Below are positions 1 through 64,000 of a stretch of 64,000 nt of DNA, in pieces. The DNA is from Acidobacteriota bacterium. Its GTDB lineage: Bacteria > Acidobacteriota > UBA890 > WLXD01. Each line of letters opens with the position of its first letter. Position 1 is the first letter of the stretch. The notes beneath the pieces were generated by a model. It searched no databases, was not told where the DNA came from, and saw only the letters and a list, made by a program, of their open reading frames with translations. The stretch lies in assembly GCA_963666215.2 (NCBI GenBank), contig CAXWPL010000004.1:640001-704000 (forward strand), written 5' to 3'. The position numbers were made by a program, and so were the translations under genes.

Positions 1-261
1 GTTCTGCGCTTCGATGACGGGCCCCTCATCGCCGTCCGATACACCGAGAGCTTCAAGCGCGGAGCCGACCGTCCACCGCTCCTGGGCATCGCCGAGCCCG
101 AAGACATTGTCCGCTCGATGCTCGCGCACACTCGCCTCGAGATCCTGGATCGTCAGCCTGGAGGTGGTCGGACCTTCTTCACTCTCGAAGGTCTGCGGCT
201 GATACTCACCGAGCTCGGCGACCCCTGCGGCTGGCTCGACAGAGTGGCCGAAACGCCGTAG
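1..261 (+). CDS. 3' end of a hypothetical protein (runs off the left edge of the window)
   Basis: Frame +1 is open from base 1 (VLRFDDGPLIAVRYTES...VAETP) to TAG at 259-261, with GC-rich third positions. Confidence 0.6.
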   Translation, partial: VLRFDDGPLIAVRYTESFKRGADRPPLLGIAEPEDIVRSMLAHTRLEILDRQPGGGRTFFTLEGLRLILTELGDPCGWLDRVAETP

Positions 262-301
262 CCAGCGTCCGCCTGGACCTTGGCCGGCAGCGAAAGCCAT
301 G

Positions 302-1501
302 CTAGCTGTGGCGCAGTCGTTCGAAGCAGCGATCGTAGCCGAGAGCAACGGCCGACCATGCGAACCTGGCGCCCGTCCACTGCGCCAGTTCCAGCGCCAA
401 CGAGCGCGCCGCGCCGCGCTCGGTCAAGGCCCACAGCAGTGCGGCATCGAGCCCCTCGACATCGTCGTAAAGGCAGCGGGCATGGAAGCGGGCCGGCAGC
501 AACTCCGGATAGCTCAGCCTTCGCGGCAGCACTGGAAATGCCCCAGCGGCGATAGCCTCGACAACGGCAATGCCGAAGAACTCGTGATGCGCGGTCGACG
601 GCACGACCGCGGCGCGGCGCAGCATACGCCGGTAGGCCGGCAGCTCGAGATGCCCAACATGCACCACGCGCTCACCGAGACGTTCCATCGCCTCGTCGAA
701 CTCGGGGGAACGTTGCGCGAACTGCTCGCCGCACAGCGCCAGCCGGAACGGCACATCTTGGTCGTGCAACCGGTAGAGCGACGCGAAGAGCTCGCCTGGG
801 TTCTTGTCGTACTCCCAACGCTGGTTCCACAGGATCAGAGGAGCCAAGGTGCTCGAGTCGGCGACCTCGTCCATGTCGACGCCCGGCCCTGCGGCGCCTG
901 GCTCGAGCTCGCGGACGCGGCTGGCACCGGCGCCAGGATCGACGTCGATGCCGGGCGGCAGGACCAAGCTCTTGGCCTCGATGTCGGCAACCGAGCCCTG
1001 CTCGCGATACTCGGGAAAGTGACCGAGAAACCCCGGCAGCGCCGCCAGCAGGCTGAGGCGATGAAACTCCGAGTTGAACACCACAGCGTCTGCAGCGAGC
1101 ATCGACGCAACATTGATCATCCCGTAGTGCATGTCGCGACCATCGAGCTCACAGGAGCGCGGTCTCGCTACGGGGCTCTCGGGCAACGGATAGGTGATCT
1201 GGTTCTCGTGCATGTAGAGAACAACCGGGACCCCGGCCAGCTCTTCGCGCAGCAGCGCGAGGAAGGTCGTAACGTCGAGCATGTCGGTCGCCACGACCAG
1301 ATCCGGCGTGGCGGCGGCATCAACCGCGATCGTCGCGCGCAGCCGCCTCGCCAACGTGAGCGCGCCACCATGCATGCGCCATTTCCAGAAGCGGGCCGGC
1401 ATGCTCAGCAGCTCGAGCTGGTGCCGAGAGTGGGCTCGCAGTCCCCGTGCCCACGCAGCATGGCTACCACCGTCGTAAGGCGACGCAACCAAGACGTTCA
1501 T
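302..1501 (-). CDS. DUF3524 / GT4-type glycosyltransferase (GTDC1/QTMAN-like)
   Basis: N-terminus PYDGGSH...LLSMPARFWKWRMHGGA, plus YMHENQITYP, WNQRWEYDKNP and HEFFGIAVVEA (GT4 ExFG motif). Confidence 0.85.
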   Translation of the reverse strand: MNVLVASPYDGGSHAAWARGLRAHSRHQLELLSMPARFWKWRMHGGALTLARRLRATIAVDAAATPDLVVATDMLDVTTFLALLREELAGVPVVLYMHENQITYPLPESPVARPRSCELDGRDMHYGMINVASMLAADAVVFNSEFHRLSLLAALPGFLGHFPEYREQGSVADIEAKSLVLPPGIDVDPGAGASRVRELEPGAAGPGVDMDEVADSSTLAPLILWNQRWEYDKNPGELFASLYRLHDQDVPFRLALCGEQFAQRSPEFDEAMERLGERVVHVGHLELPAYRRMLRRAAVVPSTAHHEFFGIAVVEAIAAGAFPVLPRRLSYPELLPARFHARCLYDDVEGLDAALLWALTERGAARSLALELAQWTGARFAWSAVALGYDRCFERLRHS

Positions 1502-1527
1502 GAGGAATCACCGAAACAGGAGCAACG

Positions 1528-2034
1528 ATGAGCGCTGAACACGATCTCTCGCACGGCCTTCCGAAGGCTCATCCCGGCAAGATCGATTTCGATACTCGAT
1601 GGTTGAGCCTCATCAGCCGCGTCCTGGTGGGCCTGACCTTCGGCATGGCGGGCTACTACAAGGTTTTCGAGCTCGGCGCGATGCAACACGCTGAAGGGCT
1701 CTTCGTCGAGCCCTACGCCGACAGCTGGATCCCGGTCTTCTTGCTGTGGAGCCTCGGCCTGGCGATCCCCTACCTCGAACTGATCGGCGGCTGGCTCCTG
1801 GTTGTCGGCTGGCAGCGCCGATGGGTCGCCGTGGGGTTCGGACTCCTGCTCATGATCGTTACGTACGGCCATCTTCTTGTGGAGCCCTTCTACCATCTGG
1901 GCGACCACGTGCTGCCCCGTCTCATGCTGCTGATTCCGACACTGATGCTGGGCACGAAGCACGACCCCTGGTCGGTGGACGGCTGGCTGGCGAGGCAGAG
2001 TCTTGCGGGCGGGCGAGCAGGCGGGCTCGACTGA
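1528..2034 (+). CDS. DoxX-family membrane protein
   Basis: About four hydrophobic segments; R..VG..F...G..K, ELIGG.LL..G and C-terminal WSVD pattern. Confidence 0.75.
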   Translation: MSAEHDLSHGLPKAHPGKIDFDTRWLSLISRVLVGLTFGMAGYYKVFELGAMQHAEGLFVEPYADSWIPVFLLWSLGLAIPYLELIGGWLLVVGWQRRWVAVGFGLLLMIVTYGHLLVEPFYHLGDHVLPRLMLLIPTLMLGTKHDPWSVDGWLARQSLAGGRAGGLD

Positions 2035-2037
2035 TTC

Positions 2038-3303
2038 TCAGCTGGCGATGTCGCGGACCACGCTGAGGCCGCGGGCACGCGCGATGCGGTCCCCGCCAAC
2101 CCGCCTCGTGACGCTGCAATCGTCCTCGACCTCATAGACGGTACGTGGGCCCGGCTTGATCTGCACCCCGTCCATGACGAACACGCGATCGGAATCGTCG
2201 ATAGCCAATCCAGTGGCAAAGGCGAACGGCTGCGCCTTCACATCGCAGGGCTGGATCAGCTTGACGCCAGACAGAACGTCCAGCTCGCCAACACTGCCGA
2301 ACCAGCGCCGATTGTCGCTGGCGATGTCGAACGCGGTGGCGACCAGGCCCGGCTTGCGGAAGATGATCTTGCCGATCTGTTGCGTAGCGCCTGAGAGCCG
2401 AAAAACCATGTCGTAGCGCTCTTCGAGGAGCAAGGTGATCTTCGGGCCCGCGTCGCCATCCACGACATAGATTCGACCGATCTTGTCTCGCGCAAGCAGC
2501 TTGGGGTTGCTGAACTTGCGCCGCGATCCGAGTCTCGAGAACGTCGCCGACTCGAGATCATAGCGCCACACCCGGCCGTCGCGCGGCAGTTGCTGCCCTA
2601 TCTCGTGGCCCATATCGGCAATCACGAGGCCCCCGGCGCCGTCGAACAGCACGTCGTTGACGAACCCGAACGGCGCCTCGATCTCTGGATCGGTGCCGGT
2701 CAACACCGTGACTTCGCCGGTGACCGAATCGTACAGAATGACCTGCGACACGGCCGCGATCGCCACCAGGTGCCGGGAGCTGTCGATGTCGACGCCACGG
2801 CCAACGTAGGGCTTTCCAAGCGGAACACGTTTCACCTGCGTATTGGTTTCCTTGACGAAGCGCACCTGCAACGCGGTGGAGTTCTTTTCGCTCGCGGTAA
2901 CAAGATTCCCGGGCTCGAAGCTCAGCGTGCGCGCCGACTGCGCCACGCTCACCAGGCCGGGGTCACCGTGGCCGGAGACGCCGTACAAGCCCGGCACCAC
3001 GGGCGCGCCCGCGAGCAACGAAGCGGGCCGACGAGGCTCCAGAGGCAGGCGGGTTCTGGCCTCGGCCGCCACGCGGGCTTCGGCGGCCTCTCGAGTCACC
3101 TCCAGGCGTCGCGCCGTATCCGACGTGCGTGCGGCCTGCGCCCGCGGTGAGCGGCGGCTCGAGACGTGCGGTCGAGCTGGGCCGACCCAGGGTGAAGCGT
3201 GAGTCCCCGCGGCCAACGTCGCAAGTGCCACGGCGGCCACTCCGAGGAGAGGTCGAGAGAACCAACGATAGGGACGACTCGGAGGCGAGCTTTCAACACA
3301 CAT
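2038..3303 (-). CDS. putative secreted beta-propeller (NHL/SMP-30-like) protein
   Basis: ATG at 3303 preceded by TGcTATAAT; hydrophobic N-terminal segment; repeated GLAID/DVLFD/LARD..GRIYVVD blade-like motifs. Confidence 0.6.
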   Translation of the reverse strand: MCVESSPPSRPYRWFSRPLLGVAAVALATLAAGTHASPWVGPARPHVSSRRSPRAQAARTSDTARRLEVTREAAEARVAAEARTRLPLEPRRPASLLAGAPVVPGLYGVSGHGDPGLVSVAQSARTLSFEPGNLVTASEKNSTALQVRFVKETNTQVKRVPLGKPYVGRGVDIDSSRHLVAIAAVSQVILYDSVTGEVTVLTGTDPEIEAPFGFVNDVLFDGAGGLVIADMGHEIGQQLPRDGRVWRYDLESATFSRLGSRRKFSNPKLLARDKIGRIYVVDGDAGPKITLLLEERYDMVFRLSGATQQIGKIIFRKPGLVATAFDIASDNRRWFGSVGELDVLSGVKLIQPCDVKAQPFAFATGLAIDDSDRVFVMDGVQIKPGPRTVYEVEDDCSVTRRVGGDRIARARGLSVVRDIAS

Positions 3304-3507
3304 GGCGGCCGGATTATAGCAACGTGTCGACGAGGTTCGCGCCCCGTGCTCGGTATCGATCGGGCGGCCGCTGCGAGCCCCGCGCGCGTCCCCGAGACAT
3401 TTGACGCTCCGTGGACCCGGGCCTACGATGTGCCCTCCTCTCGTCGCGAATCGCTTGGCTCCCGAGCTCACGCCGCCAGGTGGGTCTCCGTCGGAGCGGC
3501 GACAGGG

Positions 3508-3582
3508 GCGCCCGTAGCTCAGCACGGATAGAGCGTCGCACTCCGGATGCGAAGGCCGCAGGTTCGAATCCTGCCGGGCGCA
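3508..3582 (+). tRNA. tRNA-Arg(CCG)
   Basis: Acceptor GCGCCCG/CGGGCGC; anticodon arm TCGCA-ctCCGga-TGCGA; T arm GCAGG-TTCGAAT-CCTGC; CCA not encoded. Confidence 0.95.
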
Positions 3583-3650
3583 CCTCCTAGAACCTCGTTT
3601 GCTAAGCTAGCGAGCTTCGTGGACGGCGGGCCCACGCTCGTCGTCCCAGT

Positions 3651-3723
3651 GGGCCGCTAGCTCAATTGGCAGAGCAACGGACTCTTAATCCGTAGGTTCT
3701 AGGTTCGATCCCTAGGCGGCTCA
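3651..3723 (+). tRNA. tRNA-Lys(CTT)
   Basis: Acceptor GGGCCGC/GCGGCTC; anticodon arm ACGGA-ctCTTaa-TCCGT; T arm CTAGG-TTCGATC-CCTAG. Confidence 0.95.
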
Positions 3724-3739
3724 CTTTCCTGGCCGTGGC

Positions 3740-3822
3740 GCGAAAGTGGCGGAATTGGCAGACGCGCTGGCCTTAGGAGCCAGTGGGCTTAGCCCGTGGG
3801 GGTTCGAGTCCCCCCTTTCGCA
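3740..3822 (+). tRNA. tRNA-Leu(TAG)
   Basis: Acceptor GCGAAAG/CTTTCGC; anticodon arm CTGGC-ctTAGga-GCCAG; long variable arm; T arm GGGGG-TTCGAGT-CCCCC. Confidence 0.95.
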
Positions 3823-3893
3823 CTGCAGTCGCACGTTCTGGAACATACCTGTGTGCTCCAGCTCGTGGCGGCTCTCGAAGCGCCGGACCTTCT

Positions 3894-5315
3894 ATGTCAT
3901 CCGATTCCGATAGCAATCCCGGCACCCCGGTCGATCACGACCACGACCACGATGACGATGACGATCACGATGACGCCAGTGGGCCCGAGTACGACTCGAC
4001 CCACGAGCGGGAAGGCGTAAACCACAAGATCGAGATCGTCGTTCCGGCTGAGTGGATGTCGGACGAGTACGACGGCGTCGCCCATGCCTACCGTGGCCGC
4101 ATTCGCTTGCCAGGCTTTCGCAAGGGCAAGGCACCGCTCACCATGGTGCGCCAGCAGTTCGGCGACCAAATCCGCAAACACCTGCTCGACCACGTAATCC
4201 CGGAGTTTCTGTCTCGCGACCTGCGGACACGCGAGCTGCAACCGATTGAATCTCCGAGCCTCGACCAGGTTGAATTCCAGCCGCGTAGCGAGCTGCGGTT
4301 CTCGGTGCGCTTCGATACAGCGCCCGAAGTTCAGGCAACAAACACCGATAGGCTCACCGCAACCGTCGAAATAGCCGCGGTCACCGACGAAGCCGTCGAC
4401 GCTGCGCTCGAGCAGATCCGCGAACGCGCGGCGCGCCTCGTTCCCGCCGACGACGGCTCGACCATCACCGAGGGTTCGTTCGTTCGCTGCGAGATCGCGC
4501 TGTTTCCACGCGAGGGCAAAGGCAAGCGACTCGCGGAGGAGGATCGCTTCGTTCGAGTGGGCGAGGAGACGGCGATTCCCAGCCTCAACGCTCAGCTCGA
4601 CGGGCTGAGAGTGGACGACGAACGGACGTTCATCGCGGAGCTCGGCCAGGAGTATCCGAACGCCATCTTGGCTGGCAAGGAAGTCAGCTGCCGCGTTCGA
4701 GTGCGCGAGATCAAACATCGCCAGGTGCCGACGCTGAACGACGAGTTCGCCAAGGATCTCGGGGTCGAAGACCTGGCCACGGTGAGAGCCCGAATCACCG
4801 AGGACCTCGAGAGAGAGCAGCACGACCGCGCCGAGCGCGGCGTCGAAGAACAGTTGCTGGAGCAGATGCGGGATCGCCACCCGATCGACGTGCCCGGCTC
4901 GCTCATCGAACGACGTCTCGATCAGATGACGCAGCGCCTTGCCACCGAGATCGCCCAGCAGAGTATCGACCCCGCCGAAGCTCTCGACTGGCGCGGCTTC
5001 CGCGCCGAAAACCGCGTCGCAGCAGAGCGCTCGATTGCCGAGGAACTGCTTCTCGATCGACTCTGCGAAGACGAGGGGCTCGTGGTGTCGGATGATGACC
5101 TCGACAGTAAGGTGGAGACCCAGCTCCGGGCCAGCGAGGGTGGAAAAACGCGGCCTCTGAGTGCCGTCCTTCAACAGATGCGGAAGGATGGGTCCTACGA
5201 GACCATGCGGCGCACGCTGATGCGCCGTTTGGCTTTGGATCGTCTCAAACACCATGCTACGATCGAGCGCATTGGCGGCGATCGTATCGCCCGCGCCGGA
5301 GGGTCTTCGGACTGA
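3894..5315 (+). CDS. tig: trigger factor (with His/Asp-rich N-terminal extension)
   Basis: Ribosome-binding signature PGFRKGKAP, LNDEFAKDLG, and position between tRNA-Leu and clpP. Confidence 0.92.
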   Translation: MSSDSDSNPGTPVDHDHDHDDDDDHDDASGPEYDSTHEREGVNHKIEIVVPAEWMSDEYDGVAHAYRGRIRLPGFRKGKAPLTMVRQQFGDQIRKHLLDHVIPEFLSRDLRTRELQPIESPSLDQVEFQPRSELRFSVRFDTAPEVQATNTDRLTATVEIAAVTDEAVDAALEQIRERAARLVPADDGSTITEGSFVRCEIALFPREGKGKRLAEEDRFVRVGEETAIPSLNAQLDGLRVDDERTFIAELGQEYPNAILAGKEVSCRVRVREIKHRQVPTLNDEFAKDLGVEDLATVRARITEDLEREQHDRAERGVEEQLLEQMRDRHPIDVPGSLIERRLDQMTQRLATEIAQQSIDPAEALDWRGFRAENRVAAERSIAEELLLDRLCEDEGLVVSDDDLDSKVETQLRASEGGKTRPLSAVLQQMRKDGSYETMRRTLMRRLALDRLKHHATIERIGGDRIARAGGSSD

Positions 5316-5427
5316 ACGCCGGGCTCGCGACGCCGCTCTTTTTGCTGGTTGACCCTCCGCAGCGAGCTGTTCCATCAGCTCGTTACCGGGTTCTAAAACG
5401 CCGCGAAGGCATCATCGGGAGACGAAC

Positions 5428-6027
5428 ATGGCCCTCGTTCCCATGGTGGTCGAGCAGACTGCTCGAGGTGAGCGCGCCTACGACATCTACTCGAGGCTGC
5501 TCAAAGACCACATCATCTTCGTCGGCTCGCCAATCGACGACACGATGTCCAGCCTGGTCATCGCCCAGCTGCTCTTCCTGGAGTCCGAGGATCCGGAGCG
5601 CGACGTCTCGATCTACATCAATAGCCCGGGCGGCTCGGTAAGCGACGGTCTCGCGATCCTCGACACCATGACGTTCATCCGTCCCGACGTGTCGACGATT
5701 TGCATCGGACAGGCGATGAGCATGAGTGCGGTGCTGCTCGCCGGTGGTACCCCCGGCAAGCGCTTCTCGCTGCCGAACTCGCGCATCATGATCCACCAGC
5801 CCTCGGGCGGAATGCAGGGCACCGCGGCCGACATCGAGATCCACGCTAAAGAGATTCTGCGAATTCGCGAGCGCCTCAACGAGATGCTCGCCGGCTTCAC
5901 TGGCAAGTCGTACGACGAAGTGGCGTCCGACTCGGACCGCGACTTCGTGCTCACAGCCGACGACGCGGTGGAGTACGGCCTCATCGATCGTGTTATCCAG
6001 CGGCGTCAGAACGACATCACGGGGTGA
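5428..6027 (+). CDS. clpP: ATP-dependent Clp protease proteolytic subunit
   Basis: [27 protein letters not shown] (Ser) and RIMIHQP (His). Confidence 0.98.
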
Positions 6028-6135
6028 TGAGGACGACGGACGTGTCGAACGAGCTGACCATGCGCGTTATCCTGAAGGGGAGTTCTCTGACGACCCCGCC
6101 GGGAACTTCGTCCACGACAAGATTCAAGGACTGAG

Positions 6136-7377
<1,242 letters not shown>

Positions 7378-7626
7378 TCGCGGGCCAAGTCTCCAGAGGG
7401 CTCCGCCGCGCCGGCTGGCATATCCCATCCGCGGCAACGCAACAGTGTGAATGATTGCGCAACGCGCGCTGCGGGCGGGCGACCGAAGGATTTGCGGGCG
7501 CGCTAAGCCTGCGTGTACCCTTCTCTGTAGCAGCCCCCCAGCCCCTCCTTTCGATTTTCTGTCTCGTCGCGCGAGCGTCAGAGCCCCTCCAAGCTCCGGC
7601 GCGGATCGACGGTCGACTCGGTGACC

Positions 7627-10386
7627 ATGTCGAAATCCACTGGCGAGTACCGAACGCTCCCGCTGCTACCGCTGCGGGACGTGGTGATCTTCCCCGGCAT
7701 GATGATGCCGTTCGTCGTGGGACGGGAGCGCTCCGTCAAGGCGCTCGAGCGCGCGATGGAGAACGGCAAGAAGCTTTTCTTGTCGGCTCAGCGCGACGCC
7801 GAGGTCGAGGATCCAAATATCGAGCAGATCTTCACGCTCGGCACCATTTCGACGATCGTGCAGAGCCTGAAGCGTCCCGACGGCACGGTGAAGGTGCTCG
7901 TCGAGGGCTCGCGCCGAGCGCGCATTGTAGAGACCACCGATGAGAGCGGCTTCCTGGAGGTTGTGGTCCGCCCGGTGGAGCAATCGGAGGAGGGCGAGGC
8001 AGGCGATCTGTCAAACACCACCCGCAAGCTCGTCCGCCTGTTCGAGAAGTACGTCAAGCTGGCGTCGAACCTGCCCAACGAAGCCGTACTGGCCGCCGTC
8101 AAGAAAGACGACCCCGGTCGCCTCGGAGACACGATCGCCGCTCACCTGCCTCTGGGCGTACCCGCCAAGCAGGAGCTACTCGAGATCGTCGACGTAGCCG
8201 AGCGGCTCGAGAAGCTGATCATTTTGATCTCCGACGAGATGGACAAGGCGCGCGTCGATCGGAAGATTCAGGGCCAGGTCAAGAAGCAGATGGAGCAGGC
8301 CCAGCGCGAGTACTACCTCAACGAGAAGATCAAGGCGATCCAGAAGGAGCTTGGCCGAGGAGAGGGGCGTGAGTCGGAGATCGAACAACTCCGAACACGC
8401 ATCGCGGCGGCACGCATGCCGAAGCTCGTGCTCGAGAAGGCAGAGCAGGATCTCGACCGCCTCGAAGCCATGCCGCCGATGTCAGCCGAAGCCACGGTCT
8501 CGCGCAGCTACGTGGACTGGTTGGCCTCCGTGCCGTGGTTCCGGCGCAACCGTGAGAACCGCGACCTCGCGAGCGCTGCCGACATCCTGCGCGAAGACCA
8601 TCACGGGCTCGACGACATCAAGGAGCGGATCCTCGAGTTTCTGGCCGTGCGACAACTCGTCGACAGCCCGCGTGGATCGATCCTCTGTTTCGCGGGTGCG
8701 CCAGGCACCGGCAAGTCGTCGCTGGGTCGATCGATCGCCCGCGCGACGGAACGCGAGTTCGTGCGCTTGTCGCTTGGCGGCGTTCGTGACGAAGCCGAGA
8801 TTCGCGGCCATCGCCGCACCTACATCGGGGCATTCCCGGGCCAGATCATGCAGCGCATGAAGCACGCCGGTGTGGTTAACCCGGTGTTCCTGCTCGACGA
8901 AATCGACAAGATGAGCGCCGACTTCCGGGGCGACCCGTCGGCGGCGTTGATGGAGGTGCTCGATCCGGAACAGAACCATTCCTTCGTCGACCACTACCTC
9001 GACGCCGAGTACGACCTGTCGAACGTGATGTTCATCTGTACCGCGAACGTCCTGCACACCATTCCGGCGCCGCTGCAGGACCGCATGGAGATCATCCAGC
9101 TGTCCGGCTACACCCACGCCGAGAAGATGGAGATCGCGCGGCGACACCTGCTGCCCCGCCAGATCTCTTTTCACGGTTTGCGCCCCGAGAACCTCGAGGT
9201 GCAACCCGACGCTATCGATCGGCTGATCGAGGAGTACACGCGCGAGGCTGGTGTTCGCAGGCTCGAGCTCGAGCTCGCCAAGGTTTGCCGCAAGGCGGCG
9301 CATGGGCTGGTTCAGGAACACTACAAGGTCATCGCCGAGGCCGCCGAGGCCGAAGAGCGTCGGCGGTCGGAAGAGCTGATCGAAGCGGCCAGGTCTGCTC
9401 GGCAGCATGCCGAGAACGTGGCCGGCGACGGCGGCGAAGCCGACAGTGGCGCCGAGCCCGCGGCAGCCGGAGCCGACGATGGAGCCCGGGCAGACGCCGA
9501 GCTCAAAGTCGATGGTGCCAACGGCGCGTCAAGCCCGGCGACGGCGACCAGCGACGAAGCCGACGGTGCGGATACACCGAACGACGCCGAATTCGAGGAC
9601 ATCTTTGTTGAGGCGCGCGACCCCAACCATCACGCACTGCCACAGCGATCGGCGGCGGCCGAGGCACTTCCCGCTGACGCCAAGATCGTCGTCGATGCAG
9701 ATCTCCTCGAGCAGTACCTCGGCGTGCCGCGATACAAGCGACGGAAGAAAGAAAAGAAGGCCGAGGTGGGCGTTGCGCAGGGCCTTGCGTGGACCGAGCG
9801 CGGCGGCGAGACGCTGAACATCGAGACCACGCTGATGCCCGGCAAGGGCAAGCTCGCCCTCACCGGCAAGCTTGGCGAAGTGATGCAGGAGTCTGGCCAA
9901 GCGGCCCTATCGTACGTACGCTCGAACGCCGCCAAGCTCGGCATCCCGAAGGACTTCTACACCAGCGTCGATGTGCACGTGCACGTGCCGGAGGGAGCAA
10001 TCCCCAAGGACGGACCGTCGGCCGGAATCACCCTGGCAGCGACGATTGTCTCGGCGCTCACCGGAATCGCGATTCACGACGACCTCGCGATGACCGGCGA
10101 GATCACCCTGCGTGGCAACGTGTTGCCCATCGGCGGCGTCAAGGAGAAGGTACTGGCAGCGCACCGCATCGGACTCAAGACGGTGCTGCTGCCGAGCGAG
10201 AACGAGAAGGACCTGAGAGACATTCCCGAGGAGATCGCGTCGCAGCTCAAGATCCACCTCGTAGCAACCATGGACGAGGTGCTCCAGCACGCGCTCGTTG
10301 CTCCACTGAAACCTCTCTCCGGGCCGCAAGGGCCTATTCCGCCGGCTGGCTCCGGAGAAGCGATCGAGCGATCGATCACGCACTAG
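7627..10386 (+). CDS. lon: Lon protease (LonA) with ~120-aa acidic insertion
   Basis: LPLLPLRD N-domain, [23 protein letters not shown] (Ser) and IGGVKEK (Lys). Confidence 0.97.
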
Positions 10387-10552
10387 TCGGACCTTTCACC
10401 GTCCGCTAGCAGAACGGCTGAATAGCTGAACAAGGCAGACCTCGGGCGAGCACGTTCGAGGACGACGCAGCCGCCACACGCTCCCGTTCCTCCACGCTCG
10501 TGGACAACGCGGAACGTAACGGCGACCCGAGAATAGCCGCCCCTCCGCCGCC

Positions 10553-11242
10553 ATGAAGATTCACGACGCCCAGCACGGCTACATCACCGCCCGACCTGGC
10601 GACTATCCCCCGCTGGAGCTGCCGGAGTGCGCTTTCCTGGGTCGGTCGAACGTTGGCAAGTCGAGCCTGATCAACTCGCTGGTAGGCCGTCGCAAGCTGG
10701 CCCGAACAAGTAAGGCGCCGGGGAGAACACGAGCCGTGCACTGGTACAACATCGCTCGATCTTCTCATTCCTGTTGTTTTGTAGACCTTCCAGGCTATGG
10801 CTACGCCAAGGTCTCGCGTCGAATCCGCGAAGAGGAATGGGCCAAGCTCATCGAAGGCTATCTGCAGTCCGGGCGCCCGCGACTTGCCGTTCAGTTGCTG
10901 GACATCCGCCTCGACAAGCCCACCGTTCTCGACCTTCAGATGATTGAGTGGCTGCGCGCTAACAACCTGCCAACCGTCTTCGTTCTCACCAAGGCCGACA
11001 AGCTCGCGCGTGGTCGACGCGCGGCGGCGAAACAACGATTCTCCAGGCTCCTCGAAATCGGCCGCGAGGATGCGGCCACTCGAAGCGTTGTGGTGGCGTA
11101 TTCGGCCATCACCGGAGACGGCAAGGCAGATCTGTGGTCGGAGATCGACCGTACCGCCTGCCAGCCGACCAACGACGCAGCGCGTATTGCAACCTCGAAG
11201 CAATCGGATACACAGACGCGCGAAGTGGCCGATGCCAACTAA
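10553..11242 (+). CDS. engB: ribosome biogenesis GTPase YihA/EngB
   Basis: [23 protein letters not shown] and TKADK; follows lon. Confidence 0.95.
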
Positions 11243-12728
11243 AACAGGCGCGAAAACAGGCGATCTCGAGATTGTCGAGATTGAGCACATTCCGGACGCC
11301 ACGGAGGCGACTGCGGCCACCGAAGCGACCCGCAGTGAGCCGGAAGCGACACCTGCCGCACCGGCCTTCTCTTGGACCGAAGAAGCGCCCGCGGCGCCCG
11401 CTGCACCCACGCTAACGTTGGCCGATCTGCGGCCGCTGACGCTGACCGAGCTTGTTTCCTTGGCGAATGAGCGTCGGATTCGTAACGCGGGCACCATGCA
11501 CCGTCGCGGCCTGACCTTCGAAATTCTGAAAGCGGAGGGCAGCAGGATCCCGACGCACGGGGTGTTGACGGTCTTGCCAGACGGCTTCGGCTTTCTGCGT
11601 GGTCCGGAAACCAGCTATCTGGCGGGCCCCGACGACATCTACGTGTCGCCGTCACTCATCCGTCGACTCGATTTGCGTACCGGTGACACGCTGGTCGGGT
11701 CGCTGCGCGGGCCGCGCGACGGCGAACGGTATTTCGCTTTGGCCGAGCTCGAATCGGTGAACCACCGCGCGCCTGAGAAGGTCGAACGCCGCTCCTTCTA
11801 CAAGGACCTGACGCCCTTGCACCCGCACGAGCGCTTTGTCCTGGAGGCCCCGCAGCTGCGCGAAAGGGGACCGGAGCCTGAACCGGGCGAGCTGGTGAAT
11901 ATGGCGATCAACGCCGGCATCTCCACGCGACTCCTCGATATGCTCTGCCCGCTCGGCAAGGGTCAACGAGCACTCATCGTGTCGCCACCGCGCGCCGGCA
12001 AGACCGTGCTGATGAGGGAGATCGCGGAATCGATTGTCGCCAACCATCCCGAGACCATCCTCATCATGCTGCTCATCGACGAGCGCCCGGAGGAGGTCAC
12101 CGAGATGATCGAGGCGCTCGAAGCGCTCGGGGGAAAGAGCGAAGTCGTCTCCTCCACTTTCGACGAGCCGGCCAAGCGTCACGTGCAGGTTGCCGAGATG
12201 ATCACCGCCAAGGCCCTGCGACTGGCCGAAGAGGGCCAGGACGTGGTGATCATGCTCGACTCGATCACCCGGCTGGCGCGCGCGTACAACACCGTGAGTC
12301 CTTCGACCGGCCGTGTGATGTCGGGTGGGATCGAGTCGTCCGCCCTGCAGAAGCCCAAGCGATTCTTCGGCGCCGCGCGCAACCTCGAAGAGGGTGGCAG
12401 CCTGACGATCATCGCCACCGCGCTCATCGAAACCGGTAGCCGAGCCGACGAGGTGATCTTCGAGGAATTCAAGGGCACCGGGAACGCGGAGATCGTCCTC
12501 AACCGCAAGCTCGCTGACCGCCGCGTGTGGCCAGCCATCGATATCAACAAGTCGGGCACTCGCAAAGAGGAGCTGTTGATCGATCGCGACACGCTCAACC
12601 GCGTCTGGATTCTGCGCAAGGTCCTCCAGCCACTGGGCCCCGAGGAAGCCATCGAGCTGATCATCGACCGGGTGGGGAAGACTGCCCTCAACCGCGATTT
12701 CCTGGAGTCGATGAGCACTGCCGAATAG
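11232..12728 (+). CDS. rho: transcription termination factor Rho
   Basis: [32 protein letters not shown] and FEEFKGTGN; ATG at 11232 overlaps the end of engB. Confidence 0.97.
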
Positions 12729-12791
12729 GTTGCGATAACCTCAGCCGGCAGCCCTCAAGCTTAGAGAGACAATACGTTCGAAGAGGTCGAA

Positions 12792-13253
12792 ATGAAGGCA
12801 GGCATCCACCCCGAGTACTACCCCGTTGTGTTCATCGACACGTCGACCAATTACGAGATCGTCACCCGCTCCACGAAGAAAACGGGCGAGACTCGCGTGA
12901 TCGACGGCGTCGAGCATTACGTGATCCGCGTGGAGATCTCGGCGGATTCGCATCCCTTCTTCACGGGCAAGCAGCGCTTCGTCGATACCGCTGGCCGCAT
13001 TGAGCGATTCCAGCGCAAGTACGAGAAGTTCTACGCCGACCAGGATAAAGCCAAAGCGGCGGCGGAAAAGAAGTCGGCGGCGCGCACCAAGGCGGCCGCC
13101 AAGCCAAAGCCCGTGGCTGTTGCCGAGGAAACGGCCGAGACCGCCGTTGCTGCCCCCGCCGAGCTCGTCAAGGAAGCCGCTGCGGTCGATACCGATGCAG
13201 CTTCGGACGCCGACAACGCCGAGGCAGGCCCTGGCGAGGACTCCGAGGAATAG
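12792..13253 (+). CDS. rpmE: 50S ribosomal protein L31, type B (Zn-free), with long Ala/Glu C-terminal tail
   Basis: MKAGIHPEY...[26 protein letters not shown]; no Cys ligands. Confidence 0.93.
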
Positions 13254-13286
13254 CGAGGTCGCCCTCGCGGCGACCGACGCGGCCTT

Positions 13287-14380
<1,094 letters not shown>

Positions 14381-14384
<4 letters not shown>

Positions 14385-15247
14385 GGCCAGCACCTTCGAG
14401 CACCGTCGACGCTGCGCTGCGGAGGAGCGCGCAGGCTCTCGACTCGGCGGGCATCGAGGCTCCGCGCTTGCAGGCGGAGGTGCTGATGGAGTTCGTGCTC
14501 GGTCTCGACCGCGCGCACACGCTCGCCGCGCTTCGCGAGCCGATCGGCAACGACGCCCGGGCAAGGTACGAGCAGCTGACAGCCCGCCGGGCCGAACATG
14601 AGCCGCTGCAGTACATCGTTGGGCGCGCTCATTTCCTCGACTTCGAAGTCGCGGTGCGGCCCGGGGTGTTCATCCCGCGACCGGAAACCGAGCTGCTCGT
14701 TGAGGCCGCGCAGGCGGCCTGGAGCGAGCGCGAAGGCCCGGCGCTTGATGTTTGTACCGGTAGTGGCGCAATCGCGATCGCGCTCGCTCGCGGTCGTCCG
14801 CAAGGTCGCGTGATCGCCACGGATCTCTCACCGCACGCCCTGGCGGCGGCGAGAGAGAACGCCGTGCGGCTCGAGGTTGCGGATCGCATGGATCTCGTGC
14901 GGTCCGATCTCTTGTCGGCCTTTCGACTCACGACCCCGACCGCCATCGGCGTACTCGTGTGCAACCCGCCCTACGCAGCGGAGGCCGACGTCACCCAACC
15001 CGAGGTGCGCGACCACGAACCACGTTTGGCCTGGACGTCGGGTCCCACGGGATTGGAGATCTACTCCGCGCTGATCCCGCAGGCCAGCGAGTTATTGGCA
15101 GCCGGTACGACGATGCTGCTCGAGCTCGGCTACGGGCAGCAAGAAGCCGTTGCGCAGATGCTTGCCAACGCCGCGGGCTGGAGTGAGCCGCGGGTGGAGC
15201 CAGACTTTCAGGGCATCCCTCGCGTGTTGGCCACAACGCGCATCTGA
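14381..15247 (+). CDS. prmC: release factor glutamine methyltransferase
   Basis: EPLQYI, IPRPETE, DVCTGSG and NPPY; TTGA overlap with prfA. Confidence 0.95.
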
Positions 15248-15376
15248 GCCGCGGTCGCTCCACATGAGCCACCACTTCGGCGAGCGCGAACACGAGCGAG
15301 AGCGAGAGCAAGAGCACGTCCAGCACACCCCCTCCCGCGAGCGAGAGGTTGCTGTGCTCTCAGAGCCTCGACCGGC

Positions 15377-15856
15377 TCACCGCCCGGACTCCTGTTGGCG
15401 CGGTCGCTCCGCAAGGATCCGCGTGGCGCGCTCGAGTGTTTGCAGCTCCCGAGTCGAGAGCCCGCTGAGCTCGTCGGCGATGCGCTCCACGCGACGTGCC
15501 CTACCCCGCTCCATCACAAGCCGCCCCGCTGTGGTGGCGTGAAGCATCACCTGCCTGCGATCGCCGGGTACGGGCTCGCGTCGCACCAGCTTGGCTGCCT
15601 CGAGCGACTTGACGATGCGAGTGATCGCGGGCCGCGACACCATCTCGGCTCGCGCAAGCTCGCTGAACGTTCGCGGACCCGCAAAGACGAGCACCGAAAG
15701 CAGCGACAGCCTCTCCCCGCTGAGCCCGGTCTTACGATCAACGCTTCGTACCCCGCGAAGCAAGCGGATCGCGACGGAGTGAAGCCGATTAGCTACGCGC
15801 GCGGCCGGCGTGTCGGGCAGGCCTTCGGGAAGTGGCGGCGACGTGGCTGTTGACAA
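15377..15856 (-). CDS. MarR-family transcriptional regulator
   Basis: wHTH pattern SELARAEMVSRPAITRIVKSLE...DRR. Confidence 0.88.
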   Translation of the reverse strand: MSTATSPPLPEGLPDTPAARVANRLHSVAIRLLRGVRSVDRKTGLSGERLSLLSVLVFAGPRTFSELARAEMVSRPAITRIVKSLEAAKLVRREPVPGDRRQVMLHATTAGRLVMERGRARRVERIADELSGLSTRELQTLERATRILAERPRQQESGR

Positions 15857-15867
15857 GATGGTTAATA

Positions 15868-15893
15868 TGGTTAATCGTTAACAACGTTAACCA
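15868..15893. promoter_or_regulatory. AT-rich inverted repeat, probable MarR operator between divergent genes
   Basis: TGGTTAA(T)CGTT-aac-AACGTTAACCA; TTGACA at 15850-15855 and TAACAT at 15898-15903 lie nearby. Confidence 0.55.
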
Positions 15894-15912
15894 ACGATAA
15901 CATACCTGGGAA

Positions 15913-16317
15913 ATGGAGACTTCGACCATGTCCGACGAATTCGGACTCGATGCCATCGGCCAGATCCACATCAGCGTCGAGAACATCGACCGCGCAGTGG
16001 CCTTCTATCGCGACGTGCTTGGCATGAAGCTGCTCTTCGAGGTTCCCGGGCAGCCGATGGCCTTCTTCGATTGTGGCGGCGTGCGGCTGTATCTCGGCCT
16101 GCCGGAAAGCGAAGAGTTCCGCTCCAGCCCGTTGATCTACTATCGCGTCGATTCGATCGAACAGGCCTGCGACACACTCCGGGCTCGGGGAGTGGACCTT
16201 GAAAGTGAGCCACATGTGGTGCACCGAACTGATGCGTACGAGCTCTGGATGGCTGGCCTCGAGGACTTCGAGGGCAATCACGTTCTTCTGATGAGCGAGG
16301 TGCCTGCGAGCTCCTAG
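15913..16317 (+). CDS. VOC/glyoxalase family protein
   Basis: IGQIHISV...AVAFYRDVLG and D.EGN..LL.SE. Confidence 0.88.
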   Translation: METSTMSDEFGLDAIGQIHISVENIDRAVAFYRDVLGMKLLFEVPGQPMAFFDCGGVRLYLGLPESEEFRSSPLIYYRVDSIEQACDTLRARGVDLESEPHVVHRTDAYELWMAGLEDFEGNHVLLMSEVPASS

Positions 16318-16419
16318 TCTTGCGCGCGGCGGCCGCGCTCCAGCGCTGCTTCCGTCTCATCGTAGTCGTAGGTTGTCAGCTCGAGGCGGTGCCCCAGAGG
16401 ATCGCAAAAGTAGATCGAG

Positions 16420-17828
16420 GGGGATGTCACAGGCTCCGTTGAAAAAGGGTGACGGTGATCCGACCTCGATAGTGTGTCGGGGTCAATCCACTGGCATGGA
16501 GGATCACCGTCATGAGCAAGAGTCGCAGAACAGAGACAAGTAGGAAAGCGGAGCGCCAAGAGAACCCGCTCCTGGAGGCAGTGGTAGCGGCGCGATCGGA
16601 TCTACGAGCGCTGGTCATGGACGCGGGCTTCGGGGTGTTGGGTTCGCTGCTGGAAGAAGACCGGGCGGAGCTCTGCGGAGAGCGCTACGCGCGGTCACAG
16701 CAGCGGCGGGCGTACCGACACGGCTACGACGAGGGCTCGCTGGTGATGGGCGGCCGGCGGGTCAAGGTACGCAAGCCGCGGGCTCGGAGCGTCGATGGCC
16801 AAGAGCTGCCGCTGCCGCACTGGGAGAGGTTCAAGGCAACAGATCCGCTCGAAGAGCGCGCCGTAGAGCAGATCCTGTGCGGCGTCACGACGCGCAAGTA
16901 CGAGCGCTCGTTAGAGCAGCTCGACGACGGGCGAGCTTCGTCGGGAACGAGTCGCTCGAGTGTGTCGCGGCGGTTCGTAGCGCGTACAGCCAAGCAGGTG
17001 CAGCAGTACCTGGCCCAACCGCTCAATGAAGTGGACCTGCCGGTGCTGGTGATCGACGGCACGCACATGGGCAAGCACTTGTTGGTGATCGCCATGGGCA
17101 TCGACGCGGACGGCGTCAAGCATGTGCTGGGTGTCGTAGAGGGCACCACGGAGAGCTCCCACGTGTGCCGGTCGCTGCTGCGGCAGTTGATCGAGCGCGG
17201 CATGCCCGTCGAACGGGCGCGGTTGGTGGTAATCGATGGCTCCAAGGGCCTCCGTAAAGCAGTGCGCGACACGTTCGGCGAGTGGGCCCTGATCCAGCGC
17301 TGCCGTGTCCACAAGATCAAGAATGTATTGGAGCATCTGCCAGGGCATATCCGGCCCTGGTTCGCGGCGAAGATCCGCAAGGCCTGGAAGGCGGAGACGG
17401 CAGCGGCAGCGACCAAGCAGCTCGACGCCGTGGCCAAAGAGCTGGAGACGGATCACCCGGGTGCCGCGGCCTCGCTCAGAGAAGGAATGCAAGAGACGCT
17501 CACCGTCACCCGGCTCGGAGTGCAGGGGCCGCTGCTTCGAACGTTGCGTTCAACGAACACGATCGAGAACCTGAACGGGACGATCAAACACGTCAGCCGC
17601 AACGTAAAGCGGTGGCGCTCCGGGAGCATGATCGTTCGATGGGCGGTTACTGCACTCATCGAGGCCGAGAGCAAGTTCCGGAGGGTTCGTGGCTACCGCG
17701 ACATCGCCAAGCTCGATGCCGCACTCAACACCGCCGTCGACGTTCCCCTTGAGCAGGAGCGCCGTACTGCGTAACAATCCCCAACCACTTCACCGTCGCC
17801 TTAGTTCAACGGACGGTGGGACATCCCC
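16420..17828 (+). mobile_element. IS256-family insertion sequence (1409 bp)
   Basis: Imperfect IRs GGGGATGTCacaggcTCCGTTGAA / GGGGATGTCccaccgTCCGTTGAA; 8-bp target duplication AGATCGAG at 16412-16419 and 17829-17836. Confidence 0.93.
16512..17774 (+). CDS. IS256-family (mutator-type DDE) transposase
   Basis: VIDGT, VIDGSKGL, QRCRVHK and STNTIENLN. Confidence 0.93.
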   Translation: MSKSRRTETSRKAERQENPLLEAVVAARSDLRALVMDAGFGVLGSLLEEDRAELCGERYARSQQRRAYRHGYDEGSLVMGGRRVKVRKPRARSVDGQELPLPHWERFKATDPLEERAVEQILCGVTTRKYERSLEQLDDGRASSGTSRSSVSRRFVARTAKQVQQYLAQPLNEVDLPVLVIDGTHMGKHLLVIAMGIDADGVKHVLGVVEGTTESSHVCRSLLRQLIERGMPVERARLVVIDGSKGLRKAVRDTFGEWALIQRCRVHKIKNVLEHLPGHIRPWFAAKIRKAWKAETAAAATKQLDAVAKELETDHPGAAASLREGMQETLTVTRLGVQGPLLRTLRSTNTIENLNGTIKHVSRNVKRWRSGSMIVRWAVTALIEAESKFRRVRGYRDIAKLDAALNTAVDVPLEQERRTA

Positions 17829-18380
17829 AGATCGAGTACGCCATGTCGTGATCGACCGTGAGGTCGGGTGTCACGACGCGTCCCCGATCATCGATCAGGC
17901 CCAGATCGGGGAGCCGTCTCAGAAACTCAGCGAAAGTCGCAGCGTCTACCCGAAACGCGACGCGACGAAATCCAGCGGTTTCTCTCGAGCCTTGCGGGGC
18001 GCCTCTGAACAGTGCGAGCTTGGTGCCGCCGCCATCAGTCGAGATCATCAGCGGCCCGCCGGGATCCTCGGCCCAGCGCTCGTACTCGGCGACCACGTCG
18101 AGTCCCAACACCCGTCCGTACCACGCGGCCGCGTCCTTTCGACTCGGGGCGAACAACTCCACGTGATCAATCTGGTCGACCCGGATGCCGCTCTGCGGTG
18201 CGTCTCTCATGCGCTGGAAATCATACCTGGCGAACGCCACGTCGACGACAGACGGTGCGGACCGCGACCTTGATGAGATCGGCGCGGGTTCCAGAGCCTC
18301 TGGATGCTATCGTCGGCTGAACTTTCTGGCGGCCGGTCATGGCTCGCCTCGGCTTGCGCGGGAAACCGACGGGAGACGAC

Positions 18381-18638
18381 ATGCAGATCGAACTTCGCTA
18401 CTGCGCCTCTTGAGCGCGCTCCAAAGACAAGGCGGCGAGTCTCGCCGCCACGATCAAGGATCGCCTCGACATCGACGCAGCGCTCTCGCCCACCGATAAG
18501 ACCGGTCAGTTCGACGTGATGGCCGACAACCAGCTGATCGCTTCGCGTGGGGGCAACCCGATTACCCGCATCCTGTTCGGCGCGGGCTTTCCGGATACGG
18601 CAAACGTTGTGGATGAGCTGTCCAAACGTCAGAGCTAG
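18381..18638 (+). CDS. Rdx/SelW-SelT-SelH family selenoprotein (85 aa, CxxU)
   Basis: SD GGGAG at 18371. Translation: MQIELRYCAS-U(TGA 18411-18413)-ARSKDKAASLAATIKDRLDIDAALSPTDKTGQFDVMADNQLIASR...GFPDTANVVDELSKRQS. Rdx motifs YCxxU, G.F.V and FP are present. Confidence 0.88.
18431..18449 (+). promoter_or_regulatory. bacterial SECIS-like hairpin
   Basis: GGCGGCG-AGTCT-CGCCGCC; apical loop about 24 nt downstream of the UGA, with G at loop position 2. Confidence 0.7.
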
Positions 18639-18687
18639 GTTGCCGGGCGCGCCCGGCTGGCGAGTCGCAGTCTAGTGGTCTAGTTCT

Positions 18688-20046
18688 CTAGTTCGTACGC
18701 CCTCGACTACGGCCGCCCGACTTTCGGGGGCCGCTGGAATTTCTCCGACCGCGCCAGTGCTGTCGGCCTCCGCCGGGTCGTCCATCACCGGGTCGCCCAC
18801 CACCGGGTCGTCTGCCTTGCCCGTTGCCGCTGCGGCGCTGCTGCGTGCGCTTGGGCTCAGGCTTCTCGTTGGGGTCGGGCTCGAACCCGTCTACATGTCG
18901 GCGCGGGATGGGCGAGCCGAGCATGCGCTCGGTGGCACGCAGCCAGCCGCCGTCGGCACCCGTGACGAAGGTGCACGCTATGCCTTCGGTCTCGGAGCGA
19001 CCGGTGCGTCCTATGCGATGGGTGTACGCGTGTGGCGTGTTCGGCACGTCGAAGTTGATGACGTGCGACACGTCGCTGACGTCGATGCCGCGAGCCGCGA
19101 TGTCGGTGGCAACCAAGATGTCGTAACGGCGCGTGCGGAACCCGTTCATGGCCTTGTCGCGTTGTGACTGCGACAAGTTGCCCTGTAGACCCACGGCTCG
19201 ATGCCCAGCCTTGCTGAGCTGCTCGGCCAGGCGTCGGGCGCGGTGCTTGGTGCGCGTGAAGACGATCGCCGAGTCGCAGTCGTCGCCCGTCAGCACGTGC
19301 TCCAGAAGGTCGCGCTTGCGACGTTCCGGAACCAGGTACAACCCGTGGTCGATGGTGGAGGCCGGTGTGGAATCCGCCAGCTCGACCACGTGCGGGTTCG
19401 ACAGCAGATTGTCGGCCAACCGACGGATCTCGCTCGGCATGGTGGCCGAGAACAACAGGTTCTGACGGTGCCTCGGCAACGCCTGGAGAATCTTGCGGAT
19501 ATCCGGCAGGAAGCCCATGTCGAACATGTGATCGGCTTCGTCGAGCACCAGTGTCTCGACCTGGTCGAGACGTAGAACGCGCTGCCGAAGCAGGTCGAGC
19601 ACGCGCCCCGGGCAGCCCACAACGATCTCGGGGCGATTCCGGAGCACGTTGACTTGTTTGCGAATCGGAACCCCGCCGTAGATGGTCACCGTCTTCAGAC
19701 GGGTGAACCTGGAGAGCGTGCCGATTTCGGCTGCGATCTGGCTAGCCAGCTCGCGTGTGGGCGCGAGCACCAGGGCACGGGGACCACTGCGTGGGTCCGC
19801 AAGGAGCCCGTCGAGGAGCGGCAGCGCGAACGCAGCCGTTTTGCCGGTGCCGGTTTGGGCGAGGCCGAGGACGTCGCGGCCGTTGAGGCCCGCGGGAATC
19901 GTTTCGAGCTGGATCGCCCGAGGGGTGTCGAAGCCAGCGGCGTGGATGCCGCGCACAAGGGCCTCATGGAGGCCGAACCGGTGGAATCCGGTCGTCTTGT
20001 CGGGTGTACTCGATGCACGCGAAGGTGCGGATGCTGAAACAGACAT
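18688..20046 (-). CDS. DEAD-box RNA helicase (RhlE-like)
   Basis: AQTGTGKT, PTRELA, DEAD, SAT and HRIGRTGR; Gly/Arg-rich C-terminal tail. Confidence 0.95.
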   Translation of the reverse strand: MSVSASAPSRASSTPDKTTGFHRFGLHEALVRGIHAAGFDTPRAIQLETIPAGLNGRDVLGLAQTGTGKTAAFALPLLDGLLADPRSGPRALVLAPTRELASQIAAEIGTLSRFTRLKTVTIYGGVPIRKQVNVLRNRPEIVVGCPGRVLDLLRQRVLRLDQVETLVLDEADHMFDMGFLPDIRKILQALPRHRQNLLFSATMPSEIRRLADNLLSNPHVVELADSTPASTIDHGLYLVPERRKRDLLEHVLTGDDCDSAIVFTRTKHRARRLAEQLSKAGHRAVGLQGNLSQSQRDKAMNGFRTRRYDILVATDIAARGIDVSDVSHVINFDVPNTPHAYTHRIGRTGRSETEGIACTFVTGADGGWLRATERMLGSPIPRRHVDGFEPDPNEKPEPKRTQQRRSGNGQGRRPGGGRPGDGRPGGGRQHWRGRRNSSGPRKSGGRSRGRTN

Positions 20047-20352
20047 GAAGAGCTAGTTCTCCGCCGTGCGCACGCGGGCTGCACCTGTGTGGCACGGACG
20101 TACTTTTCCGACCCACACAACAGCGAAGGGGGCAAGAGGGATCGTTGGCGGCGCGACCTCGAGAGTGAAGAGAGGTCCTGCTGTTCGCCGCTGCTTGGGC
20201 TGGTGCCCCAGCGCGGCAGCATGCTCGTGCCGGCTGATTGCCTGGCATCGGCTGCGGCGCTACATGCGCCATCACCTGCTTGCTGCCGTTAGGAGTATGG
20301 CACCCCGAGCACCGTGGCGCTTGCCAAATCGTCCCCGTCCGCAGGTATCTGA

Positions 20353-20400
20353 ATTTCCAGATTTCCAAATCTCGGGATCTCTAGATCTCTGGATCTCGAG
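20353..20400. repeat. six degenerate tandem 8-bp repeats
   Basis: ATTTCCAG ATTTCCAA ATCTCGGG ATCTCTAG ATCTCTGG ATCTCGAG. Confidence 0.7.
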
Positions 20401-20459
20401 CTCCCGGCACGGTGCGCCAACTCGCGCGTCGCGAGCGACGATGACCCCGATCGCTCTGT

Positions 20460-22202
20460 CTAGGCGGGAACCCGAATCCGCTCGACCAGCTCCCTCACTT
20501 CCGGCGGCGGTGGCGGCGTGAACGCGCTGACAGCGATGGCTACCGTGAAGTTGAGCACGGCACCCACTGCCCCGATCCCCTCGGGCGAAATGCCGAGCAG
20601 CCAGTTCTCCGCGATGTTCTCGGCGAAAGGCGCTACAAACACCCCCTTGAAATAGATGATGTAGCCGAGCGTGAACACGAGCCCCGTCAGCATGCCCGCG
20701 ATGGCGCCCTGCTTGTTGACCCGAAAGCTGAAGATGCCGAGCAGGATCGCCGGGAACAACGACGCTGCCGCGAGCCCGAACGCGAGCGCAACCACCTGAG
20801 CGACAAACGCGCGCGGCTCGTAGCCCAGATACCCGGCCAGAAGAATCGCCACCGCCGCGCTTACCCTCCCGGCCAGCAGTTCCTGCCGCTCGCTGATGTT
20901 AGGCGTGAACACGCTCTTCAGCAGATCGTGCGATACCGCCGCCGAGATCACGAGCAGCAATCCTGCCGCGGTCGACAAGGCCGCGGCAATCGCCCCCGCC
21001 GCCACGAGTGCCACGACCCAGTCGGGCAGACCGGCGATCTCGGGATTGGCCAGCACGATGATGTCGCTATCTACAACGAGCTCGTTGCCTTGCCAGCCGT
21101 ACGATTCGGCGGTCGGCGCGAAGTCGGGGTTGGCGTCGTTGTAGTACTGAACGTGGCCATCACCGTTCTTGTCTTCGAAGACGAGGAGGCCGGTTGCCTC
21201 CCACGTCCTGAACCAGTCCGGACGGTCGTTGTAGGCGAGGTTGCCCCCCGGCGATCCAACCGGCCCCGGCTGAATCGTCTCGGTCAAATTGAGCCTGGCG
21301 AGCGCGCCCACCGCCGGTGCCACCGTGTAAAGGATGGCGATGAAGAACAGTGCATAGCCGGCCGACATGCGCGCGTCGCGCACCCGCGGCACGGTAAAGA
21401 AGCGCACGATGACGTGCGGCAGGCCGGCCGTCCCGAGCATGAGAGCGAGCGTGATAAAGAACACGTCAATCCGACTCTTCGTGCCCGAGGTATAGGCCGC
21501 GAAGCCGAGGTCGGTGACGACCTGATCGAGCTTGTCGAGCAAGAAACCGCTGCCGTCGACCACCGAGCTGCCGAACGCCAGCTGCGGAATGGCCGTGTCG
21601 GTTACCTGCAACGAGATAAACACCGCCGGAACGGTGTAGGCGAAGATCATGACGCAGTACTGCGCAACCTGCGTATACGTAATGCCTTTCATGCCGCCGA
21701 GGACCGCGTAGAAGAACACGATCGCCATTCCGACCGTGAGCCCTACGGCGATGTCGACGTTCAGAAAGCGCGAGAACACAATCCCCACGCCGCGCATCTG
21801 CCCGATGATGTAGGTGAAAGAAATGACAATCAAACAAACGACGGCCACCATTCGAGCCGTCTGCGATGCGTAGCGGTCGCCAATGAACTCCGGCACCGTG
21901 AACTTGCCGAACTTGCGCAGGTACGGAGCCAGCAGCAGCGCCAGAAGAACGTAGCCACCGGTCCATCCCATCAGGTACACGGAACCGTCGTACCCGAGAA
22001 ACGCGATGAGCCCGGCCATCGACATGAACGAAGCTGCCGACATCCAGTCCGCCGCCGTCGCCATGCCGTTGGCCACCGGATGCACGTGCTTACCCGCGAC
22101 GTAGAACTCGCCCGTGCTGCGCGCCCTGGAGGCAAACGCAATGCCGATGTACAGCGCGAACGACGCGCCAACAACAAGATATGTGAGCGACTGCAGCTCC
22201 AC
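20460..22202 (-). CDS. sodium:solute symporter (ActP-like cation/acetate symporter subfamily)
   Basis: NGMATAADWMSAASF, GGMKGITYTQVAQY and GTAGLPHV; many TM segments. Confidence 0.92.
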   Translation of the reverse strand: MELQSLTYLVVGASFALYIGIAFASRARSTGEFYVAGKHVHPVANGMATAADWMSAASFMSMAGLIAFLGYDGSVYLMGWTGGYVLLALLLAPYLRKFGKFTVPEFIGDRYASQTARMVAVVCLIVISFTYIIGQMRGVGIVFSRFLNVDIAVGLTVGMAIVFFYAVLGGMKGITYTQVAQYCVMIFAYTVPAVFISLQVTDTAIPQLAFGSSVVDGSGFLLDKLDQVVTDLGFAAYTSGTKSRIDVFFITLALMLGTAGLPHVIVRFFTVPRVRDARMSAGYALFFIAILYTVAPAVGALARLNLTETIQPGPVGSPGGNLAYNDRPDWFRTWEATGLLVFEDKNGDGHVQYYNDANPDFAPTAESYGWQGNELVVDSDIIVLANPEIAGLPDWVVALVAAGAIAAALSTAAGLLLVISAAVSHDLLKSVFTPNISERQELLAGRVSAAVAILLAGYLGYEPRAFVAQVVALAFGLAAASLFPAILLGIFSFRVNKQGAIAGMLTGLVFTLGYIIYFKGVFVAPFAENIAENWLLGISPEGIGAVGAVLNFTVAIAVSAFTPPPPPEVRELVERIRVPA

Positions 22203-22204
22203 GG

Positions 22205-22453
22205 TCAGTCCTCGCCGACGCCGTGCTTCTTGTCGAGAGCTGCCATTCGCCACGCGTAGAAGAAGATCAGCGCAACGAATACGTAGATGCTTCCCTGCTG
22301 GGCGAACCAGAAGCCCAGCCGCAGGCCGCCGATCTTGATCTGGTTGAGCGTGTCGAGCAGGAGAATTCCGAAGCCGAAAGAGACCACGAACCAGATCACC
22401 AGGCAGAGGAAGACGAGCCGCAGGTTGTCTTGCCAATAGGTTCGCTTGTTCAT
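22205..22453 (-). CDS. DUF4212 small membrane protein (symporter partner)
   Basis: YWQDNLRL...LGFWFAQQGSIYVF; immediately upstream of the SSS gene. Confidence 0.88.
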   Translation of the reverse strand: MNKRTYWQDNLRLVFLCLVIWFVVSFGFGILLLDTLNQIKIGGLRLGFWFAQQGSIYVFVALIFFYAWRMAALDKKHGVGED

Positions 22454-22624
22454 GCCTGTCCCTGGTCTCTTGCGCCTGGGTAGGAGGGAACCTCGCTCAA
22501 GGCGAAGGGCAGGAGCCTACCAGAGGGTCGCCAGAACCGCCCTTCGCACTGGCAGGCCCTGTTGGCCAGCAACGGAAACCCTCGTGGCACTTCTCACGCT
22601 CGAGCGCCGATGGCGGCGCGAGCA

Positions 22625-23264
22625 TCACCTGGCAGTCAACGCTGCCATAACGGCCGACACTCCTGGCGCCATGACCCAAGCCTCGAAGTAGTACTGAAGC
22701 ACCGGATCGGTGCCGGGCGAACTCGTCCATCCAGGGGGTCCAATCGATCGACGTCACGATGGCCTCTTCTGTGAGTCCGGCCTCGACTCCGCGGGACACC
22801 TCTTCGTAGATGAAGTCGGCAAGGCCGATCACGACCTCGAGGTAGCGCTTGCCCTGAACAGCGTCCCCGTGTCCGGGCACGAGCGTCTCGAAATCGAGGG
22901 AGCGGATCCTCAGCAGGGTCCGCAGCCAACCCTTGGGGTCGCTGGCGAACGCGTACGGTATCGGGCCCACCACCACCTCACCGGCAACGACAACGCCATC
23001 GTCAGGAAGGTGGACCACGGTTGCCGAGCCCGACTTGCCCGGACCGAGGTCGAGCAGTTCGATTCTGCGGACAACATCGCGCTCGTTGAAGATCATCGTG
23101 ACGTTTCCTGCGACCGGTTCTCGTACCGCGTTCGGTCGTTGGGCGACGACGATGTCGGGCCTGATCACGGTGAATTCGAGATCGTAGGGACCCGTCGAGC
23201 CCAGGCCCTGCGCGACAGCGGCGAGGGCGAGCGGGATCAACATGAGATGTTTGGCGCTCGGCAT
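22625..23264 (-). pseudogene. MBL-fold metallohydrolase remnant (internal deletion plus frameshift)
   Basis: Signal peptide and GNVTMIFNERDVV are fused directly to RRIELLDLGPG, so the HxHxDH segment is absent. LVPGHG is retained. An extra C near 22717 shifts the likely C-terminus GTDPVLQYYFEAW...TAR* out of frame. Confidence 0.7.
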
Positions 23265-23273
23265 GAGGATACG

Positions 23274-23318
23274 TCCGCTGACTCCGCTGACTCCGTTGAA
23301 CCCGCTGGCCCCGTTAGC
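23274..23318. repeat. five degenerate tandem 9-bp repeats in divergent intergenic region
   Basis: TCCGCTGAC TCCGCTGAC TCCGTTGAA CCCGCTGGC CCCGTTAGC. Confidence 0.6.
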
Positions 23319-23342
23319 TCTCAGTATTACTCCTGGGATCCC

Positions 23343-26240
23343 ATGATGATGGATCAAGCTCCGGCCGTGGTCCTGGGCCAGCGTCTGGTCAGCGATTCCG
23401 AGCCAGAGCTGGGGCTCGGAACGCTGGTCTCCGCGGACGGGCGCAGCCTCATCGTGCGCTTCGACGCTGCCGACGAAATCCGTCAGTACGCAGCATCGTC
23501 GGCTCCACTGCATCGCGTGATTTTTGCGGAGGGCGACGAGATCACCGATCTCGAGGGACAGCGGCTACGGGTCGACGCCATCGAGCACCGCGGCGGGCTG
23601 GTGTTCTACCTGTGCGGCGAACGCGTGGTGCCGGAGGCCGAGCTGTCGCCGCGGATGGCGCTCAGCGGTCCGCGAGAACGGCTTCTCGACGGTCGATTCG
23701 ACACCCCGTCGCTGTTCGACCTGCGGCGCGAAGCGCTCGACCAGCTGGAGAAAACGCGACGGTCCGCGGTGCGTGGCCTCCTGGGGCCGCGCCTGGAGCT
23801 CCTGCCTCATCAGTTCTACATCGCCTCGGAAATCACCTCGCGACGCCGACCACGCGTCCTCCTCGCCGACCAGACAGGTCTCGGCAAGACCATCGAAGCT
23901 TGTCTGATCCTGCACCGGCTGCTGCTTACCGGGCGCGTTCGGCGCTCGCTGATCCTGGTACCCGACGCGCTCGTGCACCAGTGGCTGGTGGAGCTCTCGC
24001 GACGCTTCAATCTACGCGTGGCCCTGTTCGACGAGGAGCGCTGCCGCGCGATTGAGGAGAGTGAGCCGGAGTCGAATCCGTTCGAGAGCGAGCAGATCGT
24101 GCTCACTGGGTGGTCGCTTCTGGTGAGCAACAGCAAGCGAACCGAGCAGGCGTCGTCGGCCGGATGGGACGTTGTGGTGGTCGACGAGGCTCACCACCTG
24201 AGCTGCCAGGATGGCAAGGGAAGTCCCGAGTACGAGGCGGTGGAGCGAGTGTCGGCCGCGGCCGACGGACTGCTGCTCCTCACGGCGACGCCCACACAGC
24301 TCGGCGAGGAAGGACACTTCGCACGCCTGCGACTTCTGGACCCCGAGCGTCACGCCGACTTCGCCGCGTGGCAACGCGAGGACGAGGGCCACCAGGAGGC
24401 CGCGCAACTCGGAGCCGCTCTCTGCAACCTCAGCGGCAACACCAACCTACCGCCGGCGAGCTTGTCGCGATTGGCCGAGATCCTCGAGCTGACGACCGAC
24501 GACGTGGAGCAACGTGTCGCCGAGCCCGGCGCTCGCGACAGGCTCTTGGCAGAGCTCATCGACCGCCACGGGCCCGGCCGGGTGATCTTCGCCAACACTC
24601 GCTCTGTGTTGAACAAGCAACCGGAGCGCAAGGTTCTACTCACACCCCTCGAGCCTCTAGCGTCACTCAGCTCGGACTCACAGACCCGGGCGCCAAGGCG
24701 TGCCTCCGGCCGTTCCAAGCAGGTACGGCAGGTACGGCTGTCAACCCACGATCCACGAATCGAGCACCTGGTGTCGCTGCTGCGATCCTCGGGCGACGAG
24801 AAGCTCCTGGTGACCTGCCGCACGGCAGCGACGGCTCGCGCCATCAAGGAAGCCCTCGACCAACGCGTTCGCGCGGACATCGCGCTGTTCCACGAGGACA
24901 TCGAGCTCGTGCAGCGCGATCGGAACGCGGCATGGTTCGTGGAGCCCACCGGCGCGCGCATGCTCGTTTGCTCTGAGATCGGCAGCGAAGGACGGAACTT
25001 CCAGCACGCACGCCACCTGGTGATGTTCGACCTGCCGGTCGACCCCGACCTCGTCGAGCAGCGCATCGGACGCATCGATCGCATCGGCCAACGCGGCGAT
25101 GTGTTGATTGACGTTCCCTATGTGGCGGGAACCGGGCACGAGGTTCTAGCCCGCTGGCATCACGAGGGTGTGGACACTTTCGGTCAACCCATCGCCACCG
25201 CCCGACCGCTGCTGGAACGATTCGGCAACCGCGTTCGCGCCCTAGCCGATCGCTGGACCGAACGGGGCACAGGCGGAACCGCAAATCCGCCGGACGAGCA
25301 ACTGGAGCTCGAGCTGAACAGCCTCATCGCAGAAACCGCGCAAGCAACCCGCGAGCTCAAGCATCGCGTGGAAAGCGGTCGCGACCGGCTGCTCGAGATG
25401 TCGTCGCTTCGTCACGACGTTGCCGACGAGCTGCTGGCGGAGATCCGCGAGCACGACAACGACGTCGACAGCGACGACCTCTACCTCCGCGTTCTCGAGC
25501 ACTTCCAGGTCATCGCCGACGAGCTCGGTCCGCGGACCTACCGCTTCGATCAAGACGGTCTTGCCCGCGTAAGCTTCGCGGCCCTCACACGCGGCGACGT
25601 GACCTTTACGTTCGATCGGCGAGCTGCCGTGCTGCGTGAGGACTTCGAGTTCGCGAGCATGGACCATCCCTTGATGCTGGATGCCTTGGGAATGCTCCTC
25701 GACACCGAGGCGGGCAAGGCGAGCTTCGCCATCCAGCAAACCTCCGGCGCGCCGACTCTGCTGCTCGAAGCGAGCTTCGTGCTCGAAGTCGTCGCGCCGC
25801 CACGCCTTCACGCCGACCGCTTTCTGCCGCCCACCTGCTTGCGCGTCGTCGTCGACCAGACGGGGGCGGACCGCTCGGACGAAAGCGACAGCCTGACAAC
25901 GCTAGAGGCCGGCGACAACGGCTGGTTCCGTGAGCAGGCTCCTCAGCTCCGCGGTGCCCTGCAGCAGATGCTGCGGCAGGCGGAAGGCGTGGCCGAGACC
26001 CGTGCCGACAAGGAGCGCGCCGACGCATCGGGCCACCTCATTGCGAGCTTGTCGGCGGAGATCGAACGTCTTCGTGCCCTGGCGCGATCGAACGCCCTTG
26101 TGCGACCCGAGGAAATCACTCTCGTCGAAGACGAGCTTGAGGAGCTCGGCAGGCATGTCGCCGCCGCTCGCCTGCGTCTCGATGCGGTGCGACTTGTTTG
26201 GCGCGGTCCAGCGGCCGGCGGTGTTCCCCAATTGCGATAA
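23343..26240 (+). CDS. rapA: RNA polymerase-associated SNF2-type ATPase RapA
   Basis: GQRLVSDSEPELGLG, LLADQTGLGKT, DEAH, SEIGSEGRNFQ, EQRIGRIDRIGQ and RLDAVRL. Confidence 0.93.
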   Translation: MMMDQAPAVVLGQRLVSDSEPELGLGTLVSADGRSLIVRFDAADEIRQYAASSAPLHRVIFAEGDEITDLEGQRLRVDAIEHRGGLVFYLCGERVVPEAELSPRMALSGPRERLLDGRFDTPSLFDLRREALDQLEKTRRSAVRGLLGPRLELLPHQFYIASEITSRRRPRVLLADQTGLGKTIEACLILHRLLLTGRVRRSLILVPDALVHQWLVELSRRFNLRVALFDEERCRAIEESEPESNPFESEQIVLTGWSLLVSNSKRTEQASSAGWDVVVVDEAHHLSCQDGKGSPEYEAVERVSAAADGLLLLTATPTQLGEEGHFARLRLLDPERHADFAAWQREDEGHQEAAQLGAALCNLSGNTNLPPASLSRLAEILELTTDDVEQRVAEPGARDRLLAELIDRHGPGRVIFANTRSVLNKQPERKVLLTPLEPLASLSSDSQTRAPRRASGRSKQVRQVRLSTHDPRIEHLVSLLRSSGDEKLLVTCRTAATARAIKEALDQRVRADIALFHEDIELVQRDRNAAWFVEPTGARMLVCSEIGSEGRNFQHARHLVMFDLPVDPDLVEQRIGRIDRIGQRGDVLIDVPYVAGTGHEVLARWHHEGVDTFGQPIATARPLLERFGNRVRALADRWTERGTGGTANPPDEQLELELNSLIAETAQATRELKHRVESGRDRLLEMSSLRHDVADELLAEIREHDNDVDSDDLYLRVLEHFQVIADELGPRTYRFDQDGLARVSFAALTRGDVTFTFDRRAAVLREDFEFASMDHPLMLDALGMLLDTEAGKASFAIQQTSGAPTLLLEASFVLEVVAPPRLHADRFLPPTCLRVVVDQTGADRSDESDSLTTLEAGDNGWFREQAPQLRGALQQMLRQAEGVAETRADKERADASGHLIASLSAEIERLRALARSNALVRPEEITLVEDELEELGRHVAAARLRLDAVRLVWRGPAAGGVPQLR

Positions 26241-26383
26241 CACGCTGACGGTGCCGCACGCACGTGGCCGATCCTCCGCCGCACCTCTGGTGAGGCCCGA
26301 TCTCGCCGAGAGAAAGCTCGAGGCGTGGCGTGGTCGACGCCGGCTGGCCTAGCGTCGTCACTCGTCGCCCGCCTTCCCCTGGC

Positions 26384-27003
26384 CTATCGAACGGACAACT
26401 CGGCAACGGGTGCGACGATGACCTCACGCCGTTCGGCGGTCAGTCCATCGACCGCAGCGTGATCGGCCTGCGCTCGGAGCCGCGACCAGTAGTCGTGGTA
26501 GGCGCGCAGCGAGTCGAAGGCCAGGAATCTCATGTAGTCCCATCCATCCGATACGAGAAAGCGGCCGGTAGCGGAGGGGATTCCGTTCGCCTGCTCCCAG
26601 GGCACGATCGCCTTCTCCAGCAATGCCTCGAAAGCAGCCGACTCACCGGCAAGGATCCTGTACCAAACAAAGGCCGTCAGGCCGCGGGCGGGTTGGCGGA
26701 ATGGGTCTGCCGCGCCCATCGGCGGGAGCATCTCAACGAACTGGTCGGTATGCCCCGAGGCCAACGCGCCGATGCTGCTGCCAGCCTGCCGCGCCAAGGT
26801 ACGCAGGGCGGCGTTGGAGGCATCCATCCCGGCCATTCCACGGAAGGCGCTGACGACGATCAGGTCGAGTGGGATCGGGCTTTTGACCTCACGAAACCCC
26901 CGGAACGAGAGCATGGCCTCGTCCTGCTCGTAGAGCGGGATCGCCTGCTCGCGAAATGCGGCGATCGCTTCGGCGGACTTCCCGGGCAAGAACGAGAACG
27001 TCA
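26384..27003 (-). pseudogene. 5'-truncated hypothetical protein (tandem alpha/beta-barrel-like halves)
   Basis: Coding-like frame starts abruptly at VTFSFLPGK, at the junction with the SRPBCC fragment. Confidence 0.5.
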
Positions 27004-27158
27004 CGGAAGCGGGTTCCCGGCCCCGAGGTCGGCTCGCCGATGAACTCCACCGAGACAATGTCGGGGTTGCTGTCGGGGAGCTTTGCGATATCGGTGATGA
27101 CGCCGAACACCGTCGAGACCGGGGCCCCGATGTCGAGGGTAACCGCGACGTGGCTCAT
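27001..27158 (-). pseudogene. SRPBCC-family N-terminal fragment
   Basis: MSHVAVTLDIGAPVSTVF...GPGTRFR, after which the frame loses resemblance at about 27003. Confidence 0.6.
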
Positions 27159-27628
27159 GGGGAGGCCTCGGAAGGAACCGTGAGATTCGCAAGCACGGAT
27201 TCGAGCTGAGAGAGACTCGACGTCCAGCCGCCGTCGATCATGCCGCAGAAATGGGACGGGATTCCGGTGTGGGTGAGGGTCAACGCGGTGCCTCCGTCAC
27301 GCTCCTGCAGCTCCACGCGCACCGTCATTTCGGGCACGCCCAATTTCGGATCCGCGTATTGCACGTACTCGAGCAGATGCGGCGGCTCCACTGCGGTGAA
27401 GCGCCCTTTCCCTCGGGCCTCGAACACGCCCGGCTGCACCATGTACGTCTCGAACTCGACGCCCACCTCCGGGACCCAGTTCTCCACCTCCAGAGTGGCG
27501 TCGGCGTCGCACTTCATCCACTTCACGACGTGCTCTGCCTCGGTCCAGGCGCGGTATACGAGCTCAACCGGCGCGTCGAACACACGGGTCAGCCTGACGG
27601 CCTGTGGCATCGGGAACTCAGGACACAT
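27155..27628 (-). CDS. SRPBCC/AHA1-like domain protein
   Basis: TRVFDAPVELVYRAWT...GGTALTLTH...GWTSSLSQL. Confidence 0.88.
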   Translation of the reverse strand: MCPEFPMPQAVRLTRVFDAPVELVYRAWTEAEHVVKWMKCDADATLEVENWVPEVGVEFETYMVQPGVFEARGKGRFTAVEPPHLLEYVQYADPKLGVPEMTVRVELQERDGGTALTLTHTGIPSHFCGMIDGGWTSSLSQLESVLANLTVPSEASP

Positions 27629-27631
27629 CCT

Positions 27632-28018
27632 CTACCCTCCCTCCTTGAGCTCATCGAGATAGTCAGCCAGGTCGTCGAAGCGATCGTGCCAATACGCCCG
27701 CACCATCCCGACCCATTGCTCGGCCATGTCGAGGGGCTCGGGATCGATGTCACATCGATGAATGCGCCCCTGCACGTCTCTCTTCAGCAATCCAGACCGC
27801 TCGAGCACCTTCACGTGCTTGGTGACGGCCCCCTTGGTGATCCCGAGGGGTCGTCCCAGCTCTCCGACCGTGGTCGACCCGCGGGCCAGGCGCGACAGCA
27901 TCCGGCGACGTCGGGGATCGGCGAGGGCGCCGAAAACCCTGTCGAGGGCAGCTTCCGTAGAAGGCGGTCGTCGTCCGCCGGCCGGCTGCTCATCGAGACG
28001 TTTTTGATTGTTTACCAT
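27632..28018 (-). CDS. ArsR/SmtB-family regulator
   Basis: FGALADPRRR..L..L and VTKHVKVLERSGL; probable start MVNNQ at 28018; typical ArsR-SRPBCC pair. Confidence 0.88.
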   Translation of the reverse strand: MVNNQKRLDEQPAGGRRPPSTEAALDRVFGALADPRRRRMLSRLARGSTTVGELGRPLGITKGAVTKHVKVLERSGLLKRDVQGRIHRCDIDPEPLDMAEQWVGMVRAYWHDRFDDLADYLDELKEGG

Positions 28019-28097
28019 ACGGTGTACTATTGACACCGGTCGAACTCATGTCAAGCCCGAGCCTCTGGAGACTCTACGGAGGCGGGAGAGGAGCACG

Positions 28098-28439
28098 ATG
28101 ACGGACACAACCGCCGCGACGGATCCGATTCGGCAGGCGGCCGCCGCCTTCCCCGCGGTGGCTCGAGGAACATCCTGCACCCAGAGCTCGTTCAAGGCGG
28201 GCAATGGCACCTTCCTGTTCATCGGCCCAGGAGCGAAGGGTGTCGGTCACAAGGCGATGTTCAAGCTCGACGGGAGTATGGAGCAGGCTCGCGCTCTCGC
28301 GGCGGAGCAACCGAAGCGGTTCGAAGTCGGAAACACGGGCTGGGTAACGACCCGCTTCAGCGACGAGGAGCCCCTGCCGAAGACGATCTGGCGGCCGTGG
28401 CTCGACGAGTCCTACGCCATCACGACCAAGTCGAAGTAG
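28098..28439 (+). CDS. MmcQ/YjbR-like protein
   Basis: SD GAGGAG; F.V/AG..FLF, G..GWV and WLDESY. Confidence 0.65.
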   Translation: MTDTTAATDPIRQAAAAFPAVARGTSCTQSSFKAGNGTFLFIGPGAKGVGHKAMFKLDGSMEQARALAAEQPKRFEVGNTGWVTTRFSDEEPLPKTIWRPWLDESYAITTKSK

Positions 28440-28508
28440 GCGGCTCGACGCGGAGTCGAACAGAGCCGCTTGCCAGACGGCGTCCCGCCATGAACGTCCG
28501 GCTCATGC

Positions 28509-29021
28509 TCATGCCGTGTCCGCACTGATGCGGTAGACGTGGCTCTGCCTGCCGCTGGCGTCTGGTTTCATCCCAACCCGTACGCCGCCGATCTTCTCGA
28601 CCGCGCGACATGAGCGCAGGTTCTCGGACACGACGAGGAAGACGACGTGTTTCACGAACCGGAACGCGTGGTCCAGCATCAGCCGCTTCATCTCGCCGTT
28701 GAAAGCGCCGCCCCAATGTGACCGTGCCAAGAAGGTCCAACCAATCTCGACCTCACTGCGCGTCTTGTCGTATCCGTGGAACCGCGAAGCGCCGACGACT
28801 CGCTCTGTCTCGACGTCGACCGCAACGAGGGCACCACCCGACGCCAGGGACTCGCGGAAGAAGGCCCTGAACCCCTTCTTCTCGCTCCGATCCTTGGCCG
28901 CGTGTTGTTCCCAGATCATCGGATCTGAGGCAACGGCGAAGAGGTCGTCGAAATCCTCAGCTCGCAGTGGCCTGAGCTCAACGAGATTGCCCTTCAGAAC
29001 AGGCTGCGCGTCGAAGGACAT
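28509..29021 (-). CDS. GNAT N-acetyltransferase (RimJ/RimL-like)
   Basis: VELRPL, EIGWTFLARSHWGG and NLRSCRAVEKIG. Confidence 0.9.
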   Translation of the reverse strand: MSFDAQPVLKGNLVELRPLRAEDFDDLFAVASDPMIWEQHAAKDRSEKKGFRAFFRESLASGGALVAVDVETERVVGASRFHGYDKTRSEVEIGWTFLARSHWGGAFNGEMKRLMLDHAFRFVKHVVFLVVSENLRSCRAVEKIGGVRVGMKPDASGRQSHVYRISADTA

Positions 29022-29046
29022 ACCGTTCCTCGCGGGTGGTGGTCCA

Positions 29047-29139
29047 CGGCGCCGCCGGGCGATTCTCCCTCCACCAATCCGCAGCAGCTCGAATCTGGTG
29101 TTCCGCGTCCGCGACTACGCTGAGCCGACGACGGATCGC
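29047..29139 (-). pseudogene. RelE/ParE-type toxin N-terminal remnant
   Basis: IRRRLSVVADAEHQIRAAADWWRENRPAAP directly follows the antitoxin-like gene; no start codon, truncated. Confidence 0.55.
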
Positions 29140-29355
29140 CTAGCTCCGAATCTCGTCAAGGAGCTTCCAGCCGTCCATCGTTTCGCCGCGATCTGCTTGC
29201 TCGATAGCTGCCAAGAGTTGCTTCTCTTGCTCCTCCGACAGCTCGAAAGGCTCATCGCCATCGTGGACCAGCAGCTTAACCACCTCGCCGTCTCGGACGC
29301 TGTTGGCCGGCACCGCGATTCGCCCGTTCACCACTTCCGCCGTCATCATCTTCAT
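29140..29355 (-). CDS. small acidic antitoxin-like protein
   Basis: MKMMTAEVVNGRIAVP...ELSEEQEKQLLAAIEQADRGE; TATCAT 7 nt before the ATG. Confidence 0.6.
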   Translation of the reverse strand: MKMMTAEVVNGRIAVPANSVRDGEVVKLLVHDGDEPFELSEEQEKQLLAAIEQADRGETMDGWKLLDEIRS

Positions 29356-29470
29356 GCGCCTGATGATACTCCACGCCGGTTCGTGTCCTCCCACTACTGT
29401 TCGGCTGCCCGGCCGCAATCGACACCGCTGTGTGGCTCGCAGCAGAACCGCGCCGGAGAACGGACACCAC

Positions 29471-31234
29471 TTACTCGGCGCGGCGGTATTCGATGACTCC
29501 ACCGACCACGGTCATTTCCACGCGGCCGTCGAGGACCTCGGCGTAGCGAGTTACGGGGAGCGCTAGCGGGTCGACGCTCAAGACGGTGATATCGGCGCGC
29601 AGGCCCGGGGCGAGAACACCCGAGCGGCTCTCGTCGAAGCCCGCCCAGGCAGCCCAGACGGTATAGGCGCGCACCGCTTCCTCAGGGCTCAGAGCCTCTT
29701 CGTGGTACCAGCCGCCGGCAGGCTCGGCGCTCTTGTCGCGGCGCGTTACCGCGGCGTGCAGACCGTAGAAGATGTCGTGATCCGAACCGGCCAGGTCGGA
29801 GTTGAAAATCAGGCGAGTGCCGGCGCGCCGCAAGCTTCGCCACGCGTAGGCGCCCCGTATGCGTTCGGGCCCGACACGCTCCTCCCCCCACGACATGTCC
29901 TCGACCGCGTGCGGCGGCTGCATGGAAGCGATGATGTCGAGCGCTGCCAGCCGAGGGAGGTCGTCGGGGTGGATGACCTGCGCGTGCTCAATTCGATGAC
30001 GCCCCTGGCGAGACTCGGGCGTGGAGGCATAGACGCGCTCGAAGAAGTCGAGCGTCTCGCGATTCCCAGCGTCGCCGAGCGCGTGGACGCCAACCTGGGA
30101 GCCCTTGGCCATCAGGGCGGCGACCAGCTCCTGATCGAACCCGTACTCGCTTCCGCTCGTGCCCCGATGGCCGGGCATGTCGCTGTAGTCTTCGAGCATC
30201 CGGGCACCACGCGAGCCCAATGCGGCGTCGTAGTAGGCCTTGACCGATTGAATGGCCAGCCGCGACCCGGTGCTCTCGGATTCGGAGAGGGGGCCCGTCT
30301 CGAGGAAGGGCTCGACCAGGTCAACGTCGCGAGCCGAAAGCATCGCGAAAAGGCGAACGGGAAGCTCGCCTCGTGCGTCGAGCGCGCGCATGGCGTCGAG
30401 CAAAGCCTGTCCGACGCCGGCCTCGTGCACCCGAACGTAGCCGTCGCTCGCGAGCTCCTGCAGGCCGAGGCGCAAGGCCTCCTGGAGCTGCTCGGGTGTT
30501 TCGGGCGGAGTCGCCGCGTCGAGGATTCCGGACGCCCGATTCAGGAAGATGCCCGTGGGCTCGCCGTCCGGACCCCGTTGGATCTCACCGCCCGCGATGT
30601 CGGGTGTGGATTGGTCGATGCCGGCCTCGCTCAGAGCACGGTCGTTCGCCCAGGTGGCAAAGCTGTGCAGCCCTCGTAAGACGACGGGATGGTCAGGAAC
30701 CTGCTGGGAGAGCAGGTCGTTGTCGGGATATCCGTGCGTGGCCCATTCGCCTTCGTTGAATCCCCAGCCCAGGATCCATTCGCCCTCCGGACGATTCGCC
30801 GCCGCCGCCACAACGAGCTCCACGGCGTCCTCTTCGCCGACGACCCCCCGCAGATCGAGGCGACGCAGACTGCGGCCGAGCCCTGCGGCGTGTGCATGCG
30901 ACTCCACCAGTCCGGGCAGCACCGTCGCGCCGCCGAGATCGATCACTTCGGTATCGGGCCCGACGTAGCCCGAAATGATCTCGTCGTCGTCCCCCACGGC
31001 CACGATGCGATCGCCGCGGATGGCCAAGGCCTGCGCATCCGGGCGCCAGCCGGCGGCATCGTAGGGCGCGTCGGGGGCAGGCTCGCCCTCGGGCCCCGGG
31101 TCGCCCCAATCGAGCGTGTAGATCCGGCCGCGCTCGAGGACGAGGTCCGCGGGGTCGTCCGGCGTGATCATACATGCATGGCTCAGGGCCGCCCCGGCCA
31201 GCAGAAGGCAGCACGCGGCTGTGGTCAGTTTCAC
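29471..31234 (-). CDS. amidohydrolase 3 (YtcJ-like), secreted
   Basis: Signal peptide; PGLVESHAH, HALGDAG, RHRIEHAQ, FNSD and GLRADITVL. Confidence 0.9.
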   Translation of the reverse strand: MKLTTAACCLLLAGAALSHACMITPDDPADLVLERGRIYTLDWGDPGPEGEPAPDAPYDAAGWRPDAQALAIRGDRIVAVGDDDEIISGYVGPDTEVIDLGGATVLPGLVESHAHAAGLGRSLRRLDLRGVVGEEDAVELVVAAAANRPEGEWILGWGFNEGEWATHGYPDNDLLSQQVPDHPVVLRGLHSFATWANDRALSEAGIDQSTPDIAGGEIQRGPDGEPTGIFLNRASGILDAATPPETPEQLQEALRLGLQELASDGYVRVHEAGVGQALLDAMRALDARGELPVRLFAMLSARDVDLVEPFLETGPLSESESTGSRLAIQSVKAYYDAALGSRGARMLEDYSDMPGHRGTSGSEYGFDQELVAALMAKGSQVGVHALGDAGNRETLDFFERVYASTPESRQGRHRIEHAQVIHPDDLPRLAALDIIASMQPPHAVEDMSWGEERVGPERIRGAYAWRSLRRAGTRLIFNSDLAGSDHDIFYGLHAAVTRRDKSAEPAGGWYHEEALSPEEAVRAYTVWAAWAGFDESRSGVLAPGLRADITVLSVDPLALPVTRYAEVLDGRVEMTVVGGVIEYRRAE

Positions 31235-31277
31235 TTCGCCTCCAGCGTCATCGGGGCTCGGGTACCGCGGAATCTAG

Positions 31278-32602
31278 CAGGCTGCTGAAAAACGGCTCAC
31301 GAGTGTCGATCCGGTCCCCGAGCGGCAGCGTGGAGTAGGCATGGCGCGCACCGTTGAAGGGGGGCGATCGCAAACGACCCTTCGCTCGTCACCTCGAGAG
31401 GCGGTTTGGCGCTCCCGGGTCCCACTACCTTCACGTCAGCGCCTCGAGATTGCGCATTCTCACCAAGGTGAACGCTGCCGCGGTGAAGACGAACATCCAG
31501 CCGACGCGGTCGACCCCTCGGTGCTTCGTCTGGCGGATCAGTCCTACTGTCTTGCCCCAGCCAAAGACCTGCTCGACGAGCTTGCGTTTGACCTGGCTTT
31601 GCTTGTACCCGGCGTGCCTCGTGGTGCGGCCATCGATCGCGCTGCGTCTGTTGGTGTCGTTCTGCGCCACATACGGCGTTACGTTCCGATCTCTCAGCTT
31701 GCCGACGCACTCCTTGGTGTCGTAGTTCTTGTCGCCACCCATAGTCACGCGATCTGTCCCGGGGATCTCGCCGGCCATCGCCACTGCCGCATCTCGTTCC
31801 GCTGTGCCTGAAGCCTTCGTTACCATCGCGTTGGTCGGCAGCCCGTGGCGGTTGTCGACTACCAGGTGGCCCATGTAGCAGAGCTTCGCCTCGGATCCCT
31901 TGCTCTTCCTATACAGGCGGGCGTCAGGATCGGTTCTCGAGGCGTGTGTATCGCTCTTGCGCCGCTGTTTGCGGAAATCGACGTCCGGGTTCCGGCCGCC
32001 ACCACTGGGTGGATCCTGCCGCCCGCTCGGGTCTTTGGGCTGGTAGCTCTTGTGCGATGCCCACGCTTCGATCAGCGTTCCATCAACGGTGAAGTGCTCG
32101 TCCGATAGCAGTCCGCGCCTGCGCGCTTGCTCCACGACTTGCTCGAAGAACACTTCGGCGACCTCACCACCGAGCACCCGGTCTCGGTTCTTGGTGAACA
32201 CCGTCGCATCCCACACCGCATCGTCCATGTTCAAGCCCACGAACCAGCGGAATAGCAGGTTGTAGTCGAGCTGCTCCATCAGCATGCGCTCGGAGCGGAT
32301 CGTATACAGCACCTGCAGCAGCAATGCCCGCAACAGCTTCTCCGGCGGGATCGACGGCCGCCCCGTGTGCGAGTACATGCCGGCGAACAGTGGCGACATC
32401 TGTTCCAGCACGTTGTTGACGATCTTCAGCAGCCGCCGCAGCGGATGGTCCTTCGGTACCCTCTGCTCGGGCGAGATATAGCTGAACGCTGCCACTTGAC
32501 CCGCGTCTTCACCACGCATCTGCTCACCTCGTCGATGCTTCCGGTTGGCACGGGGCTGCATGGGTCAAGCTACATGAACGCTAGGAGTTTTTCAGCAGCC
32601 TG
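31278..32602 (-). mobile_element. IS5-family insertion sequence (1325 bp)
   Basis: Perfect 16-bp IRs CAGGCTGCTGAAAAAC (31278-31293 and 32587-32602); CTAG duplication at 31274-31277 and 32603-32606. Confidence 0.93.
31431..32519 (-). CDS. IS5-family DDE transposase
   Basis: GRPSIPPEKLLRALLLQ, FTVDGTLIEAWAS, GGDKNYD and RKLVEQVFGWGK. Confidence 0.92.
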   Translation of the reverse strand: MRGEDAGQVAAFSYISPEQRVPKDHPLRRLLKIVNNVLEQMSPLFAGMYSHTGRPSIPPEKLLRALLLQVLYTIRSERMLMEQLDYNLLFRWFVGLNMDDAVWDATVFTKNRDRVLGGEVAEVFFEQVVEQARRRGLLSDEHFTVDGTLIEAWASHKSYQPKDPSGRQDPPSGGGRNPDVDFRKQRRKSDTHASRTDPDARLYRKSKGSEAKLCYMGHLVVDNRHGLPTNAMVTKASGTAERDAAVAMAGEIPGTDRVTMGGDKNYDTKECVGKLRDRNVTPYVAQNDTNRRSAIDGRTTRHAGYKQSQVKRKLVEQVFGWGKTVGLIRQTKHRGVDRVGWMFVFTAAAFTLVRMRNLEALT

Positions 32603-32733
32603 CTAGAGCCATTTCGCGACAGCAGCATTCGCCTGTTAGGTCGCGTCCCGCGGATGCACTTCGATCAGCGCTTCGAGGGAAGGCATCTCCCCGAAGTAGA
32701 GCAACTCCACCCTCTCGATGGGGGTAGAACGCG
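32603..32733 (-). other. degenerate second integron cassette (gene remnant plus attC cut by the IS)
   Basis: ORF remnant ...IERVELLYFGEMPSLEALIEVHPRDAT* ends in R'' ACCTAAC (32641-32635). Its flank ACGCGACCTAAC is complementary at 11/12 to the preceding junction GTCAGGTCGCGT. Confidence 0.6.
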
Positions 32734-32791
32734 ACCTGACGTTTGAGCTCAGCCACCGCCGAAACCGGTCGGCCGCAACGAGCGGTTAGAC
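32734..32791 (-). other. integron attC site (58 bp)
   Basis: Minus strand: R'' GTCTAAC-5nt-L'' GTTGCGGC...L' GCTGAGC-6nt-R' GTCAGGT, immediately after the DUF3224 stop codon. Confidence 0.78.
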
Positions 32792-32792
32792 G

Positions 32793-33320
32793 TCATTCAC
32801 TCTGCTGCGTAGGCAAGCGATATGTGAACTCGTAAAAGTGTTTGCCCTCTTCGATGTTGATCTTGAACTCGCCTTCCAGTCCGACCAATTCCTCAGTGCC
32901 TGAGTCCGGAACTACGGTTACTACAAGGGATGGTGCGCCACGATTCATGGTGCCGGTGTGTTGCAGAACAAAGGTTCCTCGTTTTCCATTGAGAACACCT
33001 GATACGCGCTCAATTGCCACGTAGCCGGCCGACCCATTCGTGCTCGTCATCGCGCTGAGCATTTGACCGACTGCGTCCGCGGTGAGGTCGCCGGAAATCT
33101 GCTTGTCGATGGACATTCGCCCAAGCTTGAGCTCTGGGTCGGCGCCCTCAAACGCCAAAGGCTTCAATGAGACGACAAATTCACCTCTCGCGAATTGAGT
33201 CATGGGCTGTCCTTGCGCTTGTGAATGACATGCGGCAATCGAAAGCGACAACGCAATTTGAGCGAGGATAACAACGTGGCAATTTCCAACGGTAGTTCTC
33301 GGCGATCGCCGCTTGTTCAT
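32793..33320 (-). CDS. DUF3224 family protein (cassette-borne; possible lipoprotein signal)
   Basis: GSAGYVAIERVSGVLNGKRGTFVLQH...VVPDSGTEEL.GL.G; visibly more AT-rich codon usage than its neighbours. Confidence 0.85.
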   Translation of the reverse strand: MNKRRSPRTTVGNCHVVILAQIALSLSIAACHSQAQGQPMTQFARGEFVVSLKPLAFEGADPELKLGRMSIDKQISGDLTADAVGQMLSAMTSTNGSAGYVAIERVSGVLNGKRGTFVLQHTGTMNRGAPSLVVTVVPDSGTEELVGLEGEFKINIEEGKHFYEFTYRLPTQQSE

Positions 33321-33625
33321 TCTGCTTGCTGCCTCTGTTTCTGCACGTCTAGCTACAATTCGACCGCGCAGCGTAAGGGGACAACGCTGCGCGAGCCCGC
33401 AGCATAGCCGCGTTGCCGATCGATCGCCAGGCAACGAGAAGATCCGTCGTCGCAACAACTTGACCGACATTGACAGCCCTCGCCAGGCTACGGCGAAGGG
33501 TCGTTGTCGGGCAGTGTTCGCGCTCCTCTTGGTGGTGGCGGCGGCGTTGGCCGATTCTTCGGTCGGTATCGAGACGGGCGGCCGGGTCGCGAATCGGGGC
33601 GCCGGGCAGACGGTATCATCGCCGC

Positions 33626-34888
33626 ATGGAAAAGCTCAGCATCCAGGGTGGACGGCCATTGACCGGCTCGGTGACGGTCGGGGGCGCCAAGAACGCGGCG
33701 TTGCCGGAGCTGGCGGCGACGTTGCTGGCCGATGGGCCGGTGCGGCTGCAGAACGTGCCGGACGTTTGGGACGTGGCCACCATGTGCAAGCTGCTGCGGC
33801 AGCTCGGGATGGAGGTTGAGCGGCCGCGACCGGGGATCGTCGAGACGCGGCCGGCGGAAGATCTGGGATCCGAGGCGTCGTACGACCTCGTGAAGACGAT
33901 GCGGGCGAGCTTTCTGGTGCTCGGGCCGCTGCTGGCGCGGACCGGGCGCGCTCGTGTGTCGTTACCGGGAGGGTGCGCGATCGGCGCGCGGCCCGTGGAT
34001 CGGCACCTGGCGGGGTTTGCTCGGATGGGTGCTGAGCTCGAGGTGCAGCACGGGTATGTGGAGGCACGCTGCAAGCGGCTGCACGGAGCGGAGATCATTT
34101 TCGACATCCCGACTGTGGGCGGCACCGAAAACTGCATGATGGCGGCGACGCTGGCGGAGGGCACAACGGTGATCCGCAACGCCGCGCGCGAGCCGGAGAT
34201 TTCTGATCTGGCGGCGATGCTGACGGCGATGGGCGCCCATATTGCCGGCGCCGGGAGCGACACGATCACCATTGAGGGCGTGCAGTCGCTGCACACGGCA
34301 GGCCACGGCGTACGACCCGACAGGATTGAGGCCGGCACGTACCTCGTGGCGGGCGCGCTCGCCGGCGAGAATCTGCGCTTGGAGAACTGCCAGCCGGGAG
34401 ACCTGCGGCCCGTCATCGACAAGCTACGCGCCGCCGGCACGCCAATGGAAATCGAACCGACTTCCATTCTGGTGGGCCGCGCGGTCGCACCCGAGTCGGT
34501 CGACGTTCACACGCTCCCCCACCCCGGCTTTCCGACGGATATGCAGGCGCAGTTCATGGTGCTGATGACGCAGGCCAACGGTAGTTCGCTGCTGCGGGAA
34601 ACCATTTTCGAGAATCGCTTCATGCACGTTCCCGAGCTCATTCGAATGGGAGCCGACATCGCGGTCGAAGGCAACAGCGCGATTGTTCGTGGACCCACAA
34701 CTCTGAGCGGTGCCAACGTCATGGCCACCGACCTTCGCGCCTCGGCCTCGCTGGTGCTCGCCGCGCTGGTCGCCGAGGGAACAACGGTCATCGACCGCGT
34801 ATATCACCTCTATCGCGGCTATGAGGATCTCATCGGTAAGTTGACGGCGGTCGGTGCATCTGTTGTGCGCTCGGACTCATATGAATGA
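33626..34888 (+). CDS. murA: UDP-N-acetylglucosamine 1-carboxyvinyltransferase
   Basis: [19 protein letters not shown] (catalytic Cys), PGFPTDMQ and FENRFMH. Confidence 0.97.
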
Positions 34889-34927
34889 ATACACACGCCG
34901 ACCTTTGCCGATGAAATGTCCTATTGA

Positions 34928-35689
34928 ATGGAGGATCACATGCCCGAAGGCATAGTTGTCGAACAACGCGAGGATGTGCAGGTGCTCCATATGCGGTTCG
35001 GTCGCGCCAACGCGCTGAGCCCTGACAATGTCGAGGCACTCATCGGTGCGCTTGGTGGTCTTGATGGCCCCACCGTGATCACCGGTGAAGACAAGATCTT
35101 CTGTGCAGGTCTCGACCTTCTCGAAGTCGACAAGCTGGATCGCGACGCGATGGCCACGTTCGTCGAGCGCTTCTCCGTTCTGCTCACGCAAACGCTCACC
35201 ACGCGGGCGCCACTGGTGGCGGCGGTTAACGGACACGCGGTTGCCGGCGGCTGCGTTCTGGCAATGGCGGCCGACCATCGCGTTGGTGTGGAAGGCCGGT
35301 ACAAGATCGGCATGAACGAGATCGCCATCGGACTAACGCTCCCCGCCATCGTTATGGAGATCATGCGCGGCAAGCTGACGGCGGCCGCCGCGCGCAACGT
35401 GGTGCTCGGGGCAGACCTTGTGGACCCCGAGGCGGCCGTGCGCGTTGGCTTATTGGACGGATTGGCTGCGAATGCCGATGCCGCCATCAACGAGGCCTGC
35501 GACAAGGCGCGGCGACTGGCTCGCTCGCCAGCGGAGTTCGCGGCGATGAAGGGGGCGCTGGTGGCCCCCATCACCGAGCGCTTCGCGACGACGCGCGAGG
35601 CGATTGACCGACGCTTCCTCGACTCCTGGTTCACCGAATCGGCGTGCCAGAAGCGGCGCGAGGCGGTGGAGCGCCTGGCGGCGCGATAG
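34928..35689 (+). CDS. enoyl-CoA hydratase/isomerase family protein
   Basis: FCAGLDL, AAVNGHAVAGG and GMNEIAIG. Confidence 0.9.
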   Translation: MEDHMPEGIVVEQREDVQVLHMRFGRANALSPDNVEALIGALGGLDGPTVITGEDKIFCAGLDLLEVDKLDRDAMATFVERFSVLLTQTLTTRAPLVAAVNGHAVAGGCVLAMAADHRVGVEGRYKIGMNEIAIGLTLPAIVMEIMRGKLTAAAARNVVLGADLVDPEAAVRVGLLDGLAANADAAINEACDKARRLARSPAEFAAMKGALVAPITERFATTREAIDRRFLDSWFTESACQKRREAVERLAAR

Positions 35690-35730
35690 GTCGCGTCCCC
35701 TGGACCGGGCGTGGCCGGGCGGAGCAACGC

Positions 35731-36588
35731 CTAGCCGTGAGCTCGAGGTAGCCCACCGACGGTCGCCGGAGCGACCGCGACGGCGCAAATCCGTACAGAT
35801 GCCGCACCGGCGCGCTCCAAGGTCTCGGCGGCGGAGCTCACTGTTGCCCCCGTGGTGATGACGTCGTCGAGCAGCACGATCGTGGCACCGCGAACAGCGG
35901 CGCGATGGCGCTCGCAGACAACGAACGCTCCCCGCATGTTGGCGCGCCGATCGCGTCCGCTGAGCCCCACTTGGGGGCGCGTGGAACGGACCCGCCGCAG
36001 TGCGTGCAGCACCTGTGGCCCCACGCCGCGGCCGCCGGTGCCGCTAGGGTCGTCGCCGCCGTCGTCGTCGCAGTGGCCAGGTGCGGACCCTGCGCGAACG
36101 AATCCTCGAGCGATCGCCATGACCTGGTTGTGTCCACGGGCCCAGCGACGGCGCCAGTGCAGCGGCACGGGGATCACGATGTCGGCCCCCACCAGCGACT
36201 CGCCGCAGGCCGACTGCCGCATCATTTGGCCGAGGCGAGCTCCGGCGACGGTGTTGCCCTGGTACTTCAGTGCGTGAACCACGGCGCGGACAGGCCCCGC
36301 GAACAGCAAGTGTACGCGCGCCGATCGACCCGAGTCCACTTCCAACGCGCGGTCCCAGAGGTCCACTTCTTCCCCACATTGAGCACAAAGGAACGGGCGC
36401 CAATCGCCTTCGATACAGGGTCGGTCGCACTCGAGGCACATCGACGGCAACACGGCGTCCAGAAACCGGTTGCCAAGCGCCGCAACGCGGCCGATCGCGG
36501 GCCCCGCCGTTGCGCTGAGGAGCCTGCGAAAATCGCCGCCGGGCGCCCGCAAGAACGGTGAAAGACCCATACCTGATGGGACGGGCAC
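35731..36588 (-). CDS. comF: ComF-family amidophosphoribosyltransferase-like protein
   Basis: CxxC...CxxC, PVPLHWRR..RGHNQ and LLDDVITTGAT; start position uncertain. Confidence 0.85.
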   Translation of the reverse strand: MPVPSGMGLSPFLRAPGGDFRRLLSATAGPAIGRVAALGNRFLDAVLPSMCLECDRPCIEGDWRPFLCAQCGEEVDLWDRALEVDSGRSARVHLLFAGPVRAVVHALKYQGNTVAGARLGQMMRQSACGESLVGADIVIPVPLHWRRRWARGHNQVMAIARGFVRAGSAPGHCDDDGGDDPSGTGGRGVGPQVLHALRRVRSTRPQVGLSGRDRRANMRGAFVVCERHRAAVRGATIVLLDDVITTGATVSSAAETLERAGAASVRICAVAVAPATVGGLPRAHG

Positions 36589-36647
36589 GTGGCGGCGCCC
36601 TTCAGAAGAATTCTGAAGAATGTAAGGAATGCCTCAGAAGTCGCCGG

Positions 36648-37039
36648 CTATCTGGGGCTTAACAGCGCGTAGCCGATCCATACCGCCACCAGGCCGAGAA
36701 CAACATGCAGGGCGACGTGCGCAGCCGCCTGCGGCAGATGGCCGGCCGCAACAAATCGAAGCTCTCGAAGCCGAAGGCGGAGTAGGTCGTGAAGCCGCCG
36801 AGCAAGCCAACCACCGAGAACAAGCGCACATCAGCGCCGAAGAACCCCGGGCGCGATTCGGCAACACCAACAAAGGCGCCGATGAGCAGACAGCCGGCCA
36901 GGTTCACCGCAAGCGTGCCGTACGGAAACATCTCGACAGGCAGGCGCCGCTGCTCCCACCAGGTAAGGCCGTACCGGAGAACCGCTCCGATGAAGCCACC
37001 CGAGCCAACGAGTCCGGCCTGGACGAGGGCGGCTCTCAC
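36648..37039 (-). pseudogene. crcB: fluoride channel Fluc/CrcB, frameshifted near the 3' end
   Basis: GGFIGAVLRY, PYGTLAVN and GLLGGFTTYSAF. The final TM helix (AGHLPQAAAHVALHVVLGLVAVWIGY) lies in another frame after about 36746. Confidence 0.8.
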
Positions 37040-37072
37040 CTGGCCAAGCGCAGGGCAGCCGGGCGCGCCGCG

Positions 37073-37444
37073 CTATTCCCGATTCTTGTTCCTATCCGCA
37101 GCGGCTTCTCGCTCTTGCTGGCAGTCGACGCACAGGATCGCCCATGGAAGCGCCTTCAGGCGCGCATCGGAGATCTTCTCGCCGCATTCGTCACACTTGC
37201 CGTAGTCGCCGCCTTCTAGCCTCTCGAGCGCTGCGTCCAGTCGTGCAATCCGCTCGCGGTCGTTGTCGGTGAGGGTGAAGTTGAACTCGCGGGTGTAGCC
37301 GTCGGCCGCTTTATCGGCGAGGTCCAGCGTGCCTTCGTCGAGCGCCTCGCGTTGCCGACTCTGGTTGCGTTTGAACGCGGCTACGAGCTCCTTCCGTTGT
37401 TTCAGAAGCTCTTTGAGGAATTTCTTCTTCTGCGCGGCTCTCAT
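37073..37444 (-). CDS. dksA: DksA/TraR C4 zinc-finger protein
   Basis: DLADKA (DxxDxA) and YGKCDECG...RL.ALP...CVDC. Confidence 0.85.
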   Translation of the reverse strand: MRAAQKKKFLKELLKQRKELVAAFKRNQSRQREALDEGTLDLADKAADGYTREFNFTLTDNDRERIARLDAALERLEGGDYGKCDECGEKISDARLKALPWAILCVDCQQEREAAADRNKNRE

Positions 37445-37472
37445 GACTAGTCGTTCGATCCGTTTTTTGAGG

Positions 37473-37949
37473 TTAGCGCGCGTACGGGTGGCGGCTAATC
37501 AAGGTCAGTGAGCGATATACCTGTTCCACCAGAATCAGGCACGCCATGTCGTGCGGCAGCGTCATTTTCGACAGGCTCAGGGTCCGGTCAGCCCGGGTGA
37601 GAACCGCCGAGGATAATCCATCCGGGCCGCCGACGACAAACCCCAACGCGCGACGCTCTTCGTAGAGCACGCGGCGCACCATCTTAGCCAGCTCGGTCGA
37701 CGATAGAGCCTTACCACCCACATCGAGAGCCACCACTTCGAGCTGCGCTACGCCCTCGAGCCGCCGCAGAATCCCTTCTCCCTCGCGATCGACACGGTGG
37801 GCCTTGCTGTAGCGTCCCGTTTGGCGCTCCTCGGGGGCGTGCAGCGTGCGGACGGGCACGTAGCGCCGAATTCGAGATAGATACTCGTCTATGCCGCGGA
37901 CCGCGTAGTCGGCGGAGAGCTTGCCCACCGAGCAGAAAACCAGCTCCAC
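37473..37949 (-). CDS. rlmH: 23S rRNA pseudouridine1915 N3-methyltransferase
   Basis: FVVGGPDG, LSLSKMTLPH...EQVYR and HPY. Confidence 0.92.
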   Translation of the reverse strand: MELVFCSVGKLSADYAVRGIDEYLSRIRRYVPVRTLHAPEERQTGRYSKAHRVDREGEGILRRLEGVAQLEVVALDVGGKALSSTELAKMVRRVLYEERRALGFVVGGPDGLSSAVLTRADRTLSLSKMTLPHDMACLILVEQVYRSLTLISRHPYAR

Positions 37950-37957
37950 GCGCAGTC

Positions 37958-38577
37958 CTACTCGGTGTCGATTTGCAGCATGGGTACGTCGCGCCAGAGT
38001 CGCTCGAGCTCGTAGAAAGCACGCGTCTCGGGGAGAAACACGTGCACCACGAAGTCGATGTAGTCGAGGAGAATCCAAACGGCGTGGGCGCCTCCCTCGA
38101 CGTGTTTCGGATTGTTGCCTTTCTTCCCCAGACGCTTCTGGATTCCCTTCGAGATCGCGGCTACCTGGGGATCGCTACGTCCGCTGCACACCACTAGGTA
38201 GTCGGTGTAGCTGGCAACCCCGCCAATGTCGAGCACGGCGATGTTGATTCCCTTGTGCTCCTCGATTGCCTCGACCGCCTCGCGAACTTCGGCCGGCAAC
38301 TGTTCGAGGGTCAGCACCGGAGCCGGCTGCGAAACAGTCTCAGACATCGTCTCGGAATCGGTCTCGGCGCTGTTGTCCGTGGCCGTGTCGGGTTCAACGC
38401 CGCCGTCAACGGCGGTTTCAGAGGCGGTGTCGGCGGCGGTGTCGGCGGCAGCGGCAGCGGTAGCGTCGGCGGTAGCGTCGGCGGCGGCGGCGGTTTCGGC
38501 AGCAGTGTCAGCAGCGGTAGCGTCGGCGGCGGCGGCCGCGGTTTCGGCAGCGGTGTCAGCAGCGGTGTCGGGGGCGG

Positions 38578-38581
<4 letters not shown>
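37958..38581 (-). CDS. rsfS: ribosome silencing factor with Ala/Asp/Thr-repeat N-terminal extension
   Basis: DYLVVCSG, WILLDY.D.VVHVF and FYELERLW. The GTG overlaps the nadD TGA; an alternative ATG lies at 38347. Confidence 0.88.
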
Positions 38582-40397
<1,816 letters not shown>

Positions 40398-40428
40398 CTA
40401 CCGGGCTGGCTCGCGACGCAGGCCCAAA

Positions 40429-40686
40429 TCAGGCCTCGGGCAGTACCGCGATGAACTTGCCGCGACGGCCCTTGTTCTGGAAGGTCACATAGCCGTCGAT
40501 CTTCGCAAAAAGCGTATCGTCGCGGCCGCGACCCACATTGAGACCAGCCTTGAACCGAGTGCCGCGCTGGCGGACGATAATCGAGCCGCCGCTGACGAAC
40601 TCACCGCCAAAGCGCTTAACGCCGAGGCGCTGCGCGTTGCTGTCGCGGCCATTACGGCTGCTGCCTTGACCCTTCTTGTGTGCCAT
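40429..40686 (-). CDS. rpmA: 50S ribosomal protein L27
   Basis: [16 protein letters not shown]...RQRGT. Confidence 0.98.
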
Positions 40687-40719
40687 CGGTCGGCCCTCTG
40701 CTGGAGGTAACTCGGACGC

Positions 40720-41301
40720 CTAGTCGTCGGCGTCGGCCACATCCTTCTTCGTGGTCTTCTTCTTGGTCGTCTTCTTTTTGGCGACTTTCTTTACGACCTT
40801 CTTCTCGTCGCTGGCAGATGCAGCCTTCGTCGTTTTCTTCTTCGCTGCTGCCTTCTTCTTCGCCACCTTTTTCTTCGCGGCGGGCTTCGCTTTCGCGGTC
40901 GCAGCGCCGGCCTCGGCAGGCTCGGCGACCTCGGCCGGCTTCGGCGTCGAAGCGGCCTTCTTGGCCTTCGGCTCGGGCTTCGGGCCGGCCGGCATCACGA
41001 TCTCTTCGATCTGGAGCGCGGTGAACTGCTGCCGATGACCGATACGGCGGCGATAGCCCTTGCGTCGCTTCTTTTTGAACGCGATGAGCTTCGCGCCGCG
41101 TCCGATGTCGACGACCTTCGCCTTGACGAGGGCACCATCAACGTTAGGCGTGCCAATCACCACGTCTCCGTTGGAGGCGACGAGTCGTACCTCGTCGATG
41201 TCGACGACGGCGCCAAGGTCGCTGGCGAGGCGCTCAACCCGGAGGACGTCACCCTTGGCGACGCGATACTGCTTTCCACCGGTTTCAATAACGGCGTACA
41301 T
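40720..41301 (-). CDS. rplU: 50S ribosomal protein L21 with Lys/Ala-rich tail
   Basis: MYAVIETGGKQYRV...GHRQQFT. Confidence 0.96.
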   Translation of the reverse strand: MYAVIETGGKQYRVAKGDVLRVERLASDLGAVVDIDEVRLVASNGDVVIGTPNVDGALVKAKVVDIGRGAKLIAFKKKRRKGYRRRIGHRQQFTALQIEEIVMPAGPKPEPKAKKAASTPKPAEVAEPAEAGAATAKAKPAAKKKVAKKKAAAKKKTTKAASASDEKKVVKKVAKKKTTKKKTTKKDVADADD

Positions 41302-41499
41302 GACTCGATCCCCTCTAAGGATCTAGAAAACTCGGGCTAGCGGCGGCGCTTGGGTTAGCTGCGTCAGCACCGGGCCGCGACTTCTTTGGCGGGCGCTCAC
41401 CGAGGCTCAGAGATTGGAGTGAGACAGGAGCGCAAGCGGGCTATTCTACGCTTCTACGCGCCAATCGGGCAAGCCGATCTCGGTTCGCTCCTATGCGGG

Positions 41500-42234
41500 C
41501 TAGGTGCCGGAGCCCAGGGTCATCTCCTCGAGCGCTCGTTCGCGGGCCGCGAGCGCCTCCAGGCGCCGAGTCAACTCGTTGATTCGGTCCTGCATCTGCT
41601 CCAAATCGAGCCGTGCGTTGGTGAACTCGTAAACCAGGTTGTGCATGAGGTGCAGCTGGCGCTCCTGGCGCTTCTCGAGCTGGCCACTGAGCTCCGAAAC
41701 ATGCTCGCCAATCCAATCGGCCGTGGCGTCGACGCGAGCCTCGAGATTGTCCTTGAGCAGGTCGAAGCCGGTTTCGAAGCGCCGCTCGGCGTACTGATCC
41801 TGCACCACCAGCCTGCCCAGAACCGCCTCGAGGTTGATCGTTGCCCGGAAGAGCGGTCGCGCCAAGCGCCGCAGCACCCGCAGCACCAGCCCCTTGACGC
41901 CGCCGCTTCCGGTTGCGTACAGCTCCTCGCCGGCGTTCAGTCCCTTGACGCCGGCGCTCTGGAGCTTGGCGTCTTTCGTTTGGGTGGTCGAGACGCTCAC
42001 CGCGTCGGGCACGACCGGCACTTCGGGCAGCCGTGCCCGCACTCGCGACAGCTCGTCCATGAGTCCGCGCGGCAAGTCCTCGCGCCGCAAACGCGGCCGC
42101 ATGGGCATGGTGCGCAGCTCTTCGAGCTCGCGATCGGTGAACCGTGTGCCGCGCTTGCGCTCAATCGACGCGGCTACGCGAGCCTCGAGCTCTTCGACAT
42201 CGATCGCCGGATCGTCTATCCGAAACCTACCCAT
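41500..42234 (-). CDS. hypothetical coiled-coil protein
   Basis: Coding-like ORF with a heptad-rich C-terminus; co-oriented with the upstream gene. Confidence 0.65.
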   Translation of the reverse strand: MGRFRIDDPAIDVEELEARVAASIERKRGTRFTDRELEELRTMPMRPRLRREDLPRGLMDELSRVRARLPEVPVVPDAVSVSTTQTKDAKLQSAGVKGLNAGEELYATGSGGVKGLVLRVLRRLARPLFRATINLEAVLGRLVVQDQYAERRFETGFDLLKDNLEARVDATADWIGEHVSELSGQLEKRQERQLHLMHNLVYEFTNARLDLEQMQDRINELTRRLEALAARERALEEMTLGSGT

Positions 42235-42250
42235 ACGGTCGCAACTCGGC

Positions 42251-45226
42251 CTAGAAGCTAGGACCGATGTAGAAACTGATCTGCGGTTTGCCGATGAACG
42301 AGCCGAGGTCGGTCTCCTGCGACAGGTACCACGTCAGCGGAATCGGCCCGAGGTTGAAGCCGAGCCCAAGACCAAACGCCGAGCGCGCGTCGGCAAGGCG
42401 ACCATCCTCGGACAGCATGAAGTCCTCGTCGTTGAACCAGGCTGCGCCCGCGTCGAAGAAGAGCGTTCCGCGTATGTGCCGGATCGCGAAGTCGCCGCCA
42501 CGCGCCTCCCAAATCACCGGGAACCGGTACTCGAAGTTGAAGAACGCAGCCCGATTGCCAGCGAACTCGAGATAGTCGAAGCCACGCAGTTGGTTCAGGC
42601 CGCCGAAGAAGAAGACGCTCGGGTTGTCGCCGAAGCTGCCCGACCCCCAAACGCGCCAAGCGATAAGACTGTTGTTGGTTACCTGTTTGTACTCGCGCCA
42701 GTCGACGCTGACGTCGTAGAAATTCAGGCCGCCCACTCCGGGCGGAGCGACGGTGCCCTCCAAGCGAATTCGGCGCCCGGCGAAGGGACCAAACTCCTTG
42801 AAGCGCGCCTTGTCGCCGACAACCGCCACCTTTATCGGCACATAGGTCCCGTCGCTGAAGCGTTCCTGCAACGTCGTCACCTCGCCGGTCGTGCCTTCCA
42901 GCAGCGCGTCGAGCGCGTATGCACGTCGGTAATACCCCACCGAAAACTCGGTTCGCCAGTCCTGGCTCAAGGGGTACTCGCCGAAGATCTCGCCGCCGTC
43001 GAGCTCGAAGAAGGCCTGGCGCTCGAAGTTGTTGTTGAGGTCGGCGGTAAAGAAGAAGGCCCGCTGCGTGGTGGCCGAGGCGCCCCAGTTCAGCCGATGC
43101 TTCTGGTTGGTGTAGCGACCGGTGAAGTTCCGCTGGCTCTCGATCGATCCGAGAATCGCGGTGATCTGATGGTTGCCGAGCAGGTCGCTGAACTGAATCG
43201 CCGTATTCGACAAGATCGAGCCGCGCGAACTGTAGCCGCCGGCTACCTGGATGCCCGAGATGTGCCAACCACCGCCGGTCGACTGCGTACGGTTGTCGTC
43301 GCTGAGCTCCACCGTCGCGGCGGCTGCCATCTCCTCTTCAATCGCGTCGACCTGGGCGTCGGGGAGCGCCTCGCTGAGCGCTTCGAAGGTCTCCACGACG
43401 CCTTCGTCGGGACTCGGCAAATCCATCGTGTAGAGGTTGTAGCTGCTGTCGCCATACGAGGAGAAAAGCAGCTTCGGATCGTCGCCCGGTATGAGCTGCG
43501 GGAAGAACGCCCCGTGCAGGATGTTGGTGTAGCGCCGCACGGTGTCGGTGGCGAGCTCGAGGTCGTACAGGTTGTGCTCACCTGTTCGATCCGACACGAA
43601 ATACACGCGCGAGCCATCGGCCGAGAAGCTCGGCTGGGTGTCGTTGCTCAACCCGAAGGTGAGTTGCACGCGCTCCTGCGGCCGGGACAGGTCGATGCGG
43701 AATAGCTTCTTGTTGCGCAGCACGTGCGTCGCGAAGATCAGGCTGCGTCCATCAGGCGACCAAACGGGGGCGTAGTCGTAGAGCGCGTCCTGGGTCAGGT
43801 TCGACACACTGTCGTCGCGCGGATCCCACACCCAGATGTCCCGCACACCGTTTCGATGCGCGCCAAAGGCCACACGGCCATCGGCGCTGATACTCGGCGA
43901 GAGCGCCTGGTCGAGGTCGAGCTTGATGCTGTTCGTGACATTCCCAGAGGTGGCATCCACCAGGAATACCGTGCGCGAGGGCGGTGTTCGGCCAAAGAAC
44001 GCGATGGTCCTGCCATCGGGCGACCACGACAAGTCGTTGCCCGCTTGGAAGCCGACGGTCAACCCCTGCCCCACGAGGTACTCGTACTGGCCGTGCAGAC
44101 CGCCGGTGAGGCTCTTGGTGCGCTCACCCGTCGCCAAATCGAAGCGGTAGATATCGAGCGTCTGCGCCCGTGTATCCACCGAGATCGCTGCGAACTGACT
44201 GCCGTCGGGCGACACCACTGGGCTGAACGCCAACGGCCGGTCGCGCGCGGGAATGCCGGCCATCAGGCTGTCGGCGAAGTCGGGGGCCTCGTCGTGCGCC
44301 AGCACGTCCGGTAGGTAGCGCGCCCGCAGATAGTTGCGGAACTCGTCGTTGAACTCCTGCGGCGTCACGTTGAACGCGCGCTCGAGGTCACGCTCCACGT
44401 CCTGGCCCAGATCACGGCGAATCTCGCCGAGGAAGATCTGCACGCCCTGGGCGCCGTGCTCCTCTTCGATGTAGTCCCACACCACCTGGCCGAGGACGTA
44501 ATCCACTAGAAAGCCGCGGTTGTAGGTCATCTGGATGAGCGTCGGGATGTCGTCCGAGAGCACGATATCGCGCAGCATCATCTCGTCGAGCGAGGTGAGG
44601 TTGTTGGCAGCGTGCTCGGCGAAGCCCTCCATCACCCAACCGGGGGGCTGCACGCGAAGCGAGGCGCCTGCCCGCGAACCACCGAACAAGAAATCGAACT
44701 GGAAGATGTGGGTGATCTCGTGAATCATCAGCGAGTGCAGCTGATCCGGCGGCGCGTCAACTGGCAACACAAGGCGGTTTTGAGCCGGCTCAGCGAACGC
44801 GGCCACGGCTTCCGGCAGGAAGTACGGCAGCACGTGCGTCTGCTGAAACTCGCTGTGTGTCTGGTAGAAGATGATTGGCGTCCGCTCCGAAAGCTGGTGT
44901 CCCATCTTCTGCGACAGTCGGCGATAGGCGTCCTCGGCGAAGGCCACAACCTCGTCGAGGTGCGCCTCTTCGTCCGGGTAGTAGAAGACGTCGAAATGCG
45001 GCGCCGTGTACTTCCAAAAATCGAAGGCCTCGTAGGTGACCTTGTTCTTGCCGTAGCGCGTGCTGAACGGGGTGTTGTACTGCGCGTGGGCCTCGACGAT
45101 GAAGCCGCTCGTAACGAGGAGCGCGACCAGGACGACGAGCAAGAGTCGCGCCACGGTGCCGCGCCGCGCCATCGGTGTGGGCCGCGCGCTATTGCCGGCT
45201 GCTGGGTTGCGCATGATCTGCCTCAC
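42251..45226 (-). CDS. outer-membrane protein: Zn-peptidase-like domain + PD40/TolB-like propeller + Omp85/BamA-type barrel
   Basis: Signal peptide; HEITH...EGFAE; repeated P.(W/F)SPDG; GG...LRGF and terminal Phe. Confidence 0.8.
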   Translation of the reverse strand: MRQIMRNPAAGNSARPTPMARRGTVARLLLVVLVALLVTSGFIVEAHAQYNTPFSTRYGKNKVTYEAFDFWKYTAPHFDVFYYPDEEAHLDEVVAFAEDAYRRLSQKMGHQLSERTPIIFYQTHSEFQQTHVLPYFLPEAVAAFAEPAQNRLVLPVDAPPDQLHSLMIHEITHIFQFDFLFGGSRAGASLRVQPPGWVMEGFAEHAANNLTSLDEMMLRDIVLSDDIPTLIQMTYNRGFLVDYVLGQVVWDYIEEEHGAQGVQIFLGEIRRDLGQDVERDLERAFNVTPQEFNDEFRNYLRARYLPDVLAHDEAPDFADSLMAGIPARDRPLAFSPVVSPDGSQFAAISVDTRAQTLDIYRFDLATGERTKSLTGGLHGQYEYLVGQGLTVGFQAGNDLSWSPDGRTIAFFGRTPPSRTVFLVDATSGNVTNSIKLDLDQALSPSISADGRVAFGAHRNGVRDIWVWDPRDDSVSNLTQDALYDYAPVWSPDGRSLIFATHVLRNKKLFRIDLSRPQERVQLTFGLSNDTQPSFSADGSRVYFVSDRTGEHNLYDLELATDTVRRYTNILHGAFFPQLIPGDDPKLLFSSYGDSSYNLYTMDLPSPDEGVVETFEALSEALPDAQVDAIEEEMAAAATVELSDDNRTQSTGGGWHISGIQVAGGYSSRGSILSNTAIQFSDLLGNHQITAILGSIESQRNFTGRYTNQKHRLNWGASATTQRAFFFTADLNNNFERQAFFELDGGEIFGEYPLSQDWRTEFSVGYYRRAYALDALLEGTTGEVTTLQERFSDGTYVPIKVAVVGDKARFKEFGPFAGRRIRLEGTVAPPGVGGLNFYDVSVDWREYKQVTNNSLIAWRVWGSGSFGDNPSVFFFGGLNQLRGFDYLEFAGNRAAFFNFEYRFPVIWEARGGDFAIRHIRGTLFFDAGAAWFNDEDFMLSEDGRLADARSAFGLGLGFNLGPIPLTWYLSQETDLGSFIGKPQISFYIGPSF

Positions 45227-45302
45227 TGACTGGGCGTTGGTTTCGCAGGGGTCTTGAAAAGGCGCTCTTCAGGGGCCTCTTAGCTTCTTCGGTCTGATCT
45301 CT

Positions 45303-46436
45303 CTAGTAGATGAGCAGGCGCGACTGGTCCGTCCTCTGCGGCGTGATGGCTTGGAGAATCTGCGGCACCAACTGCTCGAGCGCCTCCGCCGTCGCAGCGC
45401 CATCATCGACCCCCTGGTCGGAAGGGAACGATGCCGACCCTTCGAGCGCGCCGTCGAGCAACCTCTGACCATCCTCGCCGCGCAGCAGGACGTAATCGAA
45501 GTTGACGGTGTACGTCACGCTGTCTTCAAACTCGGCAACTTCGCGAACCTCGCCATCGGGGCCACGCATGCGCCGCCGAACAAGCTTCGACTCGTCCTCG
45601 GTAGTGACGCCGATCTCGCCTGTGAGAATCAAGTCGGCGCCGGCCGCCTCGGCTCGCTGCACCCAATAGTCGGCGTCGTCGAAGATGCCCTCACGTGGAC
45701 CCTCGAGCGGCAGGCCGAGCTGATCCTGGGTCTGGAAGAAGGTCCGCTGGGTGATCCGCCGTCGCAGATAGGGCACCGCTACGCCGTTGATGTTGGCCGT
45801 GCTGTCGCGACGCTGCACAAAGTTGCCGATGAGCATGCGGCTGAAGCCAGCGAGATTCGGACCGCCTTCGTCGGGGAGAGCGATCTCGACTTCGAGCGCC
45901 GTGAGGTCGGTGCGCAGCAACAAGGCACTGAGCTCGTCGGCGATCACTTGCGTCGAGTCGTCGTTACCGTTGTCGCCGTCGTCGGAAGCGGCTTCCGAGT
46001 CGTCGTTGCCGATCTCGCCGCTGTTGACGCGCTCCCAGATCACCGAGAACTGCTTGTAGTTCCAGTTGATGTAGTCGCGCTCGGCCGGACCAGCGACCTG
46101 CAGTGCGTCGTCGTACCGCGCTTTGGCGGTGTCGAACTCGGCAAGCCGCTCCTGGCGCACGGCGAGATTGTTGAGTGCCCGCGCGTTGCTCTGGCTAATC
46201 GCCAGCGCCTTCAGCCAGCGAAACTCCGCTTCTTCCCAGAATCCCCGGTCGGCAGCGCTAACACCGGAGCGCGTCTGATTCGTTGAGCGGTCAACGGGAG
46301 CGGTCGAACACGCGGGAAGGCTCACCAGAGCGGCCAGCGTGGAGAGGCAAAGCACCGAATGGCTGATCTGCCTGCGCCGCGCGAAAGCAGCCTCTGGCAC
46401 GACGCGAGAAGGGTCAAGGTCGTGAGCTGAGGACAT
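45303..46436 (-). CDS. TPR-containing putative lipoprotein
   Basis: Lipobox-like LPAC; TPR-like WLKAL...ALNNLAV...A...Y..AL. Confidence 0.65.
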   Translation of the reverse strand: MSSAHDLDPSRVVPEAAFARRRQISHSVLCLSTLAALVSLPACSTAPVDRSTNQTRSGVSAADRGFWEEAEFRWLKALAISQSNARALNNLAVRQERLAEFDTAKARYDDALQVAGPAERDYINWNYKQFSVIWERVNSGEIGNDDSEAASDDGDNGNDDSTQVIADELSALLLRTDLTALEVEIALPDEGGPNLAGFSRMLIGNFVQRRDSTANINGVAVPYLRRRITQRTFFQTQDQLGLPLEGPREGIFDDADYWVQRAEAAGADLILTGEIGVTTEDESKLVRRRMRGPDGEVREVAEFEDSVTYTVNFDYVLLRGEDGQRLLDGALEGSASFPSDQGVDDGAATAEALEQLVPQILQAITPQRTDQSRLLIY

Positions 46437-46649
46437 ATGGGTGTCGCGATCCTGAGCTGTTCGGTGAAGGAGTGCGGCGGGGACCCGACACATTGGATTC
46501 GGAGACAAGCAGAGTGTATCGATGCCGCCAACAGCCTGGCAAGTGAGCGGCGTCGGCCCTGCAACATGCAAGGTCACCTTTCCCGTAGCCACGAAACCGA
46601 CGTACGAGTCGGAAAGGCGCTGCGCGATGACCGTCTCATGGAGATGAGC

Positions 46650-47570
46650 ATGCGCGACGATCCACAGTCACAACCTATCAGCTGCACTCTGCGGCCCGGC
46701 GACGAAACCTACCCGGAGGGCCTTTCGAAGCTGACACCGCCGCCGGCCCAGCTGCATGTGCGCGGCACGCTCCTACCCGGCGAAGTGAGCGTAGCGGTTG
46801 TCGGCTCGCGCGAGTGCTCGGCCTACGGTCGCGATGTCGCCTACCGGATCGCGAGCGGAGTGGCCCGTGCGGGCATCCTCGTGGTTTCTGGCTTGGCGCG
46901 CGGCATCGACGCGGCCGCGCACTGCGGGGCGCTCGATGCGGGCGGGCGCACGGTCGCGGTGTTGCCGTGCGGGCTCGATCGAGTGTACCCGGCATCCCAT
47001 GGCGTTCTCGCGACCCGAATCGTTCGCCAAGGCGCCCTGGTCACCGAGAACGATCCCGGAACCACGGTTGCCCCGTGGCAGTTTCCTCGCCGCAACCGCA
47101 TCATCGCAGGGATGAGCTTGGTGACGGTTGTGGTGGAGGCGGCGGCGCGCAGTGGCGCCCGCATCACCGCGAATCTTGCCGCCGACGCCGGGCGCGAAGT
47201 CATGGTGGTTCCCGGGCCGGTCACTTCGCGCTCTTCCGAAGGCTGTCATGCACTTCTCTCCCAGGGCGCCCACGTGTGCACCGGCTGGCGCGACGTTCTG
47301 GCCCATCTGCCCCCCGACGTTGAACGCCAGGCGCTAGCCCGCGCGGCAACCGGCAACTGTGGTTCGCGACGATCCGACCTGTCGGCGCGCGCCCGGCTGC
47401 TGCTCGACGCACTGGCGGGGCGGGCGGCGCCCCTCGAGGCTCTGCTCGACCGCTGCGCCCTGTCGGTAAGCGACGCGCTCAGCGCCGTCACGGAGCTCGA
47501 GCTCGGTGGGCTGGTGAGGGTGACGGGCACCCGAATCGAGCCCACCGTGGGGCCCGATGGGCACACCTGA
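46650..47570 (+). CDS. dprA: DNA-processing protein DprA
   Basis: VAVVGSR, VSGLARGID.AAH, FPRRNRII and VVEAA..SG. Confidence 0.93.
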   Translation: MRDDPQSQPISCTLRPGDETYPEGLSKLTPPPAQLHVRGTLLPGEVSVAVVGSRECSAYGRDVAYRIASGVARAGILVVSGLARGIDAAAHCGALDAGGRTVAVLPCGLDRVYPASHGVLATRIVRQGALVTENDPGTTVAPWQFPRRNRIIAGMSLVTVVVEAAARSGARITANLAADAGREVMVVPGPVTSRSSEGCHALLSQGAHVCTGWRDVLAHLPPDVERQALARAATGNCGSRRSDLSARARLLLDALAGRAAPLEALLDRCALSVSDALSAVTELELGGLVRVTGTRIEPTVGPDGHT

Positions 47571-47791
47571 CACACGCCGATTCTCCTGCCGGGCCAAGAT
47601 CCAGGGGCCCGATAGAGACCGAAACGATTTGCTACACTCGGCCGCCGCCGTCTATTAATGAACGTACTCGCTGCCGAACCGTGGCCGACCGTCGCCATTT
47701 CGAGAACGGCCACGCAACGTCGGCAGCACCGCTTTAGATGATCGAGGCACGCTGAAGTGCCCACCATCAACTCCCGATAGCGAGCTCAAAA

Positions 47792-50086
47792 ATGGGCAGC
47801 TCACTCGTAATTGTCGAGTCTCCGGCCAAGGCCCGCACGATCAACCGCTACCTCGGCAAGGGGTACACGGTAAAGGCCTCGATGGGCCACGTGCGCGACC
47901 TCCCCAAGAAGGAGCTCGCAGTGGACGTCGACAACGATTTCGCGCCCACGTACCAGCTTATCGACGACAAGAAGAAGGTCGTCCAGGAGCTGCGCCGCAT
48001 CGCGGCCAAGTCCGACGCGATCTACATCGCAACGGATCCCGATCGCGAGGGCGAGGCCATCGGCTGGCACCTGGTGCAGCTTCTTGAAGAGAAGAAGGCG
48101 CCCAAGCAAGTCTATCGAGTGCTCCTCGAAGAGATCACCAAGCCCGGAATCGAGCGCGCTTTCGCGAACCGTCAAGAGCTCGATCTCGACAAGGTCAACG
48201 CGCAGCAAGCACGACGCATTCTCGACCGGCTCGTGGGCTACAAGCTGTCGCCGCTGCTGTGGGACAAGGTTCGCCGTGGCATCTCGGCCGGGCGTGTGCA
48301 GTCGGTGGCCCTGCGCCTGGTGGTCGACCGCGAGCGCGAGATCGAAGCGTTCGTAACCGAGGAGTACTGGTCGATTACCGCGAGCCTCGAGAGCGATTCC
48401 CCACCGCCCTTCGACGCTAAGCTGCACCGCAAGTCGGGCGACGAGGTCAAGATTGGCGACGAAGACGCCGCCCAAGCGATCCTCGGCGAGCTCCAGGGCG
48501 CGGCATGGGGCGTGGCCAAAATCGACTCCAAAAAGCGCCGCCGGCGCCCCAAGCCGCCGTTCACCACACCGCAGCTGCAGCAGGCCGCCTATCGGCGCAT
48601 CGGATCGTCGGTACGCCGCACAATGATGCTGGCGCAGCAGCTGTACGAGGGCATCGACATCGGCGACGAAGCTCCTGTGGGTCTCATCACCTACATGCGC
48701 ACCGACTCCACCCGAGTGGCCGATGTCGCTATCTCCGAGGCACGAGAGGTGATCGGCAAGCGCTTTGGCGCCGAGTCTGTACCCAACAAGCCTCGCGTAT
48801 TCAAGGCGGGCAAGGCCGCGCAAGAGGCACACGAGGCCATCCGGCCGACATCAGCGGCGCGCACGCCGCAGGCGATGAAGAAGTACCTCGACAAAGACCA
48901 GTACCGCATGTACGAGCTCATCTGGCAGCGCTTCGTGGCTTCCCAGATGGCCGATGCGCTTTACGACACGACCGCGGTAGATATCGCCGCCGGCGACTAC
49001 ACCTTCCGCGCCTCGGGATCGATCTTGCGATTCGCCGGCTTCCTGGCGGCCTACGCCGATCTCGAAAAGAAACCCGACGACGACAGCGAAGCCGCGAGCG
49101 AAACCGACCGCCTGCTGCCACCGCTCAGCGAGGGCGATGCGCTGAAGCTGCTCGACATCGCTCCGAAGCAGCACTTCACGCAGCCACCGCCGCGCTTCAG
49201 CGAGGCAATACTCGTCCGCGAGCTCGAGCGTAACGGCATCGGTCGTCCGTCAACCTACGCCGACATCCTCAGCAAGCTGCGCAACCGGGCCTACGCGAAC
49301 GTCGAGGACAAGCGCTTCCACCCGAGCGAGCTCGGCACCACGGTGACCGACCTGCTGGTGCAGAACTTCGGCCGCATCCTCGATATCAACTACACGGCCA
49401 GGGTCGAGGAACGCCTCGACGACATCGAGGCCGGCAAGGAGGGATGGGTCACCGCGCTCGACCGTTTCTGGGACCGCTTCACGAAGGAGCTGAAGACGGC
49501 CGAGAAAGAGATGCGCAACGTCAAGCGCGAGGAGACCCCCACCGAAGAGGTTTGCGACAAGTGCGGCAAGCCCATGGTCATCAAGTTCGGACGCTTCGGA
49601 CGCTTCATCGCCTGTACCGGCTACCCCGAGTGCAAGAACACCAAGAAGATCGCCAAGGGCGCCGACGGCGAAGACAAGATCGAGGACAAGCCCGCCCCTG
49701 AGCCCACCGGCGAAAAGTGTCCGAAGTGCGAAACCGGACAGTTGGTCCGCCGCACCGGCCGCTTCGGCCCCTTCGTAGGTTGTGGTGACTTCCCGAAGTG
49801 TCGCTACATCAAGCCGAAGACGATCGGGATCAAGTGCCCCAAGTGCAGCAATGGCGATCTGTCGGAGAAGCGTACGAAGAAGCGACGCACCTTCTTCGGC
49901 TGCACCGAGTATCCCGACTGCGACTTCGCCACCTGGCGACGCCCAGTGCCGATCGCCTGCCCGACGTGCAAGCACCCGTTCTTGGAAATCAAGAAGGCCA
50001 AGGACTTGCCCGACGAGCTCGTGTGCCCGCAGGAAGATTGCGAGTACGCCACCGAGGCGGCGGAAACGATCGGCGTACCGGAATAG
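47792..50086 (+). CDS. topA: DNA topoisomerase I with C-terminal Zn ribbons
   Basis: LVIVESPAK, ATDPDREGE, SAGRVQS and ITYMRTDS; repeated CxxC. Confidence 0.98.
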   Translation: MGSSLVIVESPAKARTINRYLGKGYTVKASMGHVRDLPKKELAVDVDNDFAPTYQLIDDKKKVVQELRRIAAKSDAIYIATDPDREGEAIGWHLVQLLEEKKAPKQVYRVLLEEITKPGIERAFANRQELDLDKVNAQQARRILDRLVGYKLSPLLWDKVRRGISAGRVQSVALRLVVDREREIEAFVTEEYWSITASLESDSPPPFDAKLHRKSGDEVKIGDEDAAQAILGELQGAAWGVAKIDSKKRRRRPKPPFTTPQLQQAAYRRIGSSVRRTMMLAQQLYEGIDIGDEAPVGLITYMRTDSTRVADVAISEAREVIGKRFGAESVPNKPRVFKAGKAAQEAHEAIRPTSAARTPQAMKKYLDKDQYRMYELIWQRFVASQMADALYDTTAVDIAAGDYTFRASGSILRFAGFLAAYADLEKKPDDDSEAASETDRLLPPLSEGDALKLLDIAPKQHFTQPPPRFSEAILVRELERNGIGRPSTYADILSKLRNRAYANVEDKRFHPSELGTTVTDLLVQNFGRILDINYTARVEERLDDIEAGKEGWVTALDRFWDRFTKELKTAEKEMRNVKREETPTEEVCDKCGKPMVIKFGRFGRFIACTGYPECKNTKKIAKGADGEDKIEDKPAPEPTGEKCPKCETGQLVRRTGRFGPFVGCGDFPKCRYIKPKTIGIKCPKCSNGDLSEKRTKKRRTFFGCTEYPDCDFATWRRPVPIACPTCKHPFLEIKKAKDLPDELVCPQEDCEYATEAAETIGVPE

Positions 50087-50237
50087 CCGAGGGCGGCTCG
50101 CCCCGGCGGCCCGGGCCCATTCGACGCGGGCCCGCATCAGCCGCCTCACTGCGCGACCTTGGCGCCTCGATCGCCATCATCGCGGGCGCAGCCGCTTAGA
50201 CTAGGCGTCGACCCGACGCCGGCCTCTTTTCGGGACT

Positions 50238-51488
50238 TTGCCGTTGCCAATCGCCAGTCAAGTTGTGGACGCGCTGCAGCCTGAGGATCACCTGCTGATT
50301 GCGTGTTGCGCTGCCGCTCTGCGCTCGGGGTCTGCAGGCTCTGCGGAAGCACCTGGCGTTGAAGTCGAGCCACCGGTCTCGAAGGCGTTCACCTGGGCGG
50401 CGTTCGTCGCCCGCGCCAACTGGCACGGCGTGCACGGGACGATCCTTCCTGTCGTCGCGAGCCAGCTGCGTTCCACGATGCCCGAAAACGTCTGGGAGTC
50501 GATGCGGGAGCTCGCCCAGCGGCAGGCGCCAAAAAACCTGCGTCTGTCTCGAGCACAGGCTGAGCTGATCGAGGCGTTCGAGCGTGCCCGAGTTCCGTTC
50601 GTCGTGCTGAAGGGGTTACCGCTGGCGCAGCATCTCTATGGAACCGTTACGGCTCGACGTTGCCGCGACATCGACCTCCTGGTCGCGCCGGAGGCATTCT
50701 GGGAGGGGCGTGCCGTTCTGGAGAGCCTCGGCTACGCGTCGACGCGCGGCCTCACACGCGCGCAGGATCGAGTTTGGTTGCGTTACGCGTCCGATCTACC
50801 GATGCAGCGCTCCGACGACGTCCTCGTAGAGCTCCACCATGGATTCGAGATACGCCCAGCACGAGCTGCGCACGCCTGCGCTGCCGGGCTCCTGGCGGCG
50901 GCGCGGCCGTTTGATCTCGACGGCGTAAACGTGCCGGCGGCGCTGGGTGTGGAGCTCATTCCCTATCTGGCGTGGCACGGTACCAAACACGCGTGGTTTC
51001 GGCTGTTCTGGCTGCTTGATATCGCGGCCGTCGAACTGCGGGCAGGAGTCGCTAACCGCGACGCCATCTGGGAGGCCGCCGCGTCGATCGGCCAGCAGCG
51101 CTCGCTGGCTCTCGCGTGGTGGCTGTCGGCAGCGCTCTTCGGCGTGCCGCAAACCGCCACCCGCATCGGCCCGGCGGAGGCCGGCCGCGTTGCCGCTCTC
51201 GGAGGACGCGTGCTGCGAGACGCGTTCGGTCCCGTGAAACCGCTGCAGGCGCACACGCTGGCGCGACGCAGCCGAGCGCTCAGCTGACAGTGGCAGGTGG
51301 CGTCGGGGCCGGGCCAAAGAGCGGCTGTGGTGCGCGACTATCTGATCGCGGTGCAGCCGGACGACATTCAAGCCATACCGCTACCGCGATCGCTGTACTG
51401 GTTGTACCCGGTGCTGCGCCCATTTCGGGTGGTCGCGAGGTTCGTCAAGGCTCTCTTGACTCGACTGATGCGTGTCTCCTGGAGCTAG
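50238..51488 (+). pseudogene. nucleotidyltransferase (NTP_transf_5-like, lasso-cluster type) with in-frame TGA at 51285-51287
   Basis: LKG..LA..LYG...R..RDIDLLV and VELH. The same frame continues past the TGA to the typical tail P.D....LP..LY.LY...RP.R. Confidence 0.75.
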
Positions 51489-51491
51489 TCG

Positions 51492-52796
51492 GTGCCGCGA
51501 GTGCTGTTTGTCAGTTATGTCTTCCCACCGATGGCCGCGGGAGGTGCGATCCGTACCGGACAGCTCGCACGCTACCTGCCCGAGCACGGCTGGGACGTGA
51601 CCGTGCTCACGGCAACCTGTTCGCCGGCGGCGGCGATCGATATGAAGGCGCTCGCGGCCCTCCCGAAGTCGATCCACGTGGAACGAGCCTGGGCACCCAA
51701 CCAGCGGCTTGGCTCGATGCGCGCCAGTGCGCAGCTGCGGCACGGAGTGCGCGGCTTCCTCCGCCGCTCCGCCATTGGCGCCGCCAAGCTGCTCGTGGTA
51801 CCCGATCGGCAGGTCAGCTGGTATCCGTCCGCGGTGCGCACGGGTCGTCGGCTGCTCGACGAAACACCTCACGACGTGGTGCTGGCGAGCTACGGCCCGG
51901 GCACGAGCCTTCTGGTTGGCAGACGACTTGCCGAGGCGGCGGAACTGCCGTTGGTACTCGACTTTCGCGATCTGTGGAGCGACCTGCCGCTCGATGTGTT
52001 CGCCACGGGTTGGCATCGAGCGCGGGCAGCGAGGATGGAGCGTCGTTGCGTTGCCGCGGCTCGCCGAATCGTTTGCGTGTCCGATCGCATGGCGGCTCAT
52101 CTGGCCGAGCGCCACGGCCGGTCGACGAGCGAAGTGGTAGCGATTCCGAACGGGTTCGATCCAGCGCAGGTGGGACGCCACGCGGACGCTGGTCCCCGCC
52201 ACGCCGACCCCTGCGCGCCCGCAGGCAGGCCGAGGCCGTTCCGGCTCGTGTACGCCGGCGCCGTGCATCGATTCCAGGCGGTAGATCCTTTCCTCGCGGC
52301 ACTGCGCGGCGCGATCGACGGTGGCGAGATCGAGCGGGCGGCGGTCGAAGTGGAGTTCGTTGGCAACCTCGACCCGGACGTGTCGCGGCGCAGCGGCCTC
52401 CAGGACATCGTGCGCTGCCGACCCTTTGTGCCCCATGCCGATGTGCCGGCAGTGCTAGCGCGAGCCGACGCCCTGCTTCTACTCGAGCAGCCGGGCTATT
52501 GGGGCGAGTTTTCCTACTCCGCGAAGGTCTTCGACTACGTGATCACCGGCAAGCCGGTTCTCGCTCTGGTCGAGGACCCCGGCAACAGTGCAAACCTGCT
52601 ACGCGAGCTGGGCACCGGGATCATGGTGGCGCCGCTGGACGAGGCGGCAATCCGCCGCGCTCTCGTCGCGCTCGTGACCGGCCCGCCGACGCCAGCTCGG
52701 AACGTCGATACCAGCGTCGATCCGCTGAACCGCTTCGACCGACGCACCCTCGCTGGCCAGTTGAGCGACGTGCTGCAAGACGCTTTGGGCGACTAG
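51492..52796 (+). CDS. GT4-family glycosyltransferase
   Basis: SYVFPP...GG.IR, LDFRDLW, IPNGFD and SAKVFDY. Confidence 0.88.
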   Translation: MPRVLFVSYVFPPMAAGGAIRTGQLARYLPEHGWDVTVLTATCSPAAAIDMKALAALPKSIHVERAWAPNQRLGSMRASAQLRHGVRGFLRRSAIGAAKLLVVPDRQVSWYPSAVRTGRRLLDETPHDVVLASYGPGTSLLVGRRLAEAAELPLVLDFRDLWSDLPLDVFATGWHRARAARMERRCVAAARRIVCVSDRMAAHLAERHGRSTSEVVAIPNGFDPAQVGRHADAGPRHADPCAPAGRPRPFRLVYAGAVHRFQAVDPFLAALRGAIDGGEIERAAVEVEFVGNLDPDVSRRSGLQDIVRCRPFVPHADVPAVLARADALLLLEQPGYWGEFSYSAKVFDYVITGKPVLALVEDPGNSANLLRELGTGIMVAPLDEAAIRRALVALVTGPPTPARNVDTSVDPLNRFDRRTLAGQLSDVLQDALGD

Positions 52797-53920
52797 CTGC
52801 GCGAATGCGTCCGAATCATTTGGCGCACGAAGTTCTCAACGCGCTGCTCGGTGGCAAAGAGATCGGGAAACTGTTGCCTGATCTGCTCCGCGATTGCGGC
52901 GACCGTCCGTGTTCCGTCCAGCGCTGAGATCACCGCCGAAACGGCGCGAGCACGTTCGGTGGCCTTCGGGCTGGCTTCGTCCCGTGAATTCGCAATCGCC
53001 GTGCTGAGCGGCTTCCCGAACATTGTCGAACCCTGTCGCATCTCGTCGCCACACCGCAGCCGCCAGACCCAGTCACCATAGGGCGGTCGCAGCAAGCGAA
53101 ACTCGATCGTGTCGCCCTCTTTCACCGCAACAGCAGGATCCACGGGAACGAAGGAAGCCGACCAATGCACCGCCGGATCGAACGGCCCGGTAGATAGCCA
53201 CTCATCGCCGAGCTTCATGCGCAGCCAGGCCGCAATCCCGTCGCACATGCCGGCTTCCACGACCCTGAGCTCGGCGGTGACGTCGAGCTTCCTGTACGCC
53301 ATCGTTTCGAGGTCGGTGGTAAACAACTCGGTTGTTTCCCCGAGTGGCTCCGCACCGCGCAGCCCGGCGTCGCGGAAGACGATGGCGTTGGTGGCGTACC
53401 GGCGGGCCGGACTGAGGTCGAGCCCGAGGTGCGGCTCGGCCCAGCAATCCAGATGGCGCCGGATCATCTTCGGCGAGGCGACTGGCATCACATCGATCGC
53501 GGCGGTCGACGGAATCAGCACACCACCCTCGCGTAGATGTTCGTCGCGCGCATGGAAAACTGTCGGCAACAAGTCTTCGTTGAAGAGCACGTTGCCGGTC
53601 ATCGCGGAGACGATGACGTCGACCTTCTCGGGAAGCTCGAGCTCTTCGATTCGGCCGTGCAGAAAGGTCACCTGGTCGGCCCAGCCGTTGGCCTCGGCGA
53701 TCTCTGTGGACAGGGCGCCGAGATCCTGCGGCTCTACGCAGTACACGTGTCGCGCCCCGTGCTTGGCGGCCAGAAGGCCCAGAATACCCACCCCGGCGCC
53801 GAGATCGAGAACCACCGACTCGGGAGTGACGTGCTTGGCGAGCGCGCGCTCATATGCGGCGTTGCGCACGCCGTCGAGCGCCATCGAGCGCTGTCCTTGC
53901 AAGTTCAAATCGGGCGTCAT
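52793..53920 (-). CDS. class I SAM methyltransferase, PRMT-like, with C-terminal PqqD/RRE-like helices
   Basis: D.VRN.AY, VLDLGAGVG, VYCVE, EKVDVIVS, ARD..L..GG.LIP and VHW; tail LDGTRTVAAIAEQI...FV..M; native start uncertain. Confidence 0.8.
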   Translation of the reverse strand: MTPDLNLQGQRSMALDGVRNAAYERALAKHVTPESVVLDLGAGVGILGLLAAKHGARHVYCVEPQDLGALSTEIAEANGWADQVTFLHGRIEELELPEKVDVIVSAMTGNVLFNEDLLPTVFHARDEHLREGGVLIPSTAAIDVMPVASPKMIRRHLDCWAEPHLGLDLSPARRYATNAIVFRDAGLRGAEPLGETTELFTTDLETMAYRKLDVTAELRVVEAGMCDGIAAWLRMKLGDEWLSTGPFDPAVHWSASFVPVDPAVAVKEGDTIEFRLLRPPYGDWVWRLRCGDEMRQGSTMFGKPLSTAIANSRDEASPKATERARAVSAVISALDGTRTVAAIAEQIRQQFPDLFATEQRVENFVRQMIRTHSRS

Positions 53921-54764
53921 CTATCAGGCGAGCCCCGAGCAGTTCCTTCTGAGGCTGCAAGGCGTCGCCAGCTATCTGGTGGACGGCGGCGACGCGATCA
54001 CGATTGAACGCGATCCGCAGGCCGACGATTCCAGCGTACGGGTGTTCCTTCTGGGCTCCTGCCTGGCGGCCGTACTGCACCATCGCCAGATGCTGGCGCT
54101 GCATGCGAGCGCCATTCACACGGCCGGTGGCGCCGTGCTCTTCATGGGCCCTTCGGGCAACGGCAAGAGCACGCTGCTCAACGAGTTCCTCAGGCGTGGC
54201 TACTCCATGCTCTCGGACGATATCGTGGCCATCGTTCTCAACGAGGCTGGCGAGCCCGTCGCTCTGCCCGGCTACCCGCAAACCAATCTGTGGGCCGATG
54301 CGGCCAGGCACTTCGAGCTCGACACGAAGTCGCTGCACCAGGTGCGCCCCAGCATGCAGAAGTTCGCTGTGCGGACGCACGAACAGTTCGTTACAGAAGC
54401 CGTGCCCCTGCGCGCACTGTACGGGTTGTCCTCGACCAACCGCGACGTGCTCGACGTCCGCTCAGCGGAGAACACGGCGGCTTTCGGCTTGGTGCCCAAC
54501 TCCACGTACCGACGCACGTTCCTGCGGGGGCTCGGCATGCAGGCGATCCACTTCGCGCTGGCAACGAAGGTTGCCTCCACCGTACCCGTAAAACGAATGC
54601 GTCGCCCCAATGCCGGTTTCACGGTCGCCCGCGTAGCCGACATCATCGAGCTCGACCTCGCCGGCGAGTACACGGAGCCGGAGGAAGGCGAGGAAACGTC
54701 GGTTGCCGATTTCGTTGCCGCGCGGGCAGCCGCTGCCAGCGCCGGCAAGGCGAAGAAGGGTTAG
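53901..54764 (+). CDS. HPr-kinase-like lasso peptide kinase (5' end apparently missing)
   Basis: FLLGS, LHASAI, GPSGNGKST (Walker A) and LSDD; no plausible start or RBS upstream of GVIYQA. Confidence 0.8.
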   Translation, partial: KFKSGVIYQASPEQFLLRLQGVASYLVDGGDAITIERDPQADDSSVRVFLLGSCLAAVLHHRQMLALHASAIHTAGGAVLFMGPSGNGKSTLLNEFLRRGYSMLSDDIVAIVLNEAGEPVALPGYPQTNLWADAARHFELDTKSLHQVRPSMQKFAVRTHEQFVTEAVPLRALYGLSSTNRDVLDVRSAENTAAFGLVPNSTYRRTFLRGLGMQAIHFALATKVASTVPVKRMRRPNAGFTVARVADIIELDLAGEYTEPEEGEETSVADFVAARAAAASAGKAKKG

Positions 54765-54766
54765 CC

Positions 54767-55660
54767 GTGGCAGGCATCGTCTGGCTGGCGTCGTATCCGA
54801 AGTCGGGCAACACCTGGATGCGGGCGCTTCTGGCCAACTATCTCCGCGACGCAGCCGAACCCGTGAAGATCAACGCGCTTGGCGGGAGTCCTATCGCGTC
54901 GGCGCGACAGGCGTTCGACGACAACGTCGGCGTCGAGGCTTCCGACCTGCTGCCCGACGAAATCGACCGCTACCGCCCGTTCGTTTACGAGCAAATGGCG
55001 GCCGAGAATGCAGCCCGAGACCAGCCGATCTTTCTGAAAGTGCACGATGCGTTCACCTACAACGCCGACGGTCACCCGCTGTTGTCGAAGAAGGCAACCC
55101 AAGGGGTCCTGTACCTCACGCGCAACCCGCTCGATGTAGCGGTGTCGTTCGCACATCACTCCGCGTTTGACGTGGAGACCTCCGTGAAGCGAATGGGCGA
55201 TCCCGACTTCGGCTTCGTCTCGAGCAAGAAGAGGCTCTTCAACCAGCTCGAGCAGAAGCTGCTCACCTGGAGCGGCCACGTGGGGAGCTGGCTCGACGAA
55301 CCCGGCATTGACGTCCACGTGGTGCGCTACGAGGACATGAAAGCCGACACCGTCGGCACGTTCGGCGGCGCTGTGCGCTTCTCCGGGTTGGAGTTCGACG
55401 AGGCTCGGGTCGCCAAGGCCGTCGACCACGCCAGCATCGCCCGCCTGCAGGAGCAAGAGCGGGAAGGCGGCTTCGGCGAGAAGCCCTTCGGCATGCCCGC
55501 GTTCTTCCGCCGCGGGAAGGTGGGCGATTGGCGCGACGAGCTCTCCGAGGAGCTCGTGGCAAGAGTAGTCGCCGACCACAGCACTGTGATGAGACGTCTT
55601 GGCTACCTGAACGAGGCCGGCGAGGTTACCATCGGGCCAGCGGCCCAACAGATTAACTGA
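54767..55660 (+). CDS. PAPS-dependent sulfotransferase
   Basis: 5'-PSB SYPKSGNTW, 3'-PB RNPLDVAVS and C-terminal RRGKVGDW. Confidence 0.92.
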   Translation: MAGIVWLASYPKSGNTWMRALLANYLRDAAEPVKINALGGSPIASARQAFDDNVGVEASDLLPDEIDRYRPFVYEQMAAENAARDQPIFLKVHDAFTYNADGHPLLSKKATQGVLYLTRNPLDVAVSFAHHSAFDVETSVKRMGDPDFGFVSSKKRLFNQLEQKLLTWSGHVGSWLDEPGIDVHVVRYEDMKADTVGTFGGAVRFSGLEFDEARVAKAVDHASIARLQEQEREGGFGEKPFGMPAFFRRGKVGDWRDELSEELVARVVADHSTVMRRLGYLNEAGEVTIGPAAQQIN

Positions 55661-55677
55661 CCGATCGCGACAGGCGA

Positions 55678-55983
55678 ATGAGACAAAAGATCGAGCTAGA
55701 GCTCACAAGCGTCCTGCAGCGCAACAACGAGCTCATGACCGCCGAGATGGGCGACGAGCTGGTGATGCTGCATCTGGATCAGGGCAGCTACTTTGGCCTC
55801 GACGATATTGGCAAGGAAATCTGGCTGCAGCTCAAAGAGCCTGGCTCGTTTGCCGACCTTTGCGCTCAACTACAGGCCGAATTCGATATCGACCCAGCAA
55901 CGTGCGAGGCTGACGTTCGTAAGTTCCTGACTCGCCTTGCCCGTAACAACTTGGTGACGATCGATGGGGAAGCTGTGGCATAG
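55678..55983 (+). CDS. PqqD/RRE protein (lasso B1)
   Basis: ELVMLH...YFGLDDIG..IW..L and EFDID...C..DV..FL..L. Confidence 0.92.
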   Translation: MRQKIELELTSVLQRNNELMTAEMGDELVMLHLDQGSYFGLDDIGKEIWLQLKEPGSFADLCAQLQAEFDIDPATCEADVRKFLTRLARNNLVTIDGEAVA

Positions 55984-56440
55984 GCTGCTGCGCTTCTCGC
56001 GCCGCCCCCTAAGAAACAAGTTGTTGCTACTCGAGGCGGTGACCCTGCTCGCTGTGTCGCGCCTGCTGGTACTGACGGTCCCGTTCAAGTGGATCGGCGG
56101 CCGCCTGGGCGTTGTCTACGCCGAGAGCATCGAGGAGGTCGGGCCCGAAGCCACGCGACAAGCACACGAGATTGCCTGGGCAGTGAATGCGGCGGCAAAC
56201 CACACCTACTGGACGAGCAACTGCCTGCCCCGCGCCATGACCGCGCACCACATGCTTTCGCGCCGCGGTCTGCCCACCACCGTCTACCCCGGCGCGGCCA
56301 AAGACGACACCAAGGGCATGATCGCGCACGCCTGGCTACGCTGCGGCAAACACATCCTCACGGGCGGCCCCGGTCATCGCCGCTACACCGTGGTCGCGAC
56401 CTTCGCGACGTTCGCTGACGTCACCTCGTCGACCGACTAG
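55964..56440 (+). CDS. lasso peptide leader peptidase B2 (transglutaminase-like)
   Basis: NCLPRA (Cys), L..RG and AHAWL (His). Confidence 0.9.
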   Translation: MGKLWHRLLRFSRRPLRNKLLLLEAVTLLAVSRLLVLTVPFKWIGGRLGVVYAESIEEVGPEATRQAHEIAWAVNAAANHTYWTSNCLPRAMTAHHMLSRRGLPTTVYPGAAKDDTKGMIAHAWLRCGKHILTGGPGHRRYTVVATFATFADVTSSTD

Positions 56441-56479
56441 TCGCCCAGCCGCTTCCGACGACCTTCCAATGAGTGTCTG

Positions 56480-58378
56480 ATGAGCGCCATCTGCGGCTTG
56501 CTGCGGCTCGACGGGGAGCCTACCGACCCCGCACGACTGAAGGCCGCAATGCGGGTAATGGCGCGCTACGGGCCCGACGGTTCGGGCACCTGGAGTGAAG
56601 GTGCCGTGGCGCTCGGTCACCAGATGCACCGGCTTGTCCCGGAGTCGGCAACAGAGGTGCAACCGCACACGCTGCCCGAGCCGGGTTTGACGATTACAGC
56701 CGCTGCGCGAATCGACAATCGCGAAGAGCTCGCGGAGGCTTTCGGAATCGATGCGGCCATGGCTGCCGAGTGGCCCGACGCGCGCTACATCCTGTCCGCC
56801 TACGAGCGCTGGGGAATTGACTGCGTTCCGCGGCTACTCGGCGACTTCGCCTTCGCTCTATGGGATGGCCGCCAGCGTCGATTGTTGCTGGCTCGCGACT
56901 TCGCGGGCATCAGACCGCTGTACTACGCCGCCGACGACAAGCGCGTGAGCTTCGCATCGGACGTCCACGGAGCGCTGGAGGTCGCGGCGCTTCCGCCCCA
57001 TCTCGATTTGCGCGCCCTGCGCGAGCAACTCGGCTACGGCTCGCTGCACGACAACGTGCGGACGTTCTTCGAAGGCCTGCACAAGTTGCCTCCGGGGCAC
57101 TGGCTGGTGGCGGACGCGTCGGGCGTCAAGACACGCCGCTATTGGCGGCCGAGCGACGTGCCCCGAGTGCGAGTTACTAGCGATCGCGACGCCGTAGAGC
57201 ACATTCTCGATCTGGTGAACAAGGCAGTGCGCTCCTGCACCCGCTGTTCTCGACCTGTTGGCGCGCACGCCAGCGGCGGGCTCGACTCGTCGACGCTGGC
57301 GGTGCTCAGCGCGCGCATCTTGGGTGAGTCCGGACGTTCGCTCACCGCGATCAACTGGGCGCCACCCTTCGGCGAAGATGATCTGCCGCTCACCGACGAG
57401 CGCGCGCTGGTCGAGGCCATCGCCGCCGCCGAGGGAAACATCGACCCCTGCTACACACCGCTCACGGCCGACGATCTGGCCAACGACCGGTGCTCCGACA
57501 TCACGCTGCACCCGCACTCCACCTTGCGCTGGGAAAGTCGCGCCTGCCCCGAGGCCGCAGCGCGCGGCGTGCGCGTGGTGCTTTCGGGCTGGGGTGGCGA
57601 CGAGACCATCGCGTTCAACGGCCGGGGGTTCTTCTCTGACCTCGCCCGTCGGGGCCGCTGGATCCGACTCGCACGCGAGCTGCGTGAACGCTCGCGCCTT
57701 CACCCGGTGGAGTACTGGGGTCTTCGCGGCAAGGTTCTCATTCCGCTGATGCCCGACTGGGCGGTCGCGCGCTGGACGCCGCGCCGCGGTGCTCGCCTCA
57801 AGCCTCTACCGAGCTGTCTTTCGCCCGAGCTCACCGAGCTGATACGCGACATTGAACCGCCCACCAAGACCGGTCGAGAGAGGCCCGGTCGACGACGGAT
57901 GCAAGAGACGCTGCTCAACAACGGCCATCTCAACGGGCGCTGCGAGTCGTGGAATGACTACGGTGCCAACCACGGCATCGAGTACCGCTTCCCGGTGCTC
58001 GATCGCCGCGTGGTCGAGTTCGCCCTTGGCGCGCCGGACTGGTTGTTCTTCAAGAACGGATGGAAGCGCTACGCCTTCCGCAAAGCCATGGAGGGACTCG
58101 TGCCGGCCGACGCACAGTGGCGCAAACGCAAGAACGACCCGGCCATGATCAAGCACACGGGCCCGCTGATGGAGCCCGCGGAGGTGATCCATCGTCAGCG
58201 TCTCGAGGCCCGAGAAAGCGCCATCCGTGCCGCCGGCCTGCTCAACTACGACGCCCTCGTCAAGGACTTGGACGCCGACGAGGTCGAGGCGGAAGATCGC
58301 CAAGCCGGGGCGCCGCCACGACGCGCCGGGACGCAACAAGCCGCCTGGCTCGCATTCGCCACCGGGACGCTGCCGTAG
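56480..58378 (+). CDS. lasso peptide cyclase (asparagine-synthetase-like)
   Basis: N-terminus MSAICG lacks the Ntn Cys nucleophile; SGGLDSS, SGWGGDE and P.LDRRVVEF; adjacent to B1 and B2. Confidence 0.9.
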   Translation: MSAICGLLRLDGEPTDPARLKAAMRVMARYGPDGSGTWSEGAVALGHQMHRLVPESATEVQPHTLPEPGLTITAAARIDNREELAEAFGIDAAMAAEWPDARYILSAYERWGIDCVPRLLGDFAFALWDGRQRRLLLARDFAGIRPLYYAADDKRVSFASDVHGALEVAALPPHLDLRALREQLGYGSLHDNVRTFFEGLHKLPPGHWLVADASGVKTRRYWRPSDVPRVRVTSDRDAVEHILDLVNKAVRSCTRCSRPVGAHASGGLDSSTLAVLSARILGESGRSLTAINWAPPFGEDDLPLTDERALVEAIAAAEGNIDPCYTPLTADDLANDRCSDITLHPHSTLRWESRACPEAAARGVRVVLSGWGGDETIAFNGRGFFSDLARRGRWIRLARELRERSRLHPVEYWGLRGKVLIPLMPDWAVARWTPRRGARLKPLPSCLSPELTELIRDIEPPTKTGRERPGRRRMQETLLNNGHLNGRCESWNDYGANHGIEYRFPVLDRRVVEFALGAPDWLFFKNGWKRYAFRKAMEGLVPADAQWRKRKNDPAMIKHTGPLMEPAEVIHRQRLEARESAIRAAGLLNYDALVKDLDADEVEAEDRQAGAPPRRAGTQQAAWLAFATGTLP

Positions 58379-58486
58379 TGTCGCCAGGGCCGGCCTGGTG
58401 GGGCTAGTGACTCGGGCATCGGAAGTTGCCAGCCCGGCGAGCGGCAAGCTCGACTCTCTATCTCACGCCTCAGACGTTGCGGAACC

Positions 58487-59914
58487 ATGACAGACACTCC
58501 GATCGTCACCATCGTTGGTGGCGGCATGGCCGGCTCCGAGGCCACCTGGCAGCTCGCCAAGCGCGGCATCCGTGTGCGGCTCTACGAGATGCGACCCGTG
58601 GTCGGCACGCCGGTGCATCAGAGCAGCGATCTGGCCGAGATGGTGTGCAGCAACTCGCTGCGATCCGACGGAATCGACAACGCCATCGGGCTGCTCCACG
58701 AGGAGATGCGGCGCCTCGATTCGCTCTTTCTGACAACAGCCGACGCCAACCGAGTGCCGGCCGGAAAGGCGCTGGCCGTTGATCGGGCGCGGTTCGCCCG
58801 TGCAATCACCTCCGCGATCGAAGCGCTGCCGAACGTTGAGGTGGTCCGCGAAGAGGTCGCCGCGATCCCCGAGGGGCCGTGCATCTTGGCTACCGGTCCG
58901 CTGACGTCGGAATCGCTGGGAGAATCGATCCGCGAGTTCACCGGCTCCGACGATCTCTATTTCTACGACGCGATCTCGCCCATTGTGCGCGCCGAAAGCA
59001 TTGACGAGTCGCGAGTCTTCAGGGCCAGCCGCTACGGCAAGGGGGGCGACGACTACCTCAACTGCCCGATGTCGCGCGAGGAGTACGACCGTTTCTACGA
59101 GGCGATGATGGCGGCCGAGCTGCTCGAGCTGCCCGACTTCGAGCGCGGCCTGTTTTTCGAGGGCTGCCTGCCGATCGAGGAGATCGGCAGTCGTGGGCCC
59201 CAGACGCTGACCTTTGGACCCATGAAACCCGTGGGTCTCATCGACCCGCGCACCGGCAAGCGCCCCTACGCGGTCGTGCAGTTGCGCCAGGACGACATCG
59301 CCGCCGAGCACTACTCGCTGGTCGGCTTCCAGACGCGCATGAAGTGGGGTGATCAGGAACGCGTGCTGCGCCTGATCCCCGGCCTCGAGCAGGCCGAGTT
59401 CGTGCGCCTGGGCGTCGTACACCGAAATACCTACATCAACGCTCCGCGTGTGCTGTCGGAAACGCTGCAGTCGCGAGCGCGTAGCGACCTCTTTTTTGCC
59501 GGGCAGATCGCCGGCACCGAAGGTTACGTGGAGTCGGCCGCCGGAGGCCTGCTGGCGGGGATTTACTGCGGCATGATGCTGCTGGATCGAGAGATTACGC
59601 CTGTGCCGCGCCTGACCGCTCTGGGCTCTCTCGCCTTCTATATCAGCCACGCACGCGCTATCGATTATCAGCCAGCCAACATAACCTTTGGAATCATGCC
59701 GGAATTGGAGCCCTCGATCGTGCAAGCTTCAAGGGAGATGCGCGGTCGACGGGGTCGCAAGGCTCGACGTGAAGCCATCTCGCTGCGCGCCCTCGACGCG
59801 CTCAGCGAGTGGATCGATGAGGCCGGTCCGCGACTCGGATTGCAACAGCCTGAGGCAAGAGAGCCCGCGCCAAGCATGTCGAGCGGCGCGGACACGGTGC
59901 GAGGTAGCCAATGA
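58487..59914 (+). CDS. trmFO: folate/FAD-dependent tRNA m5U54 methyltransferase
   Basis: GGGMAGSEA, AEMVCSNS, FFEGCLP, VGFQT and AGQIAGTEGY. Confidence 0.96.
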   Translation: MTDTPIVTIVGGGMAGSEATWQLAKRGIRVRLYEMRPVVGTPVHQSSDLAEMVCSNSLRSDGIDNAIGLLHEEMRRLDSLFLTTADANRVPAGKALAVDRARFARAITSAIEALPNVEVVREEVAAIPEGPCILATGPLTSESLGESIREFTGSDDLYFYDAISPIVRAESIDESRVFRASRYGKGGDDYLNCPMSREEYDRFYEAMMAAELLELPDFERGLFFEGCLPIEEIGSRGPQTLTFGPMKPVGLIDPRTGKRPYAVVQLRQDDIAAEHYSLVGFQTRMKWGDQERVLRLIPGLEQAEFVRLGVVHRNTYINAPRVLSETLQSRARSDLFFAGQIAGTEGYVESAAGGLLAGIYCGMMLLDREITPVPRLTALGSLAFYISHARAIDYQPANITFGIMPELEPSIVQASREMRGRRGRKARREAISLRALDALSEWIDEAGPRLGLQQPEAREPAPSMSSGADTVRGSQ

Positions 59915-60552
59915 GGAAGCACGTCCGACCGTCCGTTCTGCTGTTCGCCGCCGTGGCTCTTCTGGTGTCACTCGGCTACGTCGTCTTCCCACACGCCGAC
60001 GTCCACACCGAAGGCGGCGCGGAGAGCTTCGCGCCCGCGCCTGAGTTCTTCCTCACGCGACTCGACGGCAGCACGCTGAGCTCGGCCGACCTCAAGGGCA
60101 AGGTGGTTGTTCTCGATTTTTGGGCCACCTGGTGCGCCCCGTGCTGGACCGAGATTCCAAAATACAGCGAGCTCTACGACGAGTACGGCGAGCGCGGCTT
60201 CGAGGTGCTCGGTGTGACGCTGCAGTCGGGCAGCGCCGACCACGTCAGGGAGTGGCTCGACGAGACCCACGTGCTGGGCAGCATGGAGCTCGATCCGACG
60301 TATCCCATCCTTATGGGCAACGCCGAGATCGAGGCCGAATACGGCCCCATCTACGGCTTCCCCTACACCTTTCTGATCGACCCCGACTGGCGCCTCCGGA
60401 TGACCTGGCGCGGCGCGGTCCCCTCGAAGGCCGAGGACATCCGCGAGATGCTGGAGGAGCTGCTTCCGCCGCCGGCCGCAACGAGCGGCATCATCGGAGA
60501 GGCGATCGCGCCGCCGACGGCCGACGATTCGAACGCTCCGTCTACCCCCTGA
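59911..60552 (+). CDS. TlpA/ResA-family thiol-disulfide oxidoreductase
   Basis: N-terminal TM anchor; DFWATWCAPC; P.TFLID. Confidence 0.9.
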   Translation: MRKHVRPSVLLFAAVALLVSLGYVVFPHADVHTEGGAESFAPAPEFFLTRLDGSTLSSADLKGKVVVLDFWATWCAPCWTEIPKYSELYDEYGERGFEVLGVTLQSGSADHVREWLDETHVLGSMELDPTYPILMGNAEIEAEYGPIYGFPYTFLIDPDWRLRMTWRGAVPSKAEDIREMLEELLPPPAATSGIIGEAIAPPTADDSNAPSTP

Positions 60553-61697
60553 TCCTACTGAGCGACCTGAGCGACCTCACGGGTTCTGCGCGCCTCGAGC
60601 ACAAGGGCGAGTTTCTCGACGCGATGCGCCTCGAGGCCGCGGCGTCCGGCCATACGCTGCGGGCCTATGGCAACGACCTCGATCAGTTCGCCGGCTTTCT
60701 GCACGCCTGGCTCACGGGCGTCGACTGCAGCTATCGCGGGTTGCGAGGCAGATCCCCGGGCGCAGGGCGGGACGACGAGCCGGCTACGAACGAAGCCGGG
60801 GCGCTGACGCTCATCGGGCCCGACCAGATCAGCACGGACGCGGTACGAGCCTGGGCCGGGCGCATGCACGAGGCAGATCTCGCGGCTGTGACGATTGCCC
60901 GCAAGCTAGCGGCGGTGCGCTCGTTCGGCGCCTTCCTGTGCCGCTCTGAGCTGCTCGCGGCGAACCCGGCGCGTTCTGTACGCAACCCGAAAACACCCCA
61001 GGACCTGCCAACGTTCCTGACTGAGCGCGAAGCCGAGAACCTGCTGGCCTTCGCGGCTGACACGCCGCTTGGCGTGCGCGACCGTGCCGCGCTCGAGCTG
61101 CTCTACGCCACCGGGCTACGCGCCAGCGAGCTCTGCGGATTGAAGCTCGCGGACGTCGACCTCGACGGCCGCCTGGTACGAGCGCTCGGCAAGGGCAACG
61201 CTGAACGCATTGTCCCGTTCGGTCGACACGCCGAAGACGCCGTCCGCGCCTACCTGCCGGTGCGCGATGATTGGCTCGCCGTCACGGAAATGAACCGGTC
61301 GCCCGGAGCCGACGACCCGGTGAGGGATGCAGTGGCGGGCAGCGCAACGCCGAGTGATGTGCACGACGCCACGGCCGATGCCCGGTTCGCGCTCTTCTTG
61401 AGCCCACGCGGCGATCGTCTGTCGACCGATGGCCTTCGGCGGCTACTGCAACGGCGTCTACAAGAGAGCTCGGTAGCCAAGCACGTCACGCCGCACGCCC
61501 TGCGTCACTCCTTCGCCACCCATCTGCTCAACGCTGGCGCCGACCTGCGCGCCATTCAGGAGCTCCTCGGCCACGCCTCGCTGGCCACCACCCAGCGCTA
61601 CACACACGTTTCCACGGCACGGCTCAAAGAGGTCCATCGCGCTGCGCATCCGCGCTCTCGCCGCGCCTCGAGCGGGCCAGCCGAAAACGGCTCCTAG
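60549..61697 (+). CDS. xerC: tyrosine recombinase XerC
   Basis: TLRAY..DL, LYATGLR, GKG..ER, HALRHSFATH and LLGHASLATTQRY; trmFO-xerC-hslV context; start uncertain (60549-60624). Confidence 0.88.
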   Translation: MILLSDLSDLTGSARLEHKGEFLDAMRLEAAASGHTLRAYGNDLDQFAGFLHAWLTGVDCSYRGLRGRSPGAGRDDEPATNEAGALTLIGPDQISTDAVRAWAGRMHEADLAAVTIARKLAAVRSFGAFLCRSELLAANPARSVRNPKTPQDLPTFLTEREAENLLAFAADTPLGVRDRAALELLYATGLRASELCGLKLADVDLDGRLVRALGKGNAERIVPFGRHAEDAVRAYLPVRDDWLAVTEMNRSPGADDPVRDAVAGSATPSDVHDATADARFALFLSPRGDRLSTDGLRRLLQRRLQESSVAKHVTPHALRHSFATHLLNAGADLRAIQELLGHASLATTQRYTHVSTARLKEVHRAAHPRSRRASSGPAENGS

Positions 61698-61769
61698 ATC
61701 CTCGCCGCGATCGATCGTTCTGCTTCGCCGGCGCAGAGCCCAGCCATGACACGCTGTTACAATCGCCGC

Positions 61770-62336
61770 ATGCTCCAATGTCAGCCCTCGTCGGTCATCC
61801 GCTCCACCACGGTCTGCTGTGTGCGCCATGGCGATGCCGTGGCGATGGGATCCGACGGCCAGGTGACGCTCAACCACACCATCATGAAGGCCGGCGCGCG
61901 CAAGGTTCGGCGCATGTTCGATGATCGAGTGCTCGCCGGTTTCGCCGGCTCGTCGGCCGATGGACTGGCGCTGTTCTCGCGCTTCGAGTCGAGACTGAAG
62001 GAATACGGTGGCAACCTGCGGCGCGCGGCGGTTGAGCTCGCGCAGGACTGGCGCACCGACAAGAGCTTGCGGCAACTCGAGGCGCTGCTGATCGTGGCCG
62101 ATGCGGAGACGTCGGTCTTGGTGTCGGGTACCGGTGACGTTATCGAGCCGGACGACGGGATTCTGGTGATCGGGTCGGGGGGGTCGGTGGCGCTGGCGTC
62201 GGCACGCACATTGCTGCGACACACCGACTACGATGCGGAGCGCATTGTGCGTGAGGCGCTGACGACGGCGGCCGAGATCGACATCTACACCAATTCGAAT
62301 ATCCATGTGGAAACACTGAGCGTCGGGTTGTCATAG
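61770..62336 (+). CDS. hslV: HslV protease subunit
   Basis: STTV, DGQVT, AGFAGS.AD, WRTDK.LR.LEA, IGSGG and IYTN. Confidence 0.96.
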
Positions 62337-62426
62337 GAGCCCTGCCAGAGAGAGCTCGCTGCGAGCACGGGAGCCGCCGCCGCATGCGGTCGTCCATCCG
62401 GGCGCACCTCACCAGACTCATCGATC

Positions 62427-63923
62427 ATGGTCATCTCGTTACCCGAGAAACTCGACGGCGCCGGAACAACGCCACCTATCGCCTGCGCCGACGATCTGAC
62501 GCCGCGGCAAATCGTGGCGGAGCTCGACAAGTACATCGTTGGGCAAGACGCCGCCAAGCGAGCGGTGGCGATCGCCATGCGCAACCGTTATCGACGGCTG
62601 AAGCTGACTGCGGATCTGGTTGACGAGGTTGCGCCCAAGAACATCCTGATGATCGGGCCTACCGGTGTCGGCAAAACCGAGATCTCGCGGCGCTTGTCGC
62701 GACTCACAGGTTCGCCGTTCCTCAAGGTGGAAGCAACCAAGTTCACCGAGGTCGGCTATGTGGGTCGCGACGTGGAGTCCATGGTGCGCGACCTCGTCGA
62801 GATCTCCGCCGACCTGGTACGCCAGGAACACGTGGCCGCTGTTGCGCAGAAGACGAAGGTGGCGGCCGAGGAACGGCTGCTCGACCTGCTGCTGCCGCCG
62901 GCTCCCATCCGGCCGGCGCCGCCCGTCGAGCGACCGATGTCGTCCGGTGCGGACGGGTTCCTCGACGACGCGCCCGCGGCCCCGAGTCTCGACGCCGATG
63001 ACCACGGGCCGGACCCCATGGAGAGCCGCGGCGCGCATCGCGCTACGCGCGAGAAGCTGCGGCAACAGTTGCGCCGCGGCGAGCTCAACGCGCGCTCGGT
63101 AGAGGTCCAGGTGCCCGACAACAGTGGTCCGAGCTTCCAGATCTTCTCGGGGCAAGGCGCCGAAACGATGGACGTTAGCCTCAAGGACATGCTGCCAGGC
63201 ATGTTGGGTGGCGGCGGCGGTCAGCGACGACGACGAATGCTCGTTCCGGAGGCCCTCGAGCATCTCGCACGCGAGGCTGCCGACGGGCTTATCGACGACG
63301 ACGAGGTTACCCGCGAGGCGCTCAGCCGGGCCGAGGCCTCGGGCATCATCTTTCTCGACGAGATCGACAAGGTCACGAGCCGCGAGCAGGGCCGCGGGCC
63401 CGACGTGTCGCGCGAGGGCGTACAGCGCGACATCCTGCCCATCGTCGAGGGCACGGTGGTGAAGACGCGGCACGGCATGATTCGCACCGATCACATCCTC
63501 TTTATCGCCGCCGGCGCTTTTCACGTCTCAAAGCCCAGCGACCTCATTCCTGAGCTTCAGGGACGCCTGCCGATCCGCGTGGAGCTCAACCCGCTCACTC
63601 GAGACGATCTGGCGCGCATCCTGAGCGAGCCCGAGAATTCACTGGTGCGGCAATACTGCGCGCTGCTCGCGACGGAGGGCGTTGAGGTGACCTTCACGCC
63701 GGATGCCGTGCAAGCGATCGCCGAGCTTGCCGAGCACGTGAACGAGCGCACCGAGAACATCGGCGCTCGCCGCCTCCATACGATGATGGAGCGAGTCGTC
63801 GAGGAACTGTCGTTCACTGCCCCCGAGCGTAGCGGCGAAAAGGTGACGATCGACGGCGCCGCGGTGCGTGAGGTGTTGAGCGACCTGGCCCAGGACGACG
63901 ACCTGTCGAAGTACATCCTTTGA
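62427..63923 (+). CDS. hslU: HslU ATPase subunit
   Basis: [41 protein letters not shown] and DLSKYIL. Confidence 0.97.
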
Positions 63924-64000
63924 GGCGCCCAGAAGGCTACCGATTCCCCGCCGTGGGGCTCGGAGCCGTGAACCGGCTGTGAAACGGCTGCGCGTTCTGC

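Follow-up and report, generated by a model that had tools for sequence, protein, structure and literature searches.

Gene content of the cluster

The window, that is, the whole 64,000-nt stretch of DNA analysed here, contains a lasso-peptide gene cluster with an open reading frame (ORF) for a methyltransferase at positions 52793..53920 on the minus strand. This ORF starts with ATG and encodes 375 amino acids followed by a stop codon, and the other cluster genes all lie on the plus strand. To the left, Pfam identified an NTP_transf_5 nucleotidyltransferase (50238..51287), a family that a review describes from phospho-/glyco-lasso clusters, and a family-4 glycosyltransferase (GT4; 51492..52796). 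To the right lie an HprK-related peptide kinase without about 47 N-terminal codons that relatives have (53907..54764; Pfam, NCBIfam, tblastn and blastn) and a sulfotransferase (Sulfotransfer_1; 54761..55660, start approximate; Pfam). They are followed by lasso B1, a discrete PqqD-type RRE (55678..55983), the lasso B2 leader peptidase (Transglut_core3; 55964..56440) and the Asn-synthase-like lasso cyclase C (56480..58378), all three assigned with Pfam and NCBIfam.

No precursor gene was found by six-frame reading of the cluster gaps, nor by leader-motif patterns over the window. A 63-aa ORF at 51297-51488, which ends in Ser and carries no lasso leader or core features, was rejected as a precursor because a relative conserves it next to its nucleotidyltransferase gene. 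A promoter and terminator scan of 52400-54600 found no site.

The methyltransferase has a PRMT fold with an altered double-E loop

The initial annotation had recognised motifs of protein arginine methyltransferases (PRMTs), in PRMT order, and every motif that it quoted was found in the 375-aa translation (D.VRN.AY, VLDLGAGVG, VYCVE, EKVDVIVS, SAMTGNVLFNE, ARDEHLREGGVLIP and VHW). Residues 1-138 (53507..53920, minus strand) form a Rossmann SAM-binding domain, delimited from motifs, Pfam and the model. Its motifs I (VLDLGAGVG), post-I (VYCVE), II (EKVDVIVS) and III (LREGGVLIP) were aligned to PRMT6, and D39, G43, G45, R125, G133 and P137 are invariant family positions in this part. A PRMT beta-barrel follows at residues 139-300 (53021..53506, minus strand), as defined by Pfam PRMT_C (37.4 bits against a cut-off of 27, residues 139-276), the model and VIA-align. 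Pfam Methyltransf_25 scored 36.7 bits.

A family profile built from 93 sequences, whose alignment provides all residue counts out of 93 given below, matched PRMT6, PRMT8, PRMT2, CARM1, PRMT3 and PRMT1 over residues 2-276 with E-values from 3e-67 (PRMT6) to 1e-60. The AlphaFold2 model (pLDDT 95.6) matched PRMT2, CARM1 and PRMT6 in Foldseek at E-values of about 2e-27. In VIA-align, its residues 1-300 superposed on PRMTs with a Z of 32.5 and an rmsd of 2.0-2.5 Å over 293-298 aligned residues, compared with a Z of 12.6 for the best non-PRMT fold; identity to PRMTs was 24-31%. The proposed architecture of a Rossmann domain with a PRMT beta-barrel was thus confirmed by profile, model, Foldseek and VIA-align, and the methyltransferase is a true PRMT-fold enzyme with the type I fold. 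Helices at 150-189 of the model, within the barrel part, occupy what we take to be the place where PRMTs carry the dimerisation arm; the protein presumably starts at about the start of PRMT1 helix alpha-Y, with no alpha-X. PrmA (ribosomal protein L11 methyltransferase), a bacterial protein N-methyltransferase, matches the Rossmann part alone over 120 residues (weakly in Pfam, at 31.6 bits, and in NCBIfam; Z of 12.4-12.6 in VIA-align), has no PRMT barrel and falls far below the family cut-offs.

The window enzyme thus has its catalytic core in common with the type I PRMTs (PRMT1, PRMT2, PRMT3, PRMT6, PRMT8 and CARM1), including the barrel with its helices, the HW of the THW loop and the second Glu of the double-E loop. 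It differs from them in the first double-E Glu, in an extra helical tail of 75 residues, and in belonging to a bacterial family found in lasso clusters with mostly Arg-free predicted cores. The altered double-E loop (S-A-M-T-G-N-...-E-D; residues 105-116, 53573..53608, minus strand) was mapped by translation and alignment. In PRMTs, two invariant Glu of this loop bind the guanidinium; the first of them is nearly always replaced in the family. In the window protein it is Ala106, as the initial annotation had pointed out, and the second Glu is kept and followed by Asp. Position 106 is V in 70, A in 19, D in 3 and E in 1 of the 93 sequences (V/A in 89/93), E115 is kept in 90/93 and D116 is present in 82/93. 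In the alignment with PRMT6, the neighbouring Met and Tyr of PRMTs correspond to a near-invariant Thr and Asn (T108 in 87/93, N110 in 88/93). H252 (89/93) and W253 (90/93) of the THW loop are conserved, with V, T, L or M at the Thr position. As judged from this alignment, the alteration of the putative pocket is conserved family-wide. The E115-D116 pair might still hold a guanidinium.

The C-terminal tail resembles the helical part of PqqD

Residues 301-375 (52796..53020, minus strand), starting with LDGTRTVAAIAEQIRQQFP in the translation, form a weakly PqqD-like tail composed of a linker and three helices (322-333, 340-350 and 358-372 in the model). Neither of two models contains strands after residue 298. 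Pfam PqqD matched the tail over profile positions 21-62 of 67 with an E-value of 0.0026, its 18.5 bits falling short of the 23.4 that Pfam demands, and two NCBIfam PqqD models reached E-values of 5e-5 and 1e-4 at 22-23 bits, a long way under their cut-offs (46 and 101). In hhalign, the excised tail matched a lasso-B1 alignment at E 0.04-0.07; the full-length methyltransferase alignment gave a spurious N-terminal match alone, which was discarded. Foldseek returned no match to the tail at E≤0.001; PqqD/B1 entries ranked 3-7 and 11 of 45, among them 3g2b (E 1.2), 5v1u (E 3.3) and 6jx3 (E 5.4). With VIA-align, 3g2b ranked first (Z 7.0, rmsd 8.8 Å), and 6jx3 and 5v1u scored Z 5.5 and 5.3, all under the level below which the tool urges caution with helical bundles. 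These structural alignments cover 47-59 residues.

PqqD/B1 proteins are therefore the nearest structures to the tail, yet every comparison is sub-threshold and the likeness is weak. Compared with the PqqD and lasso B1 RREs (PF05402; PDB 3g2b, 5sxy, 5v1u and 6jx3), the genomic setting is alike and helices 1-3 align with the tail helices in both sequence and structure, but the three-stranded sheet is absent and the scores stay below significance. The suggestion that the tail resembles the helical part of PqqD/RRE domains consequently stands as a real but faint likeness, with all scores sub-threshold, whereas the RRE-like winged-helix fold was not recovered, the beta-sheet being missing and both models showing three helices. 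From the models, the tail is probably the degenerate helical half of a PqqD-like domain. Without the sheet, the tail models also lack the known groove in which PqqD/B1 proteins hold the leader, bounded by strand 3 and helix 3. Since the tail is not a full RRE and the PqqD/B1 comparisons are sub-threshold, we only infer that the enzyme may be leader-guided.

The tail is found at most 12 residues from the C-terminus in 145 of the 150 best tail-matching proteins. Among these 150, the PRMT part is present in 42 of the 43 proteins of at least 340 aa; the matches as a whole consist of the C-termini of PRMT-like proteins and of shorter ones that resemble truncated fragments. No free-standing tail was found among the best 150 matches.

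The family is associated with lasso-peptide gene clusters

Tail-bearing relatives form at least 922 representative clusters (E≤1e-10, clusters at 50% identity). The methyltransferase family is a large bacterial one, probably with an accessory (tailoring) role in lasso-peptide gene clusters, and the label "eukaryote-style" of the initial annotation is misleading. We surveyed 26 genome loci in which the match covers the tail as well. B1, B2, C or kinase genes were detected by tblastn within 6 kb in 23 of them, and a Pfam PqqD gene lies directly upstream in two more, so that 25/26 loci carry lasso, RRE or kinase genes; the remaining locus is a 2-kb contig. The possibility that homologues lie mostly outside RiPP clusters was checked in this way, and 25 of the 26 tail-bearing loci fall inside such a context. 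Co-location with lasso B1/B2/C is conserved across distant taxa, with Acidobacteriota, Cyanobacteria, Chloroflexota, Proteobacteria, Rokuibacteriota and Planctomycetota among the phyla represented, and most loci have a discrete B1/PqqD gene. An HprK match was obtained by tblastn within 6 kb in 16/26 tail-bearing loci, and the kinase adjoins the methyltransferase in L018, L023, L024, L026, L027, L032 and L033. In L004-L007, the methyltransferase is located between B1 and C and no kinase matched. One relative (P0117) is a fusion of B2 and the methyltransferase. In nine loci, 25-62 nt separate the end of a candidate precursor from the start of the methyltransferase gene.

We found no PRMT-type lasso enzyme in the lasso-peptide literature, where RODEO lasso co-occurrence tables might mention the family, and, as far as the literature search reaches, no characterised family member in print. 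In the parts of the literature consulted for this comparison, the C-terminal carboxyl O-methyltransferases (lassomycin-type, StspM) and the PIMT-like, isoaspartyl-type Asp methyltransferases (LihM and the cellulonodin-2 enzyme) are likewise SAM-dependent lasso accessory enzymes; they belong to other methyltransferase families, all form carboxyl methyl esters, and no PRMT barrel is described for them there. A review states that StspM acts on the linear precursor.

The cluster in the window is a rearranged remnant

The cluster in the window is a rearranged remnant in which the methyltransferase gene is inverted. A rearrangement junction was mapped to 53905..53906 with blastn, tblastn and contigs of four runs. 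Methyltransferase homology to relatives stops at 53905, in their codon 5 (blastn), and kinase homology starts at 53906/53913, at about codon 48-56 of the relatives (blastn, tblastn). The first five methyltransferase codons (53906-53920) are the antisense of kinase-derived DNA and are non-homologous to the N-termini of relatives. The gene is thus fused at codon 6 to kinase antisense, with the junction inside codon 5/6, and a near-invariant N-terminal Tyr (74/78 relatives) is Asp in the window copy. The only possible kinase starts are TTG codons at 53835 and 53862, within the antisense of the methyltransferase gene. A second junction is located at 52793..52796, a CTAG in which the glycosyltransferase and methyltransferase genes converge with overlapping stop codons. 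There is no spacer on either flank of the methyltransferase gene. The replaced N-terminus, the 5'-truncated kinase and the precursor absence could not have been revealed by the earlier reading from the letters alone.

The clusters of relatives carry genes for an ABC exporter, a YcaO protein and an azoline oxidase, together with a precursor gene in one of two relatives; in G001, no precursor candidate was found within 34.5 kb. The window cluster has none of these precursor, exporter, YcaO and oxidase genes. The rest of the assembly (a 91.7%-complete genome) yielded no homologue of YcaO or of the oxidase, and its ABC homologues show 35% identity or less. The sole precursor-like ORF (58 aa; G000:C4:464148-464324) is about 229 kb away and adjoins a Mutator-family transposase, and a second kinase fragment is located on another contig of the genome.

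Contigs of four runs from four studies bridge both junctions with a near-identical arrangement; misassembly was rejected on this ground. A single inversion joining kinase codon ~47 to methyltransferase codon ~6 would explain the 53905/53906 junction, but it leaves the left junction and the missing genes unexplained, so more than one event is needed. In run X10, the kinase contains a 41-nt out-of-frame skip, and the cluster differs by 10 non-synonymous changes and 1 synonymous change, Asp101Ala of the methyltransferase among them; these differences may be errors because the contig depth is 3.3.

Predicted precursor cores are poor in Arg and rich in Met and Cys

The residue counts below come from 25 predicted cores and are approximate, because the precursor candidates had been selected with a leader-motif pattern and each core start was placed at a fixed offset. 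Arg is found in 8/25 predicted cores and absent from 17/25. Met is present in 23/25, Cys in 14/25, and Met or Cys in 24/25; Met accounts for 8.8% of all predicted core residues. Two cores have no Met, and Ser (24/25) is as universal as Met/Cys. Arg is likewise missing from the cores of relatives whose position 106 is acidic (P0118-P0121 type, for example L023). The sole precursor candidate of the genome studied here has two Arg in its predicted core.

Since Arg is rare and Met/Cys near-universal in the predicted cores, the acceptor is likely other than arginine, though unproven, and the earlier suggestion of a non-arginine acceptor is the better reading. The sulfur of Met or Cys seems more likely as acceptor, because, Ser aside, no other side-chain type occurs in almost every predicted core; a different N or O nucleophile may also serve.

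Possible roles of the methyltransferase

We favour, with a probability of roughly 0.7, a SAM-dependent PRMT-fold enzyme that tailors lasso peptides on a non-arginine acceptor, with the window copy located in a rearranged cluster. By comparison with relatives, the substrate would be the precursor or the lasso peptide, methylated on a non-guanidino group, more likely Met or Cys sulfur, and the tail would dock the enzyme onto either the leader peptide or a B1/kinase complex. A complex prediction for the methyltransferase with the 58-aa orphan precursor candidate returned "no answer" (score 0.00). It is possible, although we consider it the weaker case, that the window copy is a relic, unused like the truncated kinase; this concerns only the window locus, and the family would still tailor lasso peptides. 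Such decay would fit the junction in codon 5/6 with a replaced N-terminus devoid of the conserved Tyr, the kinase short of about 47 codons, a second kinase fragment on a different contig, and the cluster gaps empty of precursor candidates while the only precursor-like ORF sits far off by a transposase. The YcaO and oxidase not found in the genome, the distant ABC homologues, and the skip and non-synonymous excess in X10 point the same way. On the other hand, all eight cluster ORFs are open and, apart from the kinase 5' end, full length; the methyltransferase frame was kept whole and gained an in-frame ATG, which resembles selection. Runs of four studies show almost the same arrangement, the X10 differences are possibly errors at such a depth, and precursors can be supplied in trans.

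That the enzyme is a genuine peptidyl-arginine N-methyltransferase, acting like canonical PRMTs on an Arg of the lasso core, appears very unlikely. In its favour, each of the nearest relatives of solved structure is an arginine methyltransferase, the family keeps the second Glu together with the HW of the THW loop, the Asp after the second Glu could stand in for the lost one, and the orphan precursor candidate does offer two Arg. Against it, the first Glu is V/A in 89/93 and 17/25 predicted cores are Arg-free, including those beside relatives with an acidic residue at 106. We give even less credit to a non-peptide substrate, such as a cellular target methylated for self-protection, or one of the sugar, phosphate or sulfate groups that the neighbouring transferases attach. 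The methyltransferase often lies beside the kinase, with HprK within 6 kb in 16/26 loci, and the window has sulfo-, glycosyl- and nucleotidyl-transferases; against this, L004-L007 place the gene between B1 and C without a kinase match, a B2 fusion exists, and in every relative of solved structure the PRMT fold serves to modify proteins or peptides. As to the tail, a family-specific helical extension that is not RRE-derived, serving oligomerisation or kinase/B1 docking while a discrete B1 performs recruitment, deserves consideration as a less probable origin. The missing beta-sheet, the sub-threshold PqqD matches, the commonness of three-helix bundles as a fold and the discrete B1/PqqD gene in most loci are in line with it. 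So is the bsf lasso system, in which, according to the published account (PMC10368454), discrete B1 strongly accelerates phosphorylation by the kinase BsfK. Conversely, PqqD/B1 came out best or near-best in three independent kinds of search (Pfam/NCBIfam, Foldseek and VIA-align).

For the favoured lasso-tailoring enzyme, a more specific and rather doubtful version would be S-methylation of Met (giving a sulfonium) or Cys in Met/Cys-rich core tails by a re-purposed PRMT site, with recruitment by the half-RRE tail, which would be new to RiPPs. If true, a eukaryote-type arginine methyltransferase scaffold would have been rebuilt in bacteria as a peptide sulfur methylase. With this family, RiPP biosynthesis would gain its first PRMT-type enzyme, with an acceptor that is probably new. 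The family also illustrates a way of rebuilding the PRMT arginine pocket, of relevance to the evolution and engineering of PRMTs.

Lasso peptides are much mined for antibiotics and stable peptide scaffolds, and new lasso tailoring enzymes represent chemistry that can be transplanted to other peptides. The window copy is a poor choice for first biochemistry, for which intact clusters of the G007/G001 type are preferable. As a natural experiment, the window captures a cluster in the middle of rearrangement and could help to show which parts are dispensable. The YcaO and azoline oxidase genes in the clusters of relatives hint at lasso-azole hybrids.

PRMT fold and active site of the methyltransferase

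The open reading frame at 52793-53920 (-) starts with ATG and encodes 375 residues. All the motifs quoted in the initial annotation were found in its translation, in the order of protein arginine methyltransferases (PRMTs), including SAMTGNVLFNE at the place where PRMTs carry the double-E loop. The Pfam model PRMT_C, covering the barrel/oligomerisation subdomain, matched residues 139-276 with 37.4 bits (cut-off 27), and Methyltransf_25 spans residues 37-133. A profile of 93 family members matched PRMT6, PRMT8, PRMT2, CARM1, PRMT3 and PRMT1 over residues 2-276 with E values of 3e-67 to 1e-60. The PRMT likeness is no chance pattern. An AlphaFold2 model built from the 93-row alignment reached a pLDDT of 95.6 and a pTM of 0.90. 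Its top rows in a Foldseek search of the PDB were PRMTs only (PRMT2, CARM1 and PRMT6, E ~2e-27). VIA-align, run against 48,161 representative chains, gave PRMT3 and PRMT2 (Z 32.5) and CARM1 (Z 32.4), with 293-298 residues of model residues 1-300 aligned at an rmsd of 2.0-2.5 Å, whereas the best non-PRMT folds, which are PrmA-like, reached only Z 12.6. Both fold searches therefore bear out the predicted Rossmann domain followed by a PRMT barrel.

The replacement of the first glutamate of the double-E loop by alanine was also read correctly: it is Ala106 in the alignment with PRMT6. Among the 93 family members, this position is Val in 70, Ala in 19, Asp in three and Glu in one, while the second glutamate (position 115) is kept in 90. 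Thr108 (87/93), Asn110 (88/93), Asp116 (82/93) and the His-Trp pair at 252-253 (89/93 and 90/93) are similarly constant, and the SAM-binding residues are invariant across the family. The family pocket is conserved, yet different from the arginine pocket of PRMTs.

The C-terminal tail compared with PqqD and RRE domains

The tail motif quoted in the initial annotation begins with LDGTRTVAAIAEQIRQQFP and lies in the C-terminal tail (residues 301-375). The final barrel strand (residue 298) is followed in the model by a linker and three helices (322-333, 340-350 and 358-372) with no further strand; when residues 296-375 were modelled on their own from 29 tails of the loci, the same helices resulted (pLDDT 81.8). 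Pfam PqqD scored 18.5 bits on the tail (E 0.0026), under its cut-off of 23.4, and the NCBIfam PqqD models (E 5e-5 and 1e-4) were far under theirs. Alignment with 25 lasso B1 proteins (discrete PqqD-type RREs) from the same loci by hhalign gave E values of 0.04-0.07 in a sensible helix-to-helix register. Foldseek returned no match to the tail at E ≤ 0.001; in its ranking of 45, PqqD (3g2b, 5sxy) and lasso B1 (5v1u, 6jx3) structures took ranks 3, 4, 5-7 and 11. VIA-align ranked PqqD 3g2b first (Z 7.0, rmsd 8.8 Å), with B1 6jx3 at Z 5.5 and TbiB1 at Z 5.3, all scores below the level at which the tool advises caution, since the arrangement of helical bundles is common enough to give matches. The tail probably represents the helical half of a PqqD-like domain in degenerate form. 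In PqqD and B1 RREs a sheet forms the leader-binding groove, whereas the tail model has none; on this model it lacks the defining features of an RRE and would not be classed as one. The helical resemblance first proposed is present though below significance, with PqqD and B1 among the nearest matches, and leader binding by the tail is at most a possibility.

Family size and association with lasso clusters

A word-indexed search yielded 321 relatives at E ≤ 0.001 among 8,000 candidates scored, mostly of about 373 aa and covering 95-99% of the query. Searching 1.84 billion representatives with a profile of just the tail yielded 1,741 proteins at E ≤ 0.001, of which 922 reached E ≤ 1e-10. In 145 of the best 150 of these matches, no more than 12 residues separate the end of the tail from the C-terminus. 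Of the 150, 43 proteins are at least 340 aa long, 42 of them with the PRMT part. The remaining 107 are shorter, at evenly distributed lengths of 76-303 aa, the pattern that genes cut by contig ends would give. No free-standing tail was seen in the best 150, and no other fusion partner apart from that of the relative P0117, in which a lasso leader peptidase (B2, Transglut_core3) domain is joined to the methyltransferase.

In the window, the methyltransferase gene is preceded by genes for an NTP_transf_5 nucleotidyltransferase (50238-51287, +) and a family-4 glycosyltransferase (GT4; 51492-52796, +), and followed by genes for an HprK-related kinase (53835-54764, +), a sulfotransferase (ending at 55660, +), B1 (55678-55983, +), B2 (55964-56440, +) and the lasso cyclase (C; 56480-58378, +). 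On either side of the cluster lie topA and trmFO. A 63-aa ORF at 51297-51488 (+) lies in the NTP_transf_5 frame, one stop codon past its end, and is conserved in the sister genome G001 (57% identity, E 3e-17). Nothing in Pfam matches it, and it may be either a short conserved gene or a C-terminus that is split off or reached by read-through.

A survey that took a single genome for each species found 80 loci, 53 of which have a match at E ≤ 1e-20; the record titles of the survey name Acidobacteriota, Cyanobacteria, Chloroflexota, Gamma- and Betaproteobacteria, Rokuibacteriota, Planctomycetota, Myxococcota and Actinomycetota. The match reaches the tail in 26 of the 53 loci, and in 23 of these 26 tblastn with the window proteins places B1, B2, C or the kinase at most 6 kb away. 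In two others, L014 and L040, the gene directly upstream matches Pfam PqqD, and L048 is a 2-kb contig. The survey does not bear out the pattern that would have refuted the initial annotation, namely homologues lying for the most part outside RiPP clusters. Such neighbours occur in 13 of the 27 loci whose match stops before the tail. In five of the others (L022, L031, L038, L049 and L050), a Pfam check found no RiPP genes, and these seem to be other bacterial PRMT-like proteins. Lasso tailoring is very likely the role of the methyltransferase family.

Candidate precursors and methyl acceptor

Small ORFs with a lasso leader, recognised by leader-motif patterns, adjoin the methyltransferase in many loci, and in nine the candidate precursor ends 25-62 nt before the methyltransferase start. 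Cores were predicted for 25 candidates from 24 loci, all with a leader-pattern match, by placing the core start 17 residues past the leader motif's aromatic residue. A pair of leader-like ORFs in L014, a locus that shows no lasso cyclase or peptidase, was omitted. With candidates picked by pattern and core boundaries approximate, the counts are approximate too: Arg occurs in 8 of the 25 cores, Lys in 17, Cys in 14, Met in 23, Met or Cys in 24 and Ser in 24, and Met accounts for 8.8% of the residues in all cores together. Arg is also absent from cores beside relatives with an acidic position 106 (e.g., L023). Arg is therefore not the common acceptor of the family, and the non-arginine acceptor suggested at the outset is likely. 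From core composition, sulfur would be the most consistent candidate. In four Acidobacteriota loci (L004-L007, ~13420-13630), candidate leaders have Val rather than Thr at the usual -2 position, and in three of the four candidates core positions 7-9, numbered from the usual cleavage site, include no acidic residue; these precursors may be cleaved elsewhere or form a ring of uncommon size.

The methyltransferase may put a methyl group on a non-arginine nucleophile of the linear precursor or the lasso peptide, and the tail, or the discrete B1, would bring enzyme and peptide together. A discrete B1 plays this part for BsfK, a lasso kinase whose target is core Ser3 and not the C-terminal Ser (PMC10368454). 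Review literature describes two kinds of lasso methylation, at the C-terminal carboxyl (lassomycin, StspM) and at Asp, leading to aspartimide (LihM and the cellulonodin-2 enzyme) (PMC8498205; PMC13352647, June 2026). Full-text literature searching found no PRMT-type lasso enzyme. The RRE-Finder preprint reports 1,050 methyltransferases from its exploratory mode that were set aside as presumed false positives, and PRMT-fold family members may be among them. The family is a variant of two known kinds, PRMT enzymes and RiPP tailoring methyltransferases. Overall, the initial observation stands and its interpretation does in part: the PRMT fold is confirmed, lasso tailoring is very likely and a non-arginine acceptor likely, while RRE-like leader guidance is no more than possible.

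Rearrangement of the cluster in the window

The two closest relatives, in the sister genomes G007 (66% identity) and G001 (58%), have the gene order NTP_transf_5, GT4, ABC exporter, kinase, sulfotransferase, B1, B2, C, YcaO cyclodehydratase, ThcOx-type oxidase and methyltransferase, with a precursor-like ORF preceded by a GGAG-type ribosome site directly after C in G007. The YcaO protein (715 aa) and the ThcOx/nitroreductase-type oxidase, at 5651-7798 and 8541-9893 of L091 and at 6497-8644 and ~8640-9950 of L092 (the loci of these two relatives), suggest that azol(in)e rings occur in the lasso peptides of these clusters.

The window has the methyltransferase gene in the opposite orientation, placed between GT4 and the kinase. 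Its blastn homology stops at 53905, the relatives' codon 5, and kinase homology begins at 53906/53913 (relatives' codon 50-55 by blastn, residue 48-56 by tblastn); codons 1-5 are therefore antisense of kinase DNA, which happens to supply the in-frame ATG. Where 74 of 78 relatives have an N-terminal Tyr, the window protein has Asp. Compared with its closest relatives, the kinase gene is short of about 47 N-terminal codons; two TTG codons (53835 and 53862), both within antisense sequence of the methyltransferase 5' end, are its only possible starts. At 52793-52796, the convergent GT4 and methyltransferase stop codons overlap in a CTAG palindrome with no spacer, and no terminator-like hairpin was found at this junction. 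In the window genome (G000; 91.7% complete), no YcaO or oxidase homologue was found at E ≤ 1e-5, and ABC homologues have at most 35% identity. A second, 5'-only HprK-related kinase fragment with an intact N-terminus lies on another contig (G000:C1:559213-559660); it is 64-67% identical to the cluster's relatives for about 140 codons and then enters an ankyrin-repeat frame. The only precursor-like ORF found in this genome (G000:C4:464148-464324, equal to L094:8149-8325) stands by itself about 229 kb from the cluster, encodes 58 aa with a G007-like lasso leader motif and a predicted 21-residue core, and adjoins a Mutator-family (IS256-like) transposase gene (L094:8395-9657).

Sixteen public runs from nine studies contain half or more of the words sampled from 52300-54400, and both junctions were bridged by one contig in each of four runs from four studies: X1 (49500-56465, no differences), X3 (50200-59000, three differences), X8 (whole stretch, three differences) and X10 (49850-56012, 11 differences and a 41-nt skip at 54632-54672); one of the four may be the window's own source (a tool warning names X8). 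Misassembly is an unlikely cause. In X10, whose contig depth of 3.3 makes errors possible, the skip falls out of frame in the kinase, and the coding differences in the cluster (sites 50530-56289) comprise ten non-synonymous changes, among them Asp101Ala at a near-invariant methyltransferase residue, and one synonymous change. These differences are no more than a hint of relaxed constraint. The window copy may still be functional; that it is a relic is the less likely but a realistic reading. The family merits biochemistry, for which an intact cluster is a better start than the rearranged one.

A 50-codon ORF at 31726-31878 (+) of the window has the same translation in at least six other places of the genome, on contigs C4 and C5. 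It probably belongs to a multi-copy insertion sequence, in line with a rearrangement-prone genome.
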